NCBI GenBank assembly: GCA_021810605.1
Contig: JAJZIL010000001.1
Coordinates: 67,412-131,411, forward strand
DNA: 64,000 nt
Reading direction: 5' to 3'
Source: a bacterium
GTDB taxonomy: Bacteria; Patescibacteriota; Dojkabacteria; JAKAPS01; JAJZLI01
Part shown: one piece after another, positions 1 to 64,000 of the stretch
Numbering within the stretch: the stretch's first letter is position 1
Layout of the letters: each line of letters begins with the position of its first letter
The notes under the pieces: model-generated
Databases searched by the model: none
What the model was told of the DNA's origin: nothing
The model's input: the letters and a program-made list of their open reading frames with translations, nothing else
Position numbers and translations under genes: made by a program

Positions 1-172
1 TTTTAGCAACTTTTACTTTATCTGAATATTCATCTCCCAGCTCTTCAATAACAGGAGATAGCATATGACAAGGCATACACCAATCTGCCCAAAAATCTAC
101 AATTACAATTTTTTCCTTTTCATCTAATACTTCTTTTTTAAATGATTCTGAAGTTAAATCTATGTGTGACAT
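1..172 (-). CDS. trxA: thioredoxin (partial; N-terminal part in window, C-terminus beyond window start)
   Basis: Reverse-strand translation from ATG at 170-172 gives MSHIDLTSESFKKEVLDEKEKIVIVDFWADWCMPCHMLSPVIEE... with the WCxPC thioredoxin active-site motif. Confidence 0.8.
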   Translation of the reverse strand, partial: MSHIDLTSESFKKEVLDEKEKIVIVDFWADWCMPCHMLSPVIEELGDEYSDKVKVAK

Positions 173-215
173 ATATAAACCCTATTAAATTAATTACATT
201 AAGTATAACAAAAAA

Positions 216-240
216 AGACGGGAATAAAAACCCGTCTTTT
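216..240. terminator. GC-rich hairpin AGACGGG-N8-CCCGTCT flanked by an A-run and a T-run (bidirectional intrinsic terminator between pilin and trx genes)
   Basis: Seen directly: aaaaaAGACGGGaataaaaaCCCGTCTtttt. On the minus strand the stem is followed by T7, immediately downstream of the stop of the 266..853 gene. Confidence 0.6.
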
Positions 241-265
241 AATGTGAATATATGATTATTTGGAA

Positions 266-853
266 TTAACTCCCACCATTATATTCATAAACTAAAGGAT
301 AACCAGCTGTATTTGTAGTTGCCCCTCTTGGAAGAGTTGCTCCATTTCCAGTAGAGAAAACTAATATTTTATCTCCAGCTATATTCTCTCCTACATAATA
401 ATTTCCAGCAGGAATAGAACCTAAATCACTACTAATTGCACTATATAGACTAGAAGTTGAAGTTAATTGTTCACAATCTCCAGCTGCTGTTCCAGTTGCA
501 ATAGTTAAAGTAACATTAGGAATAGTTCCAGTTCCAGTTACACAATAAGGCGTTCCTAATGAAGAACCAGTTACACTAAATCCAAGTGGAGTTGATGTTG
601 TAGTATCAAGAACACTCCCTGTAGATGGTTGTGGAATTCCAGTTGGATAATTTCCTTTGTTATCAACTGTATATGTCTGTATTGCCTTATAAATCTGTTG
701 AACATTACTCTCTGTTGTAGTATTGTTTGCATCGGCAATTCTTCCAATTGGATCCAATGCTATAAACACAACTAAAGCTAAAATAGCTATAATAACTATA
801 ACTATCAATATTTCAATAAGGGTAAAACCTTTTTTATTCTTTATATTTTTCAT
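266..853 (-). CDS. type IV pilin / pseudopilin-like protein (prepilin N-terminal methylation motif)
   Basis: N-terminus MKNIKNKKGFTLIEILIVIVIIAILALVV = class III signal peptide (G|FTLIE) plus hydrophobic helix; Thr/Gly/Ser-rich C-terminal domain. Confidence 0.75.
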   Translation of the reverse strand: MKNIKNKKGFTLIEILIVIVIIAILALVVFIALDPIGRIADANNTTTESNVQQIYKAIQTYTVDNKGNYPTGIPQPSTGSVLDTTTSTPLGFSVTGSSLGTPYCVTGTGTIPNVTLTIATGTAAGDCEQLTSTSSLYSAISSDLGSIPAGNYYVGENIAGDKILVFSTGNGATLPRGATTNTAGYPLVYEYNGGS

Positions 854-920
854 ATTTTTCTCACCTCCTTTATTTTTGTATATATAATAATTTATATTAG
901 TAGTATTTTTTTGTCAATTC

Positions 921-1451
921 TTAAATTTTATAAATTTGATAAGCGACACCATATCCTTTCACATCAATATTTGAACCTTCTCCTAAATCTGTACAAAAAA
1001 CTACTACTTTTGTACCATATACATTTTTAGCAATATAAAAATCTCCTATTGGAAGAGATCCACTAAGGTAAGGTGCTATTTGATTTGCAATAACTGATCC
1101 TTTCACTATAGACAGACATGAATTTTCAAAAGCTCCTGCTTGTATACAATTAGGGATTCCTAATGCATTACCCATAACATTAAATCCTGCTCCTATACCA
1201 GAAGTTTGAGTATTATTTATCATTAGAGGAGAAGATATTGCAGGGATTGAACTTGGAAGTTGACCTTTATGTAGAAGACTATATTCTTCAATTGCACTCA
1301 TAATCCTTTCTACCTCTTTTTCTTTATTTATGTTATATGTATCTGACACAGCTTTAACAGGATTAATTTCAAAAAAAACAATAAGAGTAAACAAAGCTAT
1401 TGTAACTAAAAATAAAAGTATCTCAGATATTCCAAATTTTTTACCGTTCAT
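921..1451 (-). CDS. pilin-like protein, divergent paralog of 266..853
   Basis: N-terminal basic stretch then hydrophobic helix (KKFGISEILLFLVTIALFTLIVF); shares internal motifs with neighbour (LGIPNC vs LGTPYC, YY(I/V)GEN..G.K(I/V)(L/V)VF). Confidence 0.55.
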   Translation of the reverse strand: MNGKKFGISEILLFLVTIALFTLIVFFEINPVKAVSDTYNINKEKEVERIMSAIEEYSLLHKGQLPSSIPAISSPLMINNTQTSGIGAGFNVMGNALGIPNCIQAGAFENSCLSIVKGSVIANQIAPYLSGSLPIGDFYIAKNVYGTKVVVFCTDLGEGSNIDVKGYGVAYQIYKI

Positions 1452-1507
1452 ATACTACAATTCAGAATAGCATAATGGCTAAATTTTTCAACAGTTCTAT
1501 TGAAAAG

Positions 1508-1516
1508 TTATCCACA
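1508..1516 (+). promoter_or_regulatory. perfect DnaA box TTATCCACA about 55 nt upstream of the dnaA start
   Basis: Seen directly in aaaagTTATCCACAatttg. Confidence 0.6.
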
Positions 1517-1572
1517 ATTTGATATTCTATGTACTTACAAATCTGTTCCATAATATTTTTCAAAAATAAATT

Positions 1573-2916
1573 ATGCATGATAATGTTAATGCAATCTGGA
1601 AGATTGCATCATCTCAAATAAAAATTAAGATTAATGAAAATAATTTTAAGATCTGGTTTAATAAAATAAAACTTGAATCTATACAAAATAATGTTGCAAC
1701 TATTTCTTGTCAAAACTCTTTTACATCCGACTACATACAAAAAAATTATCTAAATATAGTTAAAAATTCAATAAAAGAAGTTTATGGGTCAAATATTGAC
1801 TTAGTTTTCAAAGTAAGGCCAGAAGATATTAATTTAGAAGAGGAACCTATATTTGCATCTTTTGATGAGACAAAGAATAAAAATATAACTCTTCATTCAA
1901 ATTTAAATCCTAAATACAAGATTTCAAATTTTATAGTTGGATCCTCAAATAGGCTTGCTCATGCAGCAGCTTTAGCTATAATAGATTCTCCAGGAACTCT
2001 TTATAATCCTTTTTTTATATATGGAGGAGTTGGTCTAGGAAAAACACATCTTATGCAAGCTATTGGAAATGAACTATTATCTAAAAATCCAGATATAAAA
2101 ATTACATATATGAGTAGTGAGACACTTTTAAATGATTTTATAAACTCAATAGTAAAAGGAAAAAATGAAAATTTTAGAAAAAAATATAGAGAAAATGATA
2201 TTCTCATAATAGATGATATTCAATTTATATCTGGAAAAAAGGGAATTCAGGAAGAATTTTTTCATACATTTAATACATTACAACAAGCAAATAAACAGAT
2301 AATTTTGGCTTCAGATAGACATCCAAAAGAAATTGAAAATCTAGAGGAACGTTTAGTTTCTCGTTTTGAAGGTGGGATGGTAGCAGATATAACTAATCCA
2401 GATGAAGAGATGAGAATAGCAATTCTTAGAAAAAAATGCCAGGAAAAAAATATAGAAATTGATGAAGAAATTATAAATTTAATATCTGAGAATATTAATT
2501 CTAATATAAGGGAATTAGAAGGAATTCTAACAAAGATAGTTGCAACTGAAAATATTTTAAATAAAAAACTTAGTAAGGATGAGGTTTCAAAACTTATTGG
2601 TATTAATATAAAGAAAAGAAATAGAATTTTGAAGCCAAAGGATATACTTACTGGTGTTTGTGAAAAATTCGGAATATCTCAAAGAGAAATAATTGGAGAA
2701 AAAAGAACAAATAAAATTGCTCTTCCTAGACAAGTTGCTATGTATATGCTTAGAAAAGATCTAAATTTACCTTTGACTGAAGTTGCAAATATACTTAAGA
2801 GAAAAGATCATACTACAGTTTTACATGCTGTGGATAAGATAGAGAAATTAATAGATTCAGATGTATATATAAAAGATGATATTAGTGATATAAGAAGCTC
2901 TTTAGATAGATTTTAA
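1573..2916 (+). CDS. dnaA: chromosomal replication initiator protein DnaA
   Basis: AAA+ Walker A GGVGLGKTHL, Walker B ILIIDDIQF, C-terminal DnaA DNA-binding helix-turn-helix (LPRQVAMYMLRKDLNLPLTEVANILKRKDHTTVLHAVDKIE). Confidence 0.97.
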   Translation: MHDNVNAIWKIASSQIKIKINENNFKIWFNKIKLESIQNNVATISCQNSFTSDYIQKNYLNIVKNSIKEVYGSNIDLVFKVRPEDINLEEEPIFASFDETKNKNITLHSNLNPKYKISNFIVGSSNRLAHAAALAIIDSPGTLYNPFFIYGGVGLGKTHLMQAIGNELLSKNPDIKITYMSSETLLNDFINSIVKGKNENFRKKYRENDILIIDDIQFISGKKGIQEEFFHTFNTLQQANKQIILASDRHPKEIENLEERLVSRFEGGMVADITNPDEEMRIAILRKKCQEKNIEIDEEIINLISENINSNIRELEGILTKIVATENILNKKLSKDEVSKLIGINIKKRNRILKPKDILTGVCEKFGISQREIIGEKRTNKIALPRQVAMYMLRKDLNLPLTEVANILKRKDHTTVLHAVDKIEKLIDSDVYIKDDISDIRSSLDRF

Positions 2917-3232
2917 AAATGTGATTTTAATGTGTTATCTATGTGGATTATATGTTTATAACCTTTTGATTTTGTGGATATTAATTTATAGTAATAAACA
3001 TATATTTTTAATTTATACTACATCTATACACATTATTAAATCCATAAAAATAACATTTTTAAATTTTTAAATACTATGTTTGCAATAAAAAAATAAAATG
3101 TATATTATGAACAAATTAAACACACTAATATTTACTTTTATAAAAAGATATATTTACATTTAGTTTAAGTTATGAACATTACTACTTAAACTACTAATTT
3201 TATATATAATATATTATATAGATTTAATAAAT
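2917..3232. other. candidate oriC segment: AT-rich dnaA-dnaN spacer with two DnaA-box-like sites (TGTGGATTA 2942-2950; TGTGGATAT 2973-2981)
   Basis: Each box has one mismatch to TGTGGATAA (complement of TTATCCACA). The 316-bp spacer is extremely AT-rich and has the classic dnaA-dnaN position. Confidence 0.45.
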
Positions 3233-4369
3233 ATGGATATAAATATTATTAGAGAAAATTTTATAGAACTTTTAAATTTTAATATTAAAACACAATCATC
3301 TAAGGTTAGTATTCCAATCCTTTCAAATGTATATATAGAAGCAAAAGATGGTAAATTAACTTTAAAAAGTACTAATCTTGAAAACAGTATAATCTCTGTA
3401 TCTGGAGTTGAAGTAAAAAAAGAAGGTGTTACTACTGTAAATATGAAAAATTTATATGATTTTGTTTCTAATCTTAAATCAGAAGTTATAAATATTAAAC
3501 TAAATGATAATCAACTTACAGTATCAGATAATAACAATCATATTCTTTTAAATACTATATCTGCAGAAGAATTTCCAGAAATACCAGATTCTAAAGGAGA
3601 TCTAATTTTAAAAATACCTGCTTTTGATTTTGCGACAGCACTTGATAAAGTAACATTTTCAACTTCAACTGATCTTTCAAAAGTAATATTATCAGGAGTT
3701 TTATTTCAATTTGATGATAAAGTTCTAAAACTTGTTGGTATTAATGGATTTAGATTCTCTAGTTTTGAGGTAGATAAAATAGTAAATGAGTCTAAAACTG
3801 AATTATCTGAGATAATAGTACCTTCTTATTCATTAGATAGTATATCAAAGATTATAAAGGATTTATCTATGGATAATGATTCTTTTGTATATGTATATAT
3901 GTTTGGAAAGAACAATCAATTAATTTTTGAAATAGAAAATGTTAAGTTTGTAGTAAGGTTAATAGAAGGTAAATATCCTGATTATCAAAAAATTTTCCCA
4001 ACAGATTATGAATGTGAATTCACTATATCTACAGAAGATTTAAAAGATGTTGTTAAATTATCAAGTATATTCAGATTTAAAGATATATCTAGAATATATT
4101 TAGATATAGATCCTAAGGAAGGTGCAATTAGATTTCAATCTTCTTTAAAGGAGGTTGGAGAAAGTAATTCTATTATAAAGACAAAGATTAAAGGAAATAA
4201 ATCAGTAGTGAGTTTTAATTCTAAATATATAATGGATTTTTTAAATCATACAGATTCTGATAAATTAGAGGTTTTTATTAATCCTTCATCTTTGAAAAAA
4301 GTATCAAAATTTCAAGAAAAAGATAATTCTAAATTTATTTATCTAGTAATGCCTCTTTTAGAAAGGTAA
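3233..4369 (+). CDS. dnaN: DNA polymerase III beta subunit (sliding clamp)
   Basis: 378 aa, three-domain clamp length, immediately after dnaA; N-terminal MDINIIRENFIELLNFNIKTQS... pattern typical of DnaN. Confidence 0.9.
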   Translation: MDINIIRENFIELLNFNIKTQSSKVSIPILSNVYIEAKDGKLTLKSTNLENSIISVSGVEVKKEGVTTVNMKNLYDFVSNLKSEVINIKLNDNQLTVSDNNNHILLNTISAEEFPEIPDSKGDLILKIPAFDFATALDKVTFSTSTDLSKVILSGVLFQFDDKVLKLVGINGFRFSSFEVDKIVNESKTELSEIIVPSYSLDSISKIIKDLSMDNDSFVYVYMFGKNNQLIFEIENVKFVVRLIEGKYPDYQKIFPTDYECEFTISTEDLKDVVKLSSIFRFKDISRIYLDIDPKEGAIRFQSSLKEVGESNSIIKTKIKGNKSVVSFNSKYIMDFLNHTDSDKLEVFINPSSLKKVSKFQEKDNSKFIYLVMPLLER

Positions 4370-4698
4370 TTTTTATAAGTAAATTATCTTTATTATTTAT
4401 TAGAATATTAATAAAGTTCTTTTGTAACTATAACTTATTATTTTAAAGTATTTAATAAAATGTTATTAAAAGTACTCTATTTTGTAGTTTTATTATTTTT
4501 AATAGATAAAATATACTAACATGTTATATAAATTGATTTAGAGTATAAATAAAATCAAATATAACTATATTAAAATGTATATCAAAATGTGAATATTAAT
4601 AGATATTCCAAAATTTTATTATATGGAATATATTTACAAAGTGTATAAATATTAATACAAGGATATTTTATAGATTTTAGATATAATTAATTTTTTAG

Positions 4699-4980
4699 TT
4701 ATATTTTCTCTACTCTTATTTTTAAATCTTTAATTAAATCAGTTGAATTCTTCTGAATTAAATCTATTATTTCAGATTTTCTTAGAAGTATTTCTTGTGC
4801 AATATTAGGATTATTTGATATTAAATTTATAGTTCCGTTTTTTATATTTTTGAGTTTTATATTATATTTTATATCTATATCTAATATATTCTCTATAGAT
4901 CCATATATAAGATCTCTATCCTTTATTTTATCTTTTATATCATTCATAGAAATATTATTAATTTTTAGCTTTTTAAGCAT
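4699..4980 (-). CDS. DUF721 / DciA-like small protein
   Basis: KNGTINLISNNPNIAQEILLRKSEIIDLIQKN resembles the DUF721 core (KNGVLTVEVDSSAWAQELSFLKPEILEKLN); located next to dnaN as DUF721/DciA genes typically are. Confidence 0.5.
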   Translation of the reverse strand: MLKKLKINNISMNDIKDKIKDRDLIYGSIENILDIDIKYNIKLKNIKNGTINLISNNPNIAQEILLRKSEIIDLIQKNSTDLIKDLKIRVEKI

Positions 4981-5359
4981 TTGATATTTTTTTTATAAAA
5001 TCATCTGCTTTAGAATATTTTTTATCTTTTATAACTTTAAAAACATTTAATATATCATTTGTTGATATAGCTTCTTTTCCTGCAAATTTTTTTATTTCAG
5101 AAGAATCTAAGTCAACATTTAACCTATATTTATTAACCATATTATTTAATGGTTTTACAACATAAAGAATACTTTTTGTAAGACAATTATCACACATTAA
5201 ATAAACTATTGTGAGATTATCATTTCTATCTATTAATTCAATCATCCCTTTATCATGGTATGCACCACATTTATCACAATATGAAGGAATAATATCTAAT
5301 ATATCCTTTATTTCTTTATTATTATTCTTTTTTGTTTTTATATTTATTTTTTTATTCAT
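4973..5359 (-). CDS. hypothetical zinc-ribbon protein (CxxC...CxxC)
   Basis: CDKCGAYHDKGMIELIDRNDNLTIVYLMCDNC; stop overlaps the start of the downstream DUF721 gene (ATGCTTAA overlap). Confidence 0.5.
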   Translation of the reverse strand: MNKKINIKTKKNNNKEIKDILDIIPSYCDKCGAYHDKGMIELIDRNDNLTIVYLMCDNCLTKSILYVVKPLNNMVNKYRLNVDLDSSEIKKFAGKEAISTNDILNVFKVIKDKKYSKADDFIKKISNA

Positions 5360-5368
5360 TTGTATATA

Positions 5369-6478
5369 TTATATATCTTTTGTCAATTTTTTTTTAGATA
5401 TATGAGTAACTGATACTATTAGTATAAATATGAATATAATTACAAAACCTAATATTATTGATTTATGAAATCCTGTTATTATAAGGGCAATTAATCCTAA
5501 TAAAAATGTAAAAAAATATTCTATTAAAGCAACTTTTCTTTGAGACAAACCTAAATCTAATAATCTATGATGTAGGTGACGTTTATCATTTATATTCATT
5601 AATGATATTAAAGATTTAGGTTTGTCTTCTATTATTCTTGATATTATAACCCAAACAAGGTCTATTACTGGAATTGATAAAACCATTAATGTTGATGCTA
5701 GTTTTGCTCCAGAGTAAATAGAAAGAACAGCAATTATAAAACCATAGACACTCTTTCCACTAGCTCCTGAGAATATTTTTGAAGGATAAAAATTATAAAA
5801 AAGAAATCCTATCATTAATCCTGCAAATATAAAACCTAGAAAAGCTGTATTGATAGTTTGAAATCTTACAGATAGTAAAGCTATTATTATAGCTATAATA
5901 GATATATTTCCTTCTGCCAATCCATCAGATCCAGCCATCCATTTAACTGCATTGATTATGACTAATATCCATATTATTGTTAAAAATAGGGATACAAAAT
6001 ATAGGTGTACTCCTAAAAATTCAAAAGGAATTCTATTTAGAGAAAAGATTCCACCTAATGGTTTTGATACATAATTAATATCTATTCCTGCAAAAGTTAT
6101 AAATAGTGTTGCTAAAATTTGGATAAATATTTGTATTTTTGCACTTAGATCATATACATCATCAATTATTCCTCCTACTAGAAGAATAATTATACCTATA
6201 ATAAAAACAATTAAGTCTGTATTTATTTGTACATAAAATAAAATTAAGACTATAAATGGAACTATAACAGAAACTCCACCTAATTTTAATTTAGCAGTTT
6301 TATGAATTCTTCTATTTGCAGTAGTATCAGTTCTTTCTTTTGGAGGTAAGTCATAAATTTTAAACTTTTTAGATATTATTCCTATTATAGGAGTTAAAAG
6401 TAAGGATATAAAAAAAGATTCTATAAATATAGGAAAAAAGTAAATATATTTTAAATAAACAAATAAAAAATTATTCAT
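5369..6478 (-). CDS. glycosyltransferase family 4 polyprenyl-phosphate HexNAc-1-phosphate transferase (WecA/TagO-like; MraY superfamily)
   Basis: Multi-TM protein; motifs DDVYDL, NAVKWMAGSDGLAEGN (NxxNxxDGxDGLA) and KRHLHHRLLDLGLSQRKV (HLHHRL is WecA/TagO-type rather than the MraY HHH). Confidence 0.75.
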   Translation of the reverse strand: MNNFLFVYLKYIYFFPIFIESFFISLLLTPIIGIISKKFKIYDLPPKERTDTTANRRIHKTAKLKLGGVSVIVPFIVLILFYVQINTDLIVFIIGIIILLVGGIIDDVYDLSAKIQIFIQILATLFITFAGIDINYVSKPLGGIFSLNRIPFEFLGVHLYFVSLFLTIIWILVIINAVKWMAGSDGLAEGNISIIAIIIALLSVRFQTINTAFLGFIFAGLMIGFLFYNFYPSKIFSGASGKSVYGFIIAVLSIYSGAKLASTLMVLSIPVIDLVWVIISRIIEDKPKSLISLMNINDKRHLHHRLLDLGLSQRKVALIEYFFTFLLGLIALIITGFHKSIILGFVIIFIFILIVSVTHISKKKLTKDI

Positions 6479-6912
6479 ATAACTGTTTGTAATATTTTAT
6501 ATATATCCAGAACTATAAAGATATTAATAATTAAGCCTAGAGTATTTGTCATGAAATACAAACTTTTGACCTTATAGTAGCTTTTATATGATACATAAAA
6601 GAAAGATAGGCAACTGAATATTATAAATATGAGTGGAATAAAAATAAAAATTTTAGGATAAAGATTAAAATTATTATTTAAAAGTAATATTGGAATCTTA
6701 CTACTTAAAGAAAAATAATAATAATATATAAAAAAAATATAAATAAATATAAGGAATATATTAATAAATATATATATCCATGTATAAAAGTTTTTCCAGA
6801 ATGATATTAGGTTTAATGTATCAATTACATTTGATAGAAATTTTTTATTATTTTCTATTATTGAAGACTTTTTTATATCAAGAGGTATCTGATTTAATTT
6901 TCTTTGATCCAT
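6475..6912 (-). CDS. hypothetical integral membrane protein
   Basis: Highly hydrophobic and low complexity; ATGA-type overlap with the downstream GT4 gene. Confidence 0.4.
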   Translation of the reverse strand: MDQRKLNQIPLDIKKSSIIENNKKFLSNVIDTLNLISFWKNFYTWIYIFINIFLIFIYIFFIYYYYFSLSSKIPILLLNNNFNLYPKIFIFIPLIFIIFSCLSFFYVSYKSYYKVKSLYFMTNTLGLIINIFIVLDIYKILQTVI

Positions 6913-7013
6913 AATAAAAGTATATCATAAATGATCATTTATACTATCGATATTAAAAAGAAATTGTATTAATTTATTTAAAAATAGCAATAGTAATATT
7001 TATGATTTTTTAA

Positions 7014-9080
7014 TTAAAGATTTCCATTTATATTGCTAATAGATTGATTTGTCATATAATAATAAATATTTTTATTAAGATTTGTTTTTAATAGATTTAA
7101 TATAAAAATTTTATTATTTGATGCTATTATTCCCTTTATGAAATTTGGGTTTTTTGTGTATGATGTAATCTTGTTATAAATTGAGTTATTTATATAAAAA
7201 ACTCCAGAAGTAGGCATTCCAAATGCATTTGAACTTAAATTAGCTATATCTTTTGCATTTACTATTAACCCTAAATTTTTACTTGCGGAATTTAAATCTC
7301 CAGAATTGACAGAAAAAATAGTTTTTACTATTGAACCATTTTTAATTAAAACATACTCATATTTTACTATATTAACATTTCCAGAATTAAATTCAGGAGA
7401 ATTATAAAATACTAGCATGTAATTTTTATTTCCAGAAAGAATTTCATATAGATAATCTAAATTATTGTTATTTTCAGATATTAAATTTTTATTATTTAAA
7501 GAGAGTTTTTCTAGATATGTATAAAATGAAGTTTTAAATCCAGTTTGAAGAGATTGTAATTTTTTGATTTGTGAATTTTGATAATTTAAATTAGTAAGGT
7601 TATATAAAGAAGATATTGCACTTATATTGTTATTATTTGAAAAATCATAAAAAAAAGTATTTATATTTTTCTCTTTGATTATAGTATTATTTATTGAATT
7701 GCTTGTATTAACAGATATCTGAAATGTTTTATAAAAATTGTTATAAATTGGGATATATTTAAAGACAGGAGAAATTATTCCTAGTAGATAAACTGTTTGT
7801 TTTTCGGAATTAAGTAGTTTACTATTTTGGGTTGCAAGAGTTCCAATATTTTCTTTTCCAAAGTTTATTTCTTCTGAATAAATATAACTTTTTGAATTTT
7901 CATAATTTATAACTATGAATCCTATATATACTATAAATATAAACAATATGATTGCTATAAATGTAATAAAATAAAAAAATTTTTTCCCTTTTGGGGATCT
8001 ATTTCTTAGATCTATTTTTGATCTATCTTTAAGATATGCATTTTTTATATTATCAAAATCATGTATATTGATATCATCTTTAATTTTTTCTTTTTCCATA
8101 ACTTTGTTATCTTCAATTACTTCCTTTAAATTAACATCATCTATATGATTTTTAATTTTTTCTATATCTATACTAGAAGAATTATTAAGCATATTAGATA
8201 ATTTATATTCTATTGTATTTCTTATTCCTTCTTCAAAATTTGTTTTTACTTCCCAATTATCGAGAATATTAATTGGATTTTTTATCCTATCTTCTATTTT
8301 TCTATCTCTTGGTTCACTATTTACAACAGGAAACCCAGTAAGATCAGATATTCTAAATGCTAGCGATATATTTGATATATCTTCTTTATTTGAAAGTGAA
8401 AAATCTCCTTTTTTTTGAGAAAATAGTATATTAAATATCCCAGAGACTGCATCATCAATATATATATAATGAGAGAAAGAATGTTCTTTTCTGACTTTTA
8501 TAACCTCCTCTTTTTTGATACTTTCTATAATCATATTAATAGGACTTTTTATAAATACATCAATTCTTTCTCCATAAACATCAGCAATCCTTATCAATGA
8601 GATATTTAAATCATCCATCTCTTTCAATACTTTATTTTCTATAATTTCTTCATAATTATTAAAATTAGAGTTTTCTTTCTTATTAATATTTATAGTAACA
8701 ACAGATTTAGAGTTATAATATTTAGAGATTTCAAAAAAATTATCAAGAAGTTTTACATTTTTATCAATATCAAGTTCTTGATCATATTCAAAATTAGAAA
8801 TAAATATACAGAACCCAATATCTATTATGCTGTTTATTATCTCATCAATATTTATTTCAGAGAGAGTATCTATTACTTTTATTTCACCTTTTATTCCAGA
8901 TTCTTTAATTGTTTTTAATTTTCTAATATTATCAGAATTCTTTTTTGTAACACTATCTAATATAAGTACATTTCCTCCATTTTTAGAGATCTCTTCAGAA
9001 AGTTTTTCTCCTAAAAAATTTAATCCATTAAATATTATGGTTGTAGGTAGTTTTTTTACAAAGAAATTTTTATTTTGCAT
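7014..9080 (-). CDS. membrane protein with degenerate N-terminal NAD-dependent epimerase/dehydratase-like domain, one TM helix and an N/Y/S-rich C-terminal extracytoplasmic domain
   Basis: N-terminal 300 aa carry epimerase-fold landmarks (LIRIADVYGERID, YIYIDDAVSGI, TGFPVV...DNWEVKTNFEEGIRNTIEY) but a degenerate GxxGxxG. TM is FFYFITFIAIILFIFIVYIGFIVI. Operon with the GT4 gene. Confidence 0.55.
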   Translation of the reverse strand: MQNKNFFVKKLPTTIIFNGLNFLGEKLSEEISKNGGNVLILDSVTKKNSDNIRKLKTIKESGIKGEIKVIDTLSEINIDEIINSIIDIGFCIFISNFEYDQELDIDKNVKLLDNFFEISKYYNSKSVVTININKKENSNFNNYEEIIENKVLKEMDDLNISLIRIADVYGERIDVFIKSPINMIIESIKKEEVIKVRKEHSFSHYIYIDDAVSGIFNILFSQKKGDFSLSNKEDISNISLAFRISDLTGFPVVNSEPRDRKIEDRIKNPINILDNWEVKTNFEEGIRNTIEYKLSNMLNNSSSIDIEKIKNHIDDVNLKEVIEDNKVMEKEKIKDDINIHDFDNIKNAYLKDRSKIDLRNRSPKGKKFFYFITFIAIILFIFIVYIGFIVINYENSKSYIYSEEINFGKENIGTLATQNSKLLNSEKQTVYLLGIISPVFKYIPIYNNFYKTFQISVNTSNSINNTIIKEKNINTFFYDFSNNNNISAISSLYNLTNLNYQNSQIKKLQSLQTGFKTSFYTYLEKLSLNNKNLISENNNNLDYLYEILSGNKNYMLVFYNSPEFNSGNVNIVKYEYVLIKNGSIVKTIFSVNSGDLNSASKNLGLIVNAKDIANLSSNAFGMPTSGVFYINNSIYNKITSYTKNPNFIKGIIASNNKIFILNLLKTNLNKNIYYYMTNQSISNINGNL

Positions 9081-9175
9081 TATAATAAAAGATTAACAGG
9101 TTTATTTCTGTATGTAAATTATTGCTTAGATTTATAGACTTTTCCAGATTATTTGAAAGGTATTTTATTTCATAG

Positions 9176-9205
9176 TTGACAAATAAATACAGAGAGTGCT
9201 AATAT
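9176..9205 (+). promoter_or_regulatory. sigma70-like promoter of the hrcA-grpE-dnaK operon (TTGACA-N18-TAATAT)
   Basis: Seen directly: catagTTGACAaataaatacagagagtgcTAATATat. Confidence 0.5.
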
Positions 9206-9215
9206 ATTAGCAGTT
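9194..9215 (+). promoter_or_regulatory. CIRCE-like inverted repeat (GAGTGCTAA-tata-TTAGCAgTt) overlapping the -10 element; putative HrcA operator with non-canonical half-site order and spacing
   Basis: Half-sites match CIRCE halves (TTAGCACTC / GAGTGCTAA) but are arranged 9-N4-9 in everted order; core GCTAATATATTAGC is a perfect palindrome. Confidence 0.5.
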
Positions 9216-9235
9216 AAATTATTTGTTTGCCAAAT

Positions 9236-9958
9236 ATGACACCAAGACAAGCTAAAATACTTGAGTATGTGATATTGGAATATATGGAGACTGCACAAGC
9301 AGTAGGCTCTGTTGCAATGGCAAATAAATATGGGATCAATGTATCTCCTGCGACTATAAGAAATGAGATGTCAAATCTTATAAATCAAGGGTTTCTTTCG
9401 AAAGAGCATTTTTCTTCAGGGAGAATCCCTACGATAGTTGGATTTAGGTATTACATTGAGAATTTGCTCTTTGAAGAACAACTTAATTATCTAGAGGAGA
9501 TGGAGATAAAAGAAAAACTCCACGCAGTAAGGTTTCAAAAGGAAAAAATTTTAAGAAGTGCAGTAGAATCTTTAGCTAAGTCTTTGAAATATACTGCGAT
9601 AGCTCTTGCTTCAGATTCTATTTATTATGCAGGTATTTCTGAAATTTTAGATTATCCTGAGTTTGAAGATATCTCTACACTTAGGAATATAATGTCTGTT
9701 ATAGAGAATTATGATATATTAGAGAGTATTTTTGAAAAAGGGAATAAATTTGAGGGTGGAGTTAAAATTTTAATGGGAGAAGAAACAGGTTTTGCTAGTT
9801 TTAACTCTTGTTCTATTGCTTATTCTGGGTTCAGAATACATAGAGGGGAGCAAGGTTATCTTGCAGTGATAGGACCTTTTAGAATGGATTATAAAAAGGT
9901 ACTTCCTTATTTAAGATATACAGTAGAAGTCTTGGAAGAGGCTACTTCTGGTTGGTAA
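9236..9958 (+). CDS. hrcA: heat-inducible transcription repressor HrcA (short form)
   Basis: MTPRQAKILEYVILEYMETAQAVGSVAMANKYGINVSPATIRNEMSNLINQGFLSKEHFSSGRIPT matches the HrcA N-terminal winged-helix consensus; the track ORF starts at TTG 9227, ATG at 9236 is more likely. Confidence 0.85.
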   Translation: MTPRQAKILEYVILEYMETAQAVGSVAMANKYGINVSPATIRNEMSNLINQGFLSKEHFSSGRIPTIVGFRYYIENLLFEEQLNYLEEMEIKEKLHAVRFQKEKILRSAVESLAKSLKYTAIALASDSIYYAGISEILDYPEFEDISTLRNIMSVIENYDILESIFEKGNKFEGGVKILMGEETGFASFNSCSIAYSGFRIHRGEQGYLAVIGPFRMDYKKVLPYLRYTVEVLEEATSGW

Positions 9959-9977
9959 TTTTATTATATAAATAATT

Positions 9978-10535
9978 ATGGCTGAAAAAAAAATAAAGAA
10001 AGAACAAAAAAAAGATATATCAGAAGAAACTATTGATATTGGAGAAGATACTATAATAGAAGAATTGGACTTAAAAGATAAAATGATAGAGTCACTGACT
10101 CATGAAAAAGAAGATTTAGAGATAAAACTTAAATCTGCTCTTTCTGATTATCAAAATTTTAAGAGAAGAGTTGAAACAGAGAAAGAGAATAGTTCTAATG
10201 TACTTAACAATATTGTTTTAAGAGAATTTCTAAATGTTTTAGATAATATATATCTTTATATGAAGCATTTAGAAAAAGACAAAAGTGTTAGTGATTCTAT
10301 TTTATCAGGAATCAAATTGATTTATGATCAGTGTAATGAGATAGTAGTATCTCAAGGTCTATCATTAGAAGAAGTAAAAGAAGGAGATAGTGTATCTCCC
10401 CTACTTCATGAAGTTGTAGGTACAGTTACAGGAGAAAGAGATGGAATAATTACAGAGGTGGTTAGGGTAGGATATGTAAAAGATGGAAATGTAGTAAGAG
10501 CTGCAAGAGTCATTGTTGAAAAAAAAGAAATTTAA
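9978..10535 (+). CDS. grpE: nucleotide exchange factor GrpE
   Basis: Coiled-coil N-terminus and LSDYQNFKRRVETEKEN region typical of GrpE; position between hrcA and dnaK. Confidence 0.9.
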   Translation: MAEKKIKKEQKKDISEETIDIGEDTIIEELDLKDKMIESLTHEKEDLEIKLKSALSDYQNFKRRVETEKENSSNVLNNIVLREFLNVLDNIYLYMKHLEKDKSVSDSILSGIKLIYDQCNEIVVSQGLSLEEVKEGDSVSPLLHEVVGTVTGERDGIITEVVRVGYVKDGNVVRAARVIVEKKEI

Positions 10536-10557
10536 TTTATTTTAGTATATAAAAATT

Positions 10558-12492
10558 ATGTCAAAAATATTAGGAATCGATCTAGGAACAACTAATTCTG
10601 CTATGGCCTTTATGGAAGGTGGAGAGCCAGTAGTAATAACTAACTCTGAAGGAGCTAGAACAACACCTTCTGTTGTTGCAATACTTCCAGATAAGTCTAG
10701 AGCTGTTGGAGTTAGTGCAAAGAACCAAATGGTATTAAATCCTAAGCAAACTTTTTATTCTATAAAAAGGCTTATAGGAAGATCTTTTGATGATGAAGAG
10801 GTTCAGAGAGATATAAAGGTTTTTCCATTTGAGCTTAGAAAATCCTCTTCAGGAGGAGTTGAGGTTAAAGTTGGAGATGAGTGGTTAGCACCAGAGGCTA
10901 TATCAGCTATGGTTCTATCTAAACTTAAAGCAGATGCAGAAGCTTTTTTAGGTGAAAAAATTACAGAAGCTGTTATTACAGTTCCTGCTTATTTTGATGA
11001 TTCTCAAAGACAAGCTACTAAAAATGCAGGAAAAATTGCAGGGTTAGATGTAAAAAGAATAATTAATGAACCTACTTCTGCTGCTCTTGCATATGGTTTT
11101 GATAAAAAAGGAGAACAAACAATTGTAGTATACGATTTAGGTGGAGGAACTTTCGATGTATCTGTATTAGAGTTAGGAGATGGAATTTTTGAAGTTATTG
11201 CTACTAACGGGGATACTCACCTTGGAGGAGATGATTTTGATAGAAGAATAATTGATTTTATTGCAGATGATTTCAAAAAAACTAATGGGATTGATTTAAG
11301 AACTGATTCTGCAGCATTACAAAGACTTAAAGAAGCAGCAGAAAAGGCAAAAATAGAGCTTTCTTCTACAAATCAAGCTCAAATAAATATACCTTTCATA
11401 ACATCAGATGCAAATGGTCCAAAACATTTAAATATGACTATGACTAGAGCTCAACTAGAATCTCTTGTTAAAGATTTGGTTACAAGTACAATGGATCCTG
11501 TAAAAAAAGCTTTATCTGATGCGAAGAAGAAAGTAGAAGATATTGATGAGGTTATTTTGGTTGGTGGTATGACTAGAATGCCTGCTATTACAGATGCTGT
11601 AAAAGACTTTTTTAAGAAAGAACCTAATAAGAGTGTTAATCCTGATGAAGTTGTAGCTATTGGAGCTGCTGTACAGGGAGGTGTTTTATCTGGAGATGTT
11701 AGAGATGTAACTCTTCTAGATGTAACTCCTTTATCTTTAGGAATTGAGACATTAGGAGGAGTTTCCACAAGGATTATAGAGAGAAATTCTACAATTCCTA
11801 TTCAGAAGAAGCAGGTTTTCACTACGGCAGCTGACACTCAAACATCTGTAGAAATTCATATTCTACAAGGAGAGAGAGAATTTGCAAAAGATAATAAAAC
11901 TTTAGGTAGATTTATACTTGATGGTATTGCTCCAGCTAAAAGAGGAATTCCTCAAATAGAAGTAACTTTTGATATTGATGCAAATGGAATACTAAAAGTC
12001 TCTGCTCAAGATAAAGCTACAGGAAAAGAACAACATATAACTATTACTGCAAATACTTCTTTGTCAGACTCAGAAATAGAGAAATTACTAAAAGAGGCTA
12101 AAGAACACGAAGAAGAGGATAAAAAGAAAAAAGAGTTAGTAGATGTTAAGAATTCAGCAGAAACAGTAGCTTTTTCAGCTGAAACTTTCTTGAATGAAAA
12201 TAAAGATAAAATTGATCAAGAGAAACAGGATCAAATGCAATCTAAAATAACAGAACTTAGAGATATAGCTTCTAAAGAGGATACAGACAAAGAGTCTATT
12301 GAAAAAGCTCTTTCTGAATTGGAAACTTTAATGCAAGAGATTGGTTCCTCTATGAATCAACAAGCATCTTCTGAATCTAATCCTACTGGAGAAGAAAATC
12401 CTCCAGAAGGAGATGGTGCAACAGATCAAACAGATCAAAACTCAGGAGGAAGTGATTCAACTGATGATGTAAAAGAGGGTGAAGTTCTCTAA
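10558..12492 (+). CDS. dnaK: molecular chaperone DnaK (Hsp70)
   Basis: Hsp70 signatures [31 protein letters not shown]; 644 aa. Confidence 0.98.
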
Positions 12493-12503
12493 ACTTTGAT
12501 CAA

Positions 12504-12541
12504 TTAAGGGAGGTTTAATCCTCCCTTAATGTTATTTTATT
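12504..12541 (+). terminator. rho-independent terminator after dnaK (TTAAGGGAGG-tttaat-CCTCCCTTAA followed by a T-rich run)
   Basis: Perfect 10-bp stem, 6-nt loop, then tgttattttatt. Confidence 0.8.
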
Positions 12542-12552
12542 AATATAAGGGT

Positions 12553-12834
12553 ATGCATTATTATAATCAACCAGGTGTTCACAATTTAAATTTTATTCCT
12601 TTTGCCTTTTTTGGGGCATTGATGTTTGGTTTATTTTGGTTAATTGTGATCATTATTCTCGTATACTTTTTTAAAAAATCTAAACATCATAGACACCATA
12701 TACATTATGGATCATTAGGTTCGAATAGTGCAGAAAATCTTCTGAAAGAGAGATTCGTAAAAGGAGAGATTAATGATGAAGAGTATAAGCGAATGAAAAA
12801 AACTTTATCCGAAGATGTAGAGGATAAAAAATAA
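12553..12834 (+). CDS. small membrane protein with C-terminal SHOCT domain
   Basis: TM helix FGALMFGLFWLIVIIILVYFF, His-rich linker, then ENLLKERFVKGEINDEEYKRMKKTL (SHOCT motif). Confidence 0.6.
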   Translation: MHYYNQPGVHNLNFIPFAFFGALMFGLFWLIVIIILVYFFKKSKHHRHHIHYGSLGSNSAENLLKERFVKGEINDEEYKRMKKTLSEDVEDKK

Positions 12835-12919
12835 AAATTCAGTAATTCATAGAAAATTTTTCGATAATAAATATTTTTTCTTCTCTCAAATTATTAGTAT
12901 GTTTTTTACATAATATATT

Positions 12920-13576
12920 ATGTCAAATGAAGTTTTTCCTACAAATAAATTTTTAACAACAGGAGCTATTTTAATGGGCTTAAGCTTAGGTGTAGCCCAT
13001 GGAGATGCTCTATTTCAAAAAGAGATTTCTAATACTAAAACAATAGATAACATTTATTCAAATTTAGTCAAAAAAGATTTTGCTTTTAATTCAAAATTTC
13101 CTTCTAAAGTAGAGGTGTATAGTCAGACGGTTGCAATTGATGGTGAAATTCAAAAAGATTTAACAATATCTTCTATATCAGAGAATAACTCAACTAGGTA
13201 TGTAATAAGTGTTTTTACTCCATTAGTAAATACTTATTCTAAAGGAATTCCTAATTTATCGGCTATTTCAATAAGTGTTGGAGGTTATGATGGTAATCCA
13301 TATACACGATCAACATTTGAACAACAAAATTACTATTATTTTGATATGTTAAAAACTAGTGGATTTTGGAGTATAAATAAATTTGGATATAATCTTTTAG
13401 GGAATGAAAAAATACCTAAAAGATATAAATTAACAATAGGTGATAATACAAAGTTATCTCAAAAAGAAAAGCTAGTTCTTAGAGAAGTTATATCACAGGC
13501 ACAATCTGTTATATCTTCCGCAAAGGAAGGTTTAAATGTAAAACATCATGGATCTCAAATTATATTAAAATCTTAA
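12920..13576 (+). CDS. hypothetical secreted protein (paralog A)
   Basis: Signal-peptide-like N-terminus (LTTGAILMGLSLGVAHG); shares blocks with 13636..14403 (FNSKFPSKVEVYSQTV / KSKFPPKVKVSHNLV; TRYVISVFTPLV / AEYVIDYRTPLV). Confidence 0.5.
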   Translation: MSNEVFPTNKFLTTGAILMGLSLGVAHGDALFQKEISNTKTIDNIYSNLVKKDFAFNSKFPSKVEVYSQTVAIDGEIQKDLTISSISENNSTRYVISVFTPLVNTYSKGIPNLSAISISVGGYDGNPYTRSTFEQQNYYYFDMLKTSGFWSINKFGYNLLGNEKIPKRYKLTIGDNTKLSQKEKLVLREVISQAQSVISSAKEGLNVKHHGSQIILKS

Positions 13577-13635
13577 ATATACAAAGCATCTAATCCTATA
13601 GAGTTGACTAATATATATATTTAGATATATAATCT

Positions 13636-14403
13636 ATGTATATGTTTATTGAGAAAGGTAATAGAATAGAAGAGAAACAAAAAATAAGAAAAATTGCATT
13701 AGCAGGGTTATTTTCTGTTGGTATTGGTATGAATTCTCATATTGCAGAGCCAATAGTACATTCTAAACCAGAGCCAATACTACATTCTAAAAAAGATGTA
13801 CATAAAGGAAAAGAAACTATTTTTAATAGACTTAGTAATGTATATGGGTTTTTTGAAGGACAAATTTTATCCCCTGATTTTGCTATAAAATCAAAATTTC
13901 CTCCTAAAGTAAAAGTTTCTCATAATTTAGTAAGTATATCAAATTATCTAGAAAATCAAACTCAGATAACTTCTACATCTTATGATAATACAGCAGAATA
14001 TGTGATAGATTATAGAACTCCTTTAGTATTTGGAAAAACTAATGAGCCAAAAGGATATATTCCAAATAGGTCTTATATAAGTATTCAGGTAAATCCCGGA
14101 GTAAAAAATTCTCAATTTGAAACTTTAAAAAATCAAGGAGATACAAGTTTTACTGCTGCATCAATTTCAAAAGATCCTAATGGTGTTTGGAATGTCCAAT
14201 GGATGGGAGAAAATGTTATTGGAAGTACTGATTTTCCTTTTAAATATAGTTTCTCTGCGAGTGTTAATTCAGGAGTATTTATGCCTGCAAAAGAAAGAGA
14301 ACTGGATGAAGTTTTAACTAAAATGGAAGGTATAATTCTTGCTGCAAAAAGAGGAGATTCCCTTATAACAGATAATTCTTTAGAGTATATAAAAACAAAA
14401 TAA
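13636..14403 (+). CDS. hypothetical secreted protein (paralog B of 12920..13576)
   Basis: Signal-peptide-like IALAGLFSVGIGMNSHIA; paralogous blocks as above. Confidence 0.5.
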   Translation: MYMFIEKGNRIEEKQKIRKIALAGLFSVGIGMNSHIAEPIVHSKPEPILHSKKDVHKGKETIFNRLSNVYGFFEGQILSPDFAIKSKFPPKVKVSHNLVSISNYLENQTQITSTSYDNTAEYVIDYRTPLVFGKTNEPKGYIPNRSYISIQVNPGVKNSQFETLKNQGDTSFTAASISKDPNGVWNVQWMGENVIGSTDFPFKYSFSASVNSGVFMPAKERELDEVLTKMEGIILAAKRGDSLITDNSLEYIKTK

Positions 14404-14425
14404 TATTGAGTATATTCTCGATTTA

Positions 14426-14635
14426 TTAACTAAATTTCTTTTCCAAAAATTTATTAATTTTAAGAGTTTCTATTTTTGTAAACTTTTTAACTTTATTTTT
14501 CTTAGTTACTACTTTTACAGAAAAATCATCATCCTGTTCTGTTATAATTTCAAGATCATTTATAAATTTTACTTTTTCCTCGTCTGGAAGAATCTCATCA
14601 AGATTTAAGTGTTTTATATATTGAAAATTAATCAT
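14426..14635 (-). CDS. hypothetical small protein
   Basis: 69-aa ORF only; Lys/Asp-rich, no recognisable motif. Confidence 0.25.
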   Translation of the reverse strand: MINFQYIKHLNLDEILPDEEKVKFINDLEIITEQDDDFSVKVVTKKNKVKKFTKIETLKINKFLEKKFS

Positions 14636-14799
14636 TATCTATATTGTATCAGGTAATCTATATTATTCAATATTAAAATAAGTTTATTAAAGTATTATGA
14701 GAAAAATATAGCTGTAGATAAGGAAATTGTTTGACTTTTATTTGTAATGATATAAGTTTTTAGTATTTTTATCTCTCAGGTTCATATTCTTTTTTATTT

Positions 14800-15768
14800 A
14801 TGATAATATTCCTATTTATGATTATTGAAGATAAATTATATGGAACTATAGATATAGATTCTCCTGTTATGATAGATCTGATAAACTCTGCTCCTGTACA
14901 AAGGCTTAAAGGTATTATTCAATCAGGAGTTCCAGAAAAGTATAATAGGAGAAGTTTTTCTAGGTTTGAGCATTCTTTAGGGGTAATGTTTTGTCTGAAA
15001 TTTGTTGGTGCTAGTGAGGAAGAACAAATTGCAGGACTTTTGCATGACGTATCTCATACTGCATTCTCTCATACTATAGATTGGGTTTTGGAAACTAGTA
15101 ATAATGAAACATTTCAAGATGATAATCATGAAGATTATATTGAAAATTCTGTAATTCCAAGTATTTTAGAAAAATATGGATATAGTAGTAATAGAATTGT
15201 AGATTATAAAAATTTTCCTCTTTTAGAACAAGATATCCCTAATTTATGTGCAGATAGATTAGATTATTCTATTAAAGAATTTCCTTACAAAATTGCAAAA
15301 GAATGTTTATTAAATCTTACCGTGAAGGAAGATTTACTGGTATTTAAAAATGAAGAGAGTGCTTTTCTTTTTGCAGATAATTTTTTAGATATTCAAAATA
15401 ATTTGTTTGGAGGAAAAGATTCTGTTGTAAAGGATATTATATTTGTAGACATCTTAAAAAAAGCTTTTGAAAAAGGAGCAATTTCAATGGAAGATTTTTG
15501 GAGAGATGATAATTTTGTTTTAGAAAAAGTAGAGAAGCTGGAAGACCCTTTTATTCAAAAAAGAATTAAAATACTTTTAGACAAGGATTTTAATTCTTTT
15601 GAACTAAGTGATAAAGTTATTTATAAAAAATTTAGATATGTAGATCCGTTTTTTATTTCAGGAGCAGTTCTTAAGAGACTAAGTAGTAAAAATAATAAAT
15701 TCAGAAAAAAGCTAGAAGAATCTATGAAAATAAATAAGCAGGGTATACATGTTATAAAAATTGATTGA
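14800..15768 (+). CDS. HD-domain phosphohydrolase, dNTP triphosphohydrolase (Dgt/SAMHD1)-like
   Basis: RFEHSLGV ... LLHDVSHTAFSH matches the HD motif pair of dGTPase/SAMHD1-family enzymes; only 322 aa. Confidence 0.65.
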   Translation: MIIFLFMIIEDKLYGTIDIDSPVMIDLINSAPVQRLKGIIQSGVPEKYNRRSFSRFEHSLGVMFCLKFVGASEEEQIAGLLHDVSHTAFSHTIDWVLETSNNETFQDDNHEDYIENSVIPSILEKYGYSSNRIVDYKNFPLLEQDIPNLCADRLDYSIKEFPYKIAKECLLNLTVKEDLLVFKNEESAFLFADNFLDIQNNLFGGKDSVVKDIIFVDILKKAFEKGAISMEDFWRDDNFVLEKVEKLEDPFIQKRIKILLDKDFNSFELSDKVIYKKFRYVDPFFISGAVLKRLSSKNNKFRKKLEESMKINKQGIHVIKID

Positions 15769-15832
15769 AAAAGTTATATATATATTAGTATTTATTGAAA
15801 ATTAAACTACAGAAGTGTAATATATAAGGTAT

Positions 15833-16465
15833 ATGAAAGTATATGATATTTCTTACTTACTAAATGAGTCTACTCCAATATATCCTGGGAATGCTAATTT
15901 TTCAATAAAAAGAGTTCAGAATATGCCTAAAGACAGTTCTAATTCATCAGCAATAACAATGGGTTCCCATTTTGCGACACATATAGATGCACCAGTTCAT
16001 GTAATAGAGGATGGTAAGGGTATAGATAAGTTCCCTATAGATAGATTTGTAGGAAAATGTGATGTATTAGATTTTTCTGTGCTAGATACAGAATCTATAG
16101 ATAAAAAAGATTTAGAAAAGAAGAATATAAAAAACAATATAGTTTTAATTAAAACAAAAAATTCTATTAGAGGGTTTGATATTTTTCATGAAGATTTCAT
16201 ATATTTGTCGGATAGTGGATCAGATTATCTATTGTCAAAGGGGGTAAAGCTTGTAGGTATAGATGGTCCTTCTATAAAAAAATTTAGATATCATCCTGAT
16301 TATGTGCATAACAATTTGCTAGGAAATGATTGTTTGATAGCAGAAGGGCTTAATTTATTAGAAGTTTTACAAGGAGAATATTTCTTTTTAGGAGCTCCTT
16401 TAAATTTTGAAGGTTCTGATGCTTCTCCTGCAAGAATTATTTTAATAGAGGATTTTTATGAATAA
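15833..16465 (+). CDS. cyclase-family metal-dependent hydrolase (kynurenine formamidase-like, PF04199-type)
   Basis: MGSHFATHIDAPVHV = HxGTHxDAPxH-type motif; 8-nt overlap with downstream gnd. Confidence 0.7.
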   Translation: MKVYDISYLLNESTPIYPGNANFSIKRVQNMPKDSSNSSAITMGSHFATHIDAPVHVIEDGKGIDKFPIDRFVGKCDVLDFSVLDTESIDKKDLEKKNIKNNIVLIKTKNSIRGFDIFHEDFIYLSDSGSDYLLSKGVKLVGIDGPSIKKFRYHPDYVHNNLLGNDCLIAEGLNLLEVLQGEYFFLGAPLNFEGSDASPARIILIEDFYE

Positions 16466-17378
16466 AAAAATAGCAATAATAGGTTTAGGTAAAATGGGTC
16501 TTAATATTGGATTAAATCTAAAAGATAAAAAAATCGATGTTTTTGGATTTACAGATACAAAAGAAGGTTTTGATTATGCAAAAGAGCAAGGGTTAGAAGT
16601 ATTTTCTACATTAGATGAAACTATTTCAAATTTTGGAGAGGATATTAGAATTTTTTGGTTGATGGTTCCTTCTCAAGCAGTAGATACGGTTTTATTTTCA
16701 GAATCTGAAGGTTTAGCAATAAAACTTAAAGAGGGAGATATAATTATAGATGGAGGAAATTCACACTATAAAGATTCCATAGAAAGATATAATAAACTTA
16801 AAAAGAAAGGTATTAATTTTATTGATTGTGGAACTTCAGGAGGAGTTGAAGGTGCTAGAAGAGGAGCTTGTCTTATGATTGGAGGAGATAAGGATATATA
16901 TAATCAAACTGAATGGATTTTTCAATCTGTTGCTATGGAAAATGGTTATGGATATATAGGAGAAGCTGGTTCTGGTCATTACGTTAAAATGATTCATAAT
17001 GCTATAGAGTATGGAATGCTACAATCTATAGCAGAAGGTGTAAATTTAGTTGAGAATGGGAAGTATCCAAATGTGAATATTGAATCTCTATTAGGGGTTT
17101 GGAATCATGGAAGTATTATCGAGTCATATCTAACTAAGGTTTTAGAAAAACAACTTAAAAATTACCCCAATTTGGATGAAATTGAGCCTGTTGTAGATGA
17201 CAATGGCGAGGGTGCTTGGACCATAATGGAAGCAATTGAGCAAAGAATTCCTCTTAGTGTTGGGGCAATCTCTCTTTTTGAAAGATATTCTTCAAAAGGA
17301 AAGGATGATGATGCTAATAAGTTTATAGCTCTTATGAGAAATGGTTTTGGAGGACATGCCATTACTAAAAAAGATTAA
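16458..17378 (+). CDS. gnd: 6-phosphogluconate dehydrogenase (decarboxylating), short YqeC-like form
   Basis: N-terminal Rossmann IAIIGLGKMGLNIGLNL; 6PGDH signature YVKMIHNAIEYGMLQSIAEG. Confidence 0.85.
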   Translation: MNKKIAIIGLGKMGLNIGLNLKDKKIDVFGFTDTKEGFDYAKEQGLEVFSTLDETISNFGEDIRIFWLMVPSQAVDTVLFSESEGLAIKLKEGDIIIDGGNSHYKDSIERYNKLKKKGINFIDCGTSGGVEGARRGACLMIGGDKDIYNQTEWIFQSVAMENGYGYIGEAGSGHYVKMIHNAIEYGMLQSIAEGVNLVENGKYPNVNIESLLGVWNHGSIIESYLTKVLEKQLKNYPNLDEIEPVVDDNGEGAWTIMEAIEQRIPLSVGAISLFERYSSKGKDDDANKFIALMRNGFGGHAITKKD

Positions 17379-17396
17379 TATTATTAAAAAAAAATT

Positions 17397-18059
17397 ATGA
17401 AGATATTTATAGATAGTGCTCAAATAGAACAAATAAAGGAGTTAGAAGATTTAGGTGTGATCTCAGGTATCACAACTAATCCCACTCTAGCTTCAGTTAC
17501 TGGGAAAAATTTTAAAGATTTAGTAAGTGAGATATTCTCTACTCTCTCTAAGGATAGAATAATAAATCTTGAAGTTATAGCTACAGATTATGAAACTATT
17601 TTAAAACAAGCTAGAGCTCTTGCTGCTTTAGATAATAGAGTAGTTGTAAAAATACCTTGTATTCCAGATGGTCTAAAAGCTTGTAAAAAACTTTCAGAAG
17701 AAGGTATTCGTGTAAATATAACTTTAGTTTTCTCTCCTATGCAGGCACTTTTATGTGCTAATGCAGGTGCATATTTTGTATCCCCTTTTGTAGGAAGATT
17801 AGAGGATATATCTGTAGATGGAATGGAGATTGTATCTGAAATAGTTAAAATATATAAAAATTATGATTATAAGACGCAAATTCTTTTTGCTTCTGTAAGA
17901 TCTGTTGAGCATATAAGATTAGCAGCTCTTGCAGGTGTTGATGTAGTTACTTCTCCTTATGAGTATATAAAAGAATTATATAAACATCCTCTAACAGATA
18001 CAGGATTAGCTAAATTTTTAAAAGATTGGACTGATGCTAAGGAGGAGTTCATTGTATGA
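17397..18059 (+). CDS. tal: transaldolase (short Fsa/TalC-type)
   Basis: MKIFIDSAQIEQIKELEDLGVISGITTNPTLA and internal VVVKIP (Schiff-base Lys region); 220 aa. Confidence 0.85.
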   Translation: MKIFIDSAQIEQIKELEDLGVISGITTNPTLASVTGKNFKDLVSEIFSTLSKDRIINLEVIATDYETILKQARALAALDNRVVVKIPCIPDGLKACKKLSEEGIRVNITLVFSPMQALLCANAGAYFVSPFVGRLEDISVDGMEIVSEIVKIYKNYDYKTQILFASVRSVEHIRLAALAGVDVVTSPYEYIKELYKHPLTDTGLAKFLKDWTDAKEEFIV

Positions 18060-18484
18060 ATATCTATATAGCTTCAGATCATAGAGGTTTTGATCTAAAA
18101 ACTGAGGTTATAGAGTATTTAAAATCTGAGAAAATTCTCGATATGGGGCCTTTTGAATATAATCATGAAGATGATTATCCTATTTTTGCACATCTTGTTG
18201 CAAAAAAAGTTTTAGAGAATCCAGATTCTTTTGGAATCCTTATTTGTGATACTGGTTTGGGTATGGATATGACTGCAAATAAATATAAGGGAATTCGAGC
18301 AGCATTGTGCACTGATTCATTTTTTGCTTATAGAGCAAGATTACATAATGACGCAAATATACTCGTTTTATCTGCTGAATATGATAAAATTGATTTCAGA
18401 GAAATAGTTAAAATGTTTTTTTCTACTCAACCTTCAGAAGAAATAAGACATAAAAGGAGAGTAAAAGAGATAGATGAATTATGA
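18056..18484 (+). CDS. rpiB: ribose-5-phosphate isomerase B
   Basis: MNIYIASDHRGFDLK ... ILICDTGLGMDMTANKYKGIRAALC matches the RpiB/LacAB family. Confidence 0.9.
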   Translation: MNIYIASDHRGFDLKTEVIEYLKSEKILDMGPFEYNHEDDYPIFAHLVAKKVLENPDSFGILICDTGLGMDMTANKYKGIRAALCTDSFFAYRARLHNDANILVLSAEYDKIDFREIVKMFFSTQPSEEIRHKRRVKEIDEL

Positions 18485-19086
18485 TTATTCCTGCAATATT
18501 AGAAAATAATAAAGAATCCTTAATAAAAAGAGTTAATCAAGTAAAGTCTTTTTCAAGAAAAGTTCATATAGATATAATGGATCAGACTCTTACAGATCAA
18601 AGAACTCTCTCCATTTCAGATATTCCATTAGATTTACCTGTTCAGATAGAGTTACATTTAATGGTTACTACTCCTAGTCTATATCTAGAAAGTATAAAGA
18701 ATCTTAATCCATACAAATTAATAATTCACTCAGAGAGTGATATTTTTGAAAAAGAAGTAAATTTAATGAGAAATTTTTTTAATATTTATGCAGGTGTTAA
18801 TATTAATACTCCAGTAGACGAAGTTATATCAATTAAAGAGAAATTAGCAGGAGTTCTCTTAATGTCAGTTAATATGGGTGCTTCAGGAAAAAATTTTAAT
18901 ATAAAAGTTCTTGATAAAGTAAAGGAAGTTTCTCAATATTTTTCAAATATACAATTAGATGGGGGAATAAATGAGGAAAATCTAAGTATTTGCAAATCAT
19001 TAGGGGTAAAAGATTTTGCAATTCATACTACACTTTTTTCAAGTCCTAATATAGAAGATGAATTTTTAAAACTCAAAGAATTGTAA
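18481..19086 (+). CDS. rpe: ribulose-phosphate 3-epimerase-like
   Basis: IIPAIL ... VHIDIMDQTL ... LDGGINEENL parallels RPE IAPSIL ... HVDVMDGHF ... VDGGIN; somewhat divergent. Confidence 0.65.
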   Translation: MIIPAILENNKESLIKRVNQVKSFSRKVHIDIMDQTLTDQRTLSISDIPLDLPVQIELHLMVTTPSLYLESIKNLNPYKLIIHSESDIFEKEVNLMRNFFNIYAGVNINTPVDEVISIKEKLAGVLLMSVNMGASGKNFNIKVLDKVKEVSQYFSNIQLDGGINEENLSICKSLGVKDFAIHTTLFSSPNIEDEFLKLKEL

Positions 19087-19134
19087 ATTAGACTATAAGA
19101 TTTGTTATACTATTGTTGATGAGTTTATTTTATT

Positions 19135-20277
19135 ATGAGAAATGAAACAGATACTTTTCCAGATTCTAAGGTTAGTAAAGAAGATTCTTTAAGAGATACT
19201 AAAAGTTCTATTCAAACTACATTAAGACATTTCAGAGAATTTAATAATAATGCCCCTACTTTTTCTGTTGAAGGACAAGAGAGACTAGATTCTAAAGAAT
19301 CTAGTGTGACCTATGAGTATAATACACTAATAGATGAAAAAACTGGACAAAAGTATAGAATTGCAATTCTTAATAAAGAAGAATTAGATAAAGGTACTGT
19401 TCCTACTATTTTAACATTACAGTTTAATACTATAGTTGAGCATGGTTCTATGAATTATTTTGCTCAAGAAATTTCTCAAGGAGGCAGACCTGTAATTATT
19501 ATAGAAAGTCCTTCTATTGGTAAGTCATCTGATATGACAAAAGAACAATTTTTTACTTTAAGAAAAGGGGATAACCCATTTTCAGAAATATCAGAGAGCT
19601 TATTAAGAAGTTTAAATCCTATATTAAAGGTTAATAATGGAACAAATAAGCAGATAGATGTAGCAGGATATTCTCAGGGTGCTATTACAGCTTTAAGTAT
19701 TACAGAAGTTGCAAATTCCTTAGGAATAAGTGTGAGAAAAGCTTTCTTGTTAGAGATTCCTGGAGTAAAAGATTTTGCAAAAGAAGGGGGGAATTTTAAA
19801 AAATTTAAATCAAGTGCAAAAATTATGGCAGCATTTATTTCTGAAGGAGCAAATTTATCTTGGTATCAAAATGATCCACATGATAAAAAACAAAGAATTG
19901 TTAGTGGAGTAGAAGTTCCGGAGAATTCAGTAAAGATTTATGGAAGGTTCGTAAAGAATCTAGCAATTAAACCTATTTTTAGAAAAGGAATCTTAACTGC
20001 ATATCCAACTGCTATGGCAAGGAGAGTAGTTCCAAATATATTAAATGCTGCTTTAGAAAAACAGCCTGATATGAAATGTATTTTCTTAAGTGGTTCTGAT
20101 AGTAATATTACCCTTAAGGAAGATATATATGACTCAATAAAACCATATCTTAATACTGGTAGGATAAGACGAATTATTCTTCCTGGAGATACTCATTCAG
20201 TTGGAGAAAGAGCTAAAAGAGTAGGTTCTTTATTTAGAAGAACTATGGATGATACAATCACAAAACTATCAAAATAA
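19135..20277 (+). CDS. alpha/beta-hydrolase-like protein (GxSxG nucleophile elbow)
   Basis: VAGYSQGAITAL (G-Y-S-Q-G) and later PGDTHS; otherwise no specific family recognised. Confidence 0.45.
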   Translation: MRNETDTFPDSKVSKEDSLRDTKSSIQTTLRHFREFNNNAPTFSVEGQERLDSKESSVTYEYNTLIDEKTGQKYRIAILNKEELDKGTVPTILTLQFNTIVEHGSMNYFAQEISQGGRPVIIIESPSIGKSSDMTKEQFFTLRKGDNPFSEISESLLRSLNPILKVNNGTNKQIDVAGYSQGAITALSITEVANSLGISVRKAFLLEIPGVKDFAKEGGNFKKFKSSAKIMAAFISEGANLSWYQNDPHDKKQRIVSGVEVPENSVKIYGRFVKNLAIKPIFRKGILTAYPTAMARRVVPNILNAALEKQPDMKCIFLSGSDSNITLKEDIYDSIKPYLNTGRIRRIILPGDTHSVGERAKRVGSLFRRTMDDTITKLSK

Positions 20278-20291
20278 ATTGATATTTAGGG

Positions 20292-20531
20292 TTAATAGCT
20301 AGTAGAGTTTGATGGGGTATTGCTTGAAGGAGTATTATAGGATCCATTATTGTATGTAGGAGTAGCGTTTGTTTTATTAGAATTAGAACTATTATTAGAT
20401 GATCCTGTCCAAACTTGGGACCCACTTACGTGCAGATTTGGATACACTAGAAACCATAAAAACCACCCAACTACAACTCCTATAAGAAAAGATATTAGAA
20501 TAAGAAAAATTTTAGATGATAAAAACTTCAT
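20292..20531 (-). CDS. small membrane protein with Ser/Asn/Thr-rich tail
   Basis: Single TM (IFLILISFLIGVVVGWFLWFLV), then SGSQVWTGSSNNSSNSNKTNATPTYNNGSYNTPSSNTPSNSTSY. Confidence 0.4.
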   Translation of the reverse strand: MKFLSSKIFLILISFLIGVVVGWFLWFLVYPNLHVSGSQVWTGSSNNSSNSNKTNATPTYNNGSYNTPSSNTPSNSTSY

Positions 20532-20636
20532 ACTTCTATATTTTTATATGTATTTATTAAAATAAAATTAAAACCAAATATATTTTATGGTTTTTTAAGT
20601 TTGTGTATATCTATAAAGAAAGGAGTAAGTATTTTT

Positions 20637-22097
20637 TTATTCCCAATTTCTAGAATCTTTCTTTATAAATTCATCTAAATTACTAGGACCTTTACTTCTA
20701 GGTTCATAAATAATAGGTGAAATATTTTTTATGTCATTTTCTATTTTATCAACTAATCTCCAAGCATTTTCTATCTCATCAGAACGTGTAAAATTAATCT
20801 GATTTCCTAGAATACAGTCTATTAAAAGTTTTTCGTATTCACTTTTTAATTCTCCAAAATAATCAGAATATTTATATAACATATCTATATCTGATAATAT
20901 ATAATCTGACACAGAGGGGATTTTTCCTAGAAGATTTAATTCAATTCCTAAATCAGGTTGTATTAGAAATTTTAATATATTAGGTTTATTAGATCCTTTA
21001 AAAAGTCTAGATCCATTTTTTTTAAAAATTACTGATATTTCAGTCCTTTTTTCATTTAAATATTTTCCTGTTTGTACATATATTGGTATACTACTCCATC
21101 TATCATTTTGGATTTTTAATTTTAGGGCAATAAAAGTCTCTCTTTTTGATTCTGAAGAGACATTATTCTCTTCCTTATATCCTTTGTACTGTGCTTTTAG
21201 AGAAGATTCATAAATTATAGATTTTAATATATTATTTTTTTCTTCTCTTATATATTCCTCTTTAAACTCATGAGGTTTTTCCATTGTAAGGATAGAGAGA
21301 ATTTGTAGTATATGATTTTGGAAGACATCAATAAGTGCTCCATTTGCATCATAAAAGGCTCCTCTATCTTCAACACCCATATCTTCTAATACCTTAATCT
21401 GTATATTATCTATATAATCCTTATTCCATATATTTTCGAATATATTATTTGCAAACCTAAATGAAAATATATTCTGTACAGGTTCTTTTCCTAAATAATG
21501 GTCGATTCTGAATATTTGTTTTTCACTAAATCCAGAGAGTATAGTTTTGTTAAGTTCGATAGAACTTTCAAGGTTATGTCCAAAAGGTTTTTCTAATATT
21601 ATTCTTGTGAAAGTTGAATGTTCTTTACATGGTATATTAAGTCCTGTATCTATAAGAGAAGATATAGTTTCATTATATATTGCAGGTGGAAGTGCTAGAT
21701 AAAATATTCTTGAGTTACAGACTTTATCAAGCTCTACTTTTAACCTTATTAATTCACTCTTTTTAGTAAAATCACATTTAAAATATTTAATCCTATTATA
21801 AAAATCATCTCTTTCTTTTTTTTGCGGAATAGTATCATTAAATCTTGATGTAAAGTCACTATTACTACTATCAATTCTGCCAAGAGCAATTATATTAAAT
21901 TTATCTTTAAACGAGGAATCTGTATATAAATTATATAAAGATGGAAATAATTTTCTGTGTGCTAGATCTCCTGTTGCTCCAAAAATTACAATATCAATAC
22001 TTTTTTCAAAAATTTCTTTATTAAATTCCATAAATTTATGTATATTTACTAAGTTTCTCTTTCTCCTTTTCAAATCCTGGTTTTGATAGCAAGGCAT
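20637..22097 (-). CDS. zwf: glucose-6-phosphate 1-dehydrogenase
   Basis: VIFGATGDLAHRKLFPSLYNLY (NADP-binding) and RIDHYLGKE active-site motif. True start may be the internal Met at 22031 (MEFNKEIF...), which would remove the 62-nt overlap with pgi. Confidence 0.9.
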   Translation of the reverse strand: MPCYQNQDLKRRKRNLVNIHKFMEFNKEIFEKSIDIVIFGATGDLAHRKLFPSLYNLYTDSSFKDKFNIIALGRIDSSNSDFTSRFNDTIPQKKERDDFYNRIKYFKCDFTKKSELIRLKVELDKVCNSRIFYLALPPAIYNETISSLIDTGLNIPCKEHSTFTRIILEKPFGHNLESSIELNKTILSGFSEKQIFRIDHYLGKEPVQNIFSFRFANNIFENIWNKDYIDNIQIKVLEDMGVEDRGAFYDANGALIDVFQNHILQILSILTMEKPHEFKEEYIREEKNNILKSIIYESSLKAQYKGYKEENNVSSESKRETFIALKLKIQNDRWSSIPIYVQTGKYLNEKRTEISVIFKKNGSRLFKGSNKPNILKFLIQPDLGIELNLLGKIPSVSDYILSDIDMLYKYSDYFGELKSEYEKLLIDCILGNQINFTRSDEIENAWRLVDKIENDIKNISPIIYEPRSKGPSNLDEFIKKDSRNWE

Positions 22098-23334
22098 ACA
22101 TATATTCTTTTCCTTTTTCTACTCCAGGTTGATTAAATGTATTTATATTGAACATAACTCCAAGATAGGATACAGCCATTTCAAAAAAGAAAAATAGTTC
22201 TCCCAAGCTATTTTCATTGATCCTATCTATAAAAATAGTCCCATTAGTTCTACTATTTTCCATTAAAGATATACTAGTAGCTAATCTTTCTTTTTTGATA
22301 ATGTCTTCAAAAGATACATTATCAAGGTATGATACCTCAGATAAATTTGTTTTAATTTTTATATTACTATCAAAATGATCAGGAATGATAAATGTTATTA
22401 CTTTATCATTAGGCCCTTCATTATATAACTGTATCTGAGAGTGCTGATCAGTTGATCCTAAAGAAGCAATTGGAGTTATTCCTGCATAGATTTCTTTATT
22501 ATCTAATGAGAGTTTTTTCCCTAGACTTTCAGCCCAAAGTTGTCTATACCAAAATCCAAATCTTTCTAACCTTTTAGAATAAGGCATAAGTACAGAAATA
22601 TTTTTTTTCATTTTACTGAAATAAAGATATTGTAGTTGAGAAAATGCTAATGCATCATTATATTCAGGATCTAGACTATTAGTTTGCTCATCAATTTCTT
22701 GAGCTCCCTTTATCATATTATCTATATTAAGTCCCATTATATCTACAGTAAGAAGTCCAATTATAGAAAGTACTGAAAACCTATCTCCTACATTACTAAT
22801 TCCTTCTATTATCTGAATATTGTATTCAGAAGCGAGATCTCTTATAGTACTTTTTGGCTCTGAGGTAGTTATTATTATATGATCTTCAACTTTATCTCTT
22901 CCCATTTGTTTTTCAATTTGAGATTCTATATAAAGGAAATTTGCTATAATCTCAATTGTTTCTCCTGATTTAGATATTATATTAAAAACACTATCTTCTA
23001 GAGAAATATTATTAAAAAAAGAATCTAATTCGTCAGGATCAGTATTAGATCCTATAAAAAGAATGTTAACCCCACTTTTATTTTCAAGTGCATTAACTAT
23101 TGTTCTAGATCCCAAGTCAGATCCTCCAATACCCACAATTACATAATTTTTATATTTCTTTCGAATTTCTTCTCCTATACTTTTAATTTCTTCTACATTA
23201 GAGTAAATGAGGTTTCTAAAAGTAAGTTTATCTTTATTAATACTTTCTCTTTCTAGTTTAAAAAAATCTCCTTTTGATAAAGAGAGATCTTTTATTTGAG
23301 GGGACAACATGTTTGTATAATCGTATCTTAACAT
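22036..23334 (-). CDS. pgi: glucose-6-phosphate isomerase
   Basis: GIGGSDLGSRT and the PGI signature GSTDQHSQIQL. Confidence 0.9.
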   Translation of the reverse strand: MLRYDYTNMLSPQIKDLSLSKGDFFKLERESINKDKLTFRNLIYSNVEEIKSIGEEIRKKYKNYVIVGIGGSDLGSRTIVNALENKSGVNILFIGSNTDPDELDSFFNNISLEDSVFNIISKSGETIEIIANFLYIESQIEKQMGRDKVEDHIIITTSEPKSTIRDLASEYNIQIIEGISNVGDRFSVLSIIGLLTVDIMGLNIDNMIKGAQEIDEQTNSLDPEYNDALAFSQLQYLYFSKMKKNISVLMPYSKRLERFGFWYRQLWAESLGKKLSLDNKEIYAGITPIASLGSTDQHSQIQLYNEGPNDKVITFIIPDHFDSNIKIKTNLSEVSYLDNVSFEDIIKKERLATSISLMENSRTNGTIFIDRINENSLGELFFFFEMAVSYLGVMFNINTFNQPGVEKGKEYMYALLSKPGFEKEKEKLSKYT

Positions 23335-23699
23335 CTCAATTTATCTAAATTTAACTAAATAATTATAGAGTTTTCACCTATTTTTATCAATATGAATTAT
23401 TGTAAGTAATATTAATATAATTAATTTTTATGAAAGAAACATTAGATGAGAATAGAGTAGTTATAGAATGTTGTTTTTCTTATGATACTTTACTTTTAAG
23501 GTGTAAAAAATTTTTTGAATGAATATTTAATATAGATAGATACAATAAATATAATTTAGAATAAAGATATCTTTTAAATAATATAAGTTGCATAAATAAA
23601 AAAAGATTTAGATAAATTATATAAATTTTTATCAATAATCTAATTTAACCTACTTTAATAAATAAGGTTTTAATTTTTAATCTAAAAATTATATTTTAT

Positions 23700-23728
23700 T
23701 TGAAGATATTATATTTATAAGGTATAAT
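23700..23728 (+). promoter_or_regulatory. candidate promoter of rpmH-rnpA-yidC (TTGAAG-N17-TATAAT)
   Basis: Seen directly about 24 nt upstream of the rpmH ATG; background is AT-rich so chance matches are possible. Confidence 0.4.
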
Positions 23729-23751
23729 AAGTTTTATCATTTTTAATAGTT

Positions 23752-23934
23752 ATGAAAAGAACTTATCAGCCAAAAAAATTAAAAGCACTAAAAAAGTTAG
23801 GATATCTAAAAAGAAGTGCTTCTCATGGAGGAAGAAATGTACTTAAAAGGAGAAGACTTAAAGGAAGAGAAGTGCTAACAATTTCAGATATTTTTAGAAA
23901 AATAGGAAAAAAACCTAGAAATAGGGTAAGATAG
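23752..23934 (+). CDS. rpmH: 50S ribosomal protein L34 (with about 16-aa basic C-terminal extension)
   Basis: [11 protein letters not shown]...[21 protein letters not shown] matches the L34 consensus; extra [16 protein letters not shown] tail. Confidence 0.85.
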
Positions 23935-23938
23935 TAGT

Positions 23939-24277
23939 ATGTTACCTTCTAAAAATAGGCTTAGATCAGGATACCTAAAGATTTATAAAGACAAGAAAAG
24001 TGTTTCTAATAAATACTTTCTTCTATTCTACAAAGAGAACAATACCAATTATTCAAAATTTGGATTTGTGATAAGAAAGAAGGTTGGAAAAGCTTTTTTT
24101 AGAAATAAGATAAAGAGACGGTTTAGATTTGCTATAAGAGAGAATTTAGAAAATATATCTCCTGGGTTTGATTTTATATTTTTAATAAATCATAATTTTA
24201 CTGATTGGGAACAAGTTTCTTTTGAGGAAATAAAAAATAATATATTTGAAACTTTAAAAAGTATAAATAAAATATGA
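23939..24277 (+). CDS. rnpA: ribonuclease P protein component
   Basis: Basic small protein with RnpA-like FGFVIRKKVGKAFFRNKIKRRFR; conserved rpmH-rnpA-yidC order. Confidence 0.75.
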   Translation: MLPSKNRLRSGYLKIYKDKKSVSNKYFLLFYKENNTNYSKFGFVIRKKVGKAFFRNKIKRRFRFAIRENLENISPGFDFIFLINHNFTDWEQVSFEEIKNNIFETLKSINKI

Positions 24278-25125
24278 ATATTTTTAGTGCTATTGGTGGA
24301 TTTTTTGTTTTGATATGGAATACCTTTTTATTTAATCCAATTATAAATATATTTGTATTCTTTTATAAAATTTCTTTTTCTAATCTTGGTTTAGCTATAG
24401 TGATTATTACTATTCTTTTAAGATTATTACTCTGGCCTTTGCTAAAATCTCAACTTAGTACAACTAAAAACATGCAGAGTGTTCAACCTAGACTTGCAGA
24501 GATTCAGAAAAAATATAGTAAAGATCTAGTAAAACTTAGAGAGGAACAAATGAAAATATTTAAAGAGGAAGGAGTGAATCCTTTAGGTAGTTGTTTTTCA
24601 CTCTTAATTCAGTTACCAATTTTATGGGGGGTTTATGAAGCTATTCTAGTAATGTCTCAACATAAAGCTCAATATCTAAATAAACTTGTATATTTTTCTT
24701 TTCTACACTATCCAGCTAATTATCATTATAATTTAAATTTTCTAAATATAAATGTTGGAAAAGATGCTATTACAGTAGGATTTTTTAGTGTAGCTGCAAT
24801 AAGTTATATAATATTATCTTTATTAGTTGCTTATTCTCAGTATTTAGTATCGAAGGTATCTTTACCTAATATGAAAAGTGAGATAGCAGAAGAAAAAACA
24901 GCATTAGAATTAAAAGATAAATCAAAAGGAGATGATAAGGCTTTGAATATTGATCCAAATGCTTTTAGTGGTATGATCTCAAAACAACTTTTGTATCTTA
25001 TGCCAGCACTTCTTTTGATTATATCATTAGGAATACTGGGCCCTATCCCTGCTGCATTATCAATTTATTGGGCTGTACAGTCATTTGTGATATATGCTCA
25101 AACAAAATTCTTTTTCAGAAAATAA
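24274..25125 (+). CDS. yidC: membrane protein insertase YidC/Oxa1 (short form)
   Basis: LAIVIITILLRLLLWPL ... VQPRLAEIQKKY ... MKIFKEEGVNPLGSCFSLLIQLPILWGVY is the YidC core. Confidence 0.85.
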   Translation: MNIFSAIGGFFVLIWNTFLFNPIINIFVFFYKISFSNLGLAIVIITILLRLLLWPLLKSQLSTTKNMQSVQPRLAEIQKKYSKDLVKLREEQMKIFKEEGVNPLGSCFSLLIQLPILWGVYEAILVMSQHKAQYLNKLVYFSFLHYPANYHYNLNFLNINVGKDAITVGFFSVAAISYIILSLLVAYSQYLVSKVSLPNMKSEIAEEKTALELKDKSKGDDKALNIDPNAFSGMISKQLLYLMPALLLIISLGILGPIPAALSIYWAVQSFVIYAQTKFFFRK

Positions 25126-25274
25126 TTATTTTATAAAAATATCTTTTTTGATAAATTACATACAGGAATAGGCTAATGAGAAAAATATTATTGATTGAGA
25201 AGCCTTCTTAAATCTCTAATTTAAGAGAATTTTCTATTAGATTTAAACTATTCTTGTCTTTCTTTTTCACAAAT

Positions 25275-26009
25275 CTAAGAATAGGACTGTTCTTTAGAAC
25301 GTCTATAAAGTTCTACCCAATCATTAAAAGTTAAATTTTGGGCTCTTTTCTCTTTAAATTTGCCTAAATAATCACCTTTAATAACATTTCCTAATTTTTT
25401 CCTTGGAGATGAAAATCCGATATTTACATAACTCTCTAATTCTTTTTGTTCTTTGTCAAAATTATAGATGTTTTTTATATATATAATTTGTGAATCTACC
25501 TTAGGTACAGGTATAAAATTTTCTTTTTTTATAATATCTCCTTTTTCTATATCTTTTGCATAAATTTTAAGTGTATTGAATAATTTTTCTCCTTCAGTTG
25601 TATATTTTTGTGCTACTTCTTTTTGAAGTATGACATATATATTTTTTGCTCTAATACTCCCTTTTAAAAATAAAGAAATTATATCTTTTGATATATAATA
25701 TGGAAGTGCAGAAACAAGTGAGAATTTAGTGTAAGGAATACTAGATAAGTCATATTTTAAAATATCTTCTAATATAACTGATGTTTTTGGAAATTTTTCA
25801 TTCAGTATTGGTATGAAGCGTATGTCTTTCTCTATACAGAGAATATTTTTAGTTTTAGTTATGAGTTTTTCAGTTATTGCTCCATTTCCAGGACCAATTT
25901 CAATAATAGATTCATCTTTATTAACATACTGTATTAATTTTTCAGCATAATTCCCTTTTATTAGAAAATTTTGACCTAATGATTTATCGAGTTTAATCTT
26001 AGAGTACAT
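25275..26009 (-). CDS. rsmA: 16S rRNA (adenine1518/1519-N6)-dimethyltransferase
   Basis: LGQNFLIKGNYAEKLI ... IIEIGPGNGAITEKL (SAM-binding) is the KsgA/RsmA signature. Confidence 0.9.
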   Translation of the reverse strand: MYSKIKLDKSLGQNFLIKGNYAEKLIQYVNKDESIIEIGPGNGAITEKLITKTKNILCIEKDIRFIPILNEKFPKTSVILEDILKYDLSSIPYTKFSLVSALPYYISKDIISLFLKGSIRAKNIYVILQKEVAQKYTTEGEKLFNTLKIYAKDIEKGDIIKKENFIPVPKVDSQIIYIKNIYNFDKEQKELESYVNIGFSSPRKKLGNVIKGDYLGKFKEKRAQNLTFNDWVELYRRSKEQSYS

Positions 26010-26274
26010 TTTTTAAATTGATCTGAGGTACTAAACTTGTATTAGAGTAAATGTACTTTTTTGATATCTGGTTATATAGTTTTTCATAACCTTTTATATT
26101 TACATATGTTATTGGTGGAACTGTATTTAGAGTATTGTTTGAAGATATTGCAAAAAGATTAATTATTATAATATTAATTATTAAAATTATTATAACAATA
26201 ACTATCTCTATGATCTCAATAGGATGTTTTGAAAATATATTACTCTTTTTTAATTTATTCTTTTTTGTCTTCAT
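25999..26274 (-). CDS. small single-TM protein at end of the pilus-assembly operon
   Basis: ORF with one hydrophobic helix; 4-nt overlap with upstream PilO-like gene; no motif. Confidence 0.3.
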   Translation of the reverse strand: MKTKKNKLKKSNIFSKHPIEIIEIVIVIIILIINIIIINLFAISSNNTLNTVPPITYVNIKGYEKLYNQISKKYIYSNTSLVPQINLKNVL

Positions 26275-26834
26275 TGTATATATAGGTCTAGTGTAATAGA
26301 TGTATTTACTAAATTACTAACTCCGCCTTTTTGAGAAGTCATATTAATCATTATTATGTTTGAAAAATAATAGGAATTTTCTAACATTCGGATATATTCA
26401 GTTGTTCCTTGGAATGTTCCTGTTATATTTAAACTTACTGATAATGTTTTTCCAGCAGAAGTTGGTGTTGCAGAAGTTCCGGATCCTAGTTCTATTGATT
26501 GACTTGATACTGTTGCAGATCCAAATGCTATTTGAGCACTTACTCCTGTGATCTGTGCTATTATATTTTCTTGATTAACCCAATTACTTATTGAATTTTG
26601 AGAGATTAGAGTATTATATAGAAAATTTACTTTTTGGGCATATTGTTGTTTTTGATAAAGTAATGTTTGTTCTTCTAAATCTTTTTGTTTTATTGTAGAT
26701 AAAGTTACATTCAAAGATCTTTTACTGGTTCTAGTTTGAATGTATATATTATAGCTAAGGTATAAAGCATAGATTATTACTATTGATATAAGAAGATATA
26801 TTATATATTTTTTATATTCTTTATTTACTTTCAT
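26271..26834 (-). CDS. PilO-like type IV pilus assembly protein (TM anchor plus coiled coil)
   Basis: N-terminal TM (IIYLLISIVIIYALYLSY) then coiled-coil segment; position after the PilM-PilN gene. Confidence 0.45.
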   Translation of the reverse strand: MKVNKEYKKYIIYLLISIVIIYALYLSYNIYIQTRTSKRSLNVTLSTIKQKDLEEQTLLYQKQQYAQKVNFLYNTLISQNSISNWVNQENIIAQITGVSAQIAFGSATVSSQSIELGSGTSATPTSAGKTLSVSLNITGTFQGTTEYIRMLENSYYFSNIIMINMTSQKGGVSNLVNTSITLDLYIQ

Positions 26835-28419
26835 TATAGTTAAAAATCATTGTAAATCCAGGATTTATTGTACTCTCAAAATTAGATATTGGCATATTTA
26901 GTTTTGAAAAGTCAGTTTGCAAATTGATATTATTTTCTAGTTGTGTAATCTGAGTTTGGTTTTGAGCTTCTCCCTGTATTTTAATTTGCCAAATTGCTTG
27001 AGACCCTTTACCTACATTTGTTATATCAAGATTATTTAAAAAGACTCCATTAGGGACTAGATTAGAAATTTGAGATATTACATAAGACCAATGATACTGT
27101 GTTGTATAAGTTTGTGTTAATGTTGTAATTTGAGTATTCATATTATTAATTGAGCTAGATACACCTTTATATTTAGGATTTTTTATCTGCATTTGATAGT
27201 AATTAATCTGAGTATTTATACCTTTTATATCGATATTATCTATAAATGTTAGAAATACAAAGATTAAAGAAAGTAATACTAAGTTAAGAAGTAAAAATTT
27301 TAAGGCAGAAAATCCAAATTTAAGAAAATATGCTTGTATTGTTTTACTTTTTTGCTTTTTTGGGAGAAGATTTATGTATGTAGATGATGGAACTTTGTTT
27401 AAAAGTTCCAATCCTATTATAGGTACATAAGGAGATATTTGTTCATGCTTCTCCCATTGCAGAATTGGATAAACCTTTATATTTATCTTTGCTTTTTCTA
27501 CGACAACTTTGGTCATTTCTTGAATTCTCTCTATAACTCCATCTAAAGAGGCTGTCTCTCCATATATATATACTTTTTTGATTTTTTCTTCTCCATAGAA
27601 ATTAAGAGCTTTTTTCAATTCTTGATCAACTTGTAGAAATAAGTTCTCTATATGTTTTGCAAACTCATCATCTTTTGTTTTTATACCATTTTTTTCTAAA
27701 TATTCATTAATTTTCTCATCATTTAGTTTAAGATATTCTCCTGTAGTTTTAACTATTTGATTCAATCCAAAGTAGAATGAAGTAGAAAACTGTATAGCAT
27801 CTTTTTTATTAATTGCTATATTTGTAACACTCTTTCCCATATCTAATAGAAGATACTCTTCATCTTCTTTATTAAGAGTTATTGCTCTAAGTGCTGATTG
27901 AGCCCTTCCTTCAAAGAGTAGAGGAGTTATTCTTACAAGCTTTAAAGTGTCTATAAATGAATCTGCACTTTCTTTTGATACTGCAGTTACTATAACTTCA
28001 TAATTGTCATCATCTTCAGATAGAACATCATATGTCCAATAGATATCATCTTCCTTCATTGGAATTAAAGTAGATAACTGAAATTGTATTGCTTTTTCTA
28101 TTTTATTAATTTCTACTTTTGGAATTTTTACAATTTGAGAATATATCTGATCATCAGGGATTATTACAACTGCAAAACGTGTTTTTATTTTTTTTGGATT
28201 TTTTTTAGATAGTATTATATTGAGTTTTTCTATTACTGCATTAGGTTGTCTTATTATTCCTGCAATAAAAGTTGAAGCAGGGAGTTCTTCCTCTCCTATA
28301 TTTGTTAATGTGTAATGGTCTTTCTTTTTTTCAAATTCAACAACTTTTAATGATCCTGAAGATATGTCTATTGCAAATACCTTTTCTCGCCTTATTATAT
28401 CTTTGAGCAGATTTTCCAT
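26821..28419 (-). CDS. pilM: type IV pilus assembly protein PilM fused to a PilN-like TM/periplasmic segment
   Basis: N-terminal actin-like ATPase fold start (FAIDISSGSLKVVEF...) about 350 aa, then TM (FLLLNLVLLSLIFVFLTF) and periplasmic tail. Confidence 0.7.
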   Translation of the reverse strand: MENLLKDIIRREKVFAIDISSGSLKVVEFEKKKDHYTLTNIGEEELPASTFIAGIIRQPNAVIEKLNIILSKKNPKKIKTRFAVVIIPDDQIYSQIVKIPKVEINKIEKAIQFQLSTLIPMKEDDIYWTYDVLSEDDDNYEVIVTAVSKESADSFIDTLKLVRITPLLFEGRAQSALRAITLNKEDEEYLLLDMGKSVTNIAINKKDAIQFSTSFYFGLNQIVKTTGEYLKLNDEKINEYLEKNGIKTKDDEFAKHIENLFLQVDQELKKALNFYGEEKIKKVYIYGETASLDGVIERIQEMTKVVVEKAKINIKVYPILQWEKHEQISPYVPIIGLELLNKVPSSTYINLLPKKQKSKTIQAYFLKFGFSALKFLLLNLVLLSLIFVFLTFIDNIDIKGINTQINYYQMQIKNPKYKGVSSSINNMNTQITTLTQTYTTQYHWSYVISQISNLVPNGVFLNNLDITNVGKGSQAIWQIKIQGEAQNQTQITQLENNINLQTDFSKLNMPISNFESTINPGFTMIFNYNESK

Positions 28420-28746
28420 AAATTCATATTACATTATTTTTACATTTTAGTTAATGCCTGTATGCATTACATGTACCTATACCAAAAATAGTCTGTAAAA
28501 GAATATAATCTGATTAATACAGAATATACAATATCATATATATTAGTAGATCACATTATCTTCCTATTTCTAATGAATTAGTGTTTCTTTAATTTATATA
28601 AATGTATTAATAGGTTAAAATAGAAGTAATATTTTTTTGGAAGAGCAAAGTCATATAAATACTTATAAAATAGCTTAGGTATATAATTTAGGAAGTACAA
28701 AAGGTATAAATAGAGGATTAGATTATATAACAATTGCTTTATATAA

Positions 28747-29199
28747 TGGCAACTAAATTAGTATAATACTAATCAGGGATGTGATTATTTATTTAAAATA
28801 AATGAAGGTATTGGTGCTATAGTTTGGACATTTAATGAGGAGTATGGAAAAATTAAGTTTCCAAATGGAGCTCAGATGGAAGGAAACAGTTCCTACTATT
28901 ACTAAAAATAATGTATATATTGGATCTACTAGTGTCAAAAGATATTTGATGTATCTGTTTCTACTGGAAAAATCTAGTCTCAGAATGCTGTAGGTCTAAA
29001 TAATAAGCCATTTGTTATATTAGATAGTAATTTGTATTATGATAATGGGTTGGGGAATATCCTTGTATATAATAGACATACAGGAAAGTATCTTGCTGAA
29101 AGAACTACTGGAGGGGAAGTTGCAGTGAGTGGTTTGACCTATTCTAATGGTTTCTTTTATGTAGATAATACTGCTGGAAGATTTTTTATTTTTAAATAG
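28747..29199 (+). pseudogene. decayed PQQ-repeat beta-propeller gene (at least 3 frame disruptions)
   Basis: Three consecutive ORF fragments in different frames with propeller-repeat-like content: GIGAIVWTFNEEYGKIKFPNGAQ..., NNVYIGSTS..., and KPFVILDSNLYYDNGLGNILVYNRHTGKYLAERTTGGEVAVSGLTYSNGFFYVDNTAGRFFIFK. Confidence 0.5.
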
Positions 29200-29205
29200 A
29201 CTACA

Positions 29206-30636
29206 TTAATTTATCTCATTCCATGAAAGTATCTGAGTTGTTCCAGAGATAATATTAAATCCTGTAGTGGCATTAATTATTGTAGGATCTAGTGTTATCT
29301 GAGTTCCATTTATTGCGTTATAGTCACTATAATATAAGTTATTAATATTAAGGGATCCACCTGCCCAAATGGCTCCATTTATATTAATTGTAGAATTTCC
29401 ATCATTGGGTGTTACATCTGAAGGCATATCAATATCATCATTGATAGATATATTACCAGGAGTATATATTACTCCTGTGACATTGAATTCTAGATTTGTT
29501 CCATTGACTCCAATATAGATACCTTGATTTCCAGCTACTAGTGCAGGAAGATATTTTCCAGATGAAGGGGAGTATGGAGAAGTATCGATAAAACTTGCAT
29601 TTGTAGAGATTCCATTTTTAGACAGTAAAGATGAGTTTGTAAAGTTATATACAATAGGATTTCCTGCACTGTCTGTAGTGGGGAGATTTAAAGAATTAGA
29701 GTTTACATAATAAACTCCTGCAGGAGGAGTAATAGTATCAATTCCTGAGGATACATTAGAGTACCCTTGTAAATAAGATTCAAAGCTAGGTGTCGAATTG
29801 AAATATGTTCCGTTACTTTGAGCTAGACTAATCCATTGAGCTAATGGAAATGTAGGAAGGTTAATCTGAGGAGGAGGAGCAAGATTAACTATTGAACCAA
29901 TAGTTGAGTTATTTATTAAACAAGAAGATCCACCCCAGTATGTAGAATTATTACAAGAAATTTGTCCTGCAAGGTTAGAATTATATATCCAACTAAATAG
30001 ATTTGTACTAAGATTAAATATAGAGTTAGTATTTGTATTATTAACCTGCCAGAAATAATTTCCAAAACCATTTCCATTGCCAACAGAATTTATATTATCA
30101 GAATTGAAATTAACTTGAAAGAATTGCAATTCATTATTTGATTGTACATTTCCCTGAACTTGAAACCATTCTCCGGCTATATAATTATTTGCAAATAATG
30201 CATAATTAAGTATTGGTGGATTTTGCCCCATCTGTATTACAACTTGTAAACTTCTTTGAATTGCTATATTACTACTAGATCCATATTGATAAGCTTGAGC
30301 AATAGATACTATTGTAGCTTGTTCTGGAGATACAGATGTATTATATGTAACAGTTACATTATCTGACCCATTAATTTGAGCATCTATGGGGGATACAAAA
30401 GCTCCTCCTGTGAAACTTGAGCCATTTTCTCCAATTTGTAACATCGCATTTTCAACCCCTGATTCAGCTAGATATTTTACTTGTGAATCCAGTATGTCAT
30501 TTTGAGAAAGTTGATACTCAGAAGTTGCTATTGTTAAAATTGTTGTCATAACAGTTAAAAGTACTGCAGTTAAAACTATAATTGCAATTATTGCAGCCTG
30601 TCCTCTATTGTCTTCTTTGTGTTGCTGTTGTTTCAT
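29206..30636 (-). CDS. PilX-like large minor pilin / putative pilus tip adhesin
   Basis: N-terminus NRGQAAIIAIIVLTAVLLTVMTTILTIATSEYQLSQN resembles the PilX N-terminal domain; 476 aa, N/S/T/G-rich globular region. Confidence 0.5.
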   Translation of the reverse strand: MKQQQHKEDNRGQAAIIAIIVLTAVLLTVMTTILTIATSEYQLSQNDILDSQVKYLAESGVENAMLQIGENGSSFTGGAFVSPIDAQINGSDNVTVTYNTSVSPEQATIVSIAQAYQYGSSSNIAIQRSLQVVIQMGQNPPILNYALFANNYIAGEWFQVQGNVQSNNELQFFQVNFNSDNINSVGNGNGFGNYFWQVNNTNTNSIFNLSTNLFSWIYNSNLAGQISCNNSTYWGGSSCLINNSTIGSIVNLAPPPQINLPTFPLAQWISLAQSNGTYFNSTPSFESYLQGYSNVSSGIDTITPPAGVYYVNSNSLNLPTTDSAGNPIVYNFTNSSLLSKNGISTNASFIDTSPYSPSSGKYLPALVAGNQGIYIGVNGTNLEFNVTGVIYTPGNISINDDIDMPSDVTPNDGNSTININGAIWAGGSLNINNLYYSDYNAINGTQITLDPTIINATTGFNIISGTTQILSWNEIN

Positions 30637-31123
30637 ATGTTTTTTTAGTTATAATACCACTTGTACCTACATTAGATTCTGTAATATTTACAAGTATTGT
30701 AGGAGAGATTCCTGTGTTAGCTTCTTCACTAAATGATAAATCATATGTATATATATTTGAAGAAGATATCTGTTCAGGAGTATTATTATCATATTGAGAG
30801 TAAATAATCCCATTTGAAGAATAAAACATAATTTTATCTCCTCCTGAGTCTGTTTGTACTATTAAATCATTAGTTGTAGTATTAGTTGGATTTGGAGTCA
30901 ATACTTGATATCCATCTTCAACTGTTTGAGTTATCTCTTTCATACTTATCCTTATAGTATCATTTGCGTTAGCAATTGTTGTTATTTTATTTTGTGTAGA
31001 TATTAAATCTACAAGTATTGTAGTAGTTACAATAATAATAATCCCTAATATTAGTACATAAAGTATAGTTTCAATAAGTGTTTGTCCATTATTATTATTT
31101 CCCATAATTAAAAGGATTGCCAA
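30605..31123 (-). CDS. pseudopilin (prepilin-type N-terminus)
   Basis: GNNNNGQTLIETILYVLILGIIIIV (G|QTLIE plus hydrophobic helix). Confidence 0.65.
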   Translation of the reverse strand: MAILLIMGNNNNGQTLIETILYVLILGIIIIVTTTILVDLISTQNKITTIANANDTIRISMKEITQTVEDGYQVLTPNPTNTTTNDLIVQTDSGGDKIMFYSSNGIIYSQYDNNTPEQISSSNIYTYDLSFSEEANTGISPTILVNITESNVGTSGIITKKTYETTATQRRQ

Positions 31124-31602
31124 TTAGTTAAATATTCAGTCTCTGAGTAAGAAAAATTTTCTCCAAATGAGTTGAAGGATACATTTGCAGTAACTTCCAT
31201 AGAATTTGTATCAATTGGTTGTGTGGTATCTGTTGTAAATGTATTGGAATTTGATCTATATGCTGGAGCAATTACAACATCAACAGTATACTCATTATAT
31301 GTTTCTGATCCTGGAACAAGTTCCCATCCTTGTACTATGTGGGGTGTAGCATTCGTTGGATTATATTGAAGATAATATTCTCCTGCAACAAGATTTGACC
31401 ATGATTGATTCTGTACTGCATAAAGACTCTCTATTTGTTGTTGTAGTAAATATTTTGCTTCTAATTTTTGTTTTGATATTTCTATCGATTTATATACTAG
31501 TTGTACTGAAAAAAGGGAAGATCCAAAAATTATAGCTATAATAGTTATAGTCAAAAGTAATTCAATAAATGCTTGTCCTTTATTATTAATATACTGCTCC
31601 AT
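31108..31602 (-). CDS. pseudopilin (prepilin-type N-terminus)
   Basis: NNKGQAFIELLLTITIIAIIFG (G|QAFIE plus helix). Confidence 0.65.
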   Translation of the reverse strand: MEQYINNKGQAFIELLLTITIIAIIFGSSLFSVQLVYKSIEISKQKLEAKYLLQQQIESLYAVQNQSWSNLVAGEYYLQYNPTNATPHIVQGWELVPGSETYNEYTVDVVIAPAYRSNSNTFTTDTTQPIDTNSMEVTANVSFNSFGENFSYSETEYLTNWQSF

Positions 31603-32053
31603 TATTATTTATATTCATTAATATAAAATAACTTGAGTTTCCTATATCAAAGGATACTCCAGAGTTAGTAAGTTGTCCATTTACAGAGTTAAATATAATT
31701 GGATTATTTTCTGAAGGGGTAAGATTATAAAGTGTTACCTCAGGAGGAAAATAATATGTATCATTAGCACTATTAGTAGAAGAATAGTTGTTTCCAGGAA
31801 ATAGGGTAATTTGATTAGTTTGGAATTCTATTCCATACTGACTAAATCCTGCAAGATTATCAAGTGCATCATCTTGAGCTTCTTTTATCATTGAATATAC
31901 GTTTTGATTTGCACTATCTACATTTGTATGGGTAAGTAATGTCAGATAAGAGAATCCTATGAGCAATGACATTATACCTAGTATTGTTATTACTATTAAA
32001 ATCTCTATGAGTGTAAATCCTTTATTTTGCTGGTGCATTTCCTCCTGCTCCAC
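31586..32053 (-). CDS. pseudopilin / minor pilin (canonical GFTLIE motif)
   Basis: QNKGFTLIEILIVITILGIMSLL. Confidence 0.75.
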   Translation of the reverse strand: MEQEEMHQQNKGFTLIEILIVITILGIMSLLIGFSYLTLLTHTNVDSANQNVYSMIKEAQDDALDNLAGFSQYGIEFQTNQITLFPGNNYSSTNSANDTYYFPPEVTLYNLTPSENNPIIFNSVNGQLTNSGVSFDIGNSSYFILMNINNNGAVY

Positions 32054-33278
32054 TTGCTGCGGAAGTCCCTGAAGTACTTCCGATACTTCCTGTCATCTGA
32101 TATATTGGTGCTATTACTGAGAGTGCTATCAAAAGGACTCCACCTCCCATAACAAATAACATTAAAGGTTCAATTATTACTGACAGATTTGCTAAAGTAT
32201 CATCTACTTGGTTTTGATAAAATTCTGCAACGGAAAGAAGCATTTCAGAAGTATTCCCAGTTTTATCTCCAACAGCAATCATTCTTGTAGCAAGATTAGG
32301 AAAAAGTTTTGGATATTTTGATAAAGTTGGAGATATTTGATCTCCTCTCTCTACACTAGCTCCTAACTCAATTATGATTTTTTTATATGCTTCATTTGAT
32401 ACAGTATCTTTTACAATAGTAATGGATTGATTTATAGGAATTCCACTTTTAAGAAGATTTCCTAATGTTCTTGAAAAATTTGTTACATTTATTTTTTTTA
32501 TAATCTCTCCTACTATTGGGATTTTTACGGAGATAACATTCCATGCATATTTTGCTTGTGGAAGTCTTAGAAGTGCTCTAAATACAAATATAAGGATAAT
32601 AATTAATATTAATACCTCTAATCCATAATGAGTAAGAATATTAGATAAATCTATCATTATTTGAGTAGGTAGAGGGAGAGATTCTCCACTTCCTTTAAAA
32701 AGACCACTTAACTGAGGGAATACAAAAATTATTAATCCTATTGAAACTATAAGCATTATGCTTACTATGATTGCAGGATACATCAAAGCTCCTATAACTT
32801 TTTTTCTTAAATCATAACTTTTTTGTACTTGATCTTTAATAAGAACTGTGTTTTCAGAAATAGTACCACTAGTCTCTCCAATTTCCATCATTTTTACTAT
32901 CAGTGGTGTAAAGATATAAGGATATTTTTTCATAGTATCAGAGAGCTTATTTCCAGATTCTACATTATATTTTAAATCTTCAATAACAGTTTTAAATACC
33001 TTGGTTTCTGCATCTTGTACAAGGGAGTCAAGTGTATCTGCTAGTGAGAGTCCTGCTGTAAGCATTTTTCCCATATGGTCAAAAAAAAGAAGCTTTTCTA
33101 CTAATTTTACCCTTCCCTTTGTTGCATTCTTTGTCTTATCTTTGCTCTCCTCAATTGAAAGAATTGTAAGATTTTCAGATCTGATGATCTCCATTGCTTC
33201 ATCTTTTCCAGATGCACTAACAGTACCTTTTTTAACATCTCCTTGTAGATCTGTAGCTTCATAAATAAATTCTGCCAT
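32022..33278 (-). CDS. pilC: type IV pilus platform protein PilC (GspF family)
   Basis: 418 aa; N-terminal MAEFIYEATDLQGDVKKGTVSASGKDEAMEIIRSENLTILSIEE typical of PilC/GspF; two repeated 3-TM modules. Confidence 0.85.
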   Translation of the reverse strand: MAEFIYEATDLQGDVKKGTVSASGKDEAMEIIRSENLTILSIEESKDKTKNATKGRVKLVEKLLFFDHMGKMLTAGLSLADTLDSLVQDAETKVFKTVIEDLKYNVESGNKLSDTMKKYPYIFTPLIVKMMEIGETSGTISENTVLIKDQVQKSYDLRKKVIGALMYPAIIVSIMLIVSIGLIIFVFPQLSGLFKGSGESLPLPTQIMIDLSNILTHYGLEVLILIIILIFVFRALLRLPQAKYAWNVISVKIPIVGEIIKKINVTNFSRTLGNLLKSGIPINQSITIVKDTVSNEAYKKIIIELGASVERGDQISPTLSKYPKLFPNLATRMIAVGDKTGNTSEMLLSVAEFYQNQVDDTLANLSVIIEPLMLFVMGGGVLLIALSVIAPIYQMTGSIGSTSGTSAASGAGGNAPAK

Positions 33279-33380
33279 ACTTAAAATATATAGATTTTAG
33301 CTTATAAAAGCAAGTTATTTTTATATGATTAGATGAGTTATAACTTTATGATTAACTCTTATGATATAATTTAAAATTAT

Positions 33381-34019
33381 ATGGATGAGCAAAGTATAGA
33401 GAATATACCAAAAGAGGTTCTGACTGAACAGTATAAACAACTTTTGATAGAGGTAGATTCACTCAAGAAGGATTTATCTGTTAGTCAAGTAAAATTAAAG
33501 GATAATTCTGTACAGATAGAAATTCTTTTAAGACAAATTGATAGGTTAAGACATGATGGAAAAATAGATAAAATGACAAATCTATTTAACAATAATTATC
33601 TTGAAGACAGCTCTGTTGTCTCTGAATTAGAGTCATTATCAAAGAATGGTATAGATTTTGGTATAATTTTTATAGATTTAAATGATCTTAAAAAAATAAA
33701 TGATTCAAAGGGACATAAAGAAGGAGATAAATATATAATTGAATCTTCTAAAGCATTAGTGGAAGTAATTTCTGCTAGAGATACAGTTGTAAGAAAGGGG
33801 GGAGATGAATTTGTAGTTATTGTAAGGCATATTAATTCAGAATATTTACCAAATATAGAAAATACAATTTTAGATAGAATAAAACTATCTTTTTCAGAAA
33901 AGGGTATTAGTGCATCTTTGGGTTTTGCATTATCTTCTGAATGTGGTCATAGTCTAAAGGATACAATAAATTTAGCAGATCAGAGGATGTATATTGTAAA
34001 AAAGGAAGCAAAAAAATAA
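33381..34019 (+). CDS. diguanylate cyclase (GGDEF domain) with N-terminal coiled coil, no sensor domain
   Basis: GIIFIDLNDLKKINDSKGHKEGD ... RKGGDEFVVIV (GGDEF motif present). Confidence 0.8.
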   Translation: MDEQSIENIPKEVLTEQYKQLLIEVDSLKKDLSVSQVKLKDNSVQIEILLRQIDRLRHDGKIDKMTNLFNNNYLEDSSVVSELESLSKNGIDFGIIFIDLNDLKKINDSKGHKEGDKYIIESSKALVEVISARDTVVRKGGDEFVVIVRHINSEYLPNIENTILDRIKLSFSEKGISASLGFALSSECGHSLKDTINLADQRMYIVKKEAKK

Positions 34020-34095
34020 ATATATAAAATACTATATTTGAAGATTTAAATAATTAACTTTATATTTCATATTACTCATAATATATATATGCTAT

Positions 34096-34118
34096 CTGTA
34101 ATAATAGTATTATTACAG
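34096..34118. repeat. perfect 23-bp palindrome CTGTAATAATA-G-TATTATTACAG between the GGDEF gene and ndh
   Basis: Seen directly; followed by aattttatc (possible weak terminator) and about 130 nt upstream of the ndh start (possible operator). Confidence 0.5.
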
Positions 34119-34249
34119 AATTTTATCTAGCAGGAATATCTATTCTAAATATCTAAATTAAATCTACTGTGATAGGAATAACTTCAAATTTGCATTGTAT
34201 TTATAATACTATCATAATAGATAAACATAAATATAAATATAGATATTTT

Positions 34250-35503
34250 ATGCAATTAGATAAGAAATTAAAGAAAATAAAAAGAGTAGTAATACTAGGT
34301 GCTGGTTTTGGTGGAGTGAATCTATATAGATCACTTCATAAATTAGTACATGGAGATAAAGATTGGGAATTTGTAATAATTTCTGATAATAATTATTTCC
34401 TTTTTACACCTCTTATCCATGAAGTTGCAACGGGGTCACTTTTCCCAGAAGATTTAGTTTTTCCAATAAGAGAGAATTTTTCATGCTGTGTAAGAGAGGT
34501 AATTGTAGATAAGGTTATATCAATTGATGCATATAAAAAAAATGTTATTCTTAAAAATGAAAAGATTTCTTTTGATTATTTAGTTATATCAACAGGTGCT
34601 TCTGTAAATTATTGGGGGATTGAAGGAGCTTTAGAAAATTCAATTCCTCTTTATGATATAAAAGATGCTATAAAATTAAAAAATAATCTTATTTCTGTTT
34701 TTGAAAAGGCTAATGAAGTTAAACAGAAGAGTATAAAAATAGTTATTGTTGGTGGAGGGGCTACTGGGATAGAGCTTGCTACAGAAATAGTGGAATTTGT
34801 GGAGAGAATGAAGCCATTTTATGAAAATCTGAAAATATTAGATACAAAGATAAAGGTTGAGATACTTAATTCTTCTACAAAATTTATCCCTAATTTCCCG
34901 GATAAAGTAAGAAAGAAAATATTATCTATTTTATCAAGAGAGGATAATGATCTTTCAATACTTCTAGATTCTAAAGTCATGAAAGTAGATAGTAGTAGTG
35001 TATATCTTTTAGATAAGAGGAAGTTAGATTATGATCTTCTAGTTTGGGCTGCGGGTGTAAAACCTAATACTCCAAAGATTAATATTGATAGTGTAAAAAC
35101 TGATGAAAGAATTAAAGTAGATAAATATTTTAATATTAAACCATTTAAAAATATATTTGCTATTGGAGATGTTGCTGATTTTAAGGATATTAACGGGAAC
35201 TCTCTACCTCAATTTGCTCAAATAGCAGAAGAAGAGGGTAAGATTTGTGCAGAAAATATATATAGGATATCTAAAAAACTATCACCTATATCTTTTGAGT
35301 ATAAAGGAAAAGGGTTGCTACTTTCATTAGGACGTAATAATGCTATAGTGTCTTTAAAAAATGTAATATTTACAGGAAAAACTGCTTGGATACTATGGAA
35401 ATTTATATATTTAGGGTTAATGTTTGGAAAAGGAACTAGATTAAGGGTATTTAGTCAATGGATTATAAATAGTTTATCTCCTAGGAATATCTCTAAGATT
35501 TAG
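34250..35503 (+). CDS. ndh: type II NADH dehydrogenase / FAD-dependent pyridine nucleotide-disulfide oxidoreductase
   Basis: Two Rossmann motifs VVILGAGFGG and IVIVGGGATGIELA; start placed at the internal Met (MQLDKK...) rather than the track start at 34169. Confidence 0.75.
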   Translation: MQLDKKLKKIKRVVILGAGFGGVNLYRSLHKLVHGDKDWEFVIISDNNYFLFTPLIHEVATGSLFPEDLVFPIRENFSCCVREVIVDKVISIDAYKKNVILKNEKISFDYLVISTGASVNYWGIEGALENSIPLYDIKDAIKLKNNLISVFEKANEVKQKSIKIVIVGGGATGIELATEIVEFVERMKPFYENLKILDTKIKVEILNSSTKFIPNFPDKVRKKILSILSREDNDLSILLDSKVMKVDSSSVYLLDKRKLDYDLLVWAAGVKPNTPKINIDSVKTDERIKVDKYFNIKPFKNIFAIGDVADFKDINGNSLPQFAQIAEEEGKICAENIYRISKKLSPISFEYKGKGLLLSLGRNNAIVSLKNVIFTGKTAWILWKFIYLGLMFGKGTRLRVFSQWIINSLSPRNISKI

Positions 35504-35614
35504 AGAAAATCTCAATATTATACACTTTAGTATAATAATTTGTACTCAATATTTTATGCTTTAATATTTAAATTTGGTTGCAAAATTTTATTACTTAGTG
35601 CACAATATAAGTAT

Positions 35615-37039
35615 ATGGATGATAATCTTATACGGAAAACACTAGATTTTTATAATCCATTTTGGAGAAATATTTTATCTATAGAAAATACACCATTATA
35701 TAGAAGGGATATATATGACAGTATATTTATATCAGTTAAAGAGATAAAACAGATAATTTCAATAACTGGACCAAGAAGAGTGGGAAAGACGACTATACTT
35801 CGTCAGATCATATTTGATCTAATTAAAGAGAATGATGTAAGTCCACTAGATATAATATATATATCAATGGATGATCCATATATATACTCTAATTCTTCAG
35901 ATCCAATTTTTTTTGATAGACTAATCGAAGTATATGAAAAATATATCTTAAGAGAAAAAATACAAAATAGAACTATATATTTCCTTATAGATGAGATTCA
36001 TAAATTTAAAGATTGGCAACTATTTTTAAAGAAATACTATGATAGAGGTATAAATATAAAATTTATTATATCAGGGTCAGTTGAACAGTCTATATTGGGA
36101 AAAAGTAAGGAATCTTTAGCAGGAAGAATCAAGAATTTTAAAGTATATACTTTTTCATTTTATGAGTATATATACTATAAACTTTCTTTTGATGATAAAG
36201 TCGATATACTGAAAAAAGAGAATATATTAAAGCTAATTTTAAAAATTCATGATTTAAAAAAGAATATTTTTATAAATCCACTAATTTTTTTTGCTGATCT
36301 AGACCAAATACTTCCAGATTTTATCTTTTATGAAGATGAAATATTTAGATACTTTTATGAATATCTAATTATAGGAGGATTTATAGAGAGTTGGAGTATT
36401 GATAGTAAGGATATGCAATATGAATATCTATATCAAACACAAATTGAAAAGGTATTGCTACAGGATATATATATATTAGAAGATATTAAAAATACAAAAA
36501 TTCTTGCAACTATGTTTTTTAAATTTTCTGAAAATTTTGCTTCAGAATTTAGTCTTAACTCATTAGTAAAAGATATTGGAGTACATAGAGATACAATTGA
36601 AAGATATATTACTCTTCTTAAAGATTCTAATTTGATTTTTTCACTTTCTAAATATGGAGAGAATGCTAGTAAAATATCTAATATTAAAATATTTTTAGTT
36701 GATATTGGTATAAGAAATAGTATATTAAAAATAAAAGAAGAAGAGATTGTAGGAAATAAGATATTATTTCTTAAATATATTGAAAACCTATCTTTACTTT
36801 CAATAATACGTTATTCAAATGCATTAGGTATAAACTACTATAGAGAAAGAGAGAAAGAAATTAATTTTATACTTAATTATTCTTCTGGTAATATTGCTAT
36901 AAACCTAGATAATATGAAGAAAAGTCTTTTTGATAAATTTAAATTTGATTATATATTTAATCTTATTGGAGAAACTCAGATAAAAAAGGATAGTAATATA
37001 ATATCAATACCATATATAATATTTCTTCTTTCTTTGTAA
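35615..37039 (+). CDS. AAA+ ATPase of the AAA_14/DUF4143 family
   Basis: Walker A ITGPRRVGKTT; Walker B FLIDEIH; architecture typical of DUF4143-containing ATPases; start placed at the internal Met (MDDNLIRK...). Confidence 0.65.
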   Translation: MDDNLIRKTLDFYNPFWRNILSIENTPLYRRDIYDSIFISVKEIKQIISITGPRRVGKTTILRQIIFDLIKENDVSPLDIIYISMDDPYIYSNSSDPIFFDRLIEVYEKYILREKIQNRTIYFLIDEIHKFKDWQLFLKKYYDRGINIKFIISGSVEQSILGKSKESLAGRIKNFKVYTFSFYEYIYYKLSFDDKVDILKKENILKLILKIHDLKKNIFINPLIFFADLDQILPDFIFYEDEIFRYFYEYLIIGGFIESWSIDSKDMQYEYLYQTQIEKVLLQDIYILEDIKNTKILATMFFKFSENFASEFSLNSLVKDIGVHRDTIERYITLLKDSNLIFSLSKYGENASKISNIKIFLVDIGIRNSILKIKEEEIVGNKILFLKYIENLSLLSIIRYSNALGINYYREREKEINFILNYSSGNIAINLDNMKKSLFDKFKFDYIFNLIGETQIKKDSNIISIPYIIFLLSL

Positions 37040-37074
37040 ATTATTTGAATAGAGCATACTTTCTTAATATAAAA

Positions 37075-38745
37075 TCACTCTTTTACTACTCTTAGTACCT
37101 CTTCTATTGATGTGAGTCCTTCAGATGCTTTTGCAAGGCCATCTTCTATCATAAGACTCATACCATTTGATTGAGCTATTTTTTGAATAACCTCTCCACT
37201 TTCTTTTTTTGTAATTAATTCTTTTATTTTATCGTTAATTTCTAATATCTCATATATACCAATCCTACCTTTATATCCATTATTACAGTATTCACAACCT
37301 ACTGCTTTATAATATTTATTATTTGTAACTTTTTTACCAACTCCTTTTTTTTCATATTGTTCAGAGAGGATACTTAACTCTTTTGCATCCATTTTATATT
37401 CTTTTTTACACGTATTACATAATTTTCTTACTAACCTTTGTGCAATAACAACATTAAGAGTTGAGGCTACAAGAAAAGATTCTACCTGCATATCTATAAG
37501 TCTAGGAATTGCCCCAGATGCATCATTGGTATGTAGAGTAGATAGAACTAAATGTCCAGTCATTGCAGCATTAATAGCTATGTCTGCAGTTTCATTATCT
37601 CTAATTTCTCCAACCATGATAATATCAGGGTCTTGTCTTAAAAAAGATCTTAATCCATTTGCAAAGGTCAGTCCAATGTTGGCAGAGACCTGAGTTTGGT
37701 TGACTCTAGGCATAGTATATTCAATTGGATCTTCAACTGTATTAATATTAACTTCTGGTGTATTTAGCTGAGATAATATAGTATAGAGAGTTGTACTTTT
37801 TCCTGATCCAGTAGGTCCTGTTACTAATATCATTCCAACAGTTCTTTTTATAGAATCTTTAATTTTTTCTAAATCTCCTCCTCTAAAACCAAGTGCTTCT
37901 AGATTATATGATTTAGCATTATCTTCTAAAAGTCTTGTTACTACAACCTCTCCAAAATATACAGGCATAGTAGATACTCTAAAAGATATCTCTTGGTCAT
38001 TAACTAGTGTTTTAAATCTTCCATCTTGAGGAAGTCTATGTTCATCAATTTTAAGGTTAGATAATATTTTAATTCTTGCAACAACTGCCTTATGTATATC
38101 TAATGAATATGTTGCTTGATCGTGTAGTATTCCATCTATTCTATATCTTATAACAGCTCTTTCCTCTAAAGGTTCTAGATGTATATCAGATGCACCCATT
38201 GTTTTTGCGTATTCTAATATAGTATTCGTAATATTAATTATAGGTAATGCCTCAGTATCTTCACTTTTTACATCTTTGGACTCTTTCTCATTTTTTTCTA
38301 TAATATTTTTTAATTCTTCTTTTATTGAAGTTTTATATAATTTTAATCCTTCAAAAAAAGATGTCTCTGTTATAAAGTAAGGATCAATTATATAACCAGT
38401 TCCTTTTTTTAGAAACTCTATTGTATTAATATCTCTTGGATTAGTCATTCCTATCTTTAAAGTAGATTCACTCTTATCAAATGCTATAATTTTTTTCTCA
38501 ATAGCAATTTTTTCTGGGATTATTTTTACTGTTTCAGGATTAATTGTTTTATGAATTAGCGATGTATGTGGGATTGAGTACTCTTTAGTAATCAAATTTC
38601 CTAATTCTTCCTCTGTTATAAGGTTACTACCTATGACTAATTCTTCAATAGAACTTGAAATTTGCTTAGATTTCTCTTCTAATTTCTCATACTCCTCTTT
38701 ACTGGTATAATTATTTTTTATAAGAAGTTCTTTGATATCCATCAC
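37075..38745 (-). CDS. pilB: type IV pilus assembly ATPase PilB (GspE family)
   Basis: Walker A VTGPTGSGKSTT, Walker B MVGEIRD, His box LVLSTLHTN, C-terminal tetracysteine CNTC...CEYC. Confidence 0.9.
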   Translation of the reverse strand: MMDIKELLIKNNYTSKEEYEKLEEKSKQISSSIEELVIGSNLITEEELGNLITKEYSIPHTSLIHKTINPETVKIIPEKIAIEKKIIAFDKSESTLKIGMTNPRDINTIEFLKKGTGYIIDPYFITETSFFEGLKLYKTSIKEELKNIIEKNEKESKDVKSEDTEALPIINITNTILEYAKTMGASDIHLEPLEERAVIRYRIDGILHDQATYSLDIHKAVVARIKILSNLKIDEHRLPQDGRFKTLVNDQEISFRVSTMPVYFGEVVVTRLLEDNAKSYNLEALGFRGGDLEKIKDSIKRTVGMILVTGPTGSGKSTTLYTILSQLNTPEVNINTVEDPIEYTMPRVNQTQVSANIGLTFANGLRSFLRQDPDIIMVGEIRDNETADIAINAAMTGHLVLSTLHTNDASGAIPRLIDMQVESFLVASTLNVVIAQRLVRKLCNTCKKEYKMDAKELSILSEQYEKKGVGKKVTNNKYYKAVGCEYCNNGYKGRIGIYEILEINDKIKELITKKESGEVIQKIAQSNGMSLMIEDGLAKASEGLTSIEEVLRVVKE

Positions 38746-40173
38746 TTATTCGTTTGGAGGGACTGTGTAATTGCCATTCGTTATCTTTATGAGTAGAGAC
38801 AATACCTCACTTTGTGCTTGAGAAAGAGTAATCTTTCCTGATATTACTGTATCAAATATATTTGATACAGCTCTGTAATCACCTATTTTCCAAGATTTTG
38901 AACTTGGAGCCATTTGTATAAATGGAATCATATATTTATATTGTGTAGCAAGATTAGCCATATCTACTCTAGGAAATATTTCTCCAACAACTTCATTATT
39001 TTTAAGCTCATTATTATATAGTTGTTGTAGTACACTTTTAGAGTCTAAGTACCTTACAAATTGCCAAGCTGCTGTTGGATGTTGAGAGTATTTAGTAACA
39101 GCCTTTGCAAAATATAAAGAAAGATTTACAGTTTTTCCTGGTAATTGTGGTGGTGTAGCTACTCCTAAATCAATATTGGGATTTAATTTTAATATATTTT
39201 GTATTTCCCAAGATGGTTCAAAAACCATAGCAACTGAACCTCCAGCAAATGCAGATACAGAGTTAGGAAAAGTAGCTTCCCATCCATCTTCTGCAGCAAT
39301 AGAATTATATAGATTTAGTGCTTCTTGACCATTTTGCCCATTTGCAAAAGTTACTGCACTAGAAGATAGCATACTAGTATTATTTATAAACATTAAATAG
39401 GTGAGGATGTTATAGGCATTATTTATATTAGAGGTATTAGTACCTATATCTACTGCAGCTTGAGTTACATTTCCATTACTATCTTTTACTACTAGTTTAG
39501 GTATTTGAGATACAAATGTATTTATATTTTCAGAAGGTGCAGATAACCCAGCTTTTGCAAATTCAGTTTTATTATATAATAAGGCTAATCCATCATAATT
39601 TTCAGGTAATGCATAAATCTTTCCTTGACTAGTAAGGTCATTTACAGCTGTTGTATAGAAAAGATTCTGGAATTGAGACATATCTATTACAGATGAAGGA
39701 GCAGGTGATAGGAATTTTTGATATATAGGAAGATAGGTATTTCCAATAGGAACTATATCAGGTTCATTTATCCCAGAAGAGAGTTTATTAAAAAGAGAAC
39801 TTTCATAATAAGTAGATGGGACTAATGTATATTGTATTTTTATTCCAGGATGAAGTTTTTCATATTCTTTTATAACCGGCTCATAAACACTCGCAGGTTG
39901 TCTTATTCCCCACATAGTTAGAGTTATATTATTATATTGAGTATTAACTTTTCTGTATTCTAAATAATATATTACTAATGATCCTATGATAAGTATTAGT
40001 ACAAAAGATATTATTCCTATATATATTAATCTTTTCTTTTTTCTTCTAATTTCATTAATCTCTACAAATGTATTATCTGTCAAAGCATTTTGAGAATCAT
40101 TAGATATGACATCCTCTTTTTTAGGCTCAGGTGTCTGAGTAGGAGTATTTGTATTCTGATTGTTATCTTGCAT
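38746..40173 (-). CDS. membrane-anchored extracellular solute-binding protein (SBP family 1-like), orphan
   Basis: N-terminal TM, then LTMWGIRQPASVYEPVIKEYEKLHPGIKIQYTLVPSTYYESSL typical of sugar-type SBPs; no permease or ATPase genes adjacent. Confidence 0.55.
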   Translation of the reverse strand: MQDNNQNTNTPTQTPEPKKEDVISNDSQNALTDNTFVEINEIRRKKKRLIYIGIISFVLILIIGSLVIYYLEYRKVNTQYNNITLTMWGIRQPASVYEPVIKEYEKLHPGIKIQYTLVPSTYYESSLFNKLSSGINEPDIVPIGNTYLPIYQKFLSPAPSSVIDMSQFQNLFYTTAVNDLTSQGKIYALPENYDGLALLYNKTEFAKAGLSAPSENINTFVSQIPKLVVKDSNGNVTQAAVDIGTNTSNINNAYNILTYLMFINNTSMLSSSAVTFANGQNGQEALNLYNSIAAEDGWEATFPNSVSAFAGGSVAMVFEPSWEIQNILKLNPNIDLGVATPPQLPGKTVNLSLYFAKAVTKYSQHPTAAWQFVRYLDSKSVLQQLYNNELKNNEVVGEIFPRVDMANLATQYKYMIPFIQMAPSSKSWKIGDYRAVSNIFDTVISGKITLSQAQSEVLSLLIKITNGNYTVPPNE

Positions 40174-40181
40174 AATATATA

Positions 40182-41042
40182 CTATATATTATTAACATAA
40201 TCTTTCAATTCAGTCCAGAGTTCTGGATTTTCCTTAGCGTACTCTAGTGTAGTCTTTAGAAAATTTAGAGGGTCTCCTGTAGTTAACCATTTTCCATCTA
40301 TTTTTGTTGCAAGTACTTTATCAGAATGAGTTAGTCTTGATATTGCATCTGTAAGCCAAAGTTCATTGTTTTTCCCAAGATTTTTTTTTGCAAGCTCTTC
40401 TATTACATCTTGATTTAAAATATATCTTCCAAAAGAAACTAAGTTGGAAGTAGTATCTTCAATCTTTGGTTTTTCAACAATACTTTTAACAGTTACTCCA
40501 TCTTCTTTAAGTTGAACATTACTATATTTACTAATTTCTTCTCTTGGTAACTCCTGTGTTGCTAGAACTATATTCCCATGATGTTTATATGAAAAATCAA
40601 TTAACTGTTTAGTTGCAGGAATTTTTGATTTTACAATATCATCTCCAAACATATATACAAAGTTCTCCTCATCTTTTATTAGATTTTGAGCTACAAGAAG
40701 AGGTGTTCCATTTCCATAAGGTAGATGCTTTTTTTGTCTGACATAGATGTAATTAGCTTTTTTAGGAAGTTCTTTTAATTCTTCCAATATTTCTAATTTT
40801 CCACTTTCTTCAAGATGAAACTCTAAGTCAATATTATTATCAAAATGACTTTCTAGAGTATATTGCCCTCTTGTTACCATTATTATGTCCTTAATTCCAG
40901 AATCAATCAATTCTTCTACAAGATATTGAATAATTGGTTTGTTTATAATAGGGAGCATTTCTTTTGGCTGTACCTTAGTTGCAGGTAAAAATCTTGTTCC
41001 ATAGCCAGCCAGTGCTATTACTGCTTTTGTAATTTTATTCAT
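40182..41042 (-). CDS. galU: UTP--glucose-1-phosphate uridylyltransferase
   Basis: KAVIALAGYGTRFLPATKVQPKEMLPIINKPIIQYLVEE matches the GalU N-terminal signature. Confidence 0.85.
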   Translation of the reverse strand: MNKITKAVIALAGYGTRFLPATKVQPKEMLPIINKPIIQYLVEELIDSGIKDIIMVTRGQYTLESHFDNNIDLEFHLEESGKLEILEELKELPKKANYIYVRQKKHLPYGNGTPLLVAQNLIKDEENFVYMFGDDIVKSKIPATKQLIDFSYKHHGNIVLATQELPREEISKYSNVQLKEDGVTVKSIVEKPKIEDTTSNLVSFGRYILNQDVIEELAKKNLGKNNELWLTDAISRLTHSDKVLATKIDGKWLTTGDPLNFLKTTLEYAKENPELWTELKDYVNNI

Positions 41043-41122
41043 AAATATTATTCTATATCATATCAAGTATAAAATACAAATCTAGCTTTAAATATTATTA
41101 TCTTTATGATATCTTATATAGT

Positions 41123-43189
41123 ATGGAGAATACTGAAAATGCGCATGCAGTACCACAAAATATAATGAGTGTCGAGTTCAAATTGATAGGAGATTTGTCT
41201 TTGAAACAATTTGTTTTTATAGCTGTTCCTCTGACACTAGGTTTTATAATGTATGTTTTTCATGTAAATAATTATATAACAATTGTATTTACTGGTTTTT
41301 TACTTCTAATAGCACTATTTATAGATTTTGTTCCTGTAGATGATAGACCATTAGATGATTTAATAGTAAATTTTTTAATTGCAATTAAAAACCCAACACA
41401 AAGAGTTTGGAGAAAAAATCCAGAATTTCCAAATATACTTAAAATTCCTAAAATATTAATGCCACAAGAAAAAAAGGATAGTGAAATTGCTACATTTATG
41501 TATCAATCTCCAATAGATAGTAATCTTAATTCACCTTCATCTTCAGATGCTTCGAAATTTTTAGATCAAAGAGAGAAAATTCTTATTGATAATATAGATA
41601 AATTAAATGATTCTCTCAATTCTACACCATCTGGAAACTCAATGGTATCTCCTTCTATTAATAATAATATTCCTTCTTCAGGGATGAATATAAATCCTCC
41701 TTTTATAAATCCATCAGGGAATAATATTAATTCTAATAATCCTCAGAAAGATGAAGTTAATCAATCACAAAATGTAGGAATGGGAACTGGGAATACGAGT
41801 TCGAATATATCATCTCAAAATTTAGGGAATAATAATTCTCCATTTGTTAATAATATTGGAGTAGACCAAAATTTATCGAAATCATCCTCTTTTTCTAATA
41901 ACAATAGTGTAAATGTATTGGAACCTCTAAGAAAACCAGATCCAAAAGATTTCTATAAAAAGTCTTCTGAAGATAATATTGAACATCCTATAAACACTGC
42001 AGTTTTTAATACAGGAAGTATTCCTACAGTTGATCCTAATATTAATCCTCAGAATCCATTTAATTCTGGAGTAGGGAATATTAGTTCAAATTTTGTTCCT
42101 AATACTCCACCTATAACAAATCCTAATATGGGAGTACCTCAAATGAATATTCCAAAAGTAGATAAGAATTATATTAATCCTAATAACAACCCTCCTATAC
42201 AAAATGAAATTAATAACTTCTCTCAACAACCAAGTGTAAATTTGCCACCTATACAACCAGATACAAATATTTCTCAGGGGCAGAATACTGTTCAATCTCT
42301 AACTCAAACAACAGTATCTACTTCATTTGATAGTAATTTAAGTGAACCTCCTGATACTTCGAGTGTGTCAGTAGATACAAATGCTATTCCTCATTCTTAT
42401 GATTATCTATCTTCCTCACCTTCAGAGACTCCTAAAATAGATGAAAATATTGTTAGTCAAACTGTAAATACTAATAAAACTCTTGATCCAGATATTGATA
42501 TAAAAAAAATACTTGAGAAACTAGAAAAACTTGAGAAAGAAAATGATAAGTTAAAAAAACAAGTTGATGAGCAAAATGAAAAAATTGATATAGCTCAAGA
42601 AGTCATAGATCAAAAAAATAGACAAGATGAAATTAATGTATCTAACGTATCCTCGGAGACTCCTTCTCCAAGTCCACAAGATGATATTTCTAATACATTG
42701 GGTATTAATCCTGTATTTGAAAATAATTCTATTCAACCTAGTGTAGATACTACAATTTTAGATTCTAAGAATCAGAAGGAAATTCCTTCTGAAAATAACT
42801 TAAGTTCCTCTATGACTAATCTTACATCACAATCTAATGTATCTACTCAGAATCCAGAGACTACAAAGTCTTCTAAGCAAGAGAGTTTGAAGAAAGAAGA
42901 TATTTTAAAATACCTTCCAGATTTTGTCAGTAATCCGAATATAATCTCTGGTGTAGTTATGAAAAATACAGGGCAGATCCTTCCTGATACAGTAATAATA
43001 ATAAAAGATTCTTCACAAAAACCAGTTAGAGCTATTAAGACTAATCAATTAGGACAATTCTTTATTAGGACTCCTCTTTTGTCAGGAACGTATAATTTAG
43101 AAATTGCATATCAAGGTTTGACATTTGATCCTATCTTTATAGAACTTGATGATACTGTTAAGGATCCTATGTTAATTTATTCAAAATAA
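41123..43189 (+). CDS. PrgI/VirB3-like two-TM protein fused to a long low-complexity extracellular region, coiled coil and C-terminal CarboxypepD_reg-like beta-sandwich
   Basis: N-terminus VEFKLIGDLSLKQFVFIAVPLTLGFIMYVF plus second TM (PrgI-family pattern); about 400 aa N/S/P-rich; coiled coil ILEKLEKLEKENDKLKKQVDEQNEKIDIAQE; C-terminal ISGVVMKNTGQILPDTVIIIKD...GQFFIRTPLLSGTYNLEIAYQG. Confidence 0.5.
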   Translation: MENTENAHAVPQNIMSVEFKLIGDLSLKQFVFIAVPLTLGFIMYVFHVNNYITIVFTGFLLLIALFIDFVPVDDRPLDDLIVNFLIAIKNPTQRVWRKNPEFPNILKIPKILMPQEKKDSEIATFMYQSPIDSNLNSPSSSDASKFLDQREKILIDNIDKLNDSLNSTPSGNSMVSPSINNNIPSSGMNINPPFINPSGNNINSNNPQKDEVNQSQNVGMGTGNTSSNISSQNLGNNNSPFVNNIGVDQNLSKSSSFSNNNSVNVLEPLRKPDPKDFYKKSSEDNIEHPINTAVFNTGSIPTVDPNINPQNPFNSGVGNISSNFVPNTPPITNPNMGVPQMNIPKVDKNYINPNNNPPIQNEINNFSQQPSVNLPPIQPDTNISQGQNTVQSLTQTTVSTSFDSNLSEPPDTSSVSVDTNAIPHSYDYLSSSPSETPKIDENIVSQTVNTNKTLDPDIDIKKILEKLEKLEKENDKLKKQVDEQNEKIDIAQEVIDQKNRQDEINVSNVSSETPSPSPQDDISNTLGINPVFENNSIQPSVDTTILDSKNQKEIPSENNLSSSMTNLTSQSNVSTQNPETTKSSKQESLKKEDILKYLPDFVSNPNIISGVVMKNTGQILPDTVIIIKDSSQKPVRAIKTNQLGQFFIRTPLLSGTYNLEIAYQGLTFDPIFIELDDTVKDPMLIYSK

Positions 43190-43201
43190 GATTTAATAGT
43201 T

Positions 43202-43888
43202 ATGGCTTTATTTGGAAATTCAACACAAAATAATACTCCTATTGTAGCAACTACACAGGATCATCTTAATATATATGATATAAAGGATAATTTTTTAATA
43301 TTAAAGGATAAGAATGTATGTGTAGTAATTGAAACTTCTGCAGTAAATTTTTATCTATTATCTGAAGTAGAGCAGAATTCTAAAATATATGCTTTTGCAG
43401 GAATGCTTAATTCTCTTGGTTTTTATATACAGGTAATGATTCATACTGAAAATGTTGATATATCTTCATATCTTAAAAATATAGATGAATATAAGATAAA
43501 ACAGCAAGACCCTAAGATAAAATATCAAATTGATATATATAGAAAATTTGTTAAAGATCTTATTGTTAAAAATAATGTTTTAGATAAGCATTTTTATATT
43601 GTAATTCCATATCTAACACTTATGCCTAAAAAACCTAGTTTTACTAGTAAAATTTTTGGGAAAGAAGATTCTAATTTTGATGTTGACAGTATGATTTCAC
43701 AGTCATCTTCAAGACTTATTCCTAGAAGGGATCATGTTATAAGACAGCTTTCTAGAATGGGATTAAAATCCAAACAGCTTGAGAGTGCTGAACTTATAAA
43801 ACTTTTTTATAATATATATAATCCTATGAATGCTAAAATTAGAGAAGGTTTTGATGAATATACTAGTCCTATTGTAACTTATAAATAA
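43202..43888 (+). CDS. VirB4 N-terminal-segment-like protein (probable first part of a split Gram-positive-type VirB4)
   Basis: IYDIKDNFLILKDKNVCVVIETSAVNFYLLSEVEQNSKIYAFAGMLNSLGFYIQVMIHTENVDISSYL follows the pattern recalled for the extreme N-terminus of PrgJ/TcpF/TraE-type VirB4 ATPases; stops 2 nt before the next ORF in another frame. Confidence 0.4.
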   Translation: MALFGNSTQNNTPIVATTQDHLNIYDIKDNFLILKDKNVCVVIETSAVNFYLLSEVEQNSKIYAFAGMLNSLGFYIQVMIHTENVDISSYLKNIDEYKIKQQDPKIKYQIDIYRKFVKDLIVKNNVLDKHFYIVIPYLTLMPKKPSFTSKIFGKEDSNFDVDSMISQSSSRLIPRRDHVIRQLSRMGLKSKQLESAELIKLFYNIYNPMNAKIREGFDEYTSPIVTYK

Positions 43889-43890
43889 AT

Positions 43891-46401
43891 ATGAAAATAC
43901 CTTTTAATCTTTTAAAAAATAATGATAATAATCAGACAAATAATGTAGTTCAGGGGTCTATCGATAATCCTGTGATTGAAGGGAATCCTAATTATAAGAA
44001 TACAGATCCAGTTTCTTCTTTTGGTATGGGGATAAATTCAATTAAGGATATTATTGCTCCCCCTTCAATAGAGGTTGATTTCTCTCATATAAAAATAGGT
44101 GAGAAATTTTATAGAACATATTTTGTATTAGCATACCCTAGATATGTTGTTCCAAATTGGCTTTCTCCTCTTATCACATTTGAGCATTCAATTGATATAA
44201 GTATGTTTTATTATCCTATTAATGCTGCAGCTGTAATAACTAAACTTAGAAATAAGATTGCTGAGATGGAAGCTTCTACAAATAATCTAATAGAATCTGG
44301 AAAGGTGATGGATCCTAATTTGAAAGTTGCTTTATCAGATGCGAAGGAATTACAAGAAAATTTAGCAAAAGGAGCGGAGAGATACTTTCATTTTGCATTA
44401 TATGTGACAGTAAGGGCTGGTAGTCAAAATGAGTTAGAAGATATTTCTAAAAATTTAGAGTCTACAATGGGTGCAATGTCACTTATTATAAAACCATCAA
44501 CACTTCAGATGGAAGAAGGTTTTTTATCAACACTTCCTTCAGCAAGTGACAAGCTCTATTATACACATAATATGGATACAACATCCATTGCAACAACTTT
44601 TCCTTTTGTATCCTCTGAGCTTACTTCTGATAGAGGTGTACTATATGGTATTAATAAAGCCAATAAAAGTTTAGTAGTATTTGATCGATTTGAATTAGAA
44701 AATGCTAATTCAGTTATTTTTGCAAAGTCAGGTGCAGGAAAAAGTTATTTAGTAAAGTTAGAGGCATTAAGATCTTTAATGTTAGGAACACAGATAATAA
44801 TAGTGGATCCAGAGAGTGAGTATGAACAGTTATGTAAATCTTTAAATGGTGTGTATATAACATTTTCTCAAGATACTGGATCTAAGATAAATCCTTTTGA
44901 TCTATCAGGTGTTTATGAAGAAGGTGAAGATGAATTAAGGTTTAAAATTCTTTCTCTACATGGTCTTTTTAAAGTTATGTTAGGTGAAGATGGAGGAATT
45001 AGTAGTATGGAAAATGCTATTTTAGACAAAGCTTTGATTTTGACATATCGAGATAAAGGCATAACATTTGATCCTGATACACAAACAAAACAACCACCAT
45101 TAATGGAAGATCTATATAAGATTCTTCAATCAATGGAAGAGCAAGAAGCACATTCTTTAGCACAAAGGTTAGAAAAATATGTTAAAGGTTCTGCTTCTGG
45201 AATTTTTGATCAACAGACAAATGTAAATTTAGATAATGACTTTATTGTTTTTTCAATAAAAGATCTTTCAGATGAATTAAGGCCAGTATCTATGTATTTA
45301 ATGTTAGATTTTATATGGACTAGGGTAAAGAAAGAGCTTAGGAGAAGGATTTTTATAATAGATGAAGCCTGGCTTTTAATGAAGTATCCAGATTCAGCAG
45401 AGTTTGTTTATGCAGTAGCAAAAAGAGCAAGGAAATATTATCTTGGACTGACAACTATTTCTCAGGATGTAGATGATTTTCTTTCTAGTGATTATGGAAA
45501 AGCTGTAGTGACTAACTCTTCAATACAGATATTATTGAGACAGTCTCCAACTGCAATGGATCATTTAGCAGAAGTATTTTATCTTTCTGCAGGGGAGAAA
45601 AATTTATTGCTTAGTGCGGAAGTAGGAGAAGGAATATTTTTTGTTGGAGCTAATCATGTGGCAATCCAGGTTCTTTCATCTGAATATGAAAATACTCTTA
45701 TAACAACAAATCCTGAAGAAATATTAAAAATGAGGAGAAGTCAGTCATCTTTAGACAGAATTGTTCCTAATAATGCAATGAATGAGAACTCTAAAGTGTA
45801 CACTGTAAATAATCCAAAAATAGTAGTAAATATGTCTCAAAATAAGTCTAATACAATATCTGATACAGAAGAAAATACAAATTTAAATCCTTTAGAGAAT
45901 GAGAATGTATTATTTGATGATAGTACAGCTCAAGATACTAATAATACAGCTCCAAATATTAATAATTTTGATCTGTCTGGTGATACTGCAGATAATTCTA
46001 GTGCTATTCAAACTCAAAATGAATTTATTGATACTACAGAAAATTTAAATATTCCTCCTGTAGATAATAATTCTAATCCAATTATTACTCAAAATATGGA
46101 GGAAAACGTTTCTAGTACTAATGATCAAATACCTAATCCTAATTTAGGACAAAGTATTAATGCAGTTCCAGATTTTAACACAAGTACTCAAAGTGATAAT
46201 GGTGTAGATATTCCAACTGAATCTATTCCAGATACTGTAGATATTTCATCTACAAATAGACCTAATGTTAATCCTATTACTCAAGATGCTCAAAAAAATC
46301 AGGTAGAAAGCTCTTATGATACAATAGATACCAATTTAGGAACAACATATTCATTTAAGAATTTTACCCAAGAGAATCCTGTGAATAATTCTCCTCAATA
46401 A
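43891..46401 (+). CDS. VirB4/TraC/PrgJ-like type IV secretion ATPase with about 230-aa low-complexity C-terminal tail
   Basis: N-domain FSHIKIGEKFYRTYFVLAYPRYVVPNWLSPLITFEHSIDISMFYYP; Walker A FAKSGAGKSY; Walker B IFIIDEAWLL; RKYYLGLTTISQDVDDF; tail rich in N/T/S/P/D. Confidence 0.8.
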   Translation: MKIPFNLLKNNDNNQTNNVVQGSIDNPVIEGNPNYKNTDPVSSFGMGINSIKDIIAPPSIEVDFSHIKIGEKFYRTYFVLAYPRYVVPNWLSPLITFEHSIDISMFYYPINAAAVITKLRNKIAEMEASTNNLIESGKVMDPNLKVALSDAKELQENLAKGAERYFHFALYVTVRAGSQNELEDISKNLESTMGAMSLIIKPSTLQMEEGFLSTLPSASDKLYYTHNMDTTSIATTFPFVSSELTSDRGVLYGINKANKSLVVFDRFELENANSVIFAKSGAGKSYLVKLEALRSLMLGTQIIIVDPESEYEQLCKSLNGVYITFSQDTGSKINPFDLSGVYEEGEDELRFKILSLHGLFKVMLGEDGGISSMENAILDKALILTYRDKGITFDPDTQTKQPPLMEDLYKILQSMEEQEAHSLAQRLEKYVKGSASGIFDQQTNVNLDNDFIVFSIKDLSDELRPVSMYLMLDFIWTRVKKELRRRIFIIDEAWLLMKYPDSAEFVYAVAKRARKYYLGLTTISQDVDDFLSSDYGKAVVTNSSIQILLRQSPTAMDHLAEVFYLSAGEKNLLLSAEVGEGIFFVGANHVAIQVLSSEYENTLITTNPEEILKMRRSQSSLDRIVPNNAMNENSKVYTVNNPKIVVNMSQNKSNTISDTEENTNLNPLENENVLFDDSTAQDTNNTAPNINNFDLSGDTADNSSAIQTQNEFIDTTENLNIPPVDNNSNPIITQNMEENVSSTNDQIPNPNLGQSINAVPDFNTSTQSDNGVDIPTESIPDTVDISSTNRPNVNPITQDAQKNQVESSYDTIDTNLGTTYSFKNFTQENPVNNSPQ

Positions 46402-46421
46402 TAGTAGTAAATAGAATATAT

Positions 46422-47153
46422 TTATGATATAAGTTTTGCTTTAACAATAAAACGTTGTGTTCCTATACCTGGAGGGATACAAGTCATAAGAGTAAGATAT
46501 CTTTTTCCTGGAGGATATTGTAATACAGATATATCATTAGGTGATACTACTTGTGTTTGAAATACCTCATATGTATAATTTTCTCCTTTGAATTTAGCAA
46601 ATATTTTATCACCAATTTTAAGTTGTAATATATTCGTAAATATTCCTAAAAAAGATGACGGATATAAATCTGCAAACCATTGTGGGGCAGAGTGCCCATA
46701 AATATATACATTTCCAACCTGTCCTGGAAGGGCAGTTCCCTTCATTTGAGCAAGTGAATTAACTAGAATTTTTTCATATGCATTTGTATTAAATCCATCA
46801 ACTTCAGATTTTACAGGAACATTATTAAGGTTTATGGTAGGAATAGATATATGGAAATAACCTGTATAGGTGTTATTTTTTTGAAAATTTTCTGCTTGTA
46901 TAATTTGTGAAAAATATGAAGCATTTGGATCTGCATTTACTATTTTTGTTTGGTATTGGTGGAATATATTCTGATCTATATAATAGTTGATTATGGGAGA
47001 GATAGCTATTATGACAAAAAACCCACCTACAAAAATTAGAAACATAGCACCATAATTAAATCTTTTTTTTGCTACTCTTGTTCTTTTTCTAGCATTTAAC
47101 TTAATTTTTGGAGGCTTATTATTAATCTTTTTTACATACATATATCTGGACAT
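46422..47153 (-). CDS. sortase family transpeptidase
   Basis: N-terminal TM, conserved His (IYGHSAPQWF), catalytic Cys in LTLMTCIPP (TLxTC) and downstream Arg (QRFIVKAKL). Confidence 0.7.
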   Translation of the reverse strand: MSRYMYVKKINNKPPKIKLNARKRTRVAKKRFNYGAMFLIFVGGFFVIIAISPIINYYIDQNIFHQYQTKIVNADPNASYFSQIIQAENFQKNNTYTGYFHISIPTINLNNVPVKSEVDGFNTNAYEKILVNSLAQMKGTALPGQVGNVYIYGHSAPQWFADLYPSSFLGIFTNILQLKIGDKIFAKFKGENYTYEVFQTQVVSPNDISVLQYPPGKRYLTLMTCIPPGIGTQRFIVKAKLIS

Positions 47154-47219
47154 ACTTTTATTATAGCATTTATTTTACCTCTGTCAGTATATTGACTTAT
47201 ATGCTAAAATAATTCAGGT

Positions 47220-48317
47220 ATGAGTGATTATTATGAAATATTAGGCATATCCAAATCAGCAGACGAGAAAGAAATAAAAAGAGCATATAGAAAGCTTGCA
47301 GGTGAGTATCATCCTGATAAAAATAGTTCTCCTGATGCGGATAAAAAATTTAAAGAAATTAATGAGGCATACTCTGTTCTATCAGATAGTCAAAAAAGAG
47401 CTAATTATGATAGATTTGGAAATGCTGAGCCCTTTGGTCCTGGAGGAAATTCCGGTTCTGGTGGGTATGAAGAAAGTACTGGAGGATTTTCAAATTTCTC
47501 ATCTGCAGGGTTTGGAGGATTCGAGGATATATTCTCAGATTTTTTTGGAGGTAATTTTAATTTTTCTGATTCAAGAAATAGTAATAGTTCAAAGGACTCT
47601 TCTGGAGAAGATATTAGGGTTATAATTGATGTAACTCTAGAGGAGGTTATTTTCCCAACTGAGAGAGAAATTGCTTTTTATGCAATGAATAAATGTTCTC
47701 ACTGTAAAGGAACTGGATCTAAAAGTGGAAAAGTATCAGTTTGTAGTAATTGTAATGGAACCGGAAAGGTTAGAAAAGTAACTCAAAGTTTTATTGGAAA
47801 TATTGCAATGGAGAGTATCTGTAATACTTGTAAAGGTACTGGGAAGGTTATCTCAGATAAATGTAATTATTGTTTAGGTACAGGTAGGGTTAAGGAGATA
47901 AAAAAAATGAAAATTAAAATACCACAAGGTGCAAATGATGATACTGTACTAAAATTTGCTGGAGCAGGTTCAGTAGGTGAGAATAATGCTTCAAGTGGTG
48001 ATTTATATATAAATATTAAAGTGGCACAACATAAATTATATAAAAGACAAGGGAATGATCTTTTAGGAGTAGTTACTATTGATATCCCTACAGCTGTATT
48101 AGGAGGTATAGTTCCTGTTCAGACAATATATGAGAAAGTTAACTTAAAAATACCTTCAGGAGTACAAGATGGAGAGAAATTTAAGATAAAGAATAAAGGA
48201 GTTCCTTTTCTTCATGGACACAAGGTAGGAGATTATATAGTAACAATTAAAATTAATATACCTAAACATCTTTCTTTTAAAGAAAAAAAGTTATATCAAG
48301 AATTGAAAGATATATAA
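47220..48317 (+). CDS. dnaJ: molecular chaperone DnaJ
   Basis: J domain with HPD (YHPDKN), G/F-rich linker, four CxxCxGxG zinc-finger repeats. Confidence 0.95.
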
Positions 48318-48329
48318 TAATCTAAGTTT

Positions 48330-48368
48330 AATTTAGATTCCTATAGATTTTAATAATAAATCTAAATT
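48330..48368. terminator. AT-rich hairpin AATTTAGATT-N19-AATCTAAATT followed by TTTTTG; possible bidirectional terminator between dnaJ and udg
   Basis: Seen directly; stem is all A/T so stability is low. Confidence 0.25.
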
Positions 48369-48441
48369 TTTGTTTGAATATAAAATTGTACACTTAAGAA
48401 GAATTTTCCTATTTTATTATTAAAGGATACTCATCATAATA

Positions 48442-48987
48442 TTAGATGTTTTGTAATGTAGTTATAGTTTTTATTATTTGAAAATCCTCTCTAAGGACAG
48501 ACTTCATATTAGGATTATATAATCCTACTGCTGGATGATAAAGTGGAATAATTTTATATTTTCCATATTTAAAAACTTTGCCATGTATTTGAGATATTTT
48601 TCTATCTTTTAGGAATAATGAAGTAGAATATCTTCCGAGGGTACATATAAGAATAGGGTCAATTAATTTTATTTGTATTTTTAAATAAGGGGAACAGGCA
48701 TTGATCTCATCTTCTTTAGGATCCCTATTTTGAGGTGGTCTACATTTTACTATATTTGTAATAAATATATCTTCTCTTTTAAGATTTATACTTTCTAACA
48801 ACTCATCAAGAATTTTTCCTGACCTTCCACAAAAAGGTATTCCTTCTCTATCCTCATTCTCTCCTGGAGCTTCTCCTATAAAGAATATTTTAGAGTGAAT
48901 ATTACCTTCTCCTGGTACTGCATTTTTTCTATCTTTGCATAAGTTACACTTATTGCAGTTAATAATTTCTTTTCTTATCTTATCCAT
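48442..48987 (-). CDS. uracil-DNA glycosylase, family 4
   Basis: CNKCNLC ... GEGN ... IFFIGEAPGENED ... GIPFCGRSGKILDELL is the family-4 UDG motif set. Confidence 0.85.
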   Translation of the reverse strand: MDKIRKEIINCNKCNLCKDRKNAVPGEGNIHSKIFFIGEAPGENEDREGIPFCGRSGKILDELLESINLKREDIFITNIVKCRPPQNRDPKEDEINACSPYLKIQIKLIDPILICTLGRYSTSLFLKDRKISQIHGKVFKYGKYKIIPLYHPAVGLYNPNMKSVLREDFQIIKTITTLQNI

Positions 48988-50015
48988 TAATATCCAATAG
49001 GTAAGAATAGTTTTAAATTATCTTTATTGATCTCTACTAAATCTATCTTTTCAAGTAGAATCTTTTTAGCAACTCTTCTTCCAATATTCATAAGAACTCT
49101 CTCAAGTTCTCTTATTCCTGCCTCATATCCGAGAGGCCTTATTATATCAGCCCATATATCATCATCTATTTTTATTTGACTCTCAGATAACCCAATTTGT
49201 TTATATACCTTAGGCATTATAAAATCTTTAGCTATTTTTAATTTTTCATCATCTGAGTATGAAGAAAATCGTATAATTTCTAGCCTATCAAGTAGAGCTG
49301 ATGATATAGTTCCTAGATTATTTGCAGTTAGTATAAACATTACTTTTGATAGATCAATTGGAAAATCTATGTAATGATCTATAAATGATGAATTTTGTTC
49401 AGGATCTAATATCTCTAAAAATGTTGCCATTATAGCAGATCGGACACTTCCTTCATCTGAAATTTTATCAAATTCATCTAAGAGTATTACAGGATTCATA
49501 CTTCCAGCTCTAGCTATAGCTTTAATAATATATCCAGGTTCTGCATCTGGATTAACCTTTGACTGCCCTCTAATTTCTAATACTGAAGATATTCCGCCAA
49601 GAGCTATTCGTACAAAATTCCTATTTAGTGCTTCAGCGATTGATTTTGCAATTGTAGTTTTTCCAATCCCTTGTAATCCTACAAAACATAAAACTGGAGC
49701 AGGCTGATCTTTGTTAAAATTCATTGATGCAAGGTATTCTAGAACTCTCTCTTTGACATCATTCATTCCATAATGGTTTTTATCTAGAATTGATTTAGCA
49801 TTAGAAATATCTAAATTATCAGTAGTAATTGTATTCCAAGGAATTTGAGTGATCGTATCTATATATTTAGAAGCAACTTCATAGTCCGATGAATAGCTTT
49901 TAAATTTAGACATTCTCTCTAGTCTTCTTAATATTATTTCTGTATTTTCTTTAAGTGTATCTGGGAGAAAGTTATCTGTAACCTTATCTTTTAAATTCTG
50001 TATATCATCTGTCAT
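48987..50015 (-). CDS. Lon-like AAA+ ATPase module lacking both the N-terminal LON domain and the S16 protease domain
   Basis: Collinear with Lon residues about 250-600: YIDTITQIPWN ... HYGMNDVKERVLEYLA; Walker A GLQGIGKTT; LLDEFDK; ILDPEQNSSFIDHYIDFPIDLSKVMFILTAN; LLDRLEIIRFSSYSDDEKLKIAK. ORF ends right after the AAA module. Confidence 0.8.
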   Translation of the reverse strand: MTDDIQNLKDKVTDNFLPDTLKENTEIILRRLERMSKFKSYSSDYEVASKYIDTITQIPWNTITTDNLDISNAKSILDKNHYGMNDVKERVLEYLASMNFNKDQPAPVLCFVGLQGIGKTTIAKSIAEALNRNFVRIALGGISSVLEIRGQSKVNPDAEPGYIIKAIARAGSMNPVILLDEFDKISDEGSVRSAIMATFLEILDPEQNSSFIDHYIDFPIDLSKVMFILTANNLGTISSALLDRLEIIRFSSYSDDEKLKIAKDFIMPKVYKQIGLSESQIKIDDDIWADIIRPLGYEAGIRELERVLMNIGRRVAKKILLEKIDLVEINKDNLKLFLPIGY

Positions 50016-50018
50016 AAT

Positions 50019-50669
50019 TTAAAATATTCTTCCGATTAAATATCCAAGTAAAGCTGCAATCATACCAATTATCATTATTTCAAGCCCATTCTTTATTCTA
50101 GATTGACCTTTTTCTACTGTTTTTACAAGCCCTATTATAAGAAGTGTTAATGCAGATAAGATGATTGATAAAGGTAGAGCTATAGGTACTTTTAGAAATA
50201 TGTATGGAAGAGTTGGAATTATAGCTCCAATTAAGAATGATGCTCCCATAAAAATTGCATCTATTATTGGACTTACAATTTTATCAATATCTATTCCTAA
50301 TATCAGATTAGAGGCTATCTTTTTCCCAAATTCTGGATAATCTTTTATTATTTCCATAAATTTTTTGATATCAGATTTTTTCAATTTATCTTCAGTTAAT
50401 TCTTGTTCAATTAGAATTTCTGACATTTCTTTAGAATTCTTTGATTTTATCTCTAATACATCTTTTTGAGTTTTGGCTCCAAGATAAGTTCCTGTAGCCA
50501 TAGATATAGCACCTCCAACTCCTGCAGTTAGAGCTGATATTATTAGTATTCTAGTATCAGAAACATATGCAAGTGTTGTAGTAAGAATAATTGTTGTAAC
50601 TAGTCCATCTTGTATTCCAAATACGATCTGTTTGATTTGAAATATAAGACTATCTTTAAGTTTTGACAT
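50019..50669 (-). CDS. VIT1/CCC1-family membrane protein (putative Fe/Mn transporter)
   Basis: GIQDGLVTTIILTTTLAYVS ... core and five TMs consistent with PF01988. Confidence 0.65.
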   Translation of the reverse strand: MSKLKDSLIFQIKQIVFGIQDGLVTTIILTTTLAYVSDTRILIISALTAGVGGAISMATGTYLGAKTQKDVLEIKSKNSKEMSEILIEQELTEDKLKKSDIKKFMEIIKDYPEFGKKIASNLILGIDIDKIVSPIIDAIFMGASFLIGAIIPTLPYIFLKVPIALPLSIILSALTLLIIGLVKTVEKGQSRIKNGLEIMIIGMIAALLGYLIGRIF

Positions 50670-50829
50670 GATATAAATATATCATAATTTACTCTAAAAA
50701 TAAATTTTATATATTTTAGTTTTATGCTAATAATAAATGTTATTTTTAAGTATTAAGTATTATTTTTTACAGATTTTTATTAATATGATATACTTATTCT
50801 TAATTTATATAGTAATATTAGGTAATTAT

Positions 50830-51807
50830 ATGGCAGCACAATCTGATTTTTTAATAGCAATACATCAAATAGCCTCTGAAAGGGGTATAGAGACTCAAGA
50901 TGTTATTGAAGCTGTAAATGAAGCTCTAGCTGCTGCATATAGAAAGGATTATTCTGTTGAAGAGGAAGATGTAGTTGAAGCAAAAATAGATGATAATACA
51001 GGAGATTTCAAAGTTACTGTTAATGGAAAAGATTCTACTCCAAAAGATTTTGGAAGAATTGCATCTCAAACTGCAAAACAGGTAATTTTACAAAAAGTAT
51101 CTGAGACTGAAAGAGATACATTACTATCTCAAATAGAAAAAAGAATAGGTACCTTAGAGATGGGAACTGTACAAAGGTTTGATGGACAAAATATTGTTGT
51201 AGAGGTAGGAAAGATTTCTGCTATTATGCCTCAACAAGAACAAATTTATGGAGAAATTTTAAGACCAGGTACTAAAATCAAAGTTTATTTAAAAGAAATT
51301 CAAGAATTTCCAACAGGTGGAAGAAAACTTATTGTATCTAGATCCTCTGATCTTTTTATTAGAGCTTTATTTGAAAATGAAGTTCCTGAAATTTCAAACT
51401 CTACAGTTATAATAAAAGATATTGCAAGAGAAGCTGGGTCTAGGACAAAAGTTGCAGTATTTTCTGATGCTCAAGGAATAGATCCAATAGGTGCTTGTGT
51501 AGGTCAACGTGGAATGAGAATTATTGCTATGACTAATGAACTAGGAAATGAAAAAATTGATATTATTCTTTGGGATGAAGATTTAGAAAAGTATATAAAA
51601 AATTCTCTTTCTCCAGCAAAACCAGTTGCACTAAAGTTTGATAAAGAAGAAAAACATGTAATAGTAATTGTTCCTGATGACCAATTATCTTTAGCTATAG
51701 GTAAGGATGGACAAAATGTTAGATTAGCTGCAAAGCTTACCTCTTGGAGTATAGATATAGAATCTGATGGTATAAAATCTGAAGAAGAGCCTTCTTTAGA
51801 AAAATAA
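50830..51807 (+). CDS. nusA: transcription termination/antitermination factor NusA
   Basis: MAAQSDFLIAIHQIASERGIETQDVIEAVNEALAAAYRKDY matches the NusA N-terminal domain, followed by S1 and KH regions; start set at ATG 50830 (AGGTAA upstream) rather than 50737. Confidence 0.85.
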   Translation: MAAQSDFLIAIHQIASERGIETQDVIEAVNEALAAAYRKDYSVEEEDVVEAKIDDNTGDFKVTVNGKDSTPKDFGRIASQTAKQVILQKVSETERDTLLSQIEKRIGTLEMGTVQRFDGQNIVVEVGKISAIMPQQEQIYGEILRPGTKIKVYLKEIQEFPTGGRKLIVSRSSDLFIRALFENEVPEISNSTVIIKDIAREAGSRTKVAVFSDAQGIDPIGACVGQRGMRIIAMTNELGNEKIDIILWDEDLEKYIKNSLSPAKPVALKFDKEEKHVIVIVPDDQLSLAIGKDGQNVRLAAKLTSWSIDIESDGIKSEEEPSLEK

Positions 51808-51947
51808 AAATTCTAATTATCTTATTTTTCTATAAGTAAAGGAATTTTTAAATTATAATAGTCCCAGATGTTAATAGTTTTCTTCAGTATATAATACTAT
51901 GATTTTTTGTTTTAATGGCTTTTTGATGCTATACTAAGCATATATAT

Positions 51948-53447
51948 ATGAGTAAAAAAGTAAAAGAGATACAATTACGAAGACCTCCTGTTATTACAAT
52001 AATGGGACATGTTGATCACGGGAAAACCTCTATTTTAGATGCTATAAAAGGATCTGATGTAGTTGCAAAAGAAGCAGGAGGAATTACTCAGAATATTACT
52101 GCATTTGATATAAATTTTAAAGGTAGACATCTTACTCTTATAGATACCCCTGGGCATGAACTCTTCTCGAATATGAGGAAAAGTGGTGTTCTAATGACAG
52201 ATTTAGTACTTCTCATTATCGCAGTAGATGATGGAATTATGCCTCAAACAAGGGAAGTAATTCAAATAATAAAAGATAATAATCTTAAAACAATTGTAGT
52301 TTTTAATAAAATTGATCTTCCTTCTAATAATATTACAAAGATAAAGTCAGATTTAGCAAGGGAAGGTATTTTATTAGAAGGATATGGGGGAGATATTCCT
52401 TTTCAAGAAGTTTCAGCAAGATCAAAAATAGGTATTGATGATCTAATAGATCTTATTTTTCTTCAATATGATCTATTAGAAGATATATATACTCCTGAGA
52501 ATACAAACTCACTAGTAGTTTTAGAATCATATAAAGATGCTCATGTAGGTAATATAAGTCTGTGTATTGTACAGAATGGAGAAGTAAATGTAGGGGAATA
52601 TATTTATTCTTTACAAAAAGGAGAGTTAGGTAAGATTAGGTCTTTAAAAAATGATAAGATGGAGAGCATAAAAGAAGCAACTGAATCTGCTCCTATATAT
52701 TTATCTGGACAAAAAGATTTTTTGAATGTAGGAGATACAATAATCTTTTCAAAATCTAAATTGAATATAGAACCTCAACAAACTAATCTAATAGAGCAAA
52801 TTGACGAATTTAATGAAGAAGATTTATTTGCAGAAAAAAGTGAAGTTAAAAAGCTTTCAATTATTCTTAAATCAGATACTGTAGGTTCTCTAGAGGCTAT
52901 TGTTTCTGCTTTAGAAAGTATTGAACTTAATAATATCAATATTGATATATTTAAAAAAGATTTAGGAGATATATCTGAAGAAGATCTAAATACTGCAAAA
53001 GATACACATTCCATAATAATAGGATTTAATATTAAAGCTAGTCCTAGAATTAAAAAAATTGCTCAAAGTATGCATATAGTTCTTATGATATATGATATTT
53101 TATATAGATTAGTTGAAGATGTTAAGGATGCAGCAGAATCACTTATTCCTCCAGAATATATAGAAATTGATAATGGAAGAGCGGAAATTAAACAGGTTAT
53201 AACTCTATCAAATAAATCTATAGTTCTAGGATCTCTTGTTTTTGAAGGAAAAATCTTAAATTCTTCTAAATGTAAGATATTAAGAAAGGATGAAGTTATC
53301 TTTGAGGGAAAAATTACCTCGTTAAAACATTTAAAAAATGAAGTTAAAGAAGTTGCTACTGGTACAGAATGTGGTATAATAGTGTCTCATAGCATTGATG
53401 CTATGGAAGGAGATATAATAGTATCCTACATAGTTGATAAAGTGTAA
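51948..53447 (+). CDS. infB: translation initiation factor IF-2 (short form beginning at the G domain)
   Basis: ITIMGHVDHGKTSILDAI (G1), DTPGHE (G3), NKIDL (G4); conserved nusA-infB order; only 499 aa. Confidence 0.9.
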   Translation: MSKKVKEIQLRRPPVITIMGHVDHGKTSILDAIKGSDVVAKEAGGITQNITAFDINFKGRHLTLIDTPGHELFSNMRKSGVLMTDLVLLIIAVDDGIMPQTREVIQIIKDNNLKTIVVFNKIDLPSNNITKIKSDLAREGILLEGYGGDIPFQEVSARSKIGIDDLIDLIFLQYDLLEDIYTPENTNSLVVLESYKDAHVGNISLCIVQNGEVNVGEYIYSLQKGELGKIRSLKNDKMESIKEATESAPIYLSGQKDFLNVGDTIIFSKSKLNIEPQQTNLIEQIDEFNEEDLFAEKSEVKKLSIILKSDTVGSLEAIVSALESIELNNINIDIFKKDLGDISEEDLNTAKDTHSIIIGFNIKASPRIKKIAQSMHIVLMIYDILYRLVEDVKDAAESLIPPEYIEIDNGRAEIKQVITLSNKSIVLGSLVFEGKILNSSKCKILRKDEVIFEGKITSLKHLKNEVKEVATGTECGIIVSHSIDAMEGDIIVSYIVDKV

Positions 53448-53478
53448 AATTTTCTGCCCATTGAATTTTAATATTTAA

Positions 53479-54582
53479 ATGGATAAAGAAAATAATTTAG
53501 AAAATATTATAAACTTAAGTACTAAAATTCTTTTAGTTACAAATACAAGACCGACATTAGATAGTATTGCTTCTATTTTCTTAATGTGGCATTTTATTAC
53601 TGTAAATTTTAAAAAAACAGTAAATATATATATACAAAATTTCCCATATAGGTTTGAGTATCTTTTTAATTACTCAATGTTAGAGCAAAAAGATATCATT
53701 ACTCAATTTTTAAGAGAATATAAGCTTTCAATAAAGAAACAAAATATAGTTATAGATCATGTTAAATATAATACAGATAAAGATAATTTTAATTTCTCTA
53801 TATCTTTAAAAAAAGGTGCATTAGAACTATCAAGTATAGATTTAAAAAAAGCATCTTTTGAATATGACCTTATTATAACTTTAGATACTGAAAATTTAAA
53901 TTTTTTAGGTGATATATATAAAACATATAAATCTGATTTTGAAAGTAATATTAAGATTATAAATATAGATAGTCATCCAGGGAATCTGAAATATGGAGAT
54001 TTAAATATAATATCTGAAGAATATTCTTCTACATCAGAGATAGTTTTTAATATTATGTCTGAATATAACAGTATTATGTCTAAGAAAGAGTATCAACTTG
54101 TTTTAATGAGTATTCTTTCAAATACTGAAAATCTTTCATCACAATATATATCAATGAAAACTTTTCAAAATTTATCTTTACTTCAATCAATCGGAGGAAA
54201 TTTGAAATCATCTCTCTTAGAGATTAACTCTCCTTCAAGTATTGAAGATTTAAAAGTTAAAGCTAACATACTTAAAAATATATCTGAGTATAAAAATAAT
54301 TCTAAGAACTATATATATTCAATAATAAGTAAAGGAGAGATAATGTCTTCATACCTTAATGATATAGTAATAAAAGATATAGATTTGGTATGTATTGGTA
54401 TTAAGTCTAAAATTGGGTTGAAAATATATATAAAAGATTTGAAAAATGTATTAACAGTAAAACTTTTGATTGAATATTTTGAAGATGTAAAGTATGATCA
54501 AGGAGTATATATTTTTAGTTCTAGTGAAAATAATATTGAGAATATTTTAGAAAGAATATCTAAAATTAAACCTGTTTCATAG
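53479..54582 (+). CDS. DHH-family (NrnA-like)-related protein with degenerate catalytic motifs
   Basis: ILLVTNTRPTLDSIASIFLM parallels the DHH motif I region (IVIVSHxxPDGDALGS); IITLDTEN occupies the DHH motif position (DHH replaced by DTE). Confidence 0.4.
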   Translation: MDKENNLENIINLSTKILLVTNTRPTLDSIASIFLMWHFITVNFKKTVNIYIQNFPYRFEYLFNYSMLEQKDIITQFLREYKLSIKKQNIVIDHVKYNTDKDNFNFSISLKKGALELSSIDLKKASFEYDLIITLDTENLNFLGDIYKTYKSDFESNIKIINIDSHPGNLKYGDLNIISEEYSSTSEIVFNIMSEYNSIMSKKEYQLVLMSILSNTENLSSQYISMKTFQNLSLLQSIGGNLKSSLLEINSPSSIEDLKVKANILKNISEYKNNSKNYIYSIISKGEIMSSYLNDIVIKDIDLVCIGIKSKIGLKIYIKDLKNVLTVKLLIEYFEDVKYDQGVYIFSSSENNIENILERISKIKPVS

Positions 54583-56620
54583 AGAATTTTAGTCTTCCTT
54601 GATCATCTTCTCCTATAACTTTAACTGTCACTTCTTGTCCTTCTTTTACTATACTGTTAGCATCTTTAACAAAATCATTGGACATCTCAGATACATGTAC
54701 TAGCCCAGATATAGATGGAGTAATATTAACAAATGCTCCGAAATTCATTATTTTAGAGACTTTTCCTTTATATATTCCTCCAATTTCTAATTCTTTTACA
54801 ATTGCAGAAATCATTTCTATTGCAATTGTCTTACTTTCCTCAGATATTGTTGCAATTGATACAACTCCATCATCGGATATATCTATTTCAGCTCCAGATT
54901 TTTCAATTATATTCTTTATAACTTTTCCACCAGGACCAATTAACTCTCCTATCTTATCTTGTTTAATTTTCATTACTTCTATTTGAGGTGCATATGCAGA
55001 GATTTTATCTCTAGGAGAATCAATAACTTTTAGCATCTCAGAAAGAATAAATTCTCTTGCTTCTTTTGCCTGTTTTAATGCTTTTCCTAGTATTTCTACT
55101 GGAATACCTTTTAGCTTATTATCCATTTGAAGAGCTGTTATTCCATTTTTTGTTCCTGCTACTTTAAAATCCATATCTCCAAAATGATCCTCTGGGCCTT
55201 GAATATCAGTAAGTATTACATAATCTTTTTGACTCTCTTCCTTTATAAGTCCCATAGCAATTCCAGATACTGGATTTTTAATTTTTACTCCTGCAGCCAT
55301 TAAAGATAGGGTAGATCCACATACTGATGCCATAGAAGATGATCCATTTGAAGATAGTGTTTCTGATACCACTCTTATTGCATAAGGAAATTCTTCAGGA
55401 TCAGGAATCTGTTTTTCTAAAGCTCTTTCTGCTAATGCACCATGTCCGATATCTCTTCTTCCAGGATAGTAGAGATTTCTACTTAACTCTCCAACTGACC
55501 AACCAGGGAAGTTATAATGGTGGAGATATCTTTTTGTTTCTTCTCCATCTATACTTTCAATTGTTTGCTGTTGTTTTAAAGGAGCTATAGTTGCTACTGA
55601 AAGAACTTGAGTCTCTCCTCTTTGAAAAAGAGCAGAACCATGAGTTCTAGGTAATATATCTATATCGATTGTAAGTTTTCTTACTTCATCAAATTTTCTT
55701 TTATCAGGTCTAATTTTTTTATTTAAAATACCTTCACGAGTAGTTTTGCGAGTAAGATACTCAATTGCTTCACTAATCTCTCCTTCTTCAAAGTCTTCTA
55801 AAAACCTTTCTTTAATTCTATGATGTAGATGTTTATCATTCTCATTCCATATTGAATCTTCTATCTCTTTATAGAATTCTTTTTCTACTAATTTTAGTAA
55901 ATCTTCAGATATTTTTACACTCTTATATTCTAATTTAGAAATATTTGCCTCTTTAAGAAAATCTTCTTGAAGTTTAATAAAATCCTCAGAAGATTTTTTC
56001 CCAAATTCAATAGCTTTTATCATTGTATCTTCTAATATACTATCAGCACCAGATTCAATCATTGATATAGAATTTTTAGTTGCAGATAATGTTAGATTTA
56101 AAGGAAGTGAATTTATTATATCTACAGAAGGATTAAGTATAAATTCATTATCTTTTAATCCTATACATACAGAGCCAACAGGGCCTTCTATGGGTATTCC
56201 TCCTAACATTAATGCTAGAGAAGATGCATTAATTGCAAGGATTCCTGGATCATTTAATTTATCATAAGATAAAACATTAACTACTAATTGAACTTCATTT
56301 CTAAAATCTTCACTAAATAATGGTCTGAGTGATCTATCTATTATTCGAGCCTTGAGAATCTCATCAGTAGAAGGTCGACCTTCTCTTTTTATAAATCTAG
56401 ATGAAGATATAATTCCACTTGCATATAATTTTTCTAAATATTCAACAGTCAGAGGGAAAAAATTTATATATTCATCTTTTTCTTTAGTTACAACTGTTGC
56501 GAGAACTACAGTATCTCCGGCAGTCGCAAGAACTGAAGAAAGTGCTTGTTGTGCTAATCTGCCAGTTTCAAAAGAATATTTCACATTGGCAATATTAGCT
56601 TCTTTTTTTATTACACTCAT
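54566..56620 (-). CDS. pnp: polyribonucleotide nucleotidyltransferase (PNPase)
   Basis: Two RNase PH domains, KH region and C-terminal S1 domain (GKVSKIMNFGAFV...); classic rpsO-pnp pairing. Confidence 0.95.
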   Translation of the reverse strand: MSVIKKEANIANVKYSFETGRLAQQALSSVLATAGDTVVLATVVTKEKDEYINFFPLTVEYLEKLYASGIISSSRFIKREGRPSTDEILKARIIDRSLRPLFSEDFRNEVQLVVNVLSYDKLNDPGILAINASSLALMLGGIPIEGPVGSVCIGLKDNEFILNPSVDIINSLPLNLTLSATKNSISMIESGADSILEDTMIKAIEFGKKSSEDFIKLQEDFLKEANISKLEYKSVKISEDLLKLVEKEFYKEIEDSIWNENDKHLHHRIKERFLEDFEEGEISEAIEYLTRKTTREGILNKKIRPDKRKFDEVRKLTIDIDILPRTHGSALFQRGETQVLSVATIAPLKQQQTIESIDGEETKRYLHHYNFPGWSVGELSRNLYYPGRRDIGHGALAERALEKQIPDPEEFPYAIRVVSETLSSNGSSSMASVCGSTLSLMAAGVKIKNPVSGIAMGLIKEESQKDYVILTDIQGPEDHFGDMDFKVAGTKNGITALQMDNKLKGIPVEILGKALKQAKEAREFILSEMLKVIDSPRDKISAYAPQIEVMKIKQDKIGELIGPGGKVIKNIIEKSGAEIDISDDGVVSIATISEESKTIAIEMISAIVKELEIGGIYKGKVSKIMNFGAFVNITPSISGLVHVSEMSNDFVKDANSIVKEGQEVTVKVIGEDDQGRLKFSMKQV

Positions 56621-56910
56621 TTTTTAAGACCCAATCTTTTAATTAACATGGAATATCTTTCTTGATCTTTTGATTCAAGAAAAGCTAGAATTCTTCTTCT
56701 TTTTCCAATAAGTTGAAGTAATCCTCTTCTAGAGTGGTTATCTTTCTTATTTAATTTAAGATGTTCTGACAATTGAAGTATTCTCTGAGTGAATAATGCA
56801 GCCTGTACCTCAGGAGACCCATTATCACCATCATGAGTTGCAAAACTCTTAATTATTTTGTCTCGACTATTTTTTAAAAAGTCGATATCCTCATTGATTT
56901 TTTTAACCAT
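56617..56910 (-). CDS. rpsO: 30S ribosomal protein S15
   Basis: GSPEVQAALFTQRILQLSEHLKLNKKDNHSRRGLLQLIGKRRRILAFL matches the S15 consensus. Confidence 0.9.
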   Translation of the reverse strand: MVKKINEDIDFLKNSRDKIIKSFATHDGDNGSPEVQAALFTQRILQLSEHLKLNKKDNHSRRGLLQLIGKRRRILAFLESKDQERYSMLIKRLGLKK

Positions 56911-57053
56911 TTTTTGATCAAATAAAAATAATACCTAATTGGGTATATTTAATTATAAAATATTTAGTAAAAGAAGCTTTCTATATCTGATACTAACACA
57001 AATTCTGAATAAAAGTCAAAACATCACAATTATCCCTATATATATTTTATTTG

Positions 57054-58019
57054 TTAAGGTGCACAACTCCACCTCCATATCTGTTTTTCAGATATTAATT
57101 TAGCCATTTCAGCTATTTGAGCATAAGGATTTCCAATTCCATAGGATATATAAGGGTTTATTTTTTTGTTATAAAAGGTATTCGGCATAAACTGAGCTAT
57201 TCCATAAGCCCCAGATGACTGTGAATTTGGTATTTCAGGTTCAAACTGACTTTCACATTTAATTATATTTACCATTATTGATGAACTTACCTTATAATAA
57301 GAAGCAGCCTTATTTATGAAATATATATATGCACTCTCTCCTACAGGATATCTTGATGTGGTATTAGGAATACTTAATATATTTCCCAAATTTTTAGAAA
57401 TACTATTTTTTGTTGATTGTTCAAAATTAATATTTAGTACTTTCTGAGCATAAGGTATAGATAGAAGATCAATATTACTTATTTCTTTTGGATTGATTTT
57501 ATCTGTATCTATTTCTATTGATTCTCGATCTGCAATGCTCTCCATTATTGGAACCACATCCATATTTAGGGTAGTATCAATTATATTATTTTTATGTGAA
57601 TAAAAATTTTTTCCAACTGTGTTAGCTTGTGATTCAATATATATTCCAAAAGTTCCAGGAATTGATATTAATGTTGCAAATACTAGACTACTTACTCCAT
57701 GCTCTTTTACAAAAGCTCGAATTTTATTCCTAATAGATACTCTATCAGATTTAGTAAGGTTACTTCCAACAGCTTTATCATGAATTCTATCTAAAGAATC
57801 TTTTATAGTATTTGTTGGACTAGTTTCCAGATTGTGAACTGCACAAAAAAAGGCATAAAGTGTCTCATTACTGAGGACTCCTTCTTCAGCAGCTGAGGAT
57901 ACTCTTCTTGTAGAAAGCGATAATAAATCTATTTCGTCTGCTACAAGATGATTACCCTCCATGACAACAGTGAACTCATCTTGAGTATCACCGTGTTCGA
58001 AAGTTTTTCTTTCGATCAT
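57054..58019 (-). CDS. lytic transglycosylase (SLT domain) protein
   Basis: C-terminal CESQFEPEIPNSQSSGAYGIAQFMPNTF = SLT catalytic E-S ... G-(L/I)-(M/A)-Q motif. Confidence 0.65.
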   Translation of the reverse strand: MIERKTFEHGDTQDEFTVVMEGNHLVADEIDLLSLSTRRVSSAAEEGVLSNETLYAFFCAVHNLETSPTNTIKDSLDRIHDKAVGSNLTKSDRVSIRNKIRAFVKEHGVSSLVFATLISIPGTFGIYIESQANTVGKNFYSHKNNIIDTTLNMDVVPIMESIADRESIEIDTDKINPKEISNIDLLSIPYAQKVLNINFEQSTKNSISKNLGNILSIPNTTSRYPVGESAYIYFINKAASYYKVSSSIMVNIIKCESQFEPEIPNSQSSGAYGIAQFMPNTFYNKKINPYISYGIGNPYAQIAEMAKLISEKQIWRWSCAP

Positions 58020-58335
58020 AGGCTTATCTTCTAATCTAAATTTAAAGAACCTGACATTTTATATGACTTATAATATTTTGTCAAGTATTAAGTGTGTTGA
58101 AAAATTTTTTAATGTTATTTGTATTTTTATTGTGAGAGTATTATTTTCTGATACAAATAGAGATGTATATTCAAAGTAATACAGTAGGAGTTCTAAAAGA
58201 TCTAGATTAAAGTTTTAGGTATAAAGAGGTTGAGAAATATTTAATTAAAGATAATATTATTTTTACTCAAATAGGGTAGAAAGTATGTGATCATATCTAG
58301 ACAATTAAAACTTTCTCTGTTAGTATTTTTGTATA

Positions 58336-59604
58336 GTGGGATATATAAAGAATATAAAAGACTTATCAAAAAATAATAAGAGAGATGTAGTATTATCCCT
58401 CATAGAAGTAGCTCTTAGCTCAATTGATCCGAGCAATGTGCTTAATGAAAGTATAAATTATTCACAAGGAATATTAACTGTACAAAATCAAGAATTTAAT
58501 TTATCTAAGTATAAAAAAATATATCTTTTAGGTATAGGAAAAGGCTCCTCATATCTATCAAGTTTGATAAATTCTAAATTGGAAGAACATATAGAAAAGG
58601 GTTTTGTAATTGATCTTATTGGAGAGAGTAGTAAGAATATTAAAACTACAATAGGGACACATCCTTTACCTTCTGCTACTAATTTTGAATTTACAAAGAA
58701 TGTAATATCAGAATTCCAGAACCTATCTTCAGAGGATTTAGTAATTAGTATAATATGTGGAGGAGGATCTTCTCTTTTTGAATATAGTAGCATATCTCTG
58801 GAAGATAAGATTAGAGTAGAGAGTGAACTTCTACACTCAGGAGCTGATATCTATGAAATGAATACTCTTAGAAAACATTTATCTCTTGTTAAAGGAGGTA
58901 ATCTTGCAAAAATTTGTTATCCTGCAACTGTTATAAATCTAATATTCTCAGATGTTCTAGGAAATGATCTCTCTTTTATTGCATCAGGTCCTTTAGTATA
59001 TGATGAAACTACAAGAGAAGATGCTATTAAAATAGTCAAAAAATATAGTATTGATATTGATATAGAATTTATAAAAGAGACACCAAAAGATAAATCTATA
59101 TTTATAGGAGTTAAAAATTTTCTATTACTGACTAATATGACACCACTTAAGGCTATGGAAAATAAAGCTCAACAAATGGGTATTAAAGTATCAATATTTT
59201 CAGATAGAGTAAATGGTATTGCTAGAGATTTAGGATGTCAGCTTATAAATAAATGTCATAAAGGTGAGATTCTTCTTGCAGGAGGAGAAACAACTGTTGT
59301 AGTAAAAGGAAAAGGTATGGGAGGGAGAAACCAGGAAGTTGTTGCTGGTGCATTTGATTGTATTAAGGACAATATAATTATAACTTCTTTTGGTACTGAT
59401 GGTTGGGATAATTATCTTGTTGCAGGTGCAATTGCCGATATTGATTCTATAAAAAGATCAAAAGAATTATCTTTAGATGTAAAATATTATTTAGATAATA
59501 ATAATACTTTACCTTTTTTTCAAAGTTTAGAAGATACTATAGATACAGGAAAATTATCTTCAAATGTATCGGATTTAATGATAGTCTACAAATTTGCAAC
59601 ATAA
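58336..59604 (+). CDS. glycerate 2-kinase (MOFRL family)
   Basis: LLGIGKGSSYL ... IICGGGSSLFE ... LLAGGETTVVVKGKGMGGRNQE match MOFRL glycerate kinases; apparent GTG start. Confidence 0.7.
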   Translation: MGYIKNIKDLSKNNKRDVVLSLIEVALSSIDPSNVLNESINYSQGILTVQNQEFNLSKYKKIYLLGIGKGSSYLSSLINSKLEEHIEKGFVIDLIGESSKNIKTTIGTHPLPSATNFEFTKNVISEFQNLSSEDLVISIICGGGSSLFEYSSISLEDKIRVESELLHSGADIYEMNTLRKHLSLVKGGNLAKICYPATVINLIFSDVLGNDLSFIASGPLVYDETTREDAIKIVKKYSIDIDIEFIKETPKDKSIFIGVKNFLLLTNMTPLKAMENKAQQMGIKVSIFSDRVNGIARDLGCQLINKCHKGEILLAGGETTVVVKGKGMGGRNQEVVAGAFDCIKDNIIITSFGTDGWDNYLVAGAIADIDSIKRSKELSLDVKYYLDNNNTLPFFQSLEDTIDTGKLSSNVSDLMIVYKFAT

Positions 59605-59630
59605 AGTTTCGAGTGTTATATTAAATATAT

Positions 59631-60491
59631 ATGCTCAACGATATTACTGATAAAAAAGTAAAATTTTTAGAAGAAAAAGCATTAGAAATAAGGGAAGCAA
59701 TAATACATATGCTCTTGACTGCTAAGTCAGGTCATACTGCAGGTCCTTTAGGTTTAGCTGATATATTTTCTGTTCTATATTTTCATACTCTAAATCATTT
59801 TCCTCATGATCCAGAATGGGAAGATCGAGATAGATTGATTCTATCTAATGGTCATGTTTGTCCTGTTAGATATGCAACTATGGCTCTATCTGGTTATTTC
59901 CCTTTAAAAGAATTATCCACTCTTAGACAATTAGATTCAAGATTACAAGGTCATCCTCATAGGACTTCACTACCTGGGCTTGAAACTACATCTGGACCAT
60001 TAGGAGAGGGAATTTCACAGGCAATAGGTATCGCTTTATCTGCAAAACTAGATCAGAAAGATTATCATGTGTATGTTATTACTGGAGATGGTGAACATAA
60101 TGAAGGCAATATCTGGGAATCTATTATGATGGGATCAAGATATAAATTAGATAATCTTACTGTCATAATAGATAGAAATAATATACAAATTGATGGTTTT
60201 ACTGAAAATGTTATGCCTCTTGATGATTTAAGTGCAAAATATGAATCATTTGGATGGTTTGTAATTGATATAGATGGGAATAATATAAGTGAGATTGCTC
60301 AGTCTCTTGCAAAAGTGCAAAATATTCATGAGAAACCGACTGTAATAATTGCACATACTATTCCTGGAAAAGGGGTTGATTTTATGCAGAATGATTATCT
60401 TTGGCATGGAAAACCTCCAAAACCAGATGAAGCAAAGGTTGCTTTAAAGGAGCTTAGAACACTTAAAAATAAAATTGAGAATGATTATTAA
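59631..60491 (+). CDS. transketolase, N-terminal (TPP-binding) subunit
   Basis: SGHTAGPLGLADIFSVLYFHTLNHFPHDPEWEDRDRLILSNGH and GDGEHNEGNIWE (TPP motif). Confidence 0.9.
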   Translation: MLNDITDKKVKFLEEKALEIREAIIHMLLTAKSGHTAGPLGLADIFSVLYFHTLNHFPHDPEWEDRDRLILSNGHVCPVRYATMALSGYFPLKELSTLRQLDSRLQGHPHRTSLPGLETTSGPLGEGISQAIGIALSAKLDQKDYHVYVITGDGEHNEGNIWESIMMGSRYKLDNLTVIIDRNNIQIDGFTENVMPLDDLSAKYESFGWFVIDIDGNNISEIAQSLAKVQNIHEKPTVIIAHTIPGKGVDFMQNDYLWHGKPPKPDEAKVALKELRTLKNKIENDY

Positions 60492-60493
60492 TT

Positions 60494-61483
60494 ATGTTAA
60501 ATGATGAACTATTTTTAAATAAAAATATATTTTCTGATTCTGTAGAAAAAAAGGCTACAAGAGAGGGATATGGTGATGAACTGGTAATCTTAGGAGATGA
60601 AAATAATAATATAGTTGTTCTTACTGCAGATCTAGCAGAGTCTACTAAAGTAGATAAATTTCAAAAGAAATATCCAGATAGATTTTTTGAATGTGGTATA
60701 GCAGAGCAAAGTATGGTTGCTGTAGCTGCAGGGTTTGGAGTAAATGGTAAAAGAGCTTTTAGTTCATCATATGCAACTTTTTCTCCTGGAAAGAATTGGG
60801 AAACGATTCGTACTACCGTTGCATATAATGATTCTGATGTAAAAATAGCAGGACATCATGCAGGTCTTATGACCGCACAAGACGGTGCGACTCATCAAGC
60901 ATTAGAAGATATAGCTCTTATGAGAGTTCTTCCTAATATGAAAGTACTTTGTCCATGTGATTATTATGAAGCTATGAAAGTTACAAAAACTGCAGGAGAA
61001 AACTATGGCCCATTTTATCTAAGATTTACAAGAGAGGTTACTCCTGTAATTACTACTGAAGCTACTCCATTTACACTTGGAGAAAATTATTCTTATTGGA
61101 TAAGTGAAAAACCTCAGTGTATAGTCTTTGCAACAGGTTATACTCTTTATTATGCACTTCTGGCTGCAAGTTTACTTAAAAAGGAAGGTATAGAATTAGA
61201 AGTAATAAATATTTCTTCTATAAAACCTATAAATAAAGAATTTATAGTATCTAAGGTTAAGAATGTGAGAAAAGTACTAACAGTAGAAGATCATCAAGTT
61301 GCAGGAGGAATGGGGTCTTTAATAGCTGAGATTCTTTCTCAAGAGTGCCCATCCTTTATAGAATTTGTTGGTATGAATGATCAATTTGGAGAATCAGGGA
61401 CTTTTTCAGAACTTGTATCAAAGTATAGTATAGATGAGAAAGGTATAATAAAATTAATTTACAAATTATTAAAAAAATCATGA
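60494..61483 (+). CDS. transketolase, C-terminal (pyrimidine-binding) subunit
   Basis: FFECGIAEQSMVAVAAGF; immediately follows the N-terminal subunit gene (2-nt gap). Confidence 0.9.
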   Translation: MLNDELFLNKNIFSDSVEKKATREGYGDELVILGDENNNIVVLTADLAESTKVDKFQKKYPDRFFECGIAEQSMVAVAAGFGVNGKRAFSSSYATFSPGKNWETIRTTVAYNDSDVKIAGHHAGLMTAQDGATHQALEDIALMRVLPNMKVLCPCDYYEAMKVTKTAGENYGPFYLRFTREVTPVITTEATPFTLGENYSYWISEKPQCIVFATGYTLYYALLAASLLKKEGIELEVINISSIKPINKEFIVSKVKNVRKVLTVEDHQVAGGMGSLIAEILSQECPSFIEFVGMNDQFGESGTFSELVSKYSIDEKGIIKLIYKLLKKS

Positions 61484-63138
61484 ATGATATAAATGAATTA
61501 AAACAAGAAATACAGAAAAGAATAAAAGGTGAAGTATCTGATGATAATGATGTTCTAGAATTTCATAGTAGAGATACTTCAATTTTTAAAAGAAGACCTC
61601 AACTTGTAGTATTTCCTTATTCACAAGAGGATATTGAAGAGTTGGTTAAGATTGTAAATGAGAATAAAGCTCAAATAGCAAATTTATCTATAACTCCACG
61701 TTCTGGTGGAACTTGTATGTCAGGAGGAACTATTACAGACTCAATTGCTCTTGATATGAAGTATCTTAATAAACTTAAAAAATTCTCTAAAGAAGATATG
61801 TATGCTATTGTAGAACCAGGTTTGTATTATAGAGATTTTGAAAAAGTAGCAGATGAGAATAATGTTGTATATCCATCATATCCTGCATCAAAAAATATCT
61901 GTGCATGGGGTGGAATTGTTAATAATAATTCAGGTGGAGAAAAATCTTTGAATTATGGAAAAACTCAAGATCATGTAGAAGAAGTAAATATGATACTTTC
62001 TGATGGATCCTTATATAATTTCAAAAAATTAACTAAAACTGAATTAGACGAAAAAATGAAAGGAGATGGATTTGAGGCAGATATATATAGAAAAACATTT
62101 GATTTATTTGAAAAGAATGATGAATTTATAAAGAAATCCAAACCTAATGTGTCAAAAATATCATCTGGATATAATATTTGGAATGTTTGGAATAAAGAAG
62201 ATCAGACTTTTAATCTTTCTCAAGTCTTTATTGGAGCTCAAGGTACTTTGGGTGTTATGACTGATGCAAAAATAAAATTTATAGAGAAGAAAAAATATGA
62301 AGGTATGTTAATTGTATTTATGGATAGTTTTGATAATCTTCCTGAAATAATAAATCATGTACTAAAATATAAACCAGAAAGTTTTGAAAGTTTTGATAAT
62401 TATACTTTTAAATTAGCATTAAAATTCTTTTTTGCATTTTCTAAACTTTTGGGAAGTAATATATTAAAAATGCCTTTTGAATTTTTTCCAGAATTTATGC
62501 TTGTTCTAAGAAATGGTCTTCCTAAGTTAATTCTTTTAATTGAATTCAATGAAGATAATAAGGAGATAATTGATGAGAATATTTCTAATCTTGAAAAAGA
62601 CTTATCAGTATATAAGAATGCATATATGAGAAAAGCAAAAAATGATCGCGATATCGAAAAATATTTTGCTATAAGAAGAGAAAGTTTTAATCTTCTTAGA
62701 CAAAGGATAAAAAATTTAAAATCAGCACCATTTATAGATGATATTATAGTAAGACCTGAGAATCTTCCAGATTTTCTGCCTAAAATTTATGATATATTAG
62801 ATTCAGAAAAGCTTCTTTATACAGTCGCTGGACATATGGGGGATGGTAATTTCCATATTATTCCACTTATGGATTTAAGACTTAAAGAGGAAAGAGATAA
62901 AATATTTAGAATTGCAGATAAGGTTTATGATCTAGTTCTCTCATATAAGGGAGTTATTACTGCAGAACATAATGATGGTTTAATTAGAAGTCCATATCTT
63001 CTACAGGAGTATGGGGACGATATATATAATATATTTAAAGAGTTAAAAAATATATTTGATCCACATTTTATATTTAATCCAAATAAAAAGATTGGAATAA
63101 CAAAGGAATTTTCGGCATCACTGATAGCTGATGATTAA
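61480..63138 (+). CDS. FAD-binding oxidoreductase (GlcD / D-lactate dehydrogenase-like, PCMH-type FAD domain)
   Basis: PRSGGTCMSGG FAD-binding motif about 80 aa from the N-terminus; 552 aa. Confidence 0.7.
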   Translation: MNDINELKQEIQKRIKGEVSDDNDVLEFHSRDTSIFKRRPQLVVFPYSQEDIEELVKIVNENKAQIANLSITPRSGGTCMSGGTITDSIALDMKYLNKLKKFSKEDMYAIVEPGLYYRDFEKVADENNVVYPSYPASKNICAWGGIVNNNSGGEKSLNYGKTQDHVEEVNMILSDGSLYNFKKLTKTELDEKMKGDGFEADIYRKTFDLFEKNDEFIKKSKPNVSKISSGYNIWNVWNKEDQTFNLSQVFIGAQGTLGVMTDAKIKFIEKKKYEGMLIVFMDSFDNLPEIINHVLKYKPESFESFDNYTFKLALKFFFAFSKLLGSNILKMPFEFFPEFMLVLRNGLPKLILLIEFNEDNKEIIDENISNLEKDLSVYKNAYMRKAKNDRDIEKYFAIRRESFNLLRQRIKNLKSAPFIDDIIVRPENLPDFLPKIYDILDSEKLLYTVAGHMGDGNFHIIPLMDLRLKEERDKIFRIADKVYDLVLSYKGVITAEHNDGLIRSPYLLQEYGDDIYNIFKELKNIFDPHFIFNPNKKIGITKEFSASLIADD

Positions 63139-63162
63139 AATATTTTAACCAAATACTCTGAG

Positions 63163-64000
63163 ATGAAGATTTGGAAAATAAAATTAGATAGAAGAAAGCA
63201 TCTTGGACTTTTTGCAGCAGTGCTGTTTTCCATTGGTAGTATAGTTGGAGGAGGAATTTTTGCTCTTACTGGTTTAGCAATAAAAGATTCGGGATACTTA
63301 TCTCTTATTTCTTTTTTTATAGCATTTATAATTATTCTAATATCGGCACTATCGTACTCTCAGTTATCTATAATGTATCCATCAGATGGAGGTGGTTATC
63401 TTTTTACAAAAGAGTTATTAGGAAATTTTTGGGGTTTTCTAACAGGGTGGGGTATATATATTAGTAGTTGTATTTTTATAGCATTTGTACTTCATATATT
63501 TGGAATATATCTTAGAGAATTTTTTATTCATTCTCTAAGTAGTACAGAGGCATCAGTTATAGCCTTTATTGTACTTTTTGTGGCTGCAATTTTGAATATT
63601 TCAGAAACAGGGTGGTTTGAAGGAACTTTAGTATTTTTTAATATATTAATATTATTAATATTTATTGTAATAGGTTTATTTCATATACAAGGATTTAGTT
63701 CTCATTATTATATAAGTAGTTTTAAATCTATATTCTCTACTATTGAGATTATATTTATATCATTTATGGGTTTTCAAGCTATTACTAATATATCCCAAGA
63801 AGTAGAGACTCCTAGAAAAAATATACCAAGAGCAATATTTATCTCTCTTTTTTTAGTATTAATATTATATCTTTTAATTGATATTGTCGTACTCTCAGTT
63901 CTAAAAGGTTCATTTGGAGTATCTTCAGTTATCATTGCAGCAGAAAGAATTATGGGACCTTTCTTTATATTACTTCCTATCTCTGCTTTAATATCAACTC
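63163..64000 (+). CDS. amino acid permease (APC superfamily), partial, continues beyond window
   Basis: LFSIGSIVGGGIFALTGLAIKDSG consensus of APC transporters; multiple TMs. Confidence 0.7.
   Translation, partial: MKIWKIKLDRRKHLGLFAAVLFSIGSIVGGGIFALTGLAIKDSGYLSLISFFIAFIIILISALSYSQLSIMYPSDGGGYLFTKELLGNFWGFLTGWGIYISSCIFIAFVLHIFGIYLREFFIHSLSSTEASVIAFIVLFVAAILNISETGWFEGTLVFFNILILLIFIVIGLFHIQGFSSHYYISSFKSIFSTIEIIFISFMGFQAITNISQEVETPRKNIPRAIFISLFLVLILYLLIDIVVLSVLKGSFGVSSVIIAAERIMGPFFILLPISALIST

Follow-up and report, generated by a model that had tools for sequence, protein, structure and literature searches.

Is a VirB4 ATPase that is encoded by two adjacent reading frames a broken gene, or a pair of working parts? 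This question is raised by a locus in a 64-kb stretch of patescibacterial DNA (hereafter the window, meaning the whole stretch that was analysed), where ORF1 (228 aa, 43202-43888) is followed after 2 nt, and in a different frame, by ORF2 (836 aa, 43891-46401). An earlier note on this DNA described the two as pieces of one VirB4 homolog and left the choice between a genuine two-subunit protein and a frameshifted gene. Both ORFs are present exactly as described there. We consider the arrangement, with a probability of about 0.9, to be a genuine and conserved two-gene set, TrsD-like plus VirB4, of a known patescibacterial T4SS. The split is the norm in Patescibacteria (CPR bacteria) and has already been published. 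The locus is an ordinary member of this published system, and only the long, fast-evolving tail of its VirB4 is a small extra. The features discussed below are the following.

41123..43189, forward strand: VirB3/PrgI-like membrane anchor, 688 aa, first gene of the cassette (Pfam PrgI and CarboxypepD_reg)
43202..43888, forward strand: TrsD-like protein (ORF1), 228 aa, soluble, no TM segment; first subdomain of the N-terminal domain of VirB4, encoded separately
43886..43893, forward strand: junction, with the ORF1 TAA (43886-43888), 2 nt (AT) and the virB4 ATG at 43891 (from the sequence)
43891..44040, forward strand: VirB4 (ORF2) N-terminal extension, residues 1-50, with a conserved MKIPF start and then an N-rich variable linker; absent from fused VirB4
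44041..45735, forward strand: VirB4 core, residues 51-615, carrying DIIAPPSIEVDF as its junction motif, the N-terminal domain's second half and a RecA-like ATPase domain (profile matches)
45736..46401, forward strand: C-terminal tail (residues 616-836) with the stop codon (composition, alignment with close relatives)

ORF2 encodes a VirB4 ATPase with an incomplete N-terminal domain

The core of ORF2 carries the motifs FYRTYF (residues 73-78) and YPRY (residues 82-85), a Walker A motif, SGAGKS (residues 280-285; 44728-44745), and a Walker B motif, IFIIDEAW (residues 487-494; 45349-45372). It matches the NCBIfam model conju_CD1110 with 400.1 bits against a cut-off of 325 (positions 186-733 of 752), the Pfam model P-loop_TraG with 103.5 bits against 25.8 (E = 1.4e-29), and the VirB4 of T. 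pseudethanolicus in PDB entry 4ag5 (E = 2.8e-51). With both Walker motifs in place and curated models matched above their cut-offs, ORF2 is a VirB4/TraC-type T4SS ATPase. The core evolves slowly, with a dN/dS of 0.01-0.04.

The N-terminal domain of this protein is incomplete, as the alignments begin only at position 186 of 752 in CD1110, at position 271 in VirB4_plasma, and at residues 186 and 221 of the fused Carboxydocella VirB4 and of PrgJ, respectively. Specifically, ORF2 aligns to residues 36-617 of pSK41 TraE and to residues 221-773 of PrgJ, whose first ~220 residues have no counterpart in it. The absent N-terminal part is encoded by ORF1. ORF2 homologues have a median of 48 aa ahead of the core. 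Close relatives conserve the start MK(I/L)PF, and starts resembling M-x-L/I-P-F are common among more distant relatives; the extension has a pLDDT below 50 in the structure model.

ORF1 is a stand-alone VirB4 subdomain of the TrsD family

Both ORFs match the NCBIfam model VirB4_plasma (894 positions) and the fused 754-aa VirB4 of the Carboxydocella plasmid pCCELLA01 (Bacillota) colinearly, which bears out the proposal that ORF1 is the N-terminal piece of VirB4 and ORF2 the remainder. In the model, ORF1 corresponds to positions 103-233 (E = 3e-9) and ORF2 to positions 271-893. In the fused protein, residues 15-225 of ORF1 correspond to residues 8-193 (E = 4e-20), and residues 53-614 of ORF2 to residues 186-750. 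The halves are exactly complementary to the fused VirB4: nothing is missing or shared between them except for a short junction motif that is possibly duplicated. As a stand-alone protein, ORF1 represents the first subdomain of VirB4's N-terminal domain and is encoded directly upstream of a VirB4 that lacks this portion, and ORF2 comprises the second half of that domain together with the ATPase domain.

Overlooked earlier was that the small ORF1 belongs to a named family, TrsD/TraD and Pfam PF26593 'TraC-like', as was the fact that the split is usual, and published, for Patescibacteria. Judged by sequence, the relationship to TrsD is remote, since the score of ORF1 against the TrsD/TraD model NF041427 (24.7 bits; E = 1.8e-5; positions 14-105 of 201) is far under the curated cut-off of 200. 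Homology to the prototype TrsD extends over most of the length when the ORF1 family profile is compared with pSK41 TrsD (hhalign, 94.9%, E = 4e-8; columns 10-202 with residues 32-217 of 227). The precomputed PF26593 match is marked as 'faint' for the window protein and carries no such mark in most homologues. Our own Pfam scan of ORF1 returned no match because PF26593 is newer than the Pfam release that was scanned.

One claim about ORF1 did not hold. The N-terminal motif that had been attributed to PrgJ/TcpF-type VirB4 proteins is not recovered at significance: the ORF1 family profile matches PrgJ with an hhalign probability of 0.4% (E = 0.14), albeit at the expected place (residues 64-107), and the TcpF model is unmatched.

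Sequence searches of solved structures with ORF1 were negative; the single sequence gave a best E value of 0.29, to an unrelated protein, and the family profile also found nothing. The AF2 model of ORF1 (pLDDT 79.7), when compared by Foldseek, has TrwK/VirB4 structures as all of its top 14 PDB matches. Among solved structures, it was only this fold comparison that linked ORF1 to VirB4.

A search of 5.8 billion proteins yielded 278 ORF1 homologues, and the profile recovers 3,899 cluster representatives at E <= 1e-3. The best 120 of the 278 homologues are all stand-alone proteins, with lengths of 204-397 aa. Purifying selection on ORF1 is strong (dN/dS 0.03-0.11). Many members of the family have long disordered C-terminal tails with a conserved LPPLPEI-like motif at the terminus.

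The split is conserved across species

Could a single virB4 gene have been disrupted within the A/T-rich run at 43880-43893, whether by an indel introduced during sequencing or assembly or by a frameshift of recent origin? The junction does lie in an A/T-rich stretch, ATAAATAAATATG, and one fused TrsD-VirB4 protein (P0286, 787 aa) among the 150 best family representatives indicates that a fusion is viable. A 1-nt insertion exactly at 43885/43886 would join the frames. However, this is the only insertion that could do so, because the frame of ORF2 has its own stop at 43882-43884, as read from the sequence. Moreover, the identical ORF1 protein is present on at least 23 contigs, the dN/dS of ORF1 is low, and pSK41 shows the same split point. 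A stop lies between the two genes in 78 of 78 scorable species loci, in which the frames, overlaps and gaps differ from locus to locus. The contigs, the 78 loci and the dN/dS values refute a frameshift or assembly error, such that we regard an artefact or pseudogene as next to impossible. The two-subunit alternative of the earlier note is upheld over the sequencing-error alternative, and its question of whether orthologs are fused or split is answered in favor of the split. ORF1 and ORF2 are separate, tightly spaced, functional genes.

For this comparison, 80 species genomes were fetched, and the gap statistics are based on 78 of them, leaving aside L030 and L073, where the called ends of ORF1 are spurious. 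The distance between the genes is between -4 and +6 nt in 51 of the 78 loci and between -35 and +25 nt in 70. The 2-nt spacing in the window is tight and typical of translationally coupled genes. Of the 120 best ORF2 homologues, none has an ORF1-like domain. The split is further seen on plasmids of Pontibacillus and Clostridium sporogenes.

A gap of only 2 nt, together with the A-rich sequence around the stop, might also suggest that the separate genes yield a fused protein in addition, through programmed ribosomal frameshifting or stop-codon bypass. This is very improbable in light of the junctions, whose geometry varies over the 78 loci (ATGA overlaps, gaps of 1-6 nt, same or different frames) in the manner of simple translational coupling. 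Inspection of these junctions by eye reveals no conserved slippery motif, and the conserved MK(I/L)PF start of ORF2 favors independent initiation.

Gene callers and readers will keep marking such loci as a broken VirB4, although this two-gene arrangement of TrsD plus VirB4 is normal both in Patescibacteria and on Gram-positive plasmids of the pGO1 type. To the published surveys, the present analysis adds the exact complementarity to fused VirB4, the split point shared with pSK41, the presence of the split in every scorable locus from the 80 species genomes with fusions being rare (1 of the 150 best representatives), and the observation that these proteins commonly bear long disordered tails that evolve fast.

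Genomic context and comparison with known systems

The gene upstream of ORF1 encodes a protein with two N-terminal TM segments (~residues 27-74), a ~480-aa low-complexity spacer rich in N, S and P and containing a coiled-coil stretch, and a C-terminal CarboxypepD_reg-like beta-sandwich. It matches Pfam PrgI over residues 10-85 (E = 2e-4) and CarboxypepD_reg over residues 608-665 (E = 1e-5), in both cases under the gathering score; the corresponding upstream genes of relatives match PF12666 PrgI. Both terminal modules of this anchor are encoded upstream of the TrsD-like gene in 66 of 80 species loci. Compared with locus L098, its dN/dS is 0.02 in the N-terminus, 0.47 in the spacer and 0.07 in the C-terminal domain.

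Elsewhere in the window there are dnaA and dnaN at 1573-4369 (dnaA at 1573-2916), and the surroundings consist of housekeeping and type IV pilus genes. An SLT-domain ORF is located at 57054-58019, 11 kb from virB4. The family scan covered the ORFs of 200 aa or more and a UDG gene (48442-48987), apart from four ORFs at 58336-63138 and a Lon-like ATPase (48987-50015); some of the ORFs outside the scan are covered solely by precomputed matches in near-identical loci. Among the scanned ORFs of the 64-kb window, no relaxase, integrase, VirD4 or second VirB4 was found, nor was a VirB6, VirB8, pilin or coupling protein. Similarly, a tblastn search with the pilin-module genes of a relative (L094) found nothing in the window. 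The combination expected of a conjugative T4SS of monoderms, a relaxase plus a VirD4/TcpA coupling protein associated with the mating-pair genes, is not seen among the scanned ORFs.

These characteristics agree with a survey in which TrsD is the most abundant T4SS component in Patescibacteria, with 2,272 homologues of which 1,664 adjoin virB4 (Quiñonero-Coronel et al., 2025; PMC12102498). The same survey reports that TrsD has remote homology to the VirB4 N-terminus, that VirB3/PrgI is adjacent, that relaxases are absent, and that the locus is often near dnaA (PMC12102498). The window has the same order of genes (VirB3/PrgI-like, TrsD homologue, virB4) and a monoderm MPF-FATA-type VirB4 of the CD1110 family, encoded on the chromosome ~40 kb from dnaA and with no relaxase or coupling protein nearby among the scanned ORFs. 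Unlike in the surveyed systems, no VirB2-like pilin array, VirB6 or VirB1 was found adjoining virB4 among the scanned ORFs of the window; VirB6 is scarce or rarely detectable in Microgenomatia (PMC12102498). The long spacer and CarboxypepD_reg-like domain of the VirB3-like protein and the 221-aa disordered tail of VirB4 are further differences, and a search of that article by term found no mention of such extensions (PMC12102498).

The TrsD/TraD plus TrsE/TraE pairs of the staphylococcal conjugative plasmids pGO1 and pSK41 (NF041427) have the same layout of a ~227-aa soluble protein upstream of a ~670-aa VirB4-type ATPase. In pSK41, a 135-aa gene in the position of TrsC precedes trsD (227 aa) and a 672-aa ATPase, which resembles the order in the window, and the split point is the same, with ORF2 residue 53 corresponding to TraE residue 36. 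In contrast, ORF1 is only ~19% identical to pSK41 TrsD and scores far under the curated family cut-off, and TraE has no long tail. Moreover, pSK41 is truly conjugative and encodes a relaxase, a VirD4-like coupling protein and a TrbL/VirB6-like protein, none of which was found among the scanned ORFs of the window; pCF10 likewise carries a relaxase and a coupling protein.

When compared with the single-chain VirB4 proteins (PrgJ of pCF10, TrwK of R388, the pCCELLA01 protein and 4ag5), ORF1 and ORF2 together cover the whole chain colinearly. The ATPase domain of ORF2 is clearly homologous to 4ag5, and the predicted fold of ORF1 matches TrwK, whereas homology of ORF1 to the PrgJ N-terminus is below significance. 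What differs is the presence of two polypeptides, a ~50-aa variable linker at the new VirB4 N-terminus, and the added C-terminal tail.

A proposed role for the detached subdomain

The three-gene cassette of VirB3/PrgI-like anchor, TrsD-like protein and VirB4 ATPase is best explained as the core of the chromosomal T4SS that typifies Patescibacteria. The TrsD-like protein would bind the shortened VirB4 non-covalently and thereby rebuild a complete N-terminal domain; that the two proteins associate in this way seems reasonably likely. The rebuilt domain would then attach the ATPase ring to the VirB3-like anchor, whose gene lies immediately upstream. This step is proposed because, in solved Gram-negative systems, the VirB4 N-terminal domain links protomers to one another and, at the membrane, makes contact with VirB3 and VirB8 (PMC12857230). 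ATP hydrolysis by the ring would drive assembly of the T4SS or transport through it, and in this phylum the T4SS is thought to support the epibiotic lifestyle, not conjugation.

When both ORFs are joined into one chain and modelled by AF2, the model aligns over full-length TrwK/VirB4 (875-916 columns, E = 2.5e-21). This single-chain model, built from an unpaired alignment, has a pTM of 0.46 and superimposes on TrwK with a TM score of only 0.35 and an rmsd of ~20 A. Its per-domain folds are acceptable, but the relative placement is unreliable, and we set it aside as evidence for interaction.

Alternatively, the TrsD-like protein might be homologous to the VirB4 N-terminus yet act independently, as an assembly chaperone, as a regulator that competes for the VirB3 anchor, or as a substrate adaptor. 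TrsD homologues of Gracilibacteria are not associated with virB4, the disordered LPPLPEI-like tails of many family members would be expected of an adaptor, and AF2 does not confidently dock ORF1 on ORF2. An independent factor nevertheless appears rather unlikely given that all 78 scorable loci keep the gene order and the tight spacing without exception, that each half is exactly complementary to fused VirB4, and that a copy of the ORF1 domain is never found within ORF2 homologues.

In Ca. Southlakia epibionticum, the T4SS has been shown to be essential, and its TrsD homologue is among the components listed as such (Wang et al., 2023, as cited in PMC12102498). Should epibiotic growth turn out to depend centrally on the patescibacterial T4SS, as suggested by this single genetic study, the roles of a detachable VirB4 N-terminal subdomain and of the tails become questions for experiment.

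The C-terminal tail of VirB4

The ATPase core ends near residue 615 (ITTNPEEILKM), which leaves a tail of 221 aa. The reported richness in N, T, S and P is correct, and the tail is also rich in D and net acidic, with few hydrophobic residues (N 19, S 11, T 11, D 9, I 7, P 7 and Q 6%). It begins with a conserved SSLDRIVPNN (residues 619-628), continues with a hypervariable N/S/T/D/P-rich middle that is probably disordered, and ends with NLGTTYSF (residues 815-822), the conservation of which is limited to this clade. The tail had been called atypical for VirB4. This is true of its length, but variable tails recur in the clade: over 120 homologues the median is 27 aa and the maximum is 401 aa. 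Thus, the tail is unusual, yet not unique.

Compared with a strain whose core is 99% identical, the tail is only 48% identical with 18 gap columns, and its dN/dS is 0.55-0.73 (summarized as 0.5-0.7). These data describe a weakly constrained disordered extension in which length and openness are maintained and sequence is not. Most likely, the tail serves as a flexible spacer or carries a short docking motif at its end.

Might the tail instead be functionless, having arisen through extreme A+T bias and slippage during replication, akin to Asn-rich low-complexity expansions in other A+T-rich genomes? The window has a G+C content of 27.5%, and the spacer of the VirB3-like gene is similar in composition (N 16, S 15, P 9) and in rate (dN/dS 0.41-0.56). 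The high dN/dS, the many indels, and the absence or shortness of the tail in most homologues fit this explanation as well. On the other hand, the frame is open for 221 codons, for which the chance expectation is ~4e-9 at this base composition, and the other five frames contain 10-41 stops. Tails of 100-400 aa recur in several lineages, the motifs at both ends are conserved in close relatives when the middle is not, and the dN/dS is still below 1. We therefore view a functionless tail as possible, if somewhat doubtful, and retain the spacer or docking function as the preferred interpretation.

A bolder idea, which we consider unlikely, is that hypervariable, disordered tails on cytoplasmic components of the patescibacterial T4SS constitute a modular recruitment system that replaces the missing coupling protein. 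The tails concerned are the VirB4 C-terminus with NLGTTYSF, the C-termini of TrsD-like proteins elsewhere with their LPPLPEI-like ends, and the spacer of the VirB3-like anchor. If this idea is true, the tails would serve as flexible arms that bind partners or substrates through short motifs at their ends, and rapid tail divergence would track host- or substrate-specific adaptation of epibionts.

Finally, we considered whether the long TrsD-like proteins ending in LPPLPEI result from a shifted split in which they take over the VirB4 junction strand. For locus L101, the one example inspected, this was rejected, as its VirB4 retains a DIIAPEAIEVDF motif of its own.

Identity of the two open reading frames

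The earlier note described a VirB4 homologue divided between two open reading frames (ORFs) and proposed either a genuine two-subunit VirB4 or a frameshifted gene. Both ORFs are present exactly at the coordinates that it reported, and together they form the standard TrsD plus VirB4 arrangement, which is already known from published work. They follow a VirB3/PrgI-like gene in a single cassette.

41123-43189, + strand: VirB3/PrgI-like gene, 688 aa (two-TM hairpin, N/S/P-rich spacer of ~480 aa with a coiled-coil stretch, C-terminal CarboxypepD_reg-like beta-sandwich)
43202-43888, + strand: ORF1, TrsD-like protein, 228 aa
43859-43876, + strand: YTSPIV, in ORF1
43891-46401, + strand: ORF2, VirB4 protein, 836 aa
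44047-44082, + strand: DIIAPPSIEVDF, in ORF2

Judged from its sequence, ORF2 is unambiguously a VirB4-type ATPase. The motifs quoted in the earlier note are all found there, specifically FYRTYF (residues 73-78), YPRY (82-85), the Walker A motif SGAGKS (280-285) and the Walker B motif IFIIDEAW (487-494). ORF2 scores 400 bits (cut-off 325) against the NCBIfam model 'VirB4-like conjugal transfer ATPase, CD1110 family', and also matches Pfam P-loop_TraG (E 1.4e-29) and the solved VirB4 C-terminal domain 4ag5 (E 2.8e-51). The CD1110 match covers only model positions 186-733 of 752, and those to VirB4_plasma and Pfam TraC_F_IV span positions 271-893 of 894 and 274-373, respectively.

Profile matches, alignments and a predicted structure together identify ORF1 as the N-terminal piece that is absent from ORF2. 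A scan of our local Pfam copy gave zero matches to ORF1. ORF1 does match VirB4_plasma (E 3e-9, positions 103-233) as well as the TrsD/TraD family (E 2e-5). PF26593 'TraC-like', a newer Pfam family, is carried by its homologues, some of which match TraC_F_IV at positions ~57-210. On a fused 754-aa VirB4 from a Carboxydocella plasmid, ORF1 (residues 15-225) covers residues 8-193 (E 4e-20) and ORF2 (residues 53-614) covers residues 186-750 (E 1e-63). The two ORFs are therefore complementary and run colinearly with a single-chain VirB4, such that only the first ~50 residues and the tail of ORF2 lack a counterpart in the fused protein. An AlphaFold2 model of ORF1 (pLDDT 79.7) retrieves TrwK/VirB4 of the R388 type IV secretion system (T4SS) as all of its top 14 Foldseek matches in the PDB (probability ~1.0, E ~1e-3, ~185 columns, TM 0.40-0.42), and the matches ranking below these are unrelated (probability <0.35).

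ORF1 ends with a TAA codon at 43886-43888, which is followed by a 2-base spacer and the ORF2 ATG at 43891 in a different frame. The frame of ORF2 itself contains a stop codon at 43882-43884, and therefore the two ORFs could be fused only by an insertion at one specific position.

A Y-x-T/S-P-I/L-V motif is conserved immediately after the core of TrsD-like proteins (YTSPIV in ORF1) and resembles the A-P-P-x-I-E-V junction motif that opens the VirB4 core (DIIAPPSIEVDF in ORF2). ORF1 and ORF2 both align to TPGVIEI, the one copy present in the fused Carboxydocella VirB4. This likeness may stem from a short duplication where the gene was split, or it may be coincidental.

Conservation of the split

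Comparative evidence indicates that ORF1 and ORF2 represent a genuine split rather than a broken gene. A protein identical to ORF1 is encoded on at least 23 contigs, four of which, from four different ENA samples, have identical flanking genes and the same 228 plus 836 aa arrangement. The best 120 of 278 ORF1 homologues, whose few source names are Gottesmanbacteria, Microgenomates and unclassified bacteria, are 204-397 aa long and every one is a stand-alone protein. Likewise, most of the 120 best ORF2 homologues are 600-700 aa long, and an hmmsearch of all 120 with the ORF1 family profile (E<=10) found no ORF1-like domain.

We compared the junctions at 80 loci, one for each of 80 species-representative genomes (WWE3, Gottesman-, Woyke-, Beckwith-, Woese- and Dojkabacteria, together with MAGs that are unclassified or evidently mislabelled). 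An ORF1-like gene precedes a VirB4-core ORF on the same strand in all 80, and a stop codon separates the two in each of the 78 loci where ORF extension worked and junctions could thus be scored. The relative frame is variable, with the two genes sharing one frame in 16 of the 78, and the intergenic distance falls between -4 and +6 nt in 51 loci and between -35 and +25 nt in 70. We read this pattern as that of translationally coupled genes rather than of a single inherited indel. Moreover, ORF1 and the ORF2 core are both under strong purifying selection.

dN/dS (Nei-Gojobori) between the window and its relatives L098, L099, L096 and L094
ORF1: L098 0.03; L096 0.07; L094 0.11
ORF2 core: L098 0.01; L096 0.03; L094 0.04
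ORF2 tail: L098 0.55; L099 0.52; L096 0.72; L094 0.73

The two-subunit reading is thus upheld, and the frameshifted or broken virB4 that the earlier note had also proposed is ruled out by the stop codon at all 78 scored junctions, the varying frames and gaps, the low dN/dS of ORF1 and the recurrence of the identical protein.

Among the best 150 TrsD-like representatives, one is a TrsD-VirB4 fusion (P0286, 787 aa). This single protein of patescibacterial type has a TrsD-like domain at residues 3-209 joined without a linker to a VirB4 core that begins at residue 213 and is 58% identical to ORF2. A rare natural re-fusion could account for it, as could an artefact of sequencing or gene calling.

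Comparison with plasmid and patescibacterial systems

The staphylococcal-type order on pSK41 consists of a 135-aa gene, in the position of TrsC, followed by trsD (227 aa) and a 672-aa DUF87/VirB4 ATPase that we take to be TraE. The ORF1 family profile matches pSK41 TrsD over nearly its full length (probability 94.9%, E 4e-8), and ORF2 aligns over residues 53-594 to residues 36-617 of TraE (E 6e-45). Because ORF2 residue 53 aligns to TraE residue 36, VirB4 is divided at an identical point in the window and in pSK41. A Pontibacillus plasmid is likewise split (a 274-aa protein, then a 621-aa CD1110 VirB4), and we count as another split version a Clostridium sporogenes plasmid in which PrgI is followed by a 257-aa 'TraC family protein'.

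The locus also agrees with the description of patescibacterial T4SSs published by Quiñonero-Coronel et al. (2025; PMC12102498). In that survey TrsD is the most abundant component (2,272 homologues, 1,664 of them associated with virB4) and is accompanied by VirB3/PrgI homologues, whereas relaxases are largely missing and proximity to dnaA is frequent. The same study lists the TrsD homologue of Ca. Southlakia epibionticum among essential genes. Similarly, in the window the N-terminus of the ORF upstream of ORF1 is PrgI-like with two TM segments, dnaA and dnaN are at 1573-4369, and no relaxase, integrase, VirD4 or second VirB4 was found among the ORFs scanned. At 50% identity, 3,899 representatives of the TrsD-like family reach E<=1e-3, and 2,004 reach E<=1e-10.

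Possible role of the TrsD-like protein

In solved Gram-negative T4SSs, the N-terminal domains of VirB4 are membrane-embedded, join the two protomers within a dimer, and make contact with VirB3 as well as VirB8 (reviewed in PMC12857230). Most simply, the TrsD-like protein would provide the first N-terminal subdomain in trans, binding the shortened VirB4 and tethering it to the VirB3-like anchor, whose gene lies directly upstream. Carrying this subdomain on a separate protein might permit regulated assembly or a different stoichiometry. We consider it unlikely that the TrsD-like protein serves instead as an independent adaptor or regulator. An AF2 model of ORF1 concatenated with ORF2 residues 1-617 has each part folded, with a disordered linker at 221-292, and matches full-length TrwK over 875-916 columns (E 2.5e-21). 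Its pTM of 0.46, and its TM of 0.35 and rmsd of ~20 A on TrwK, make the relative placement of the two parts unreliable.

Genes surrounding the cassette

Housekeeping and type IV pilus genes surround the cassette, with the pilus set (26821-38745) lying 2-16 kb upstream.

26821-28419: PilM/PilN fusion
30605-32053: three small overlapping ORFs, which may be pilins
32022-33278: PilC/T2SSF
33381-34019: GGDEF diguanylate cyclase, among the pilus genes
35540-37039: AAA_14/DUF4143 ATPase, among the pilus genes
37075-38745: PilB-like T2SSE ATPase
46422-47153, - strand: sortase, convergent with virB4 and 20 nt downstream
57054-58019, - strand: SLT lytic-transglycosylase-domain protein, 11 kb away, which could be a VirB1-like hydrolase of the T4SS

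The sortase is kept next to virB4 in close relatives (L001-L004, L096-L099). In one relative, with 80% identity in the TrsD-like protein, a second T4SS module is inserted directly after virB4 (L094/L095:9205-12687), comprising a TrbC/VirB2-like pilin (80 aa), proteins of 310 and 95 aa, another TrsD-like protein (174 aa) and another VirB4, split like the first. No homologues of this module are found in the window, where the sortase gene follows virB4 instead.

At 66 of the 80 species loci, the TrsD-like gene is preceded by one that encodes the same VirB3-like N- and C-terminal modules, with a spacer so variable that the whole protein ranges from 279 to 957 aa. Because there are two TM segments, the extension and the N-terminus are predicted to share one side of the membrane. 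Few VirB3 homologues adjoin virB4 in Microgenomatia in the 2025 survey (PMC12102498), so these long forms may have been overlooked.

Many cassette-bearing species-representative MAGs (L018, L025, L029, L037, L068 and others) are titled 'uncultured Gammaproteobacteria', 'Pseudomonadales', 'Nevskiaceae' or 'Bathyarchaeia archaeon', and are probably mislabelled or chimeric bins.

Low-complexity tails

To the known arrangement the VirB4 tail is a minor addition that may merit a survey, as are the disordered extensions of other family members. The long tail reported in the earlier note is confirmed, along with the split itself: the ATPase core ends at about residue 615, and residues 616-836 are N/S/T/D/P-rich and net acidic, with few hydrophobic residues. 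C-terminal extensions past the core among the 120 best ORF2 homologues have a median of 27 aa and a maximum of 401 aa, compared with 221 aa here. The SSLDRIVPNN stretch just past the ATPase domain is conserved in close relatives and a terminal S(Y/F)D..(I/L)D.N(L/V)G(T/S)TYSF motif is kept in the four closest, with ~190 hypervariable, indel-rich residues between them. Between the window and strain L098, identity is 99% in the core and 48% in the tail, whose alignment has 18 gap columns. A dN/dS comparable to that of the tail (0.41-0.56) is seen in the low-complexity spacer of the VirB3-like gene.

The tail frame is nevertheless open for 221 codons (chance ~4e-9 at the given composition), with 10-41 stops in the other frames. 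A frame kept open while dN/dS is 0.52-0.73 suggests that the tail is translated and its presence maintained while its sequence is almost free to drift. A purely compositional origin is conceivable, and the window's G+C content of 27.5% speaks for it. The maintained tail behaves like a disordered spacer, perhaps bearing a terminal docking motif.

Most of the best 150 TrsD-like representatives (hits P0250-P0399) far exceed 228 aa (64 are 261-400 aa and 53 exceed 400 aa). Of the 36 longest inspected (>450 aa), every one except the fused P0286 carries a low-complexity C-terminal tail rich in P/Q/T/S/N/A. A conserved LPPLPEI(K) or LPPIAEI closes many of the long tails (for example L101:4001-5455). 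The VirB4 downstream of the long L101 protein retains its own DIIAPEAIEVDF junction motif, so the LPPLPEI-type end is a separate terminal motif.

Follow-up and report, generated by a model that had tools for sequence, protein, structure and literature searches.

Lon is among the most widely conserved ATP-dependent proteases, and the fusion of its motor to a protease is treated as a defining feature of the design. In the 64-kb stretch of DNA analysed here (the window), an intact open reading frame that begins with ATG and ends with TAA encodes a 342-residue protein consisting of the Lon motor alone. The locus raises two questions: whether such a gene is a broken lon or a motor kept in its own right, and, if the latter, what the motor would do. 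We found the same short form conserved across many ultra-small CPR bacteria, which points to a dedicated motor and not a broken gene. With its ATP chemistry intact and its substrate paddle decayed, the family is a natural experiment in what is left for a Lon motor to do without proteolysis, and it bears on protein quality control in bacteria with genomes below 1 Mb. In our literature search, no paper described a Lon without its protease, whether from CPR bacteria or from other organisms. Of the public databases, JGI labels members of the family 'ATP-dependent Lon protease', which misstates the activity, and NCBI labels them 'AAA family ATPase', which is uninformative.

Domain content of the short Lon protein

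Pfam detects an AAA domain and a Lon_lid domain in the 342-aa protein (Table 1), and neither Lon_C nor LON_substr_bdg (PF02190). Against a Lon profile of 787 positions the protein covers ~251–583, that is, the three-helix bundle, the AAA+ module and the lid. It matches TIGR00763 (endopeptidase La, NCBIfam) with E 4e-110 over model positions 253–568 of 795. The colinear alignment with the central part of Lon described in the initial annotation is thus borne out, and the match to the Lon AAA region is far from poor. The TIGR00763 score of 369.6 bits lies under the 608-bit cutoff because the two ends of the model are absent from the protein, and the score against NF008053 is 280 for a cutoff of 891. 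Matches to Clp-family models are weak, at most 40 bits, and far under the Lon match. Among solved structures, phmmer aligns the protein end to end with B. subtilis Lon (3m6a, E 2e-87) and with residues 249–579 of E. coli Lon (6u5z, E 2e-76); human LONP1 also aligns end to end.

Two parts of the initial annotation need revision. It had placed the end of the protein after an SGY..DEK motif at about residue 255, but ~90 further residues are present and run through a complete lid subdomain; the AAA+ module is therefore whole. It had also described the protein as free of both LON-N and protease domains. This is correct for Lon_C and PF02190, but the Lon N-terminal region is not wholly absent: its three-helix bundle makes up the first ~60 residues, and what the protein lacks of that region is limited to the globular LON domain and the long helix.

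An AlphaFold2 monomer model, computed from a 47-sequence alignment, has a pLDDT of 90.3 and a pTM of 0.84. The best Foldseek matches of the model are LONP1, Y. pestis Lon and E. coli Lon (TM 0.81–0.89), and its identity to the Lon AAA modules is 36–41% with an rmsd of 2.4–3.8 Å. The protein has the parts that characterize a Lon-type AAA+ module of the HCLR clade: the three-helix bundle, an α/β subdomain with a pre-sensor-1 hairpin, and the lid. The alignment of the three-helix bundle begins at residue 249 of E. coli Lon and residue 244 of M. taiwanensis Lon, and the lid matches the Lon α-domain structures 1qzm and 1x37.

Table 1. Positions in the window of the short-Lon gene, its parts and the two adjoining genes.
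Feature	Residues	Position	Strand	Basis
VIT1-family membrane protein gene		50019-50669	-	Pfam VIT1, E 4e-40; upstream of short-Lon
Lon-derived stand-alone AAA+ ATPase gene (short-Lon)	1-342	48987..50015	-	342-aa ORF; Pfam AAA and Lon_lid; TIGR00763; AF2 model; Foldseek
N-terminal three-helix bundle (NTD3H) of LonA	1-60	49836..50015	-	helices 2-14, 19-36 and 42-57 in the model
Linker helices and large α/β AAA+ subdomain	61-251	49263..49835	-	Pfam AAA 109-251, E 3e-21
Walker A, G113-LQGIGK-T120 (canonical Lon GPPGVGKT)	113-120	49656..49679	-	read from sequence
Pore loop 1, QSKVNPDAEPG (canonical Lon HRRTY[IV]GAMPG)	151-161	49533..49565	-	alignment to solved Lons
Walker B, D180-E181	180-181	49473..49478	-	165/165 conserved
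Sensor-1, N232 (Lon N473)	232	49320..49322	-	165/165 conserved
Trans-acting arginine finger, R244 (Lon R484)	244	49284..49286	-	165/165 conserved
Small α-helical lid subdomain	252-338	49002..49262	-	Pfam Lon_lid 272-323, E 2e-11
Sensor-2 in lid, R302	302	49110-49112	-	165/165 conserved
Family-4 UDG gene		48442-48987	-	TIGR00758, 215 bits vs cutoff 125; downstream of short-Lon

The short protein has the three-helix bundle, the HCLR AAA+ module with its pre-sensor-1 hairpin and the lid in common with LonA, represented by the Lon proteins of E. coli, Y. pestis and B. subtilis and by human LONP1. Its Walker A, Walker B, sensor-1, arginine-finger and sensor-2 residues are identical to those of LonA. 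Unlike LonA, it has no globular LON N domain, no long helix and no S16 Ser-Lys protease domain. It accordingly falls outside the LonA proteases (TIGR00763 / MEROPS S16), as it lacks the S16 domain, the LON domain with the long helix, an equivalog-level score and the aromatic pair of pore loop 1.

We compared 165 short proteins with 28 full-length Lons position by position, taking residue roles, including the trans-acting role of the R484 arginine finger, from the functional map of Y. pestis Lon (Shin et al. 2020, PMC7239648). The equivalents of K119, D180, E181, N232, R244 and R302 are each present in 165/165 short proteins, and the corresponding Lon residues K362, D423/E424, N473, R484 and R542 in 28/28 full-length ones. 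The pre-sensor-1 β-hairpin lies at about residues 205–225, where E206, Y215 and D217 correspond to Lon E447, Y456 and E458. The Y456 position is Tyr in 159/165 short and 28/28 full-length proteins, the E458 position is Asp in 161/165 and 25/28, and the bridging E447 position is Glu in 140/165 and 28/28. In the three-helix bundle, Y51 (Lon Y294) is found in 163/165 sequences. As judged from these alignments, all the residues for ATP binding and hydrolysis, together with the hairpin residues that couple subunits to one another, are intact in short-Lon. Because the invariant arginine finger acts across the subunit interface, we infer that the protein assembles into an oligomeric ring that hydrolyses ATP. 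The ring would probably be a hexamer and would cycle ATP as Lon does. Against the ring stands the contribution that the protease domain makes to hexamer stability in LonA.

A family of short Lon proteins in CPR bacteria

The gene might have lost its missing parts to a frameshift, or those parts might lie close by. Unrelated complete genes abut it on both sides, as the initial annotation had stated: the VIT1 gene lies 3 nt upstream, and the ATG of the family-4 uracil-DNA glycosylase (UDG) gene overlaps the short-Lon stop codon (TAATG). We ran a six-frame tblastn with the N- and C-terminal parts of eight full-length Lons against the whole window and against 51 CPR loci, covering up to 10 kb on each side of the gene, and the best hit had an E value of 0.22. 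A frameshifted or adjacent protease domain is ruled out by this search, as are flanking remnants of Lon domains in any frame, in the window and at the 51 loci. No protease family recurs among the conserved neighbours of the gene at CPR loci. There is thus no fused protease and no neighbouring protease at the short-Lon gene.

The short form is not peculiar to the window. The best 120 homologs among 5.8 billion proteins are all 342–456 aa long and contain AAA and Lon_lid only, and the named ones come from Patescibacteria and Dojkabacteria. In all, we collected at least 165 homologs with common boundaries from CPR/Patescibacteria lineages. Species-representative genomes split by length in the same way. 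About 47 CPR loci, labelled Dojkabacteria/WS6, WWE3, Woykebacteria, Shapirobacteria, Nomurabacteria, Patescibacteria and 'Saccharibacteria', have ORFs of 348–472 aa that end no more than 12 aa from the lid, whereas about 32 non-CPR loci (Bryobacterales, Nitrospirales, Endomicrobium and others) encode full-length Lons of 772–884 aa. All of the short proteins cover ~251 to ~583 of the 787 positions of the full-length-Lon profile, in which the catalytic Ser motif lies at 678–685. None of the closest full-length Lons is from CPR; their sources are Ktedonobacterales/Chloroflexi, Clostridiales and a eukaryote.

Three sequence signatures run through the family and are all present in the window protein: a Walker A of the form GLQGxGKT in place of the GPPGVGKT of LonA, a DAEPG motif, and RPLG[FY][DE]AGIR in the sensor-2 region, where LonA has YTREAGVR. 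An HMM was also run exhaustively against 1.84 billion cluster representatives; the top 149 hits included 16 of the short type, each of which ends at the lid or has nothing beyond it but a low-complexity tail. Short-family representatives score 400–500 bits with a profile built on the short proteins vs 260–330 bits with the canonical Lon profile. We define the CPR short-Lon family by a length of 340–470 aa, coverage of only ~251–583 of the Lon profile, the three motifs, and a short-profile score well above the Lon-profile score; the window protein has each of these properties. Candidate extra domains in the members P0147, P0146, P0153 and P0126 proved to be low-complexity tails rich in Q, P, N and S.

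A neighbour-joining tree built on Kimura distances places the short proteins in a single clade, recovered in 50/50 bootstraps, on a stem branch of 0.27. The dN/dS of the window gene is 0.039 against a 93%-identical homolog and 0.09–0.13 against more distant homologs, values that indicate strong purifying selection on the gene. The initial annotation had favoured a dedicated Lon-derived ATPase without a protease over a fresh truncation. This proposal is well supported because all 120 of the best homologs are short, CPR and non-CPR loci differ in length, the short proteins form a single clade, dN/dS is low and no remnants of the missing domains are found.

The opposite explanation, a recent truncation, a pseudogene or an assembly artefact of a full-length lon, has next to no chance of being right: the short length speaks for it and nothing else does. 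At least 165 homologs have common boundaries, dN/dS is 0.04–0.13, the catalytic residues are invariant, intact genes abut both ends and no frame holds a remnant.

Pore loop 1 and the proposed activity

The ATP-handling residues are invariant, but the loop that grips the substrate is not. The window protein has QSKVNPD where LonA has HRRTY[IV]G: residues S152, K153 and V154 are followed by N155 and P156 at the positions of Y398 and I399. Among the full-length Lons, H394, R395, T397, Y398 and G400 are invariant (28/28) and position 399 is Ile or Val. In the short family (n=165), the Y398 position is Phe in 35, Asn in 30, Tyr in 27, Glu in 20, Ser in 12 and other residues in the rest, so that an aromatic residue is found in 62/165. 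The R395 position is mostly Ser or Pro in place of the universal Arg (28/28), and the G400 position mostly Asp in place of the universal Gly (28/28). At the M402 position, 161/165 short proteins have Glu; the full-length Lons have Met (22) or Leu (6 of 28). The net charge of the loop shifts from +2.0 in full-length Lon to -0.7 in the short family. The sequence RGQSK[VA]NPDAE is kept in the window protein and in all of its closest relatives, down to ~57% identity. On this comparison, pore loop 1 has decayed in the short family while the ATP engine and the coupling between subunits were preserved. Some lineages of the family may still thread polypeptides, because ~38% of the family has an aromatic residue at the pore-loop position.

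ClpX and HslU are single-ring AAA+ proteins of the HCLR clade without a fused protease, and in this they resemble short-Lon. They keep aromatic pore loops and work with separate peptidases, ClpP and HslV, whereas the short-Lon loop is decayed and no partner is found in the searched sequence. Protease-inactive AAA+ derivatives are also known, as in the FtsHi proteins of chloroplasts, and protease-independent chaperone activity has been reported for Lon/Pim1. These cases resemble short-Lon in that a lineage of AAA+ proteases carries out non-proteolytic, ATP-dependent work. FtsHi and Lon/Pim1, however, keep the protease domain (in degenerate form), whereas in short-Lon the domain is cleanly deleted in all members examined. 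Within the wider Lon superfamily, LonB, LonC and the defence-associated Lon-like BrxL all, to our knowledge, keep the S16 domain that short-Lon lacks. LonB is distinguished by a membrane insertion and LonC by an inactive ATPase (see PMC9569914).

The ClpXP and HslUV precedents suggest that Lon may have been split, with the ATPase encoded here and an S16 peptidase, or an N-less AAA-protease, encoded separately elsewhere in the genome. Two-component AAA+ proteases are common, and in tandem-AAA Lons protease-less AAA modules function next to a protease-bearing one. We nevertheless regard a split Lon as unlikely. No Lon_C-like sequence occurs in the 64-kb window or in the flanks of up to 10 kb at the 51 CPR loci, and no protease family recurs among the conserved neighbours. 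The loss of the pore-loop Tyr-Ile pair and of the tandem arginines R395 and R396 would be unexpected in a motor that feeds a protease, and the closest full-length Lons come from Chloroflexi, Clostridiales and a eukaryote and not from CPR. The modules of tandem-AAA Lons, moreover, resemble canonical Lon and not the short family, and they occur on non-CPR contigs.

These tandem proteins (P0121–P0133) topped the exhaustive profile search. They are 960–1675 aa long, with two to three AAA+lid modules followed by Lon_C. Like short-Lon, they contain AAA+lid modules without direct fusion to a protease and have no LON N domain; unlike it, they carry a C-terminal Lon_C. We considered whether short-Lon could be the detached D1 ring of such a protein and rejected the idea: every tandem module scores at least as high with the canonical-Lon profile as with the short-family profile, and the contigs are non-CPR, with a GC of 0.42–0.46 and canonical Lon paralogs alongside.

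Our preferred reading, which we hold to be probable while leaving real room for others, is that short-Lon is a ring-forming, non-proteolytic, Lon-derived ATPase that does not thread polypeptides in the canonical way and serves as a remodeller or chaperone. The family descends from LonA and has retained nothing but the three-helix bundle, AAA+ module and lid. Threading of unfolded polypeptides into a degradation chamber would have been abandoned, at least in the clade of the window protein: a protease is neither part of the protein nor encoded next to it, and the Tyr-Ile paddle, with the arginines beside it, has decayed, leaving Asn-Pro in an acidic loop. Clients would instead be engaged through the collar formed by the three-helix bundles and through a polar, acidic pore. 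Elimination of the other roles leaves an ATP-driven remodeller or chaperone without proteolytic activity as the most likely one.

Genomic neighbourhood

Across CPR, the short-Lon gene occurs in three arrangements. The first is nusA-infB-rpsO-pnp-LON-(NUDIX)-UDG-ftsK. The second, of the Dojkabacteria type with thyX and dcd upstream, is thyX-dcd-(class-V aminotransferase)-LON followed by a convergent VirB4-like cluster, and the third is yidC-jag-L25-LON. The window mixes them, with pnp, infB, nusA, VIT1, LON, UDG, dnaJ, sortase and VirB4. Among the clustered loci, the VIT1 neighbour cluster (c47) occupies the upstream position only in the window and in locus L001, and locus L002 has the same VIT1 neighbour; as a neighbour, VIT1 is confined to the window's lineage. 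The neighbour of short-Lon that persists most across lineages is UDG, often with a NUDIX gene in between. The gene has a GC of 0.30 vs 0.275 for the window. This match, together with the conserved housekeeping block of nusA, infB, rpsO and pnp, argues for old vertical inheritance of the gene.

Downstream of short-Lon, 20 CPR loci carry a UDG-family gene on the same strand (the downstream flank exceeds 2.5 kb in 42 of the loci), and PNPase lies directly upstream in 17; these counts are not independent because the loci are phylogenetically related. Such neighbours could mean that the ring acts in nucleic-acid maintenance, on DNA, RNA or the proteins bound to them, together with UDG, NUDIX, dCTP deaminase, ThyX or PNPase. 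The presence of thyX and dcd upstream in Dojkabacteria-type loci and the overlap of the stop codon with the UDG start in the window fit this role, and Lon binds DNA (PDB 6n2i is titled 'DNA-binding ATP-dependent protease La'). The acidic pore loop, however, is ill-suited to gripping a nucleic-acid backbone, the module is no more basic than canonical Lon (median pI 5.7 vs 5.85), and the gene order can be explained by inherited housekeeping synteny. For a functional link to nucleic-acid maintenance the synteny is a weak hint at best, and we consider a nucleic-acid role very unlikely.

A broader and doubtful, though conceivable, scenario is that the protease-less ATPase is the sole Lon homolog in much of CPR/Patescibacteria, where Lon proteolysis would have been given up. 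A non-threading ring with an acidic, non-aromatic pore would then work alongside UDG, NUDIX and PNPase, and its remodelling targets would be basic proteins associated with the nucleoid or the ribosome, or intermediates of nucleic-acid repair. If true, short-Lon would add a new kind of function to the HCLR AAA+ clade.

The VirB4-like ATPase cluster lies convergent just downstream of short-Lon in 19 CPR loci and is also near it in the window (43891-46401). Its proximity is what speaks for short-Lon acting not as a remodeller in its own right but as an adaptor or regulator of another protease or machine, such as FtsH, HtrA or the VirB4-type secretion system nearby. We find such an adaptor role highly improbable. 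The VirB4 association is absent from loci of the pnp-LON-UDG-FtsK type, the sequence appears to hold no docking motif for another protease, and the VirB4-like genes are not co-transcribed with short-Lon because their orientation is convergent.

Within the window, short-Lon is probably co-transcribed with VIT1 and the family-4 UDG. In DNA this rich in AT, scanning for promoters and terminators told us little: there were 16 promoter-like sites vs 18 expected, and no minus-strand terminator between the three genes. Rfam and tRNA scans of the 64-kb window gave no matches. We also considered a defence-system ATPase, BrxL among others, and rejected it: PADLOC models gave no more than weak, generic AAA matches, the best of them DolB at 62.6 bits over residues 55–139 only. 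The genes around short-Lon (nusA, infB, pnp, UDG and dnaJ) are those of a housekeeping context and not of a defence island.

Dispositions of the genes flanking the short Lon

In the homolog loci from candidate phyla radiation (CPR) genomes, genes for dUTP and uracil handling flank the short Lon gene in two arrangements, since ThyX and dCTP deaminase lie upstream in some loci, and NUDIX and family-4 UDG genes lie downstream elsewhere. In the type B loci, which have the thyX-dcd-LON arrangement, ThyX and dCTP deaminase are both confirmed by Pfam and are found close upstream of the short Lon gene (for example in L012, L022, and L040; about 2.5–10 kb upstream of this gene), and are themselves preceded by folD-like and glyA-like genes named by eye. 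In other CPR lineages, the NUDIX and family-4 UDG genes follow close downstream of the short Lon gene.

A VirB4/TraG-like ATPase, together with the two conserved upstream neighbour clusters c5 and c6, is located near the short Lon gene and convergent to it in 19 CPR loci. This block is present in the window and in CPR loci that include L012, L014, L017, L019, L022, and L024, and Dojkabacteria-type genomes conserve this T4SS-like block as a partner of the short Lon gene in the gene order.

Other features of the window

The dnaA-like and dnaN-like region is likely the replication origin, based on ORFs that were named by eye. The putative dnaJ gene (47220–48317) stands apart from the hrcA-grpE-dnaK-like operon (named by eye) and is convergent with the VIT1-LON-UDG genes. 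No further ATP-dependent protease genes are evident within the 64-kb window, and over its whole length (1–64000) we found neither tRNA genes nor Rfam families at threshold. The GC content falls to ~20% at 4–8 kb.

Positions of gene blocks in the window
Feature	Position	Strand	Remarks
dnaA-like and dnaN-like ORFs	1573–4369		named by eye
hrcA-grpE-dnaK-like operon	9227–12492		named by eye
VirB4/TraG-like ATPase (836 aa) and two upstream partners	41123–46401	+	neighbour clusters c5, c6

Atypical and doubtfully labelled short Lon loci

In two CPR loci, L043 (10001–11328) and L052 (984–2273), the match span is longer than elsewhere; the former has a stop within the matched span, and the latter encodes a protein of 455 aa. 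At these loci the short Lon gene may have been frameshifted, or may carry an insertion or an intein-like element, which would account for the long spans. The CPR-type short Lon also occurs in metagenome-assembled genomes labelled 'uncultured Gammaproteobacteria' (L044–L047 and L050; GC 0.33–0.46), several of which have the pnp-LON-UDG order seen at CPR loci. The labels of these five loci are probably wrong.

Lon proteases with tandem AAA+ modules

The profile search also returned Lon proteases of 960–1675 aa in which two or three tandem AAA+lid modules are followed by a single Lon_C domain, and the LON N domain is absent (proteins P0121–P0124, P0127, P0129, P0131, and P0133; loci L086 and L087, the latter at 1161–4139). 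We are not aware that Lons of this double-ring type have been described before. L086 (1434–10242) contains three consecutive Lon genes, encoding a canonical protein of 786 aa, a tandem form of 1075 aa and an N-less form of 676 aa, and P0123 is encoded by a single gene amid housekeeping genes on a 283-kb contig.
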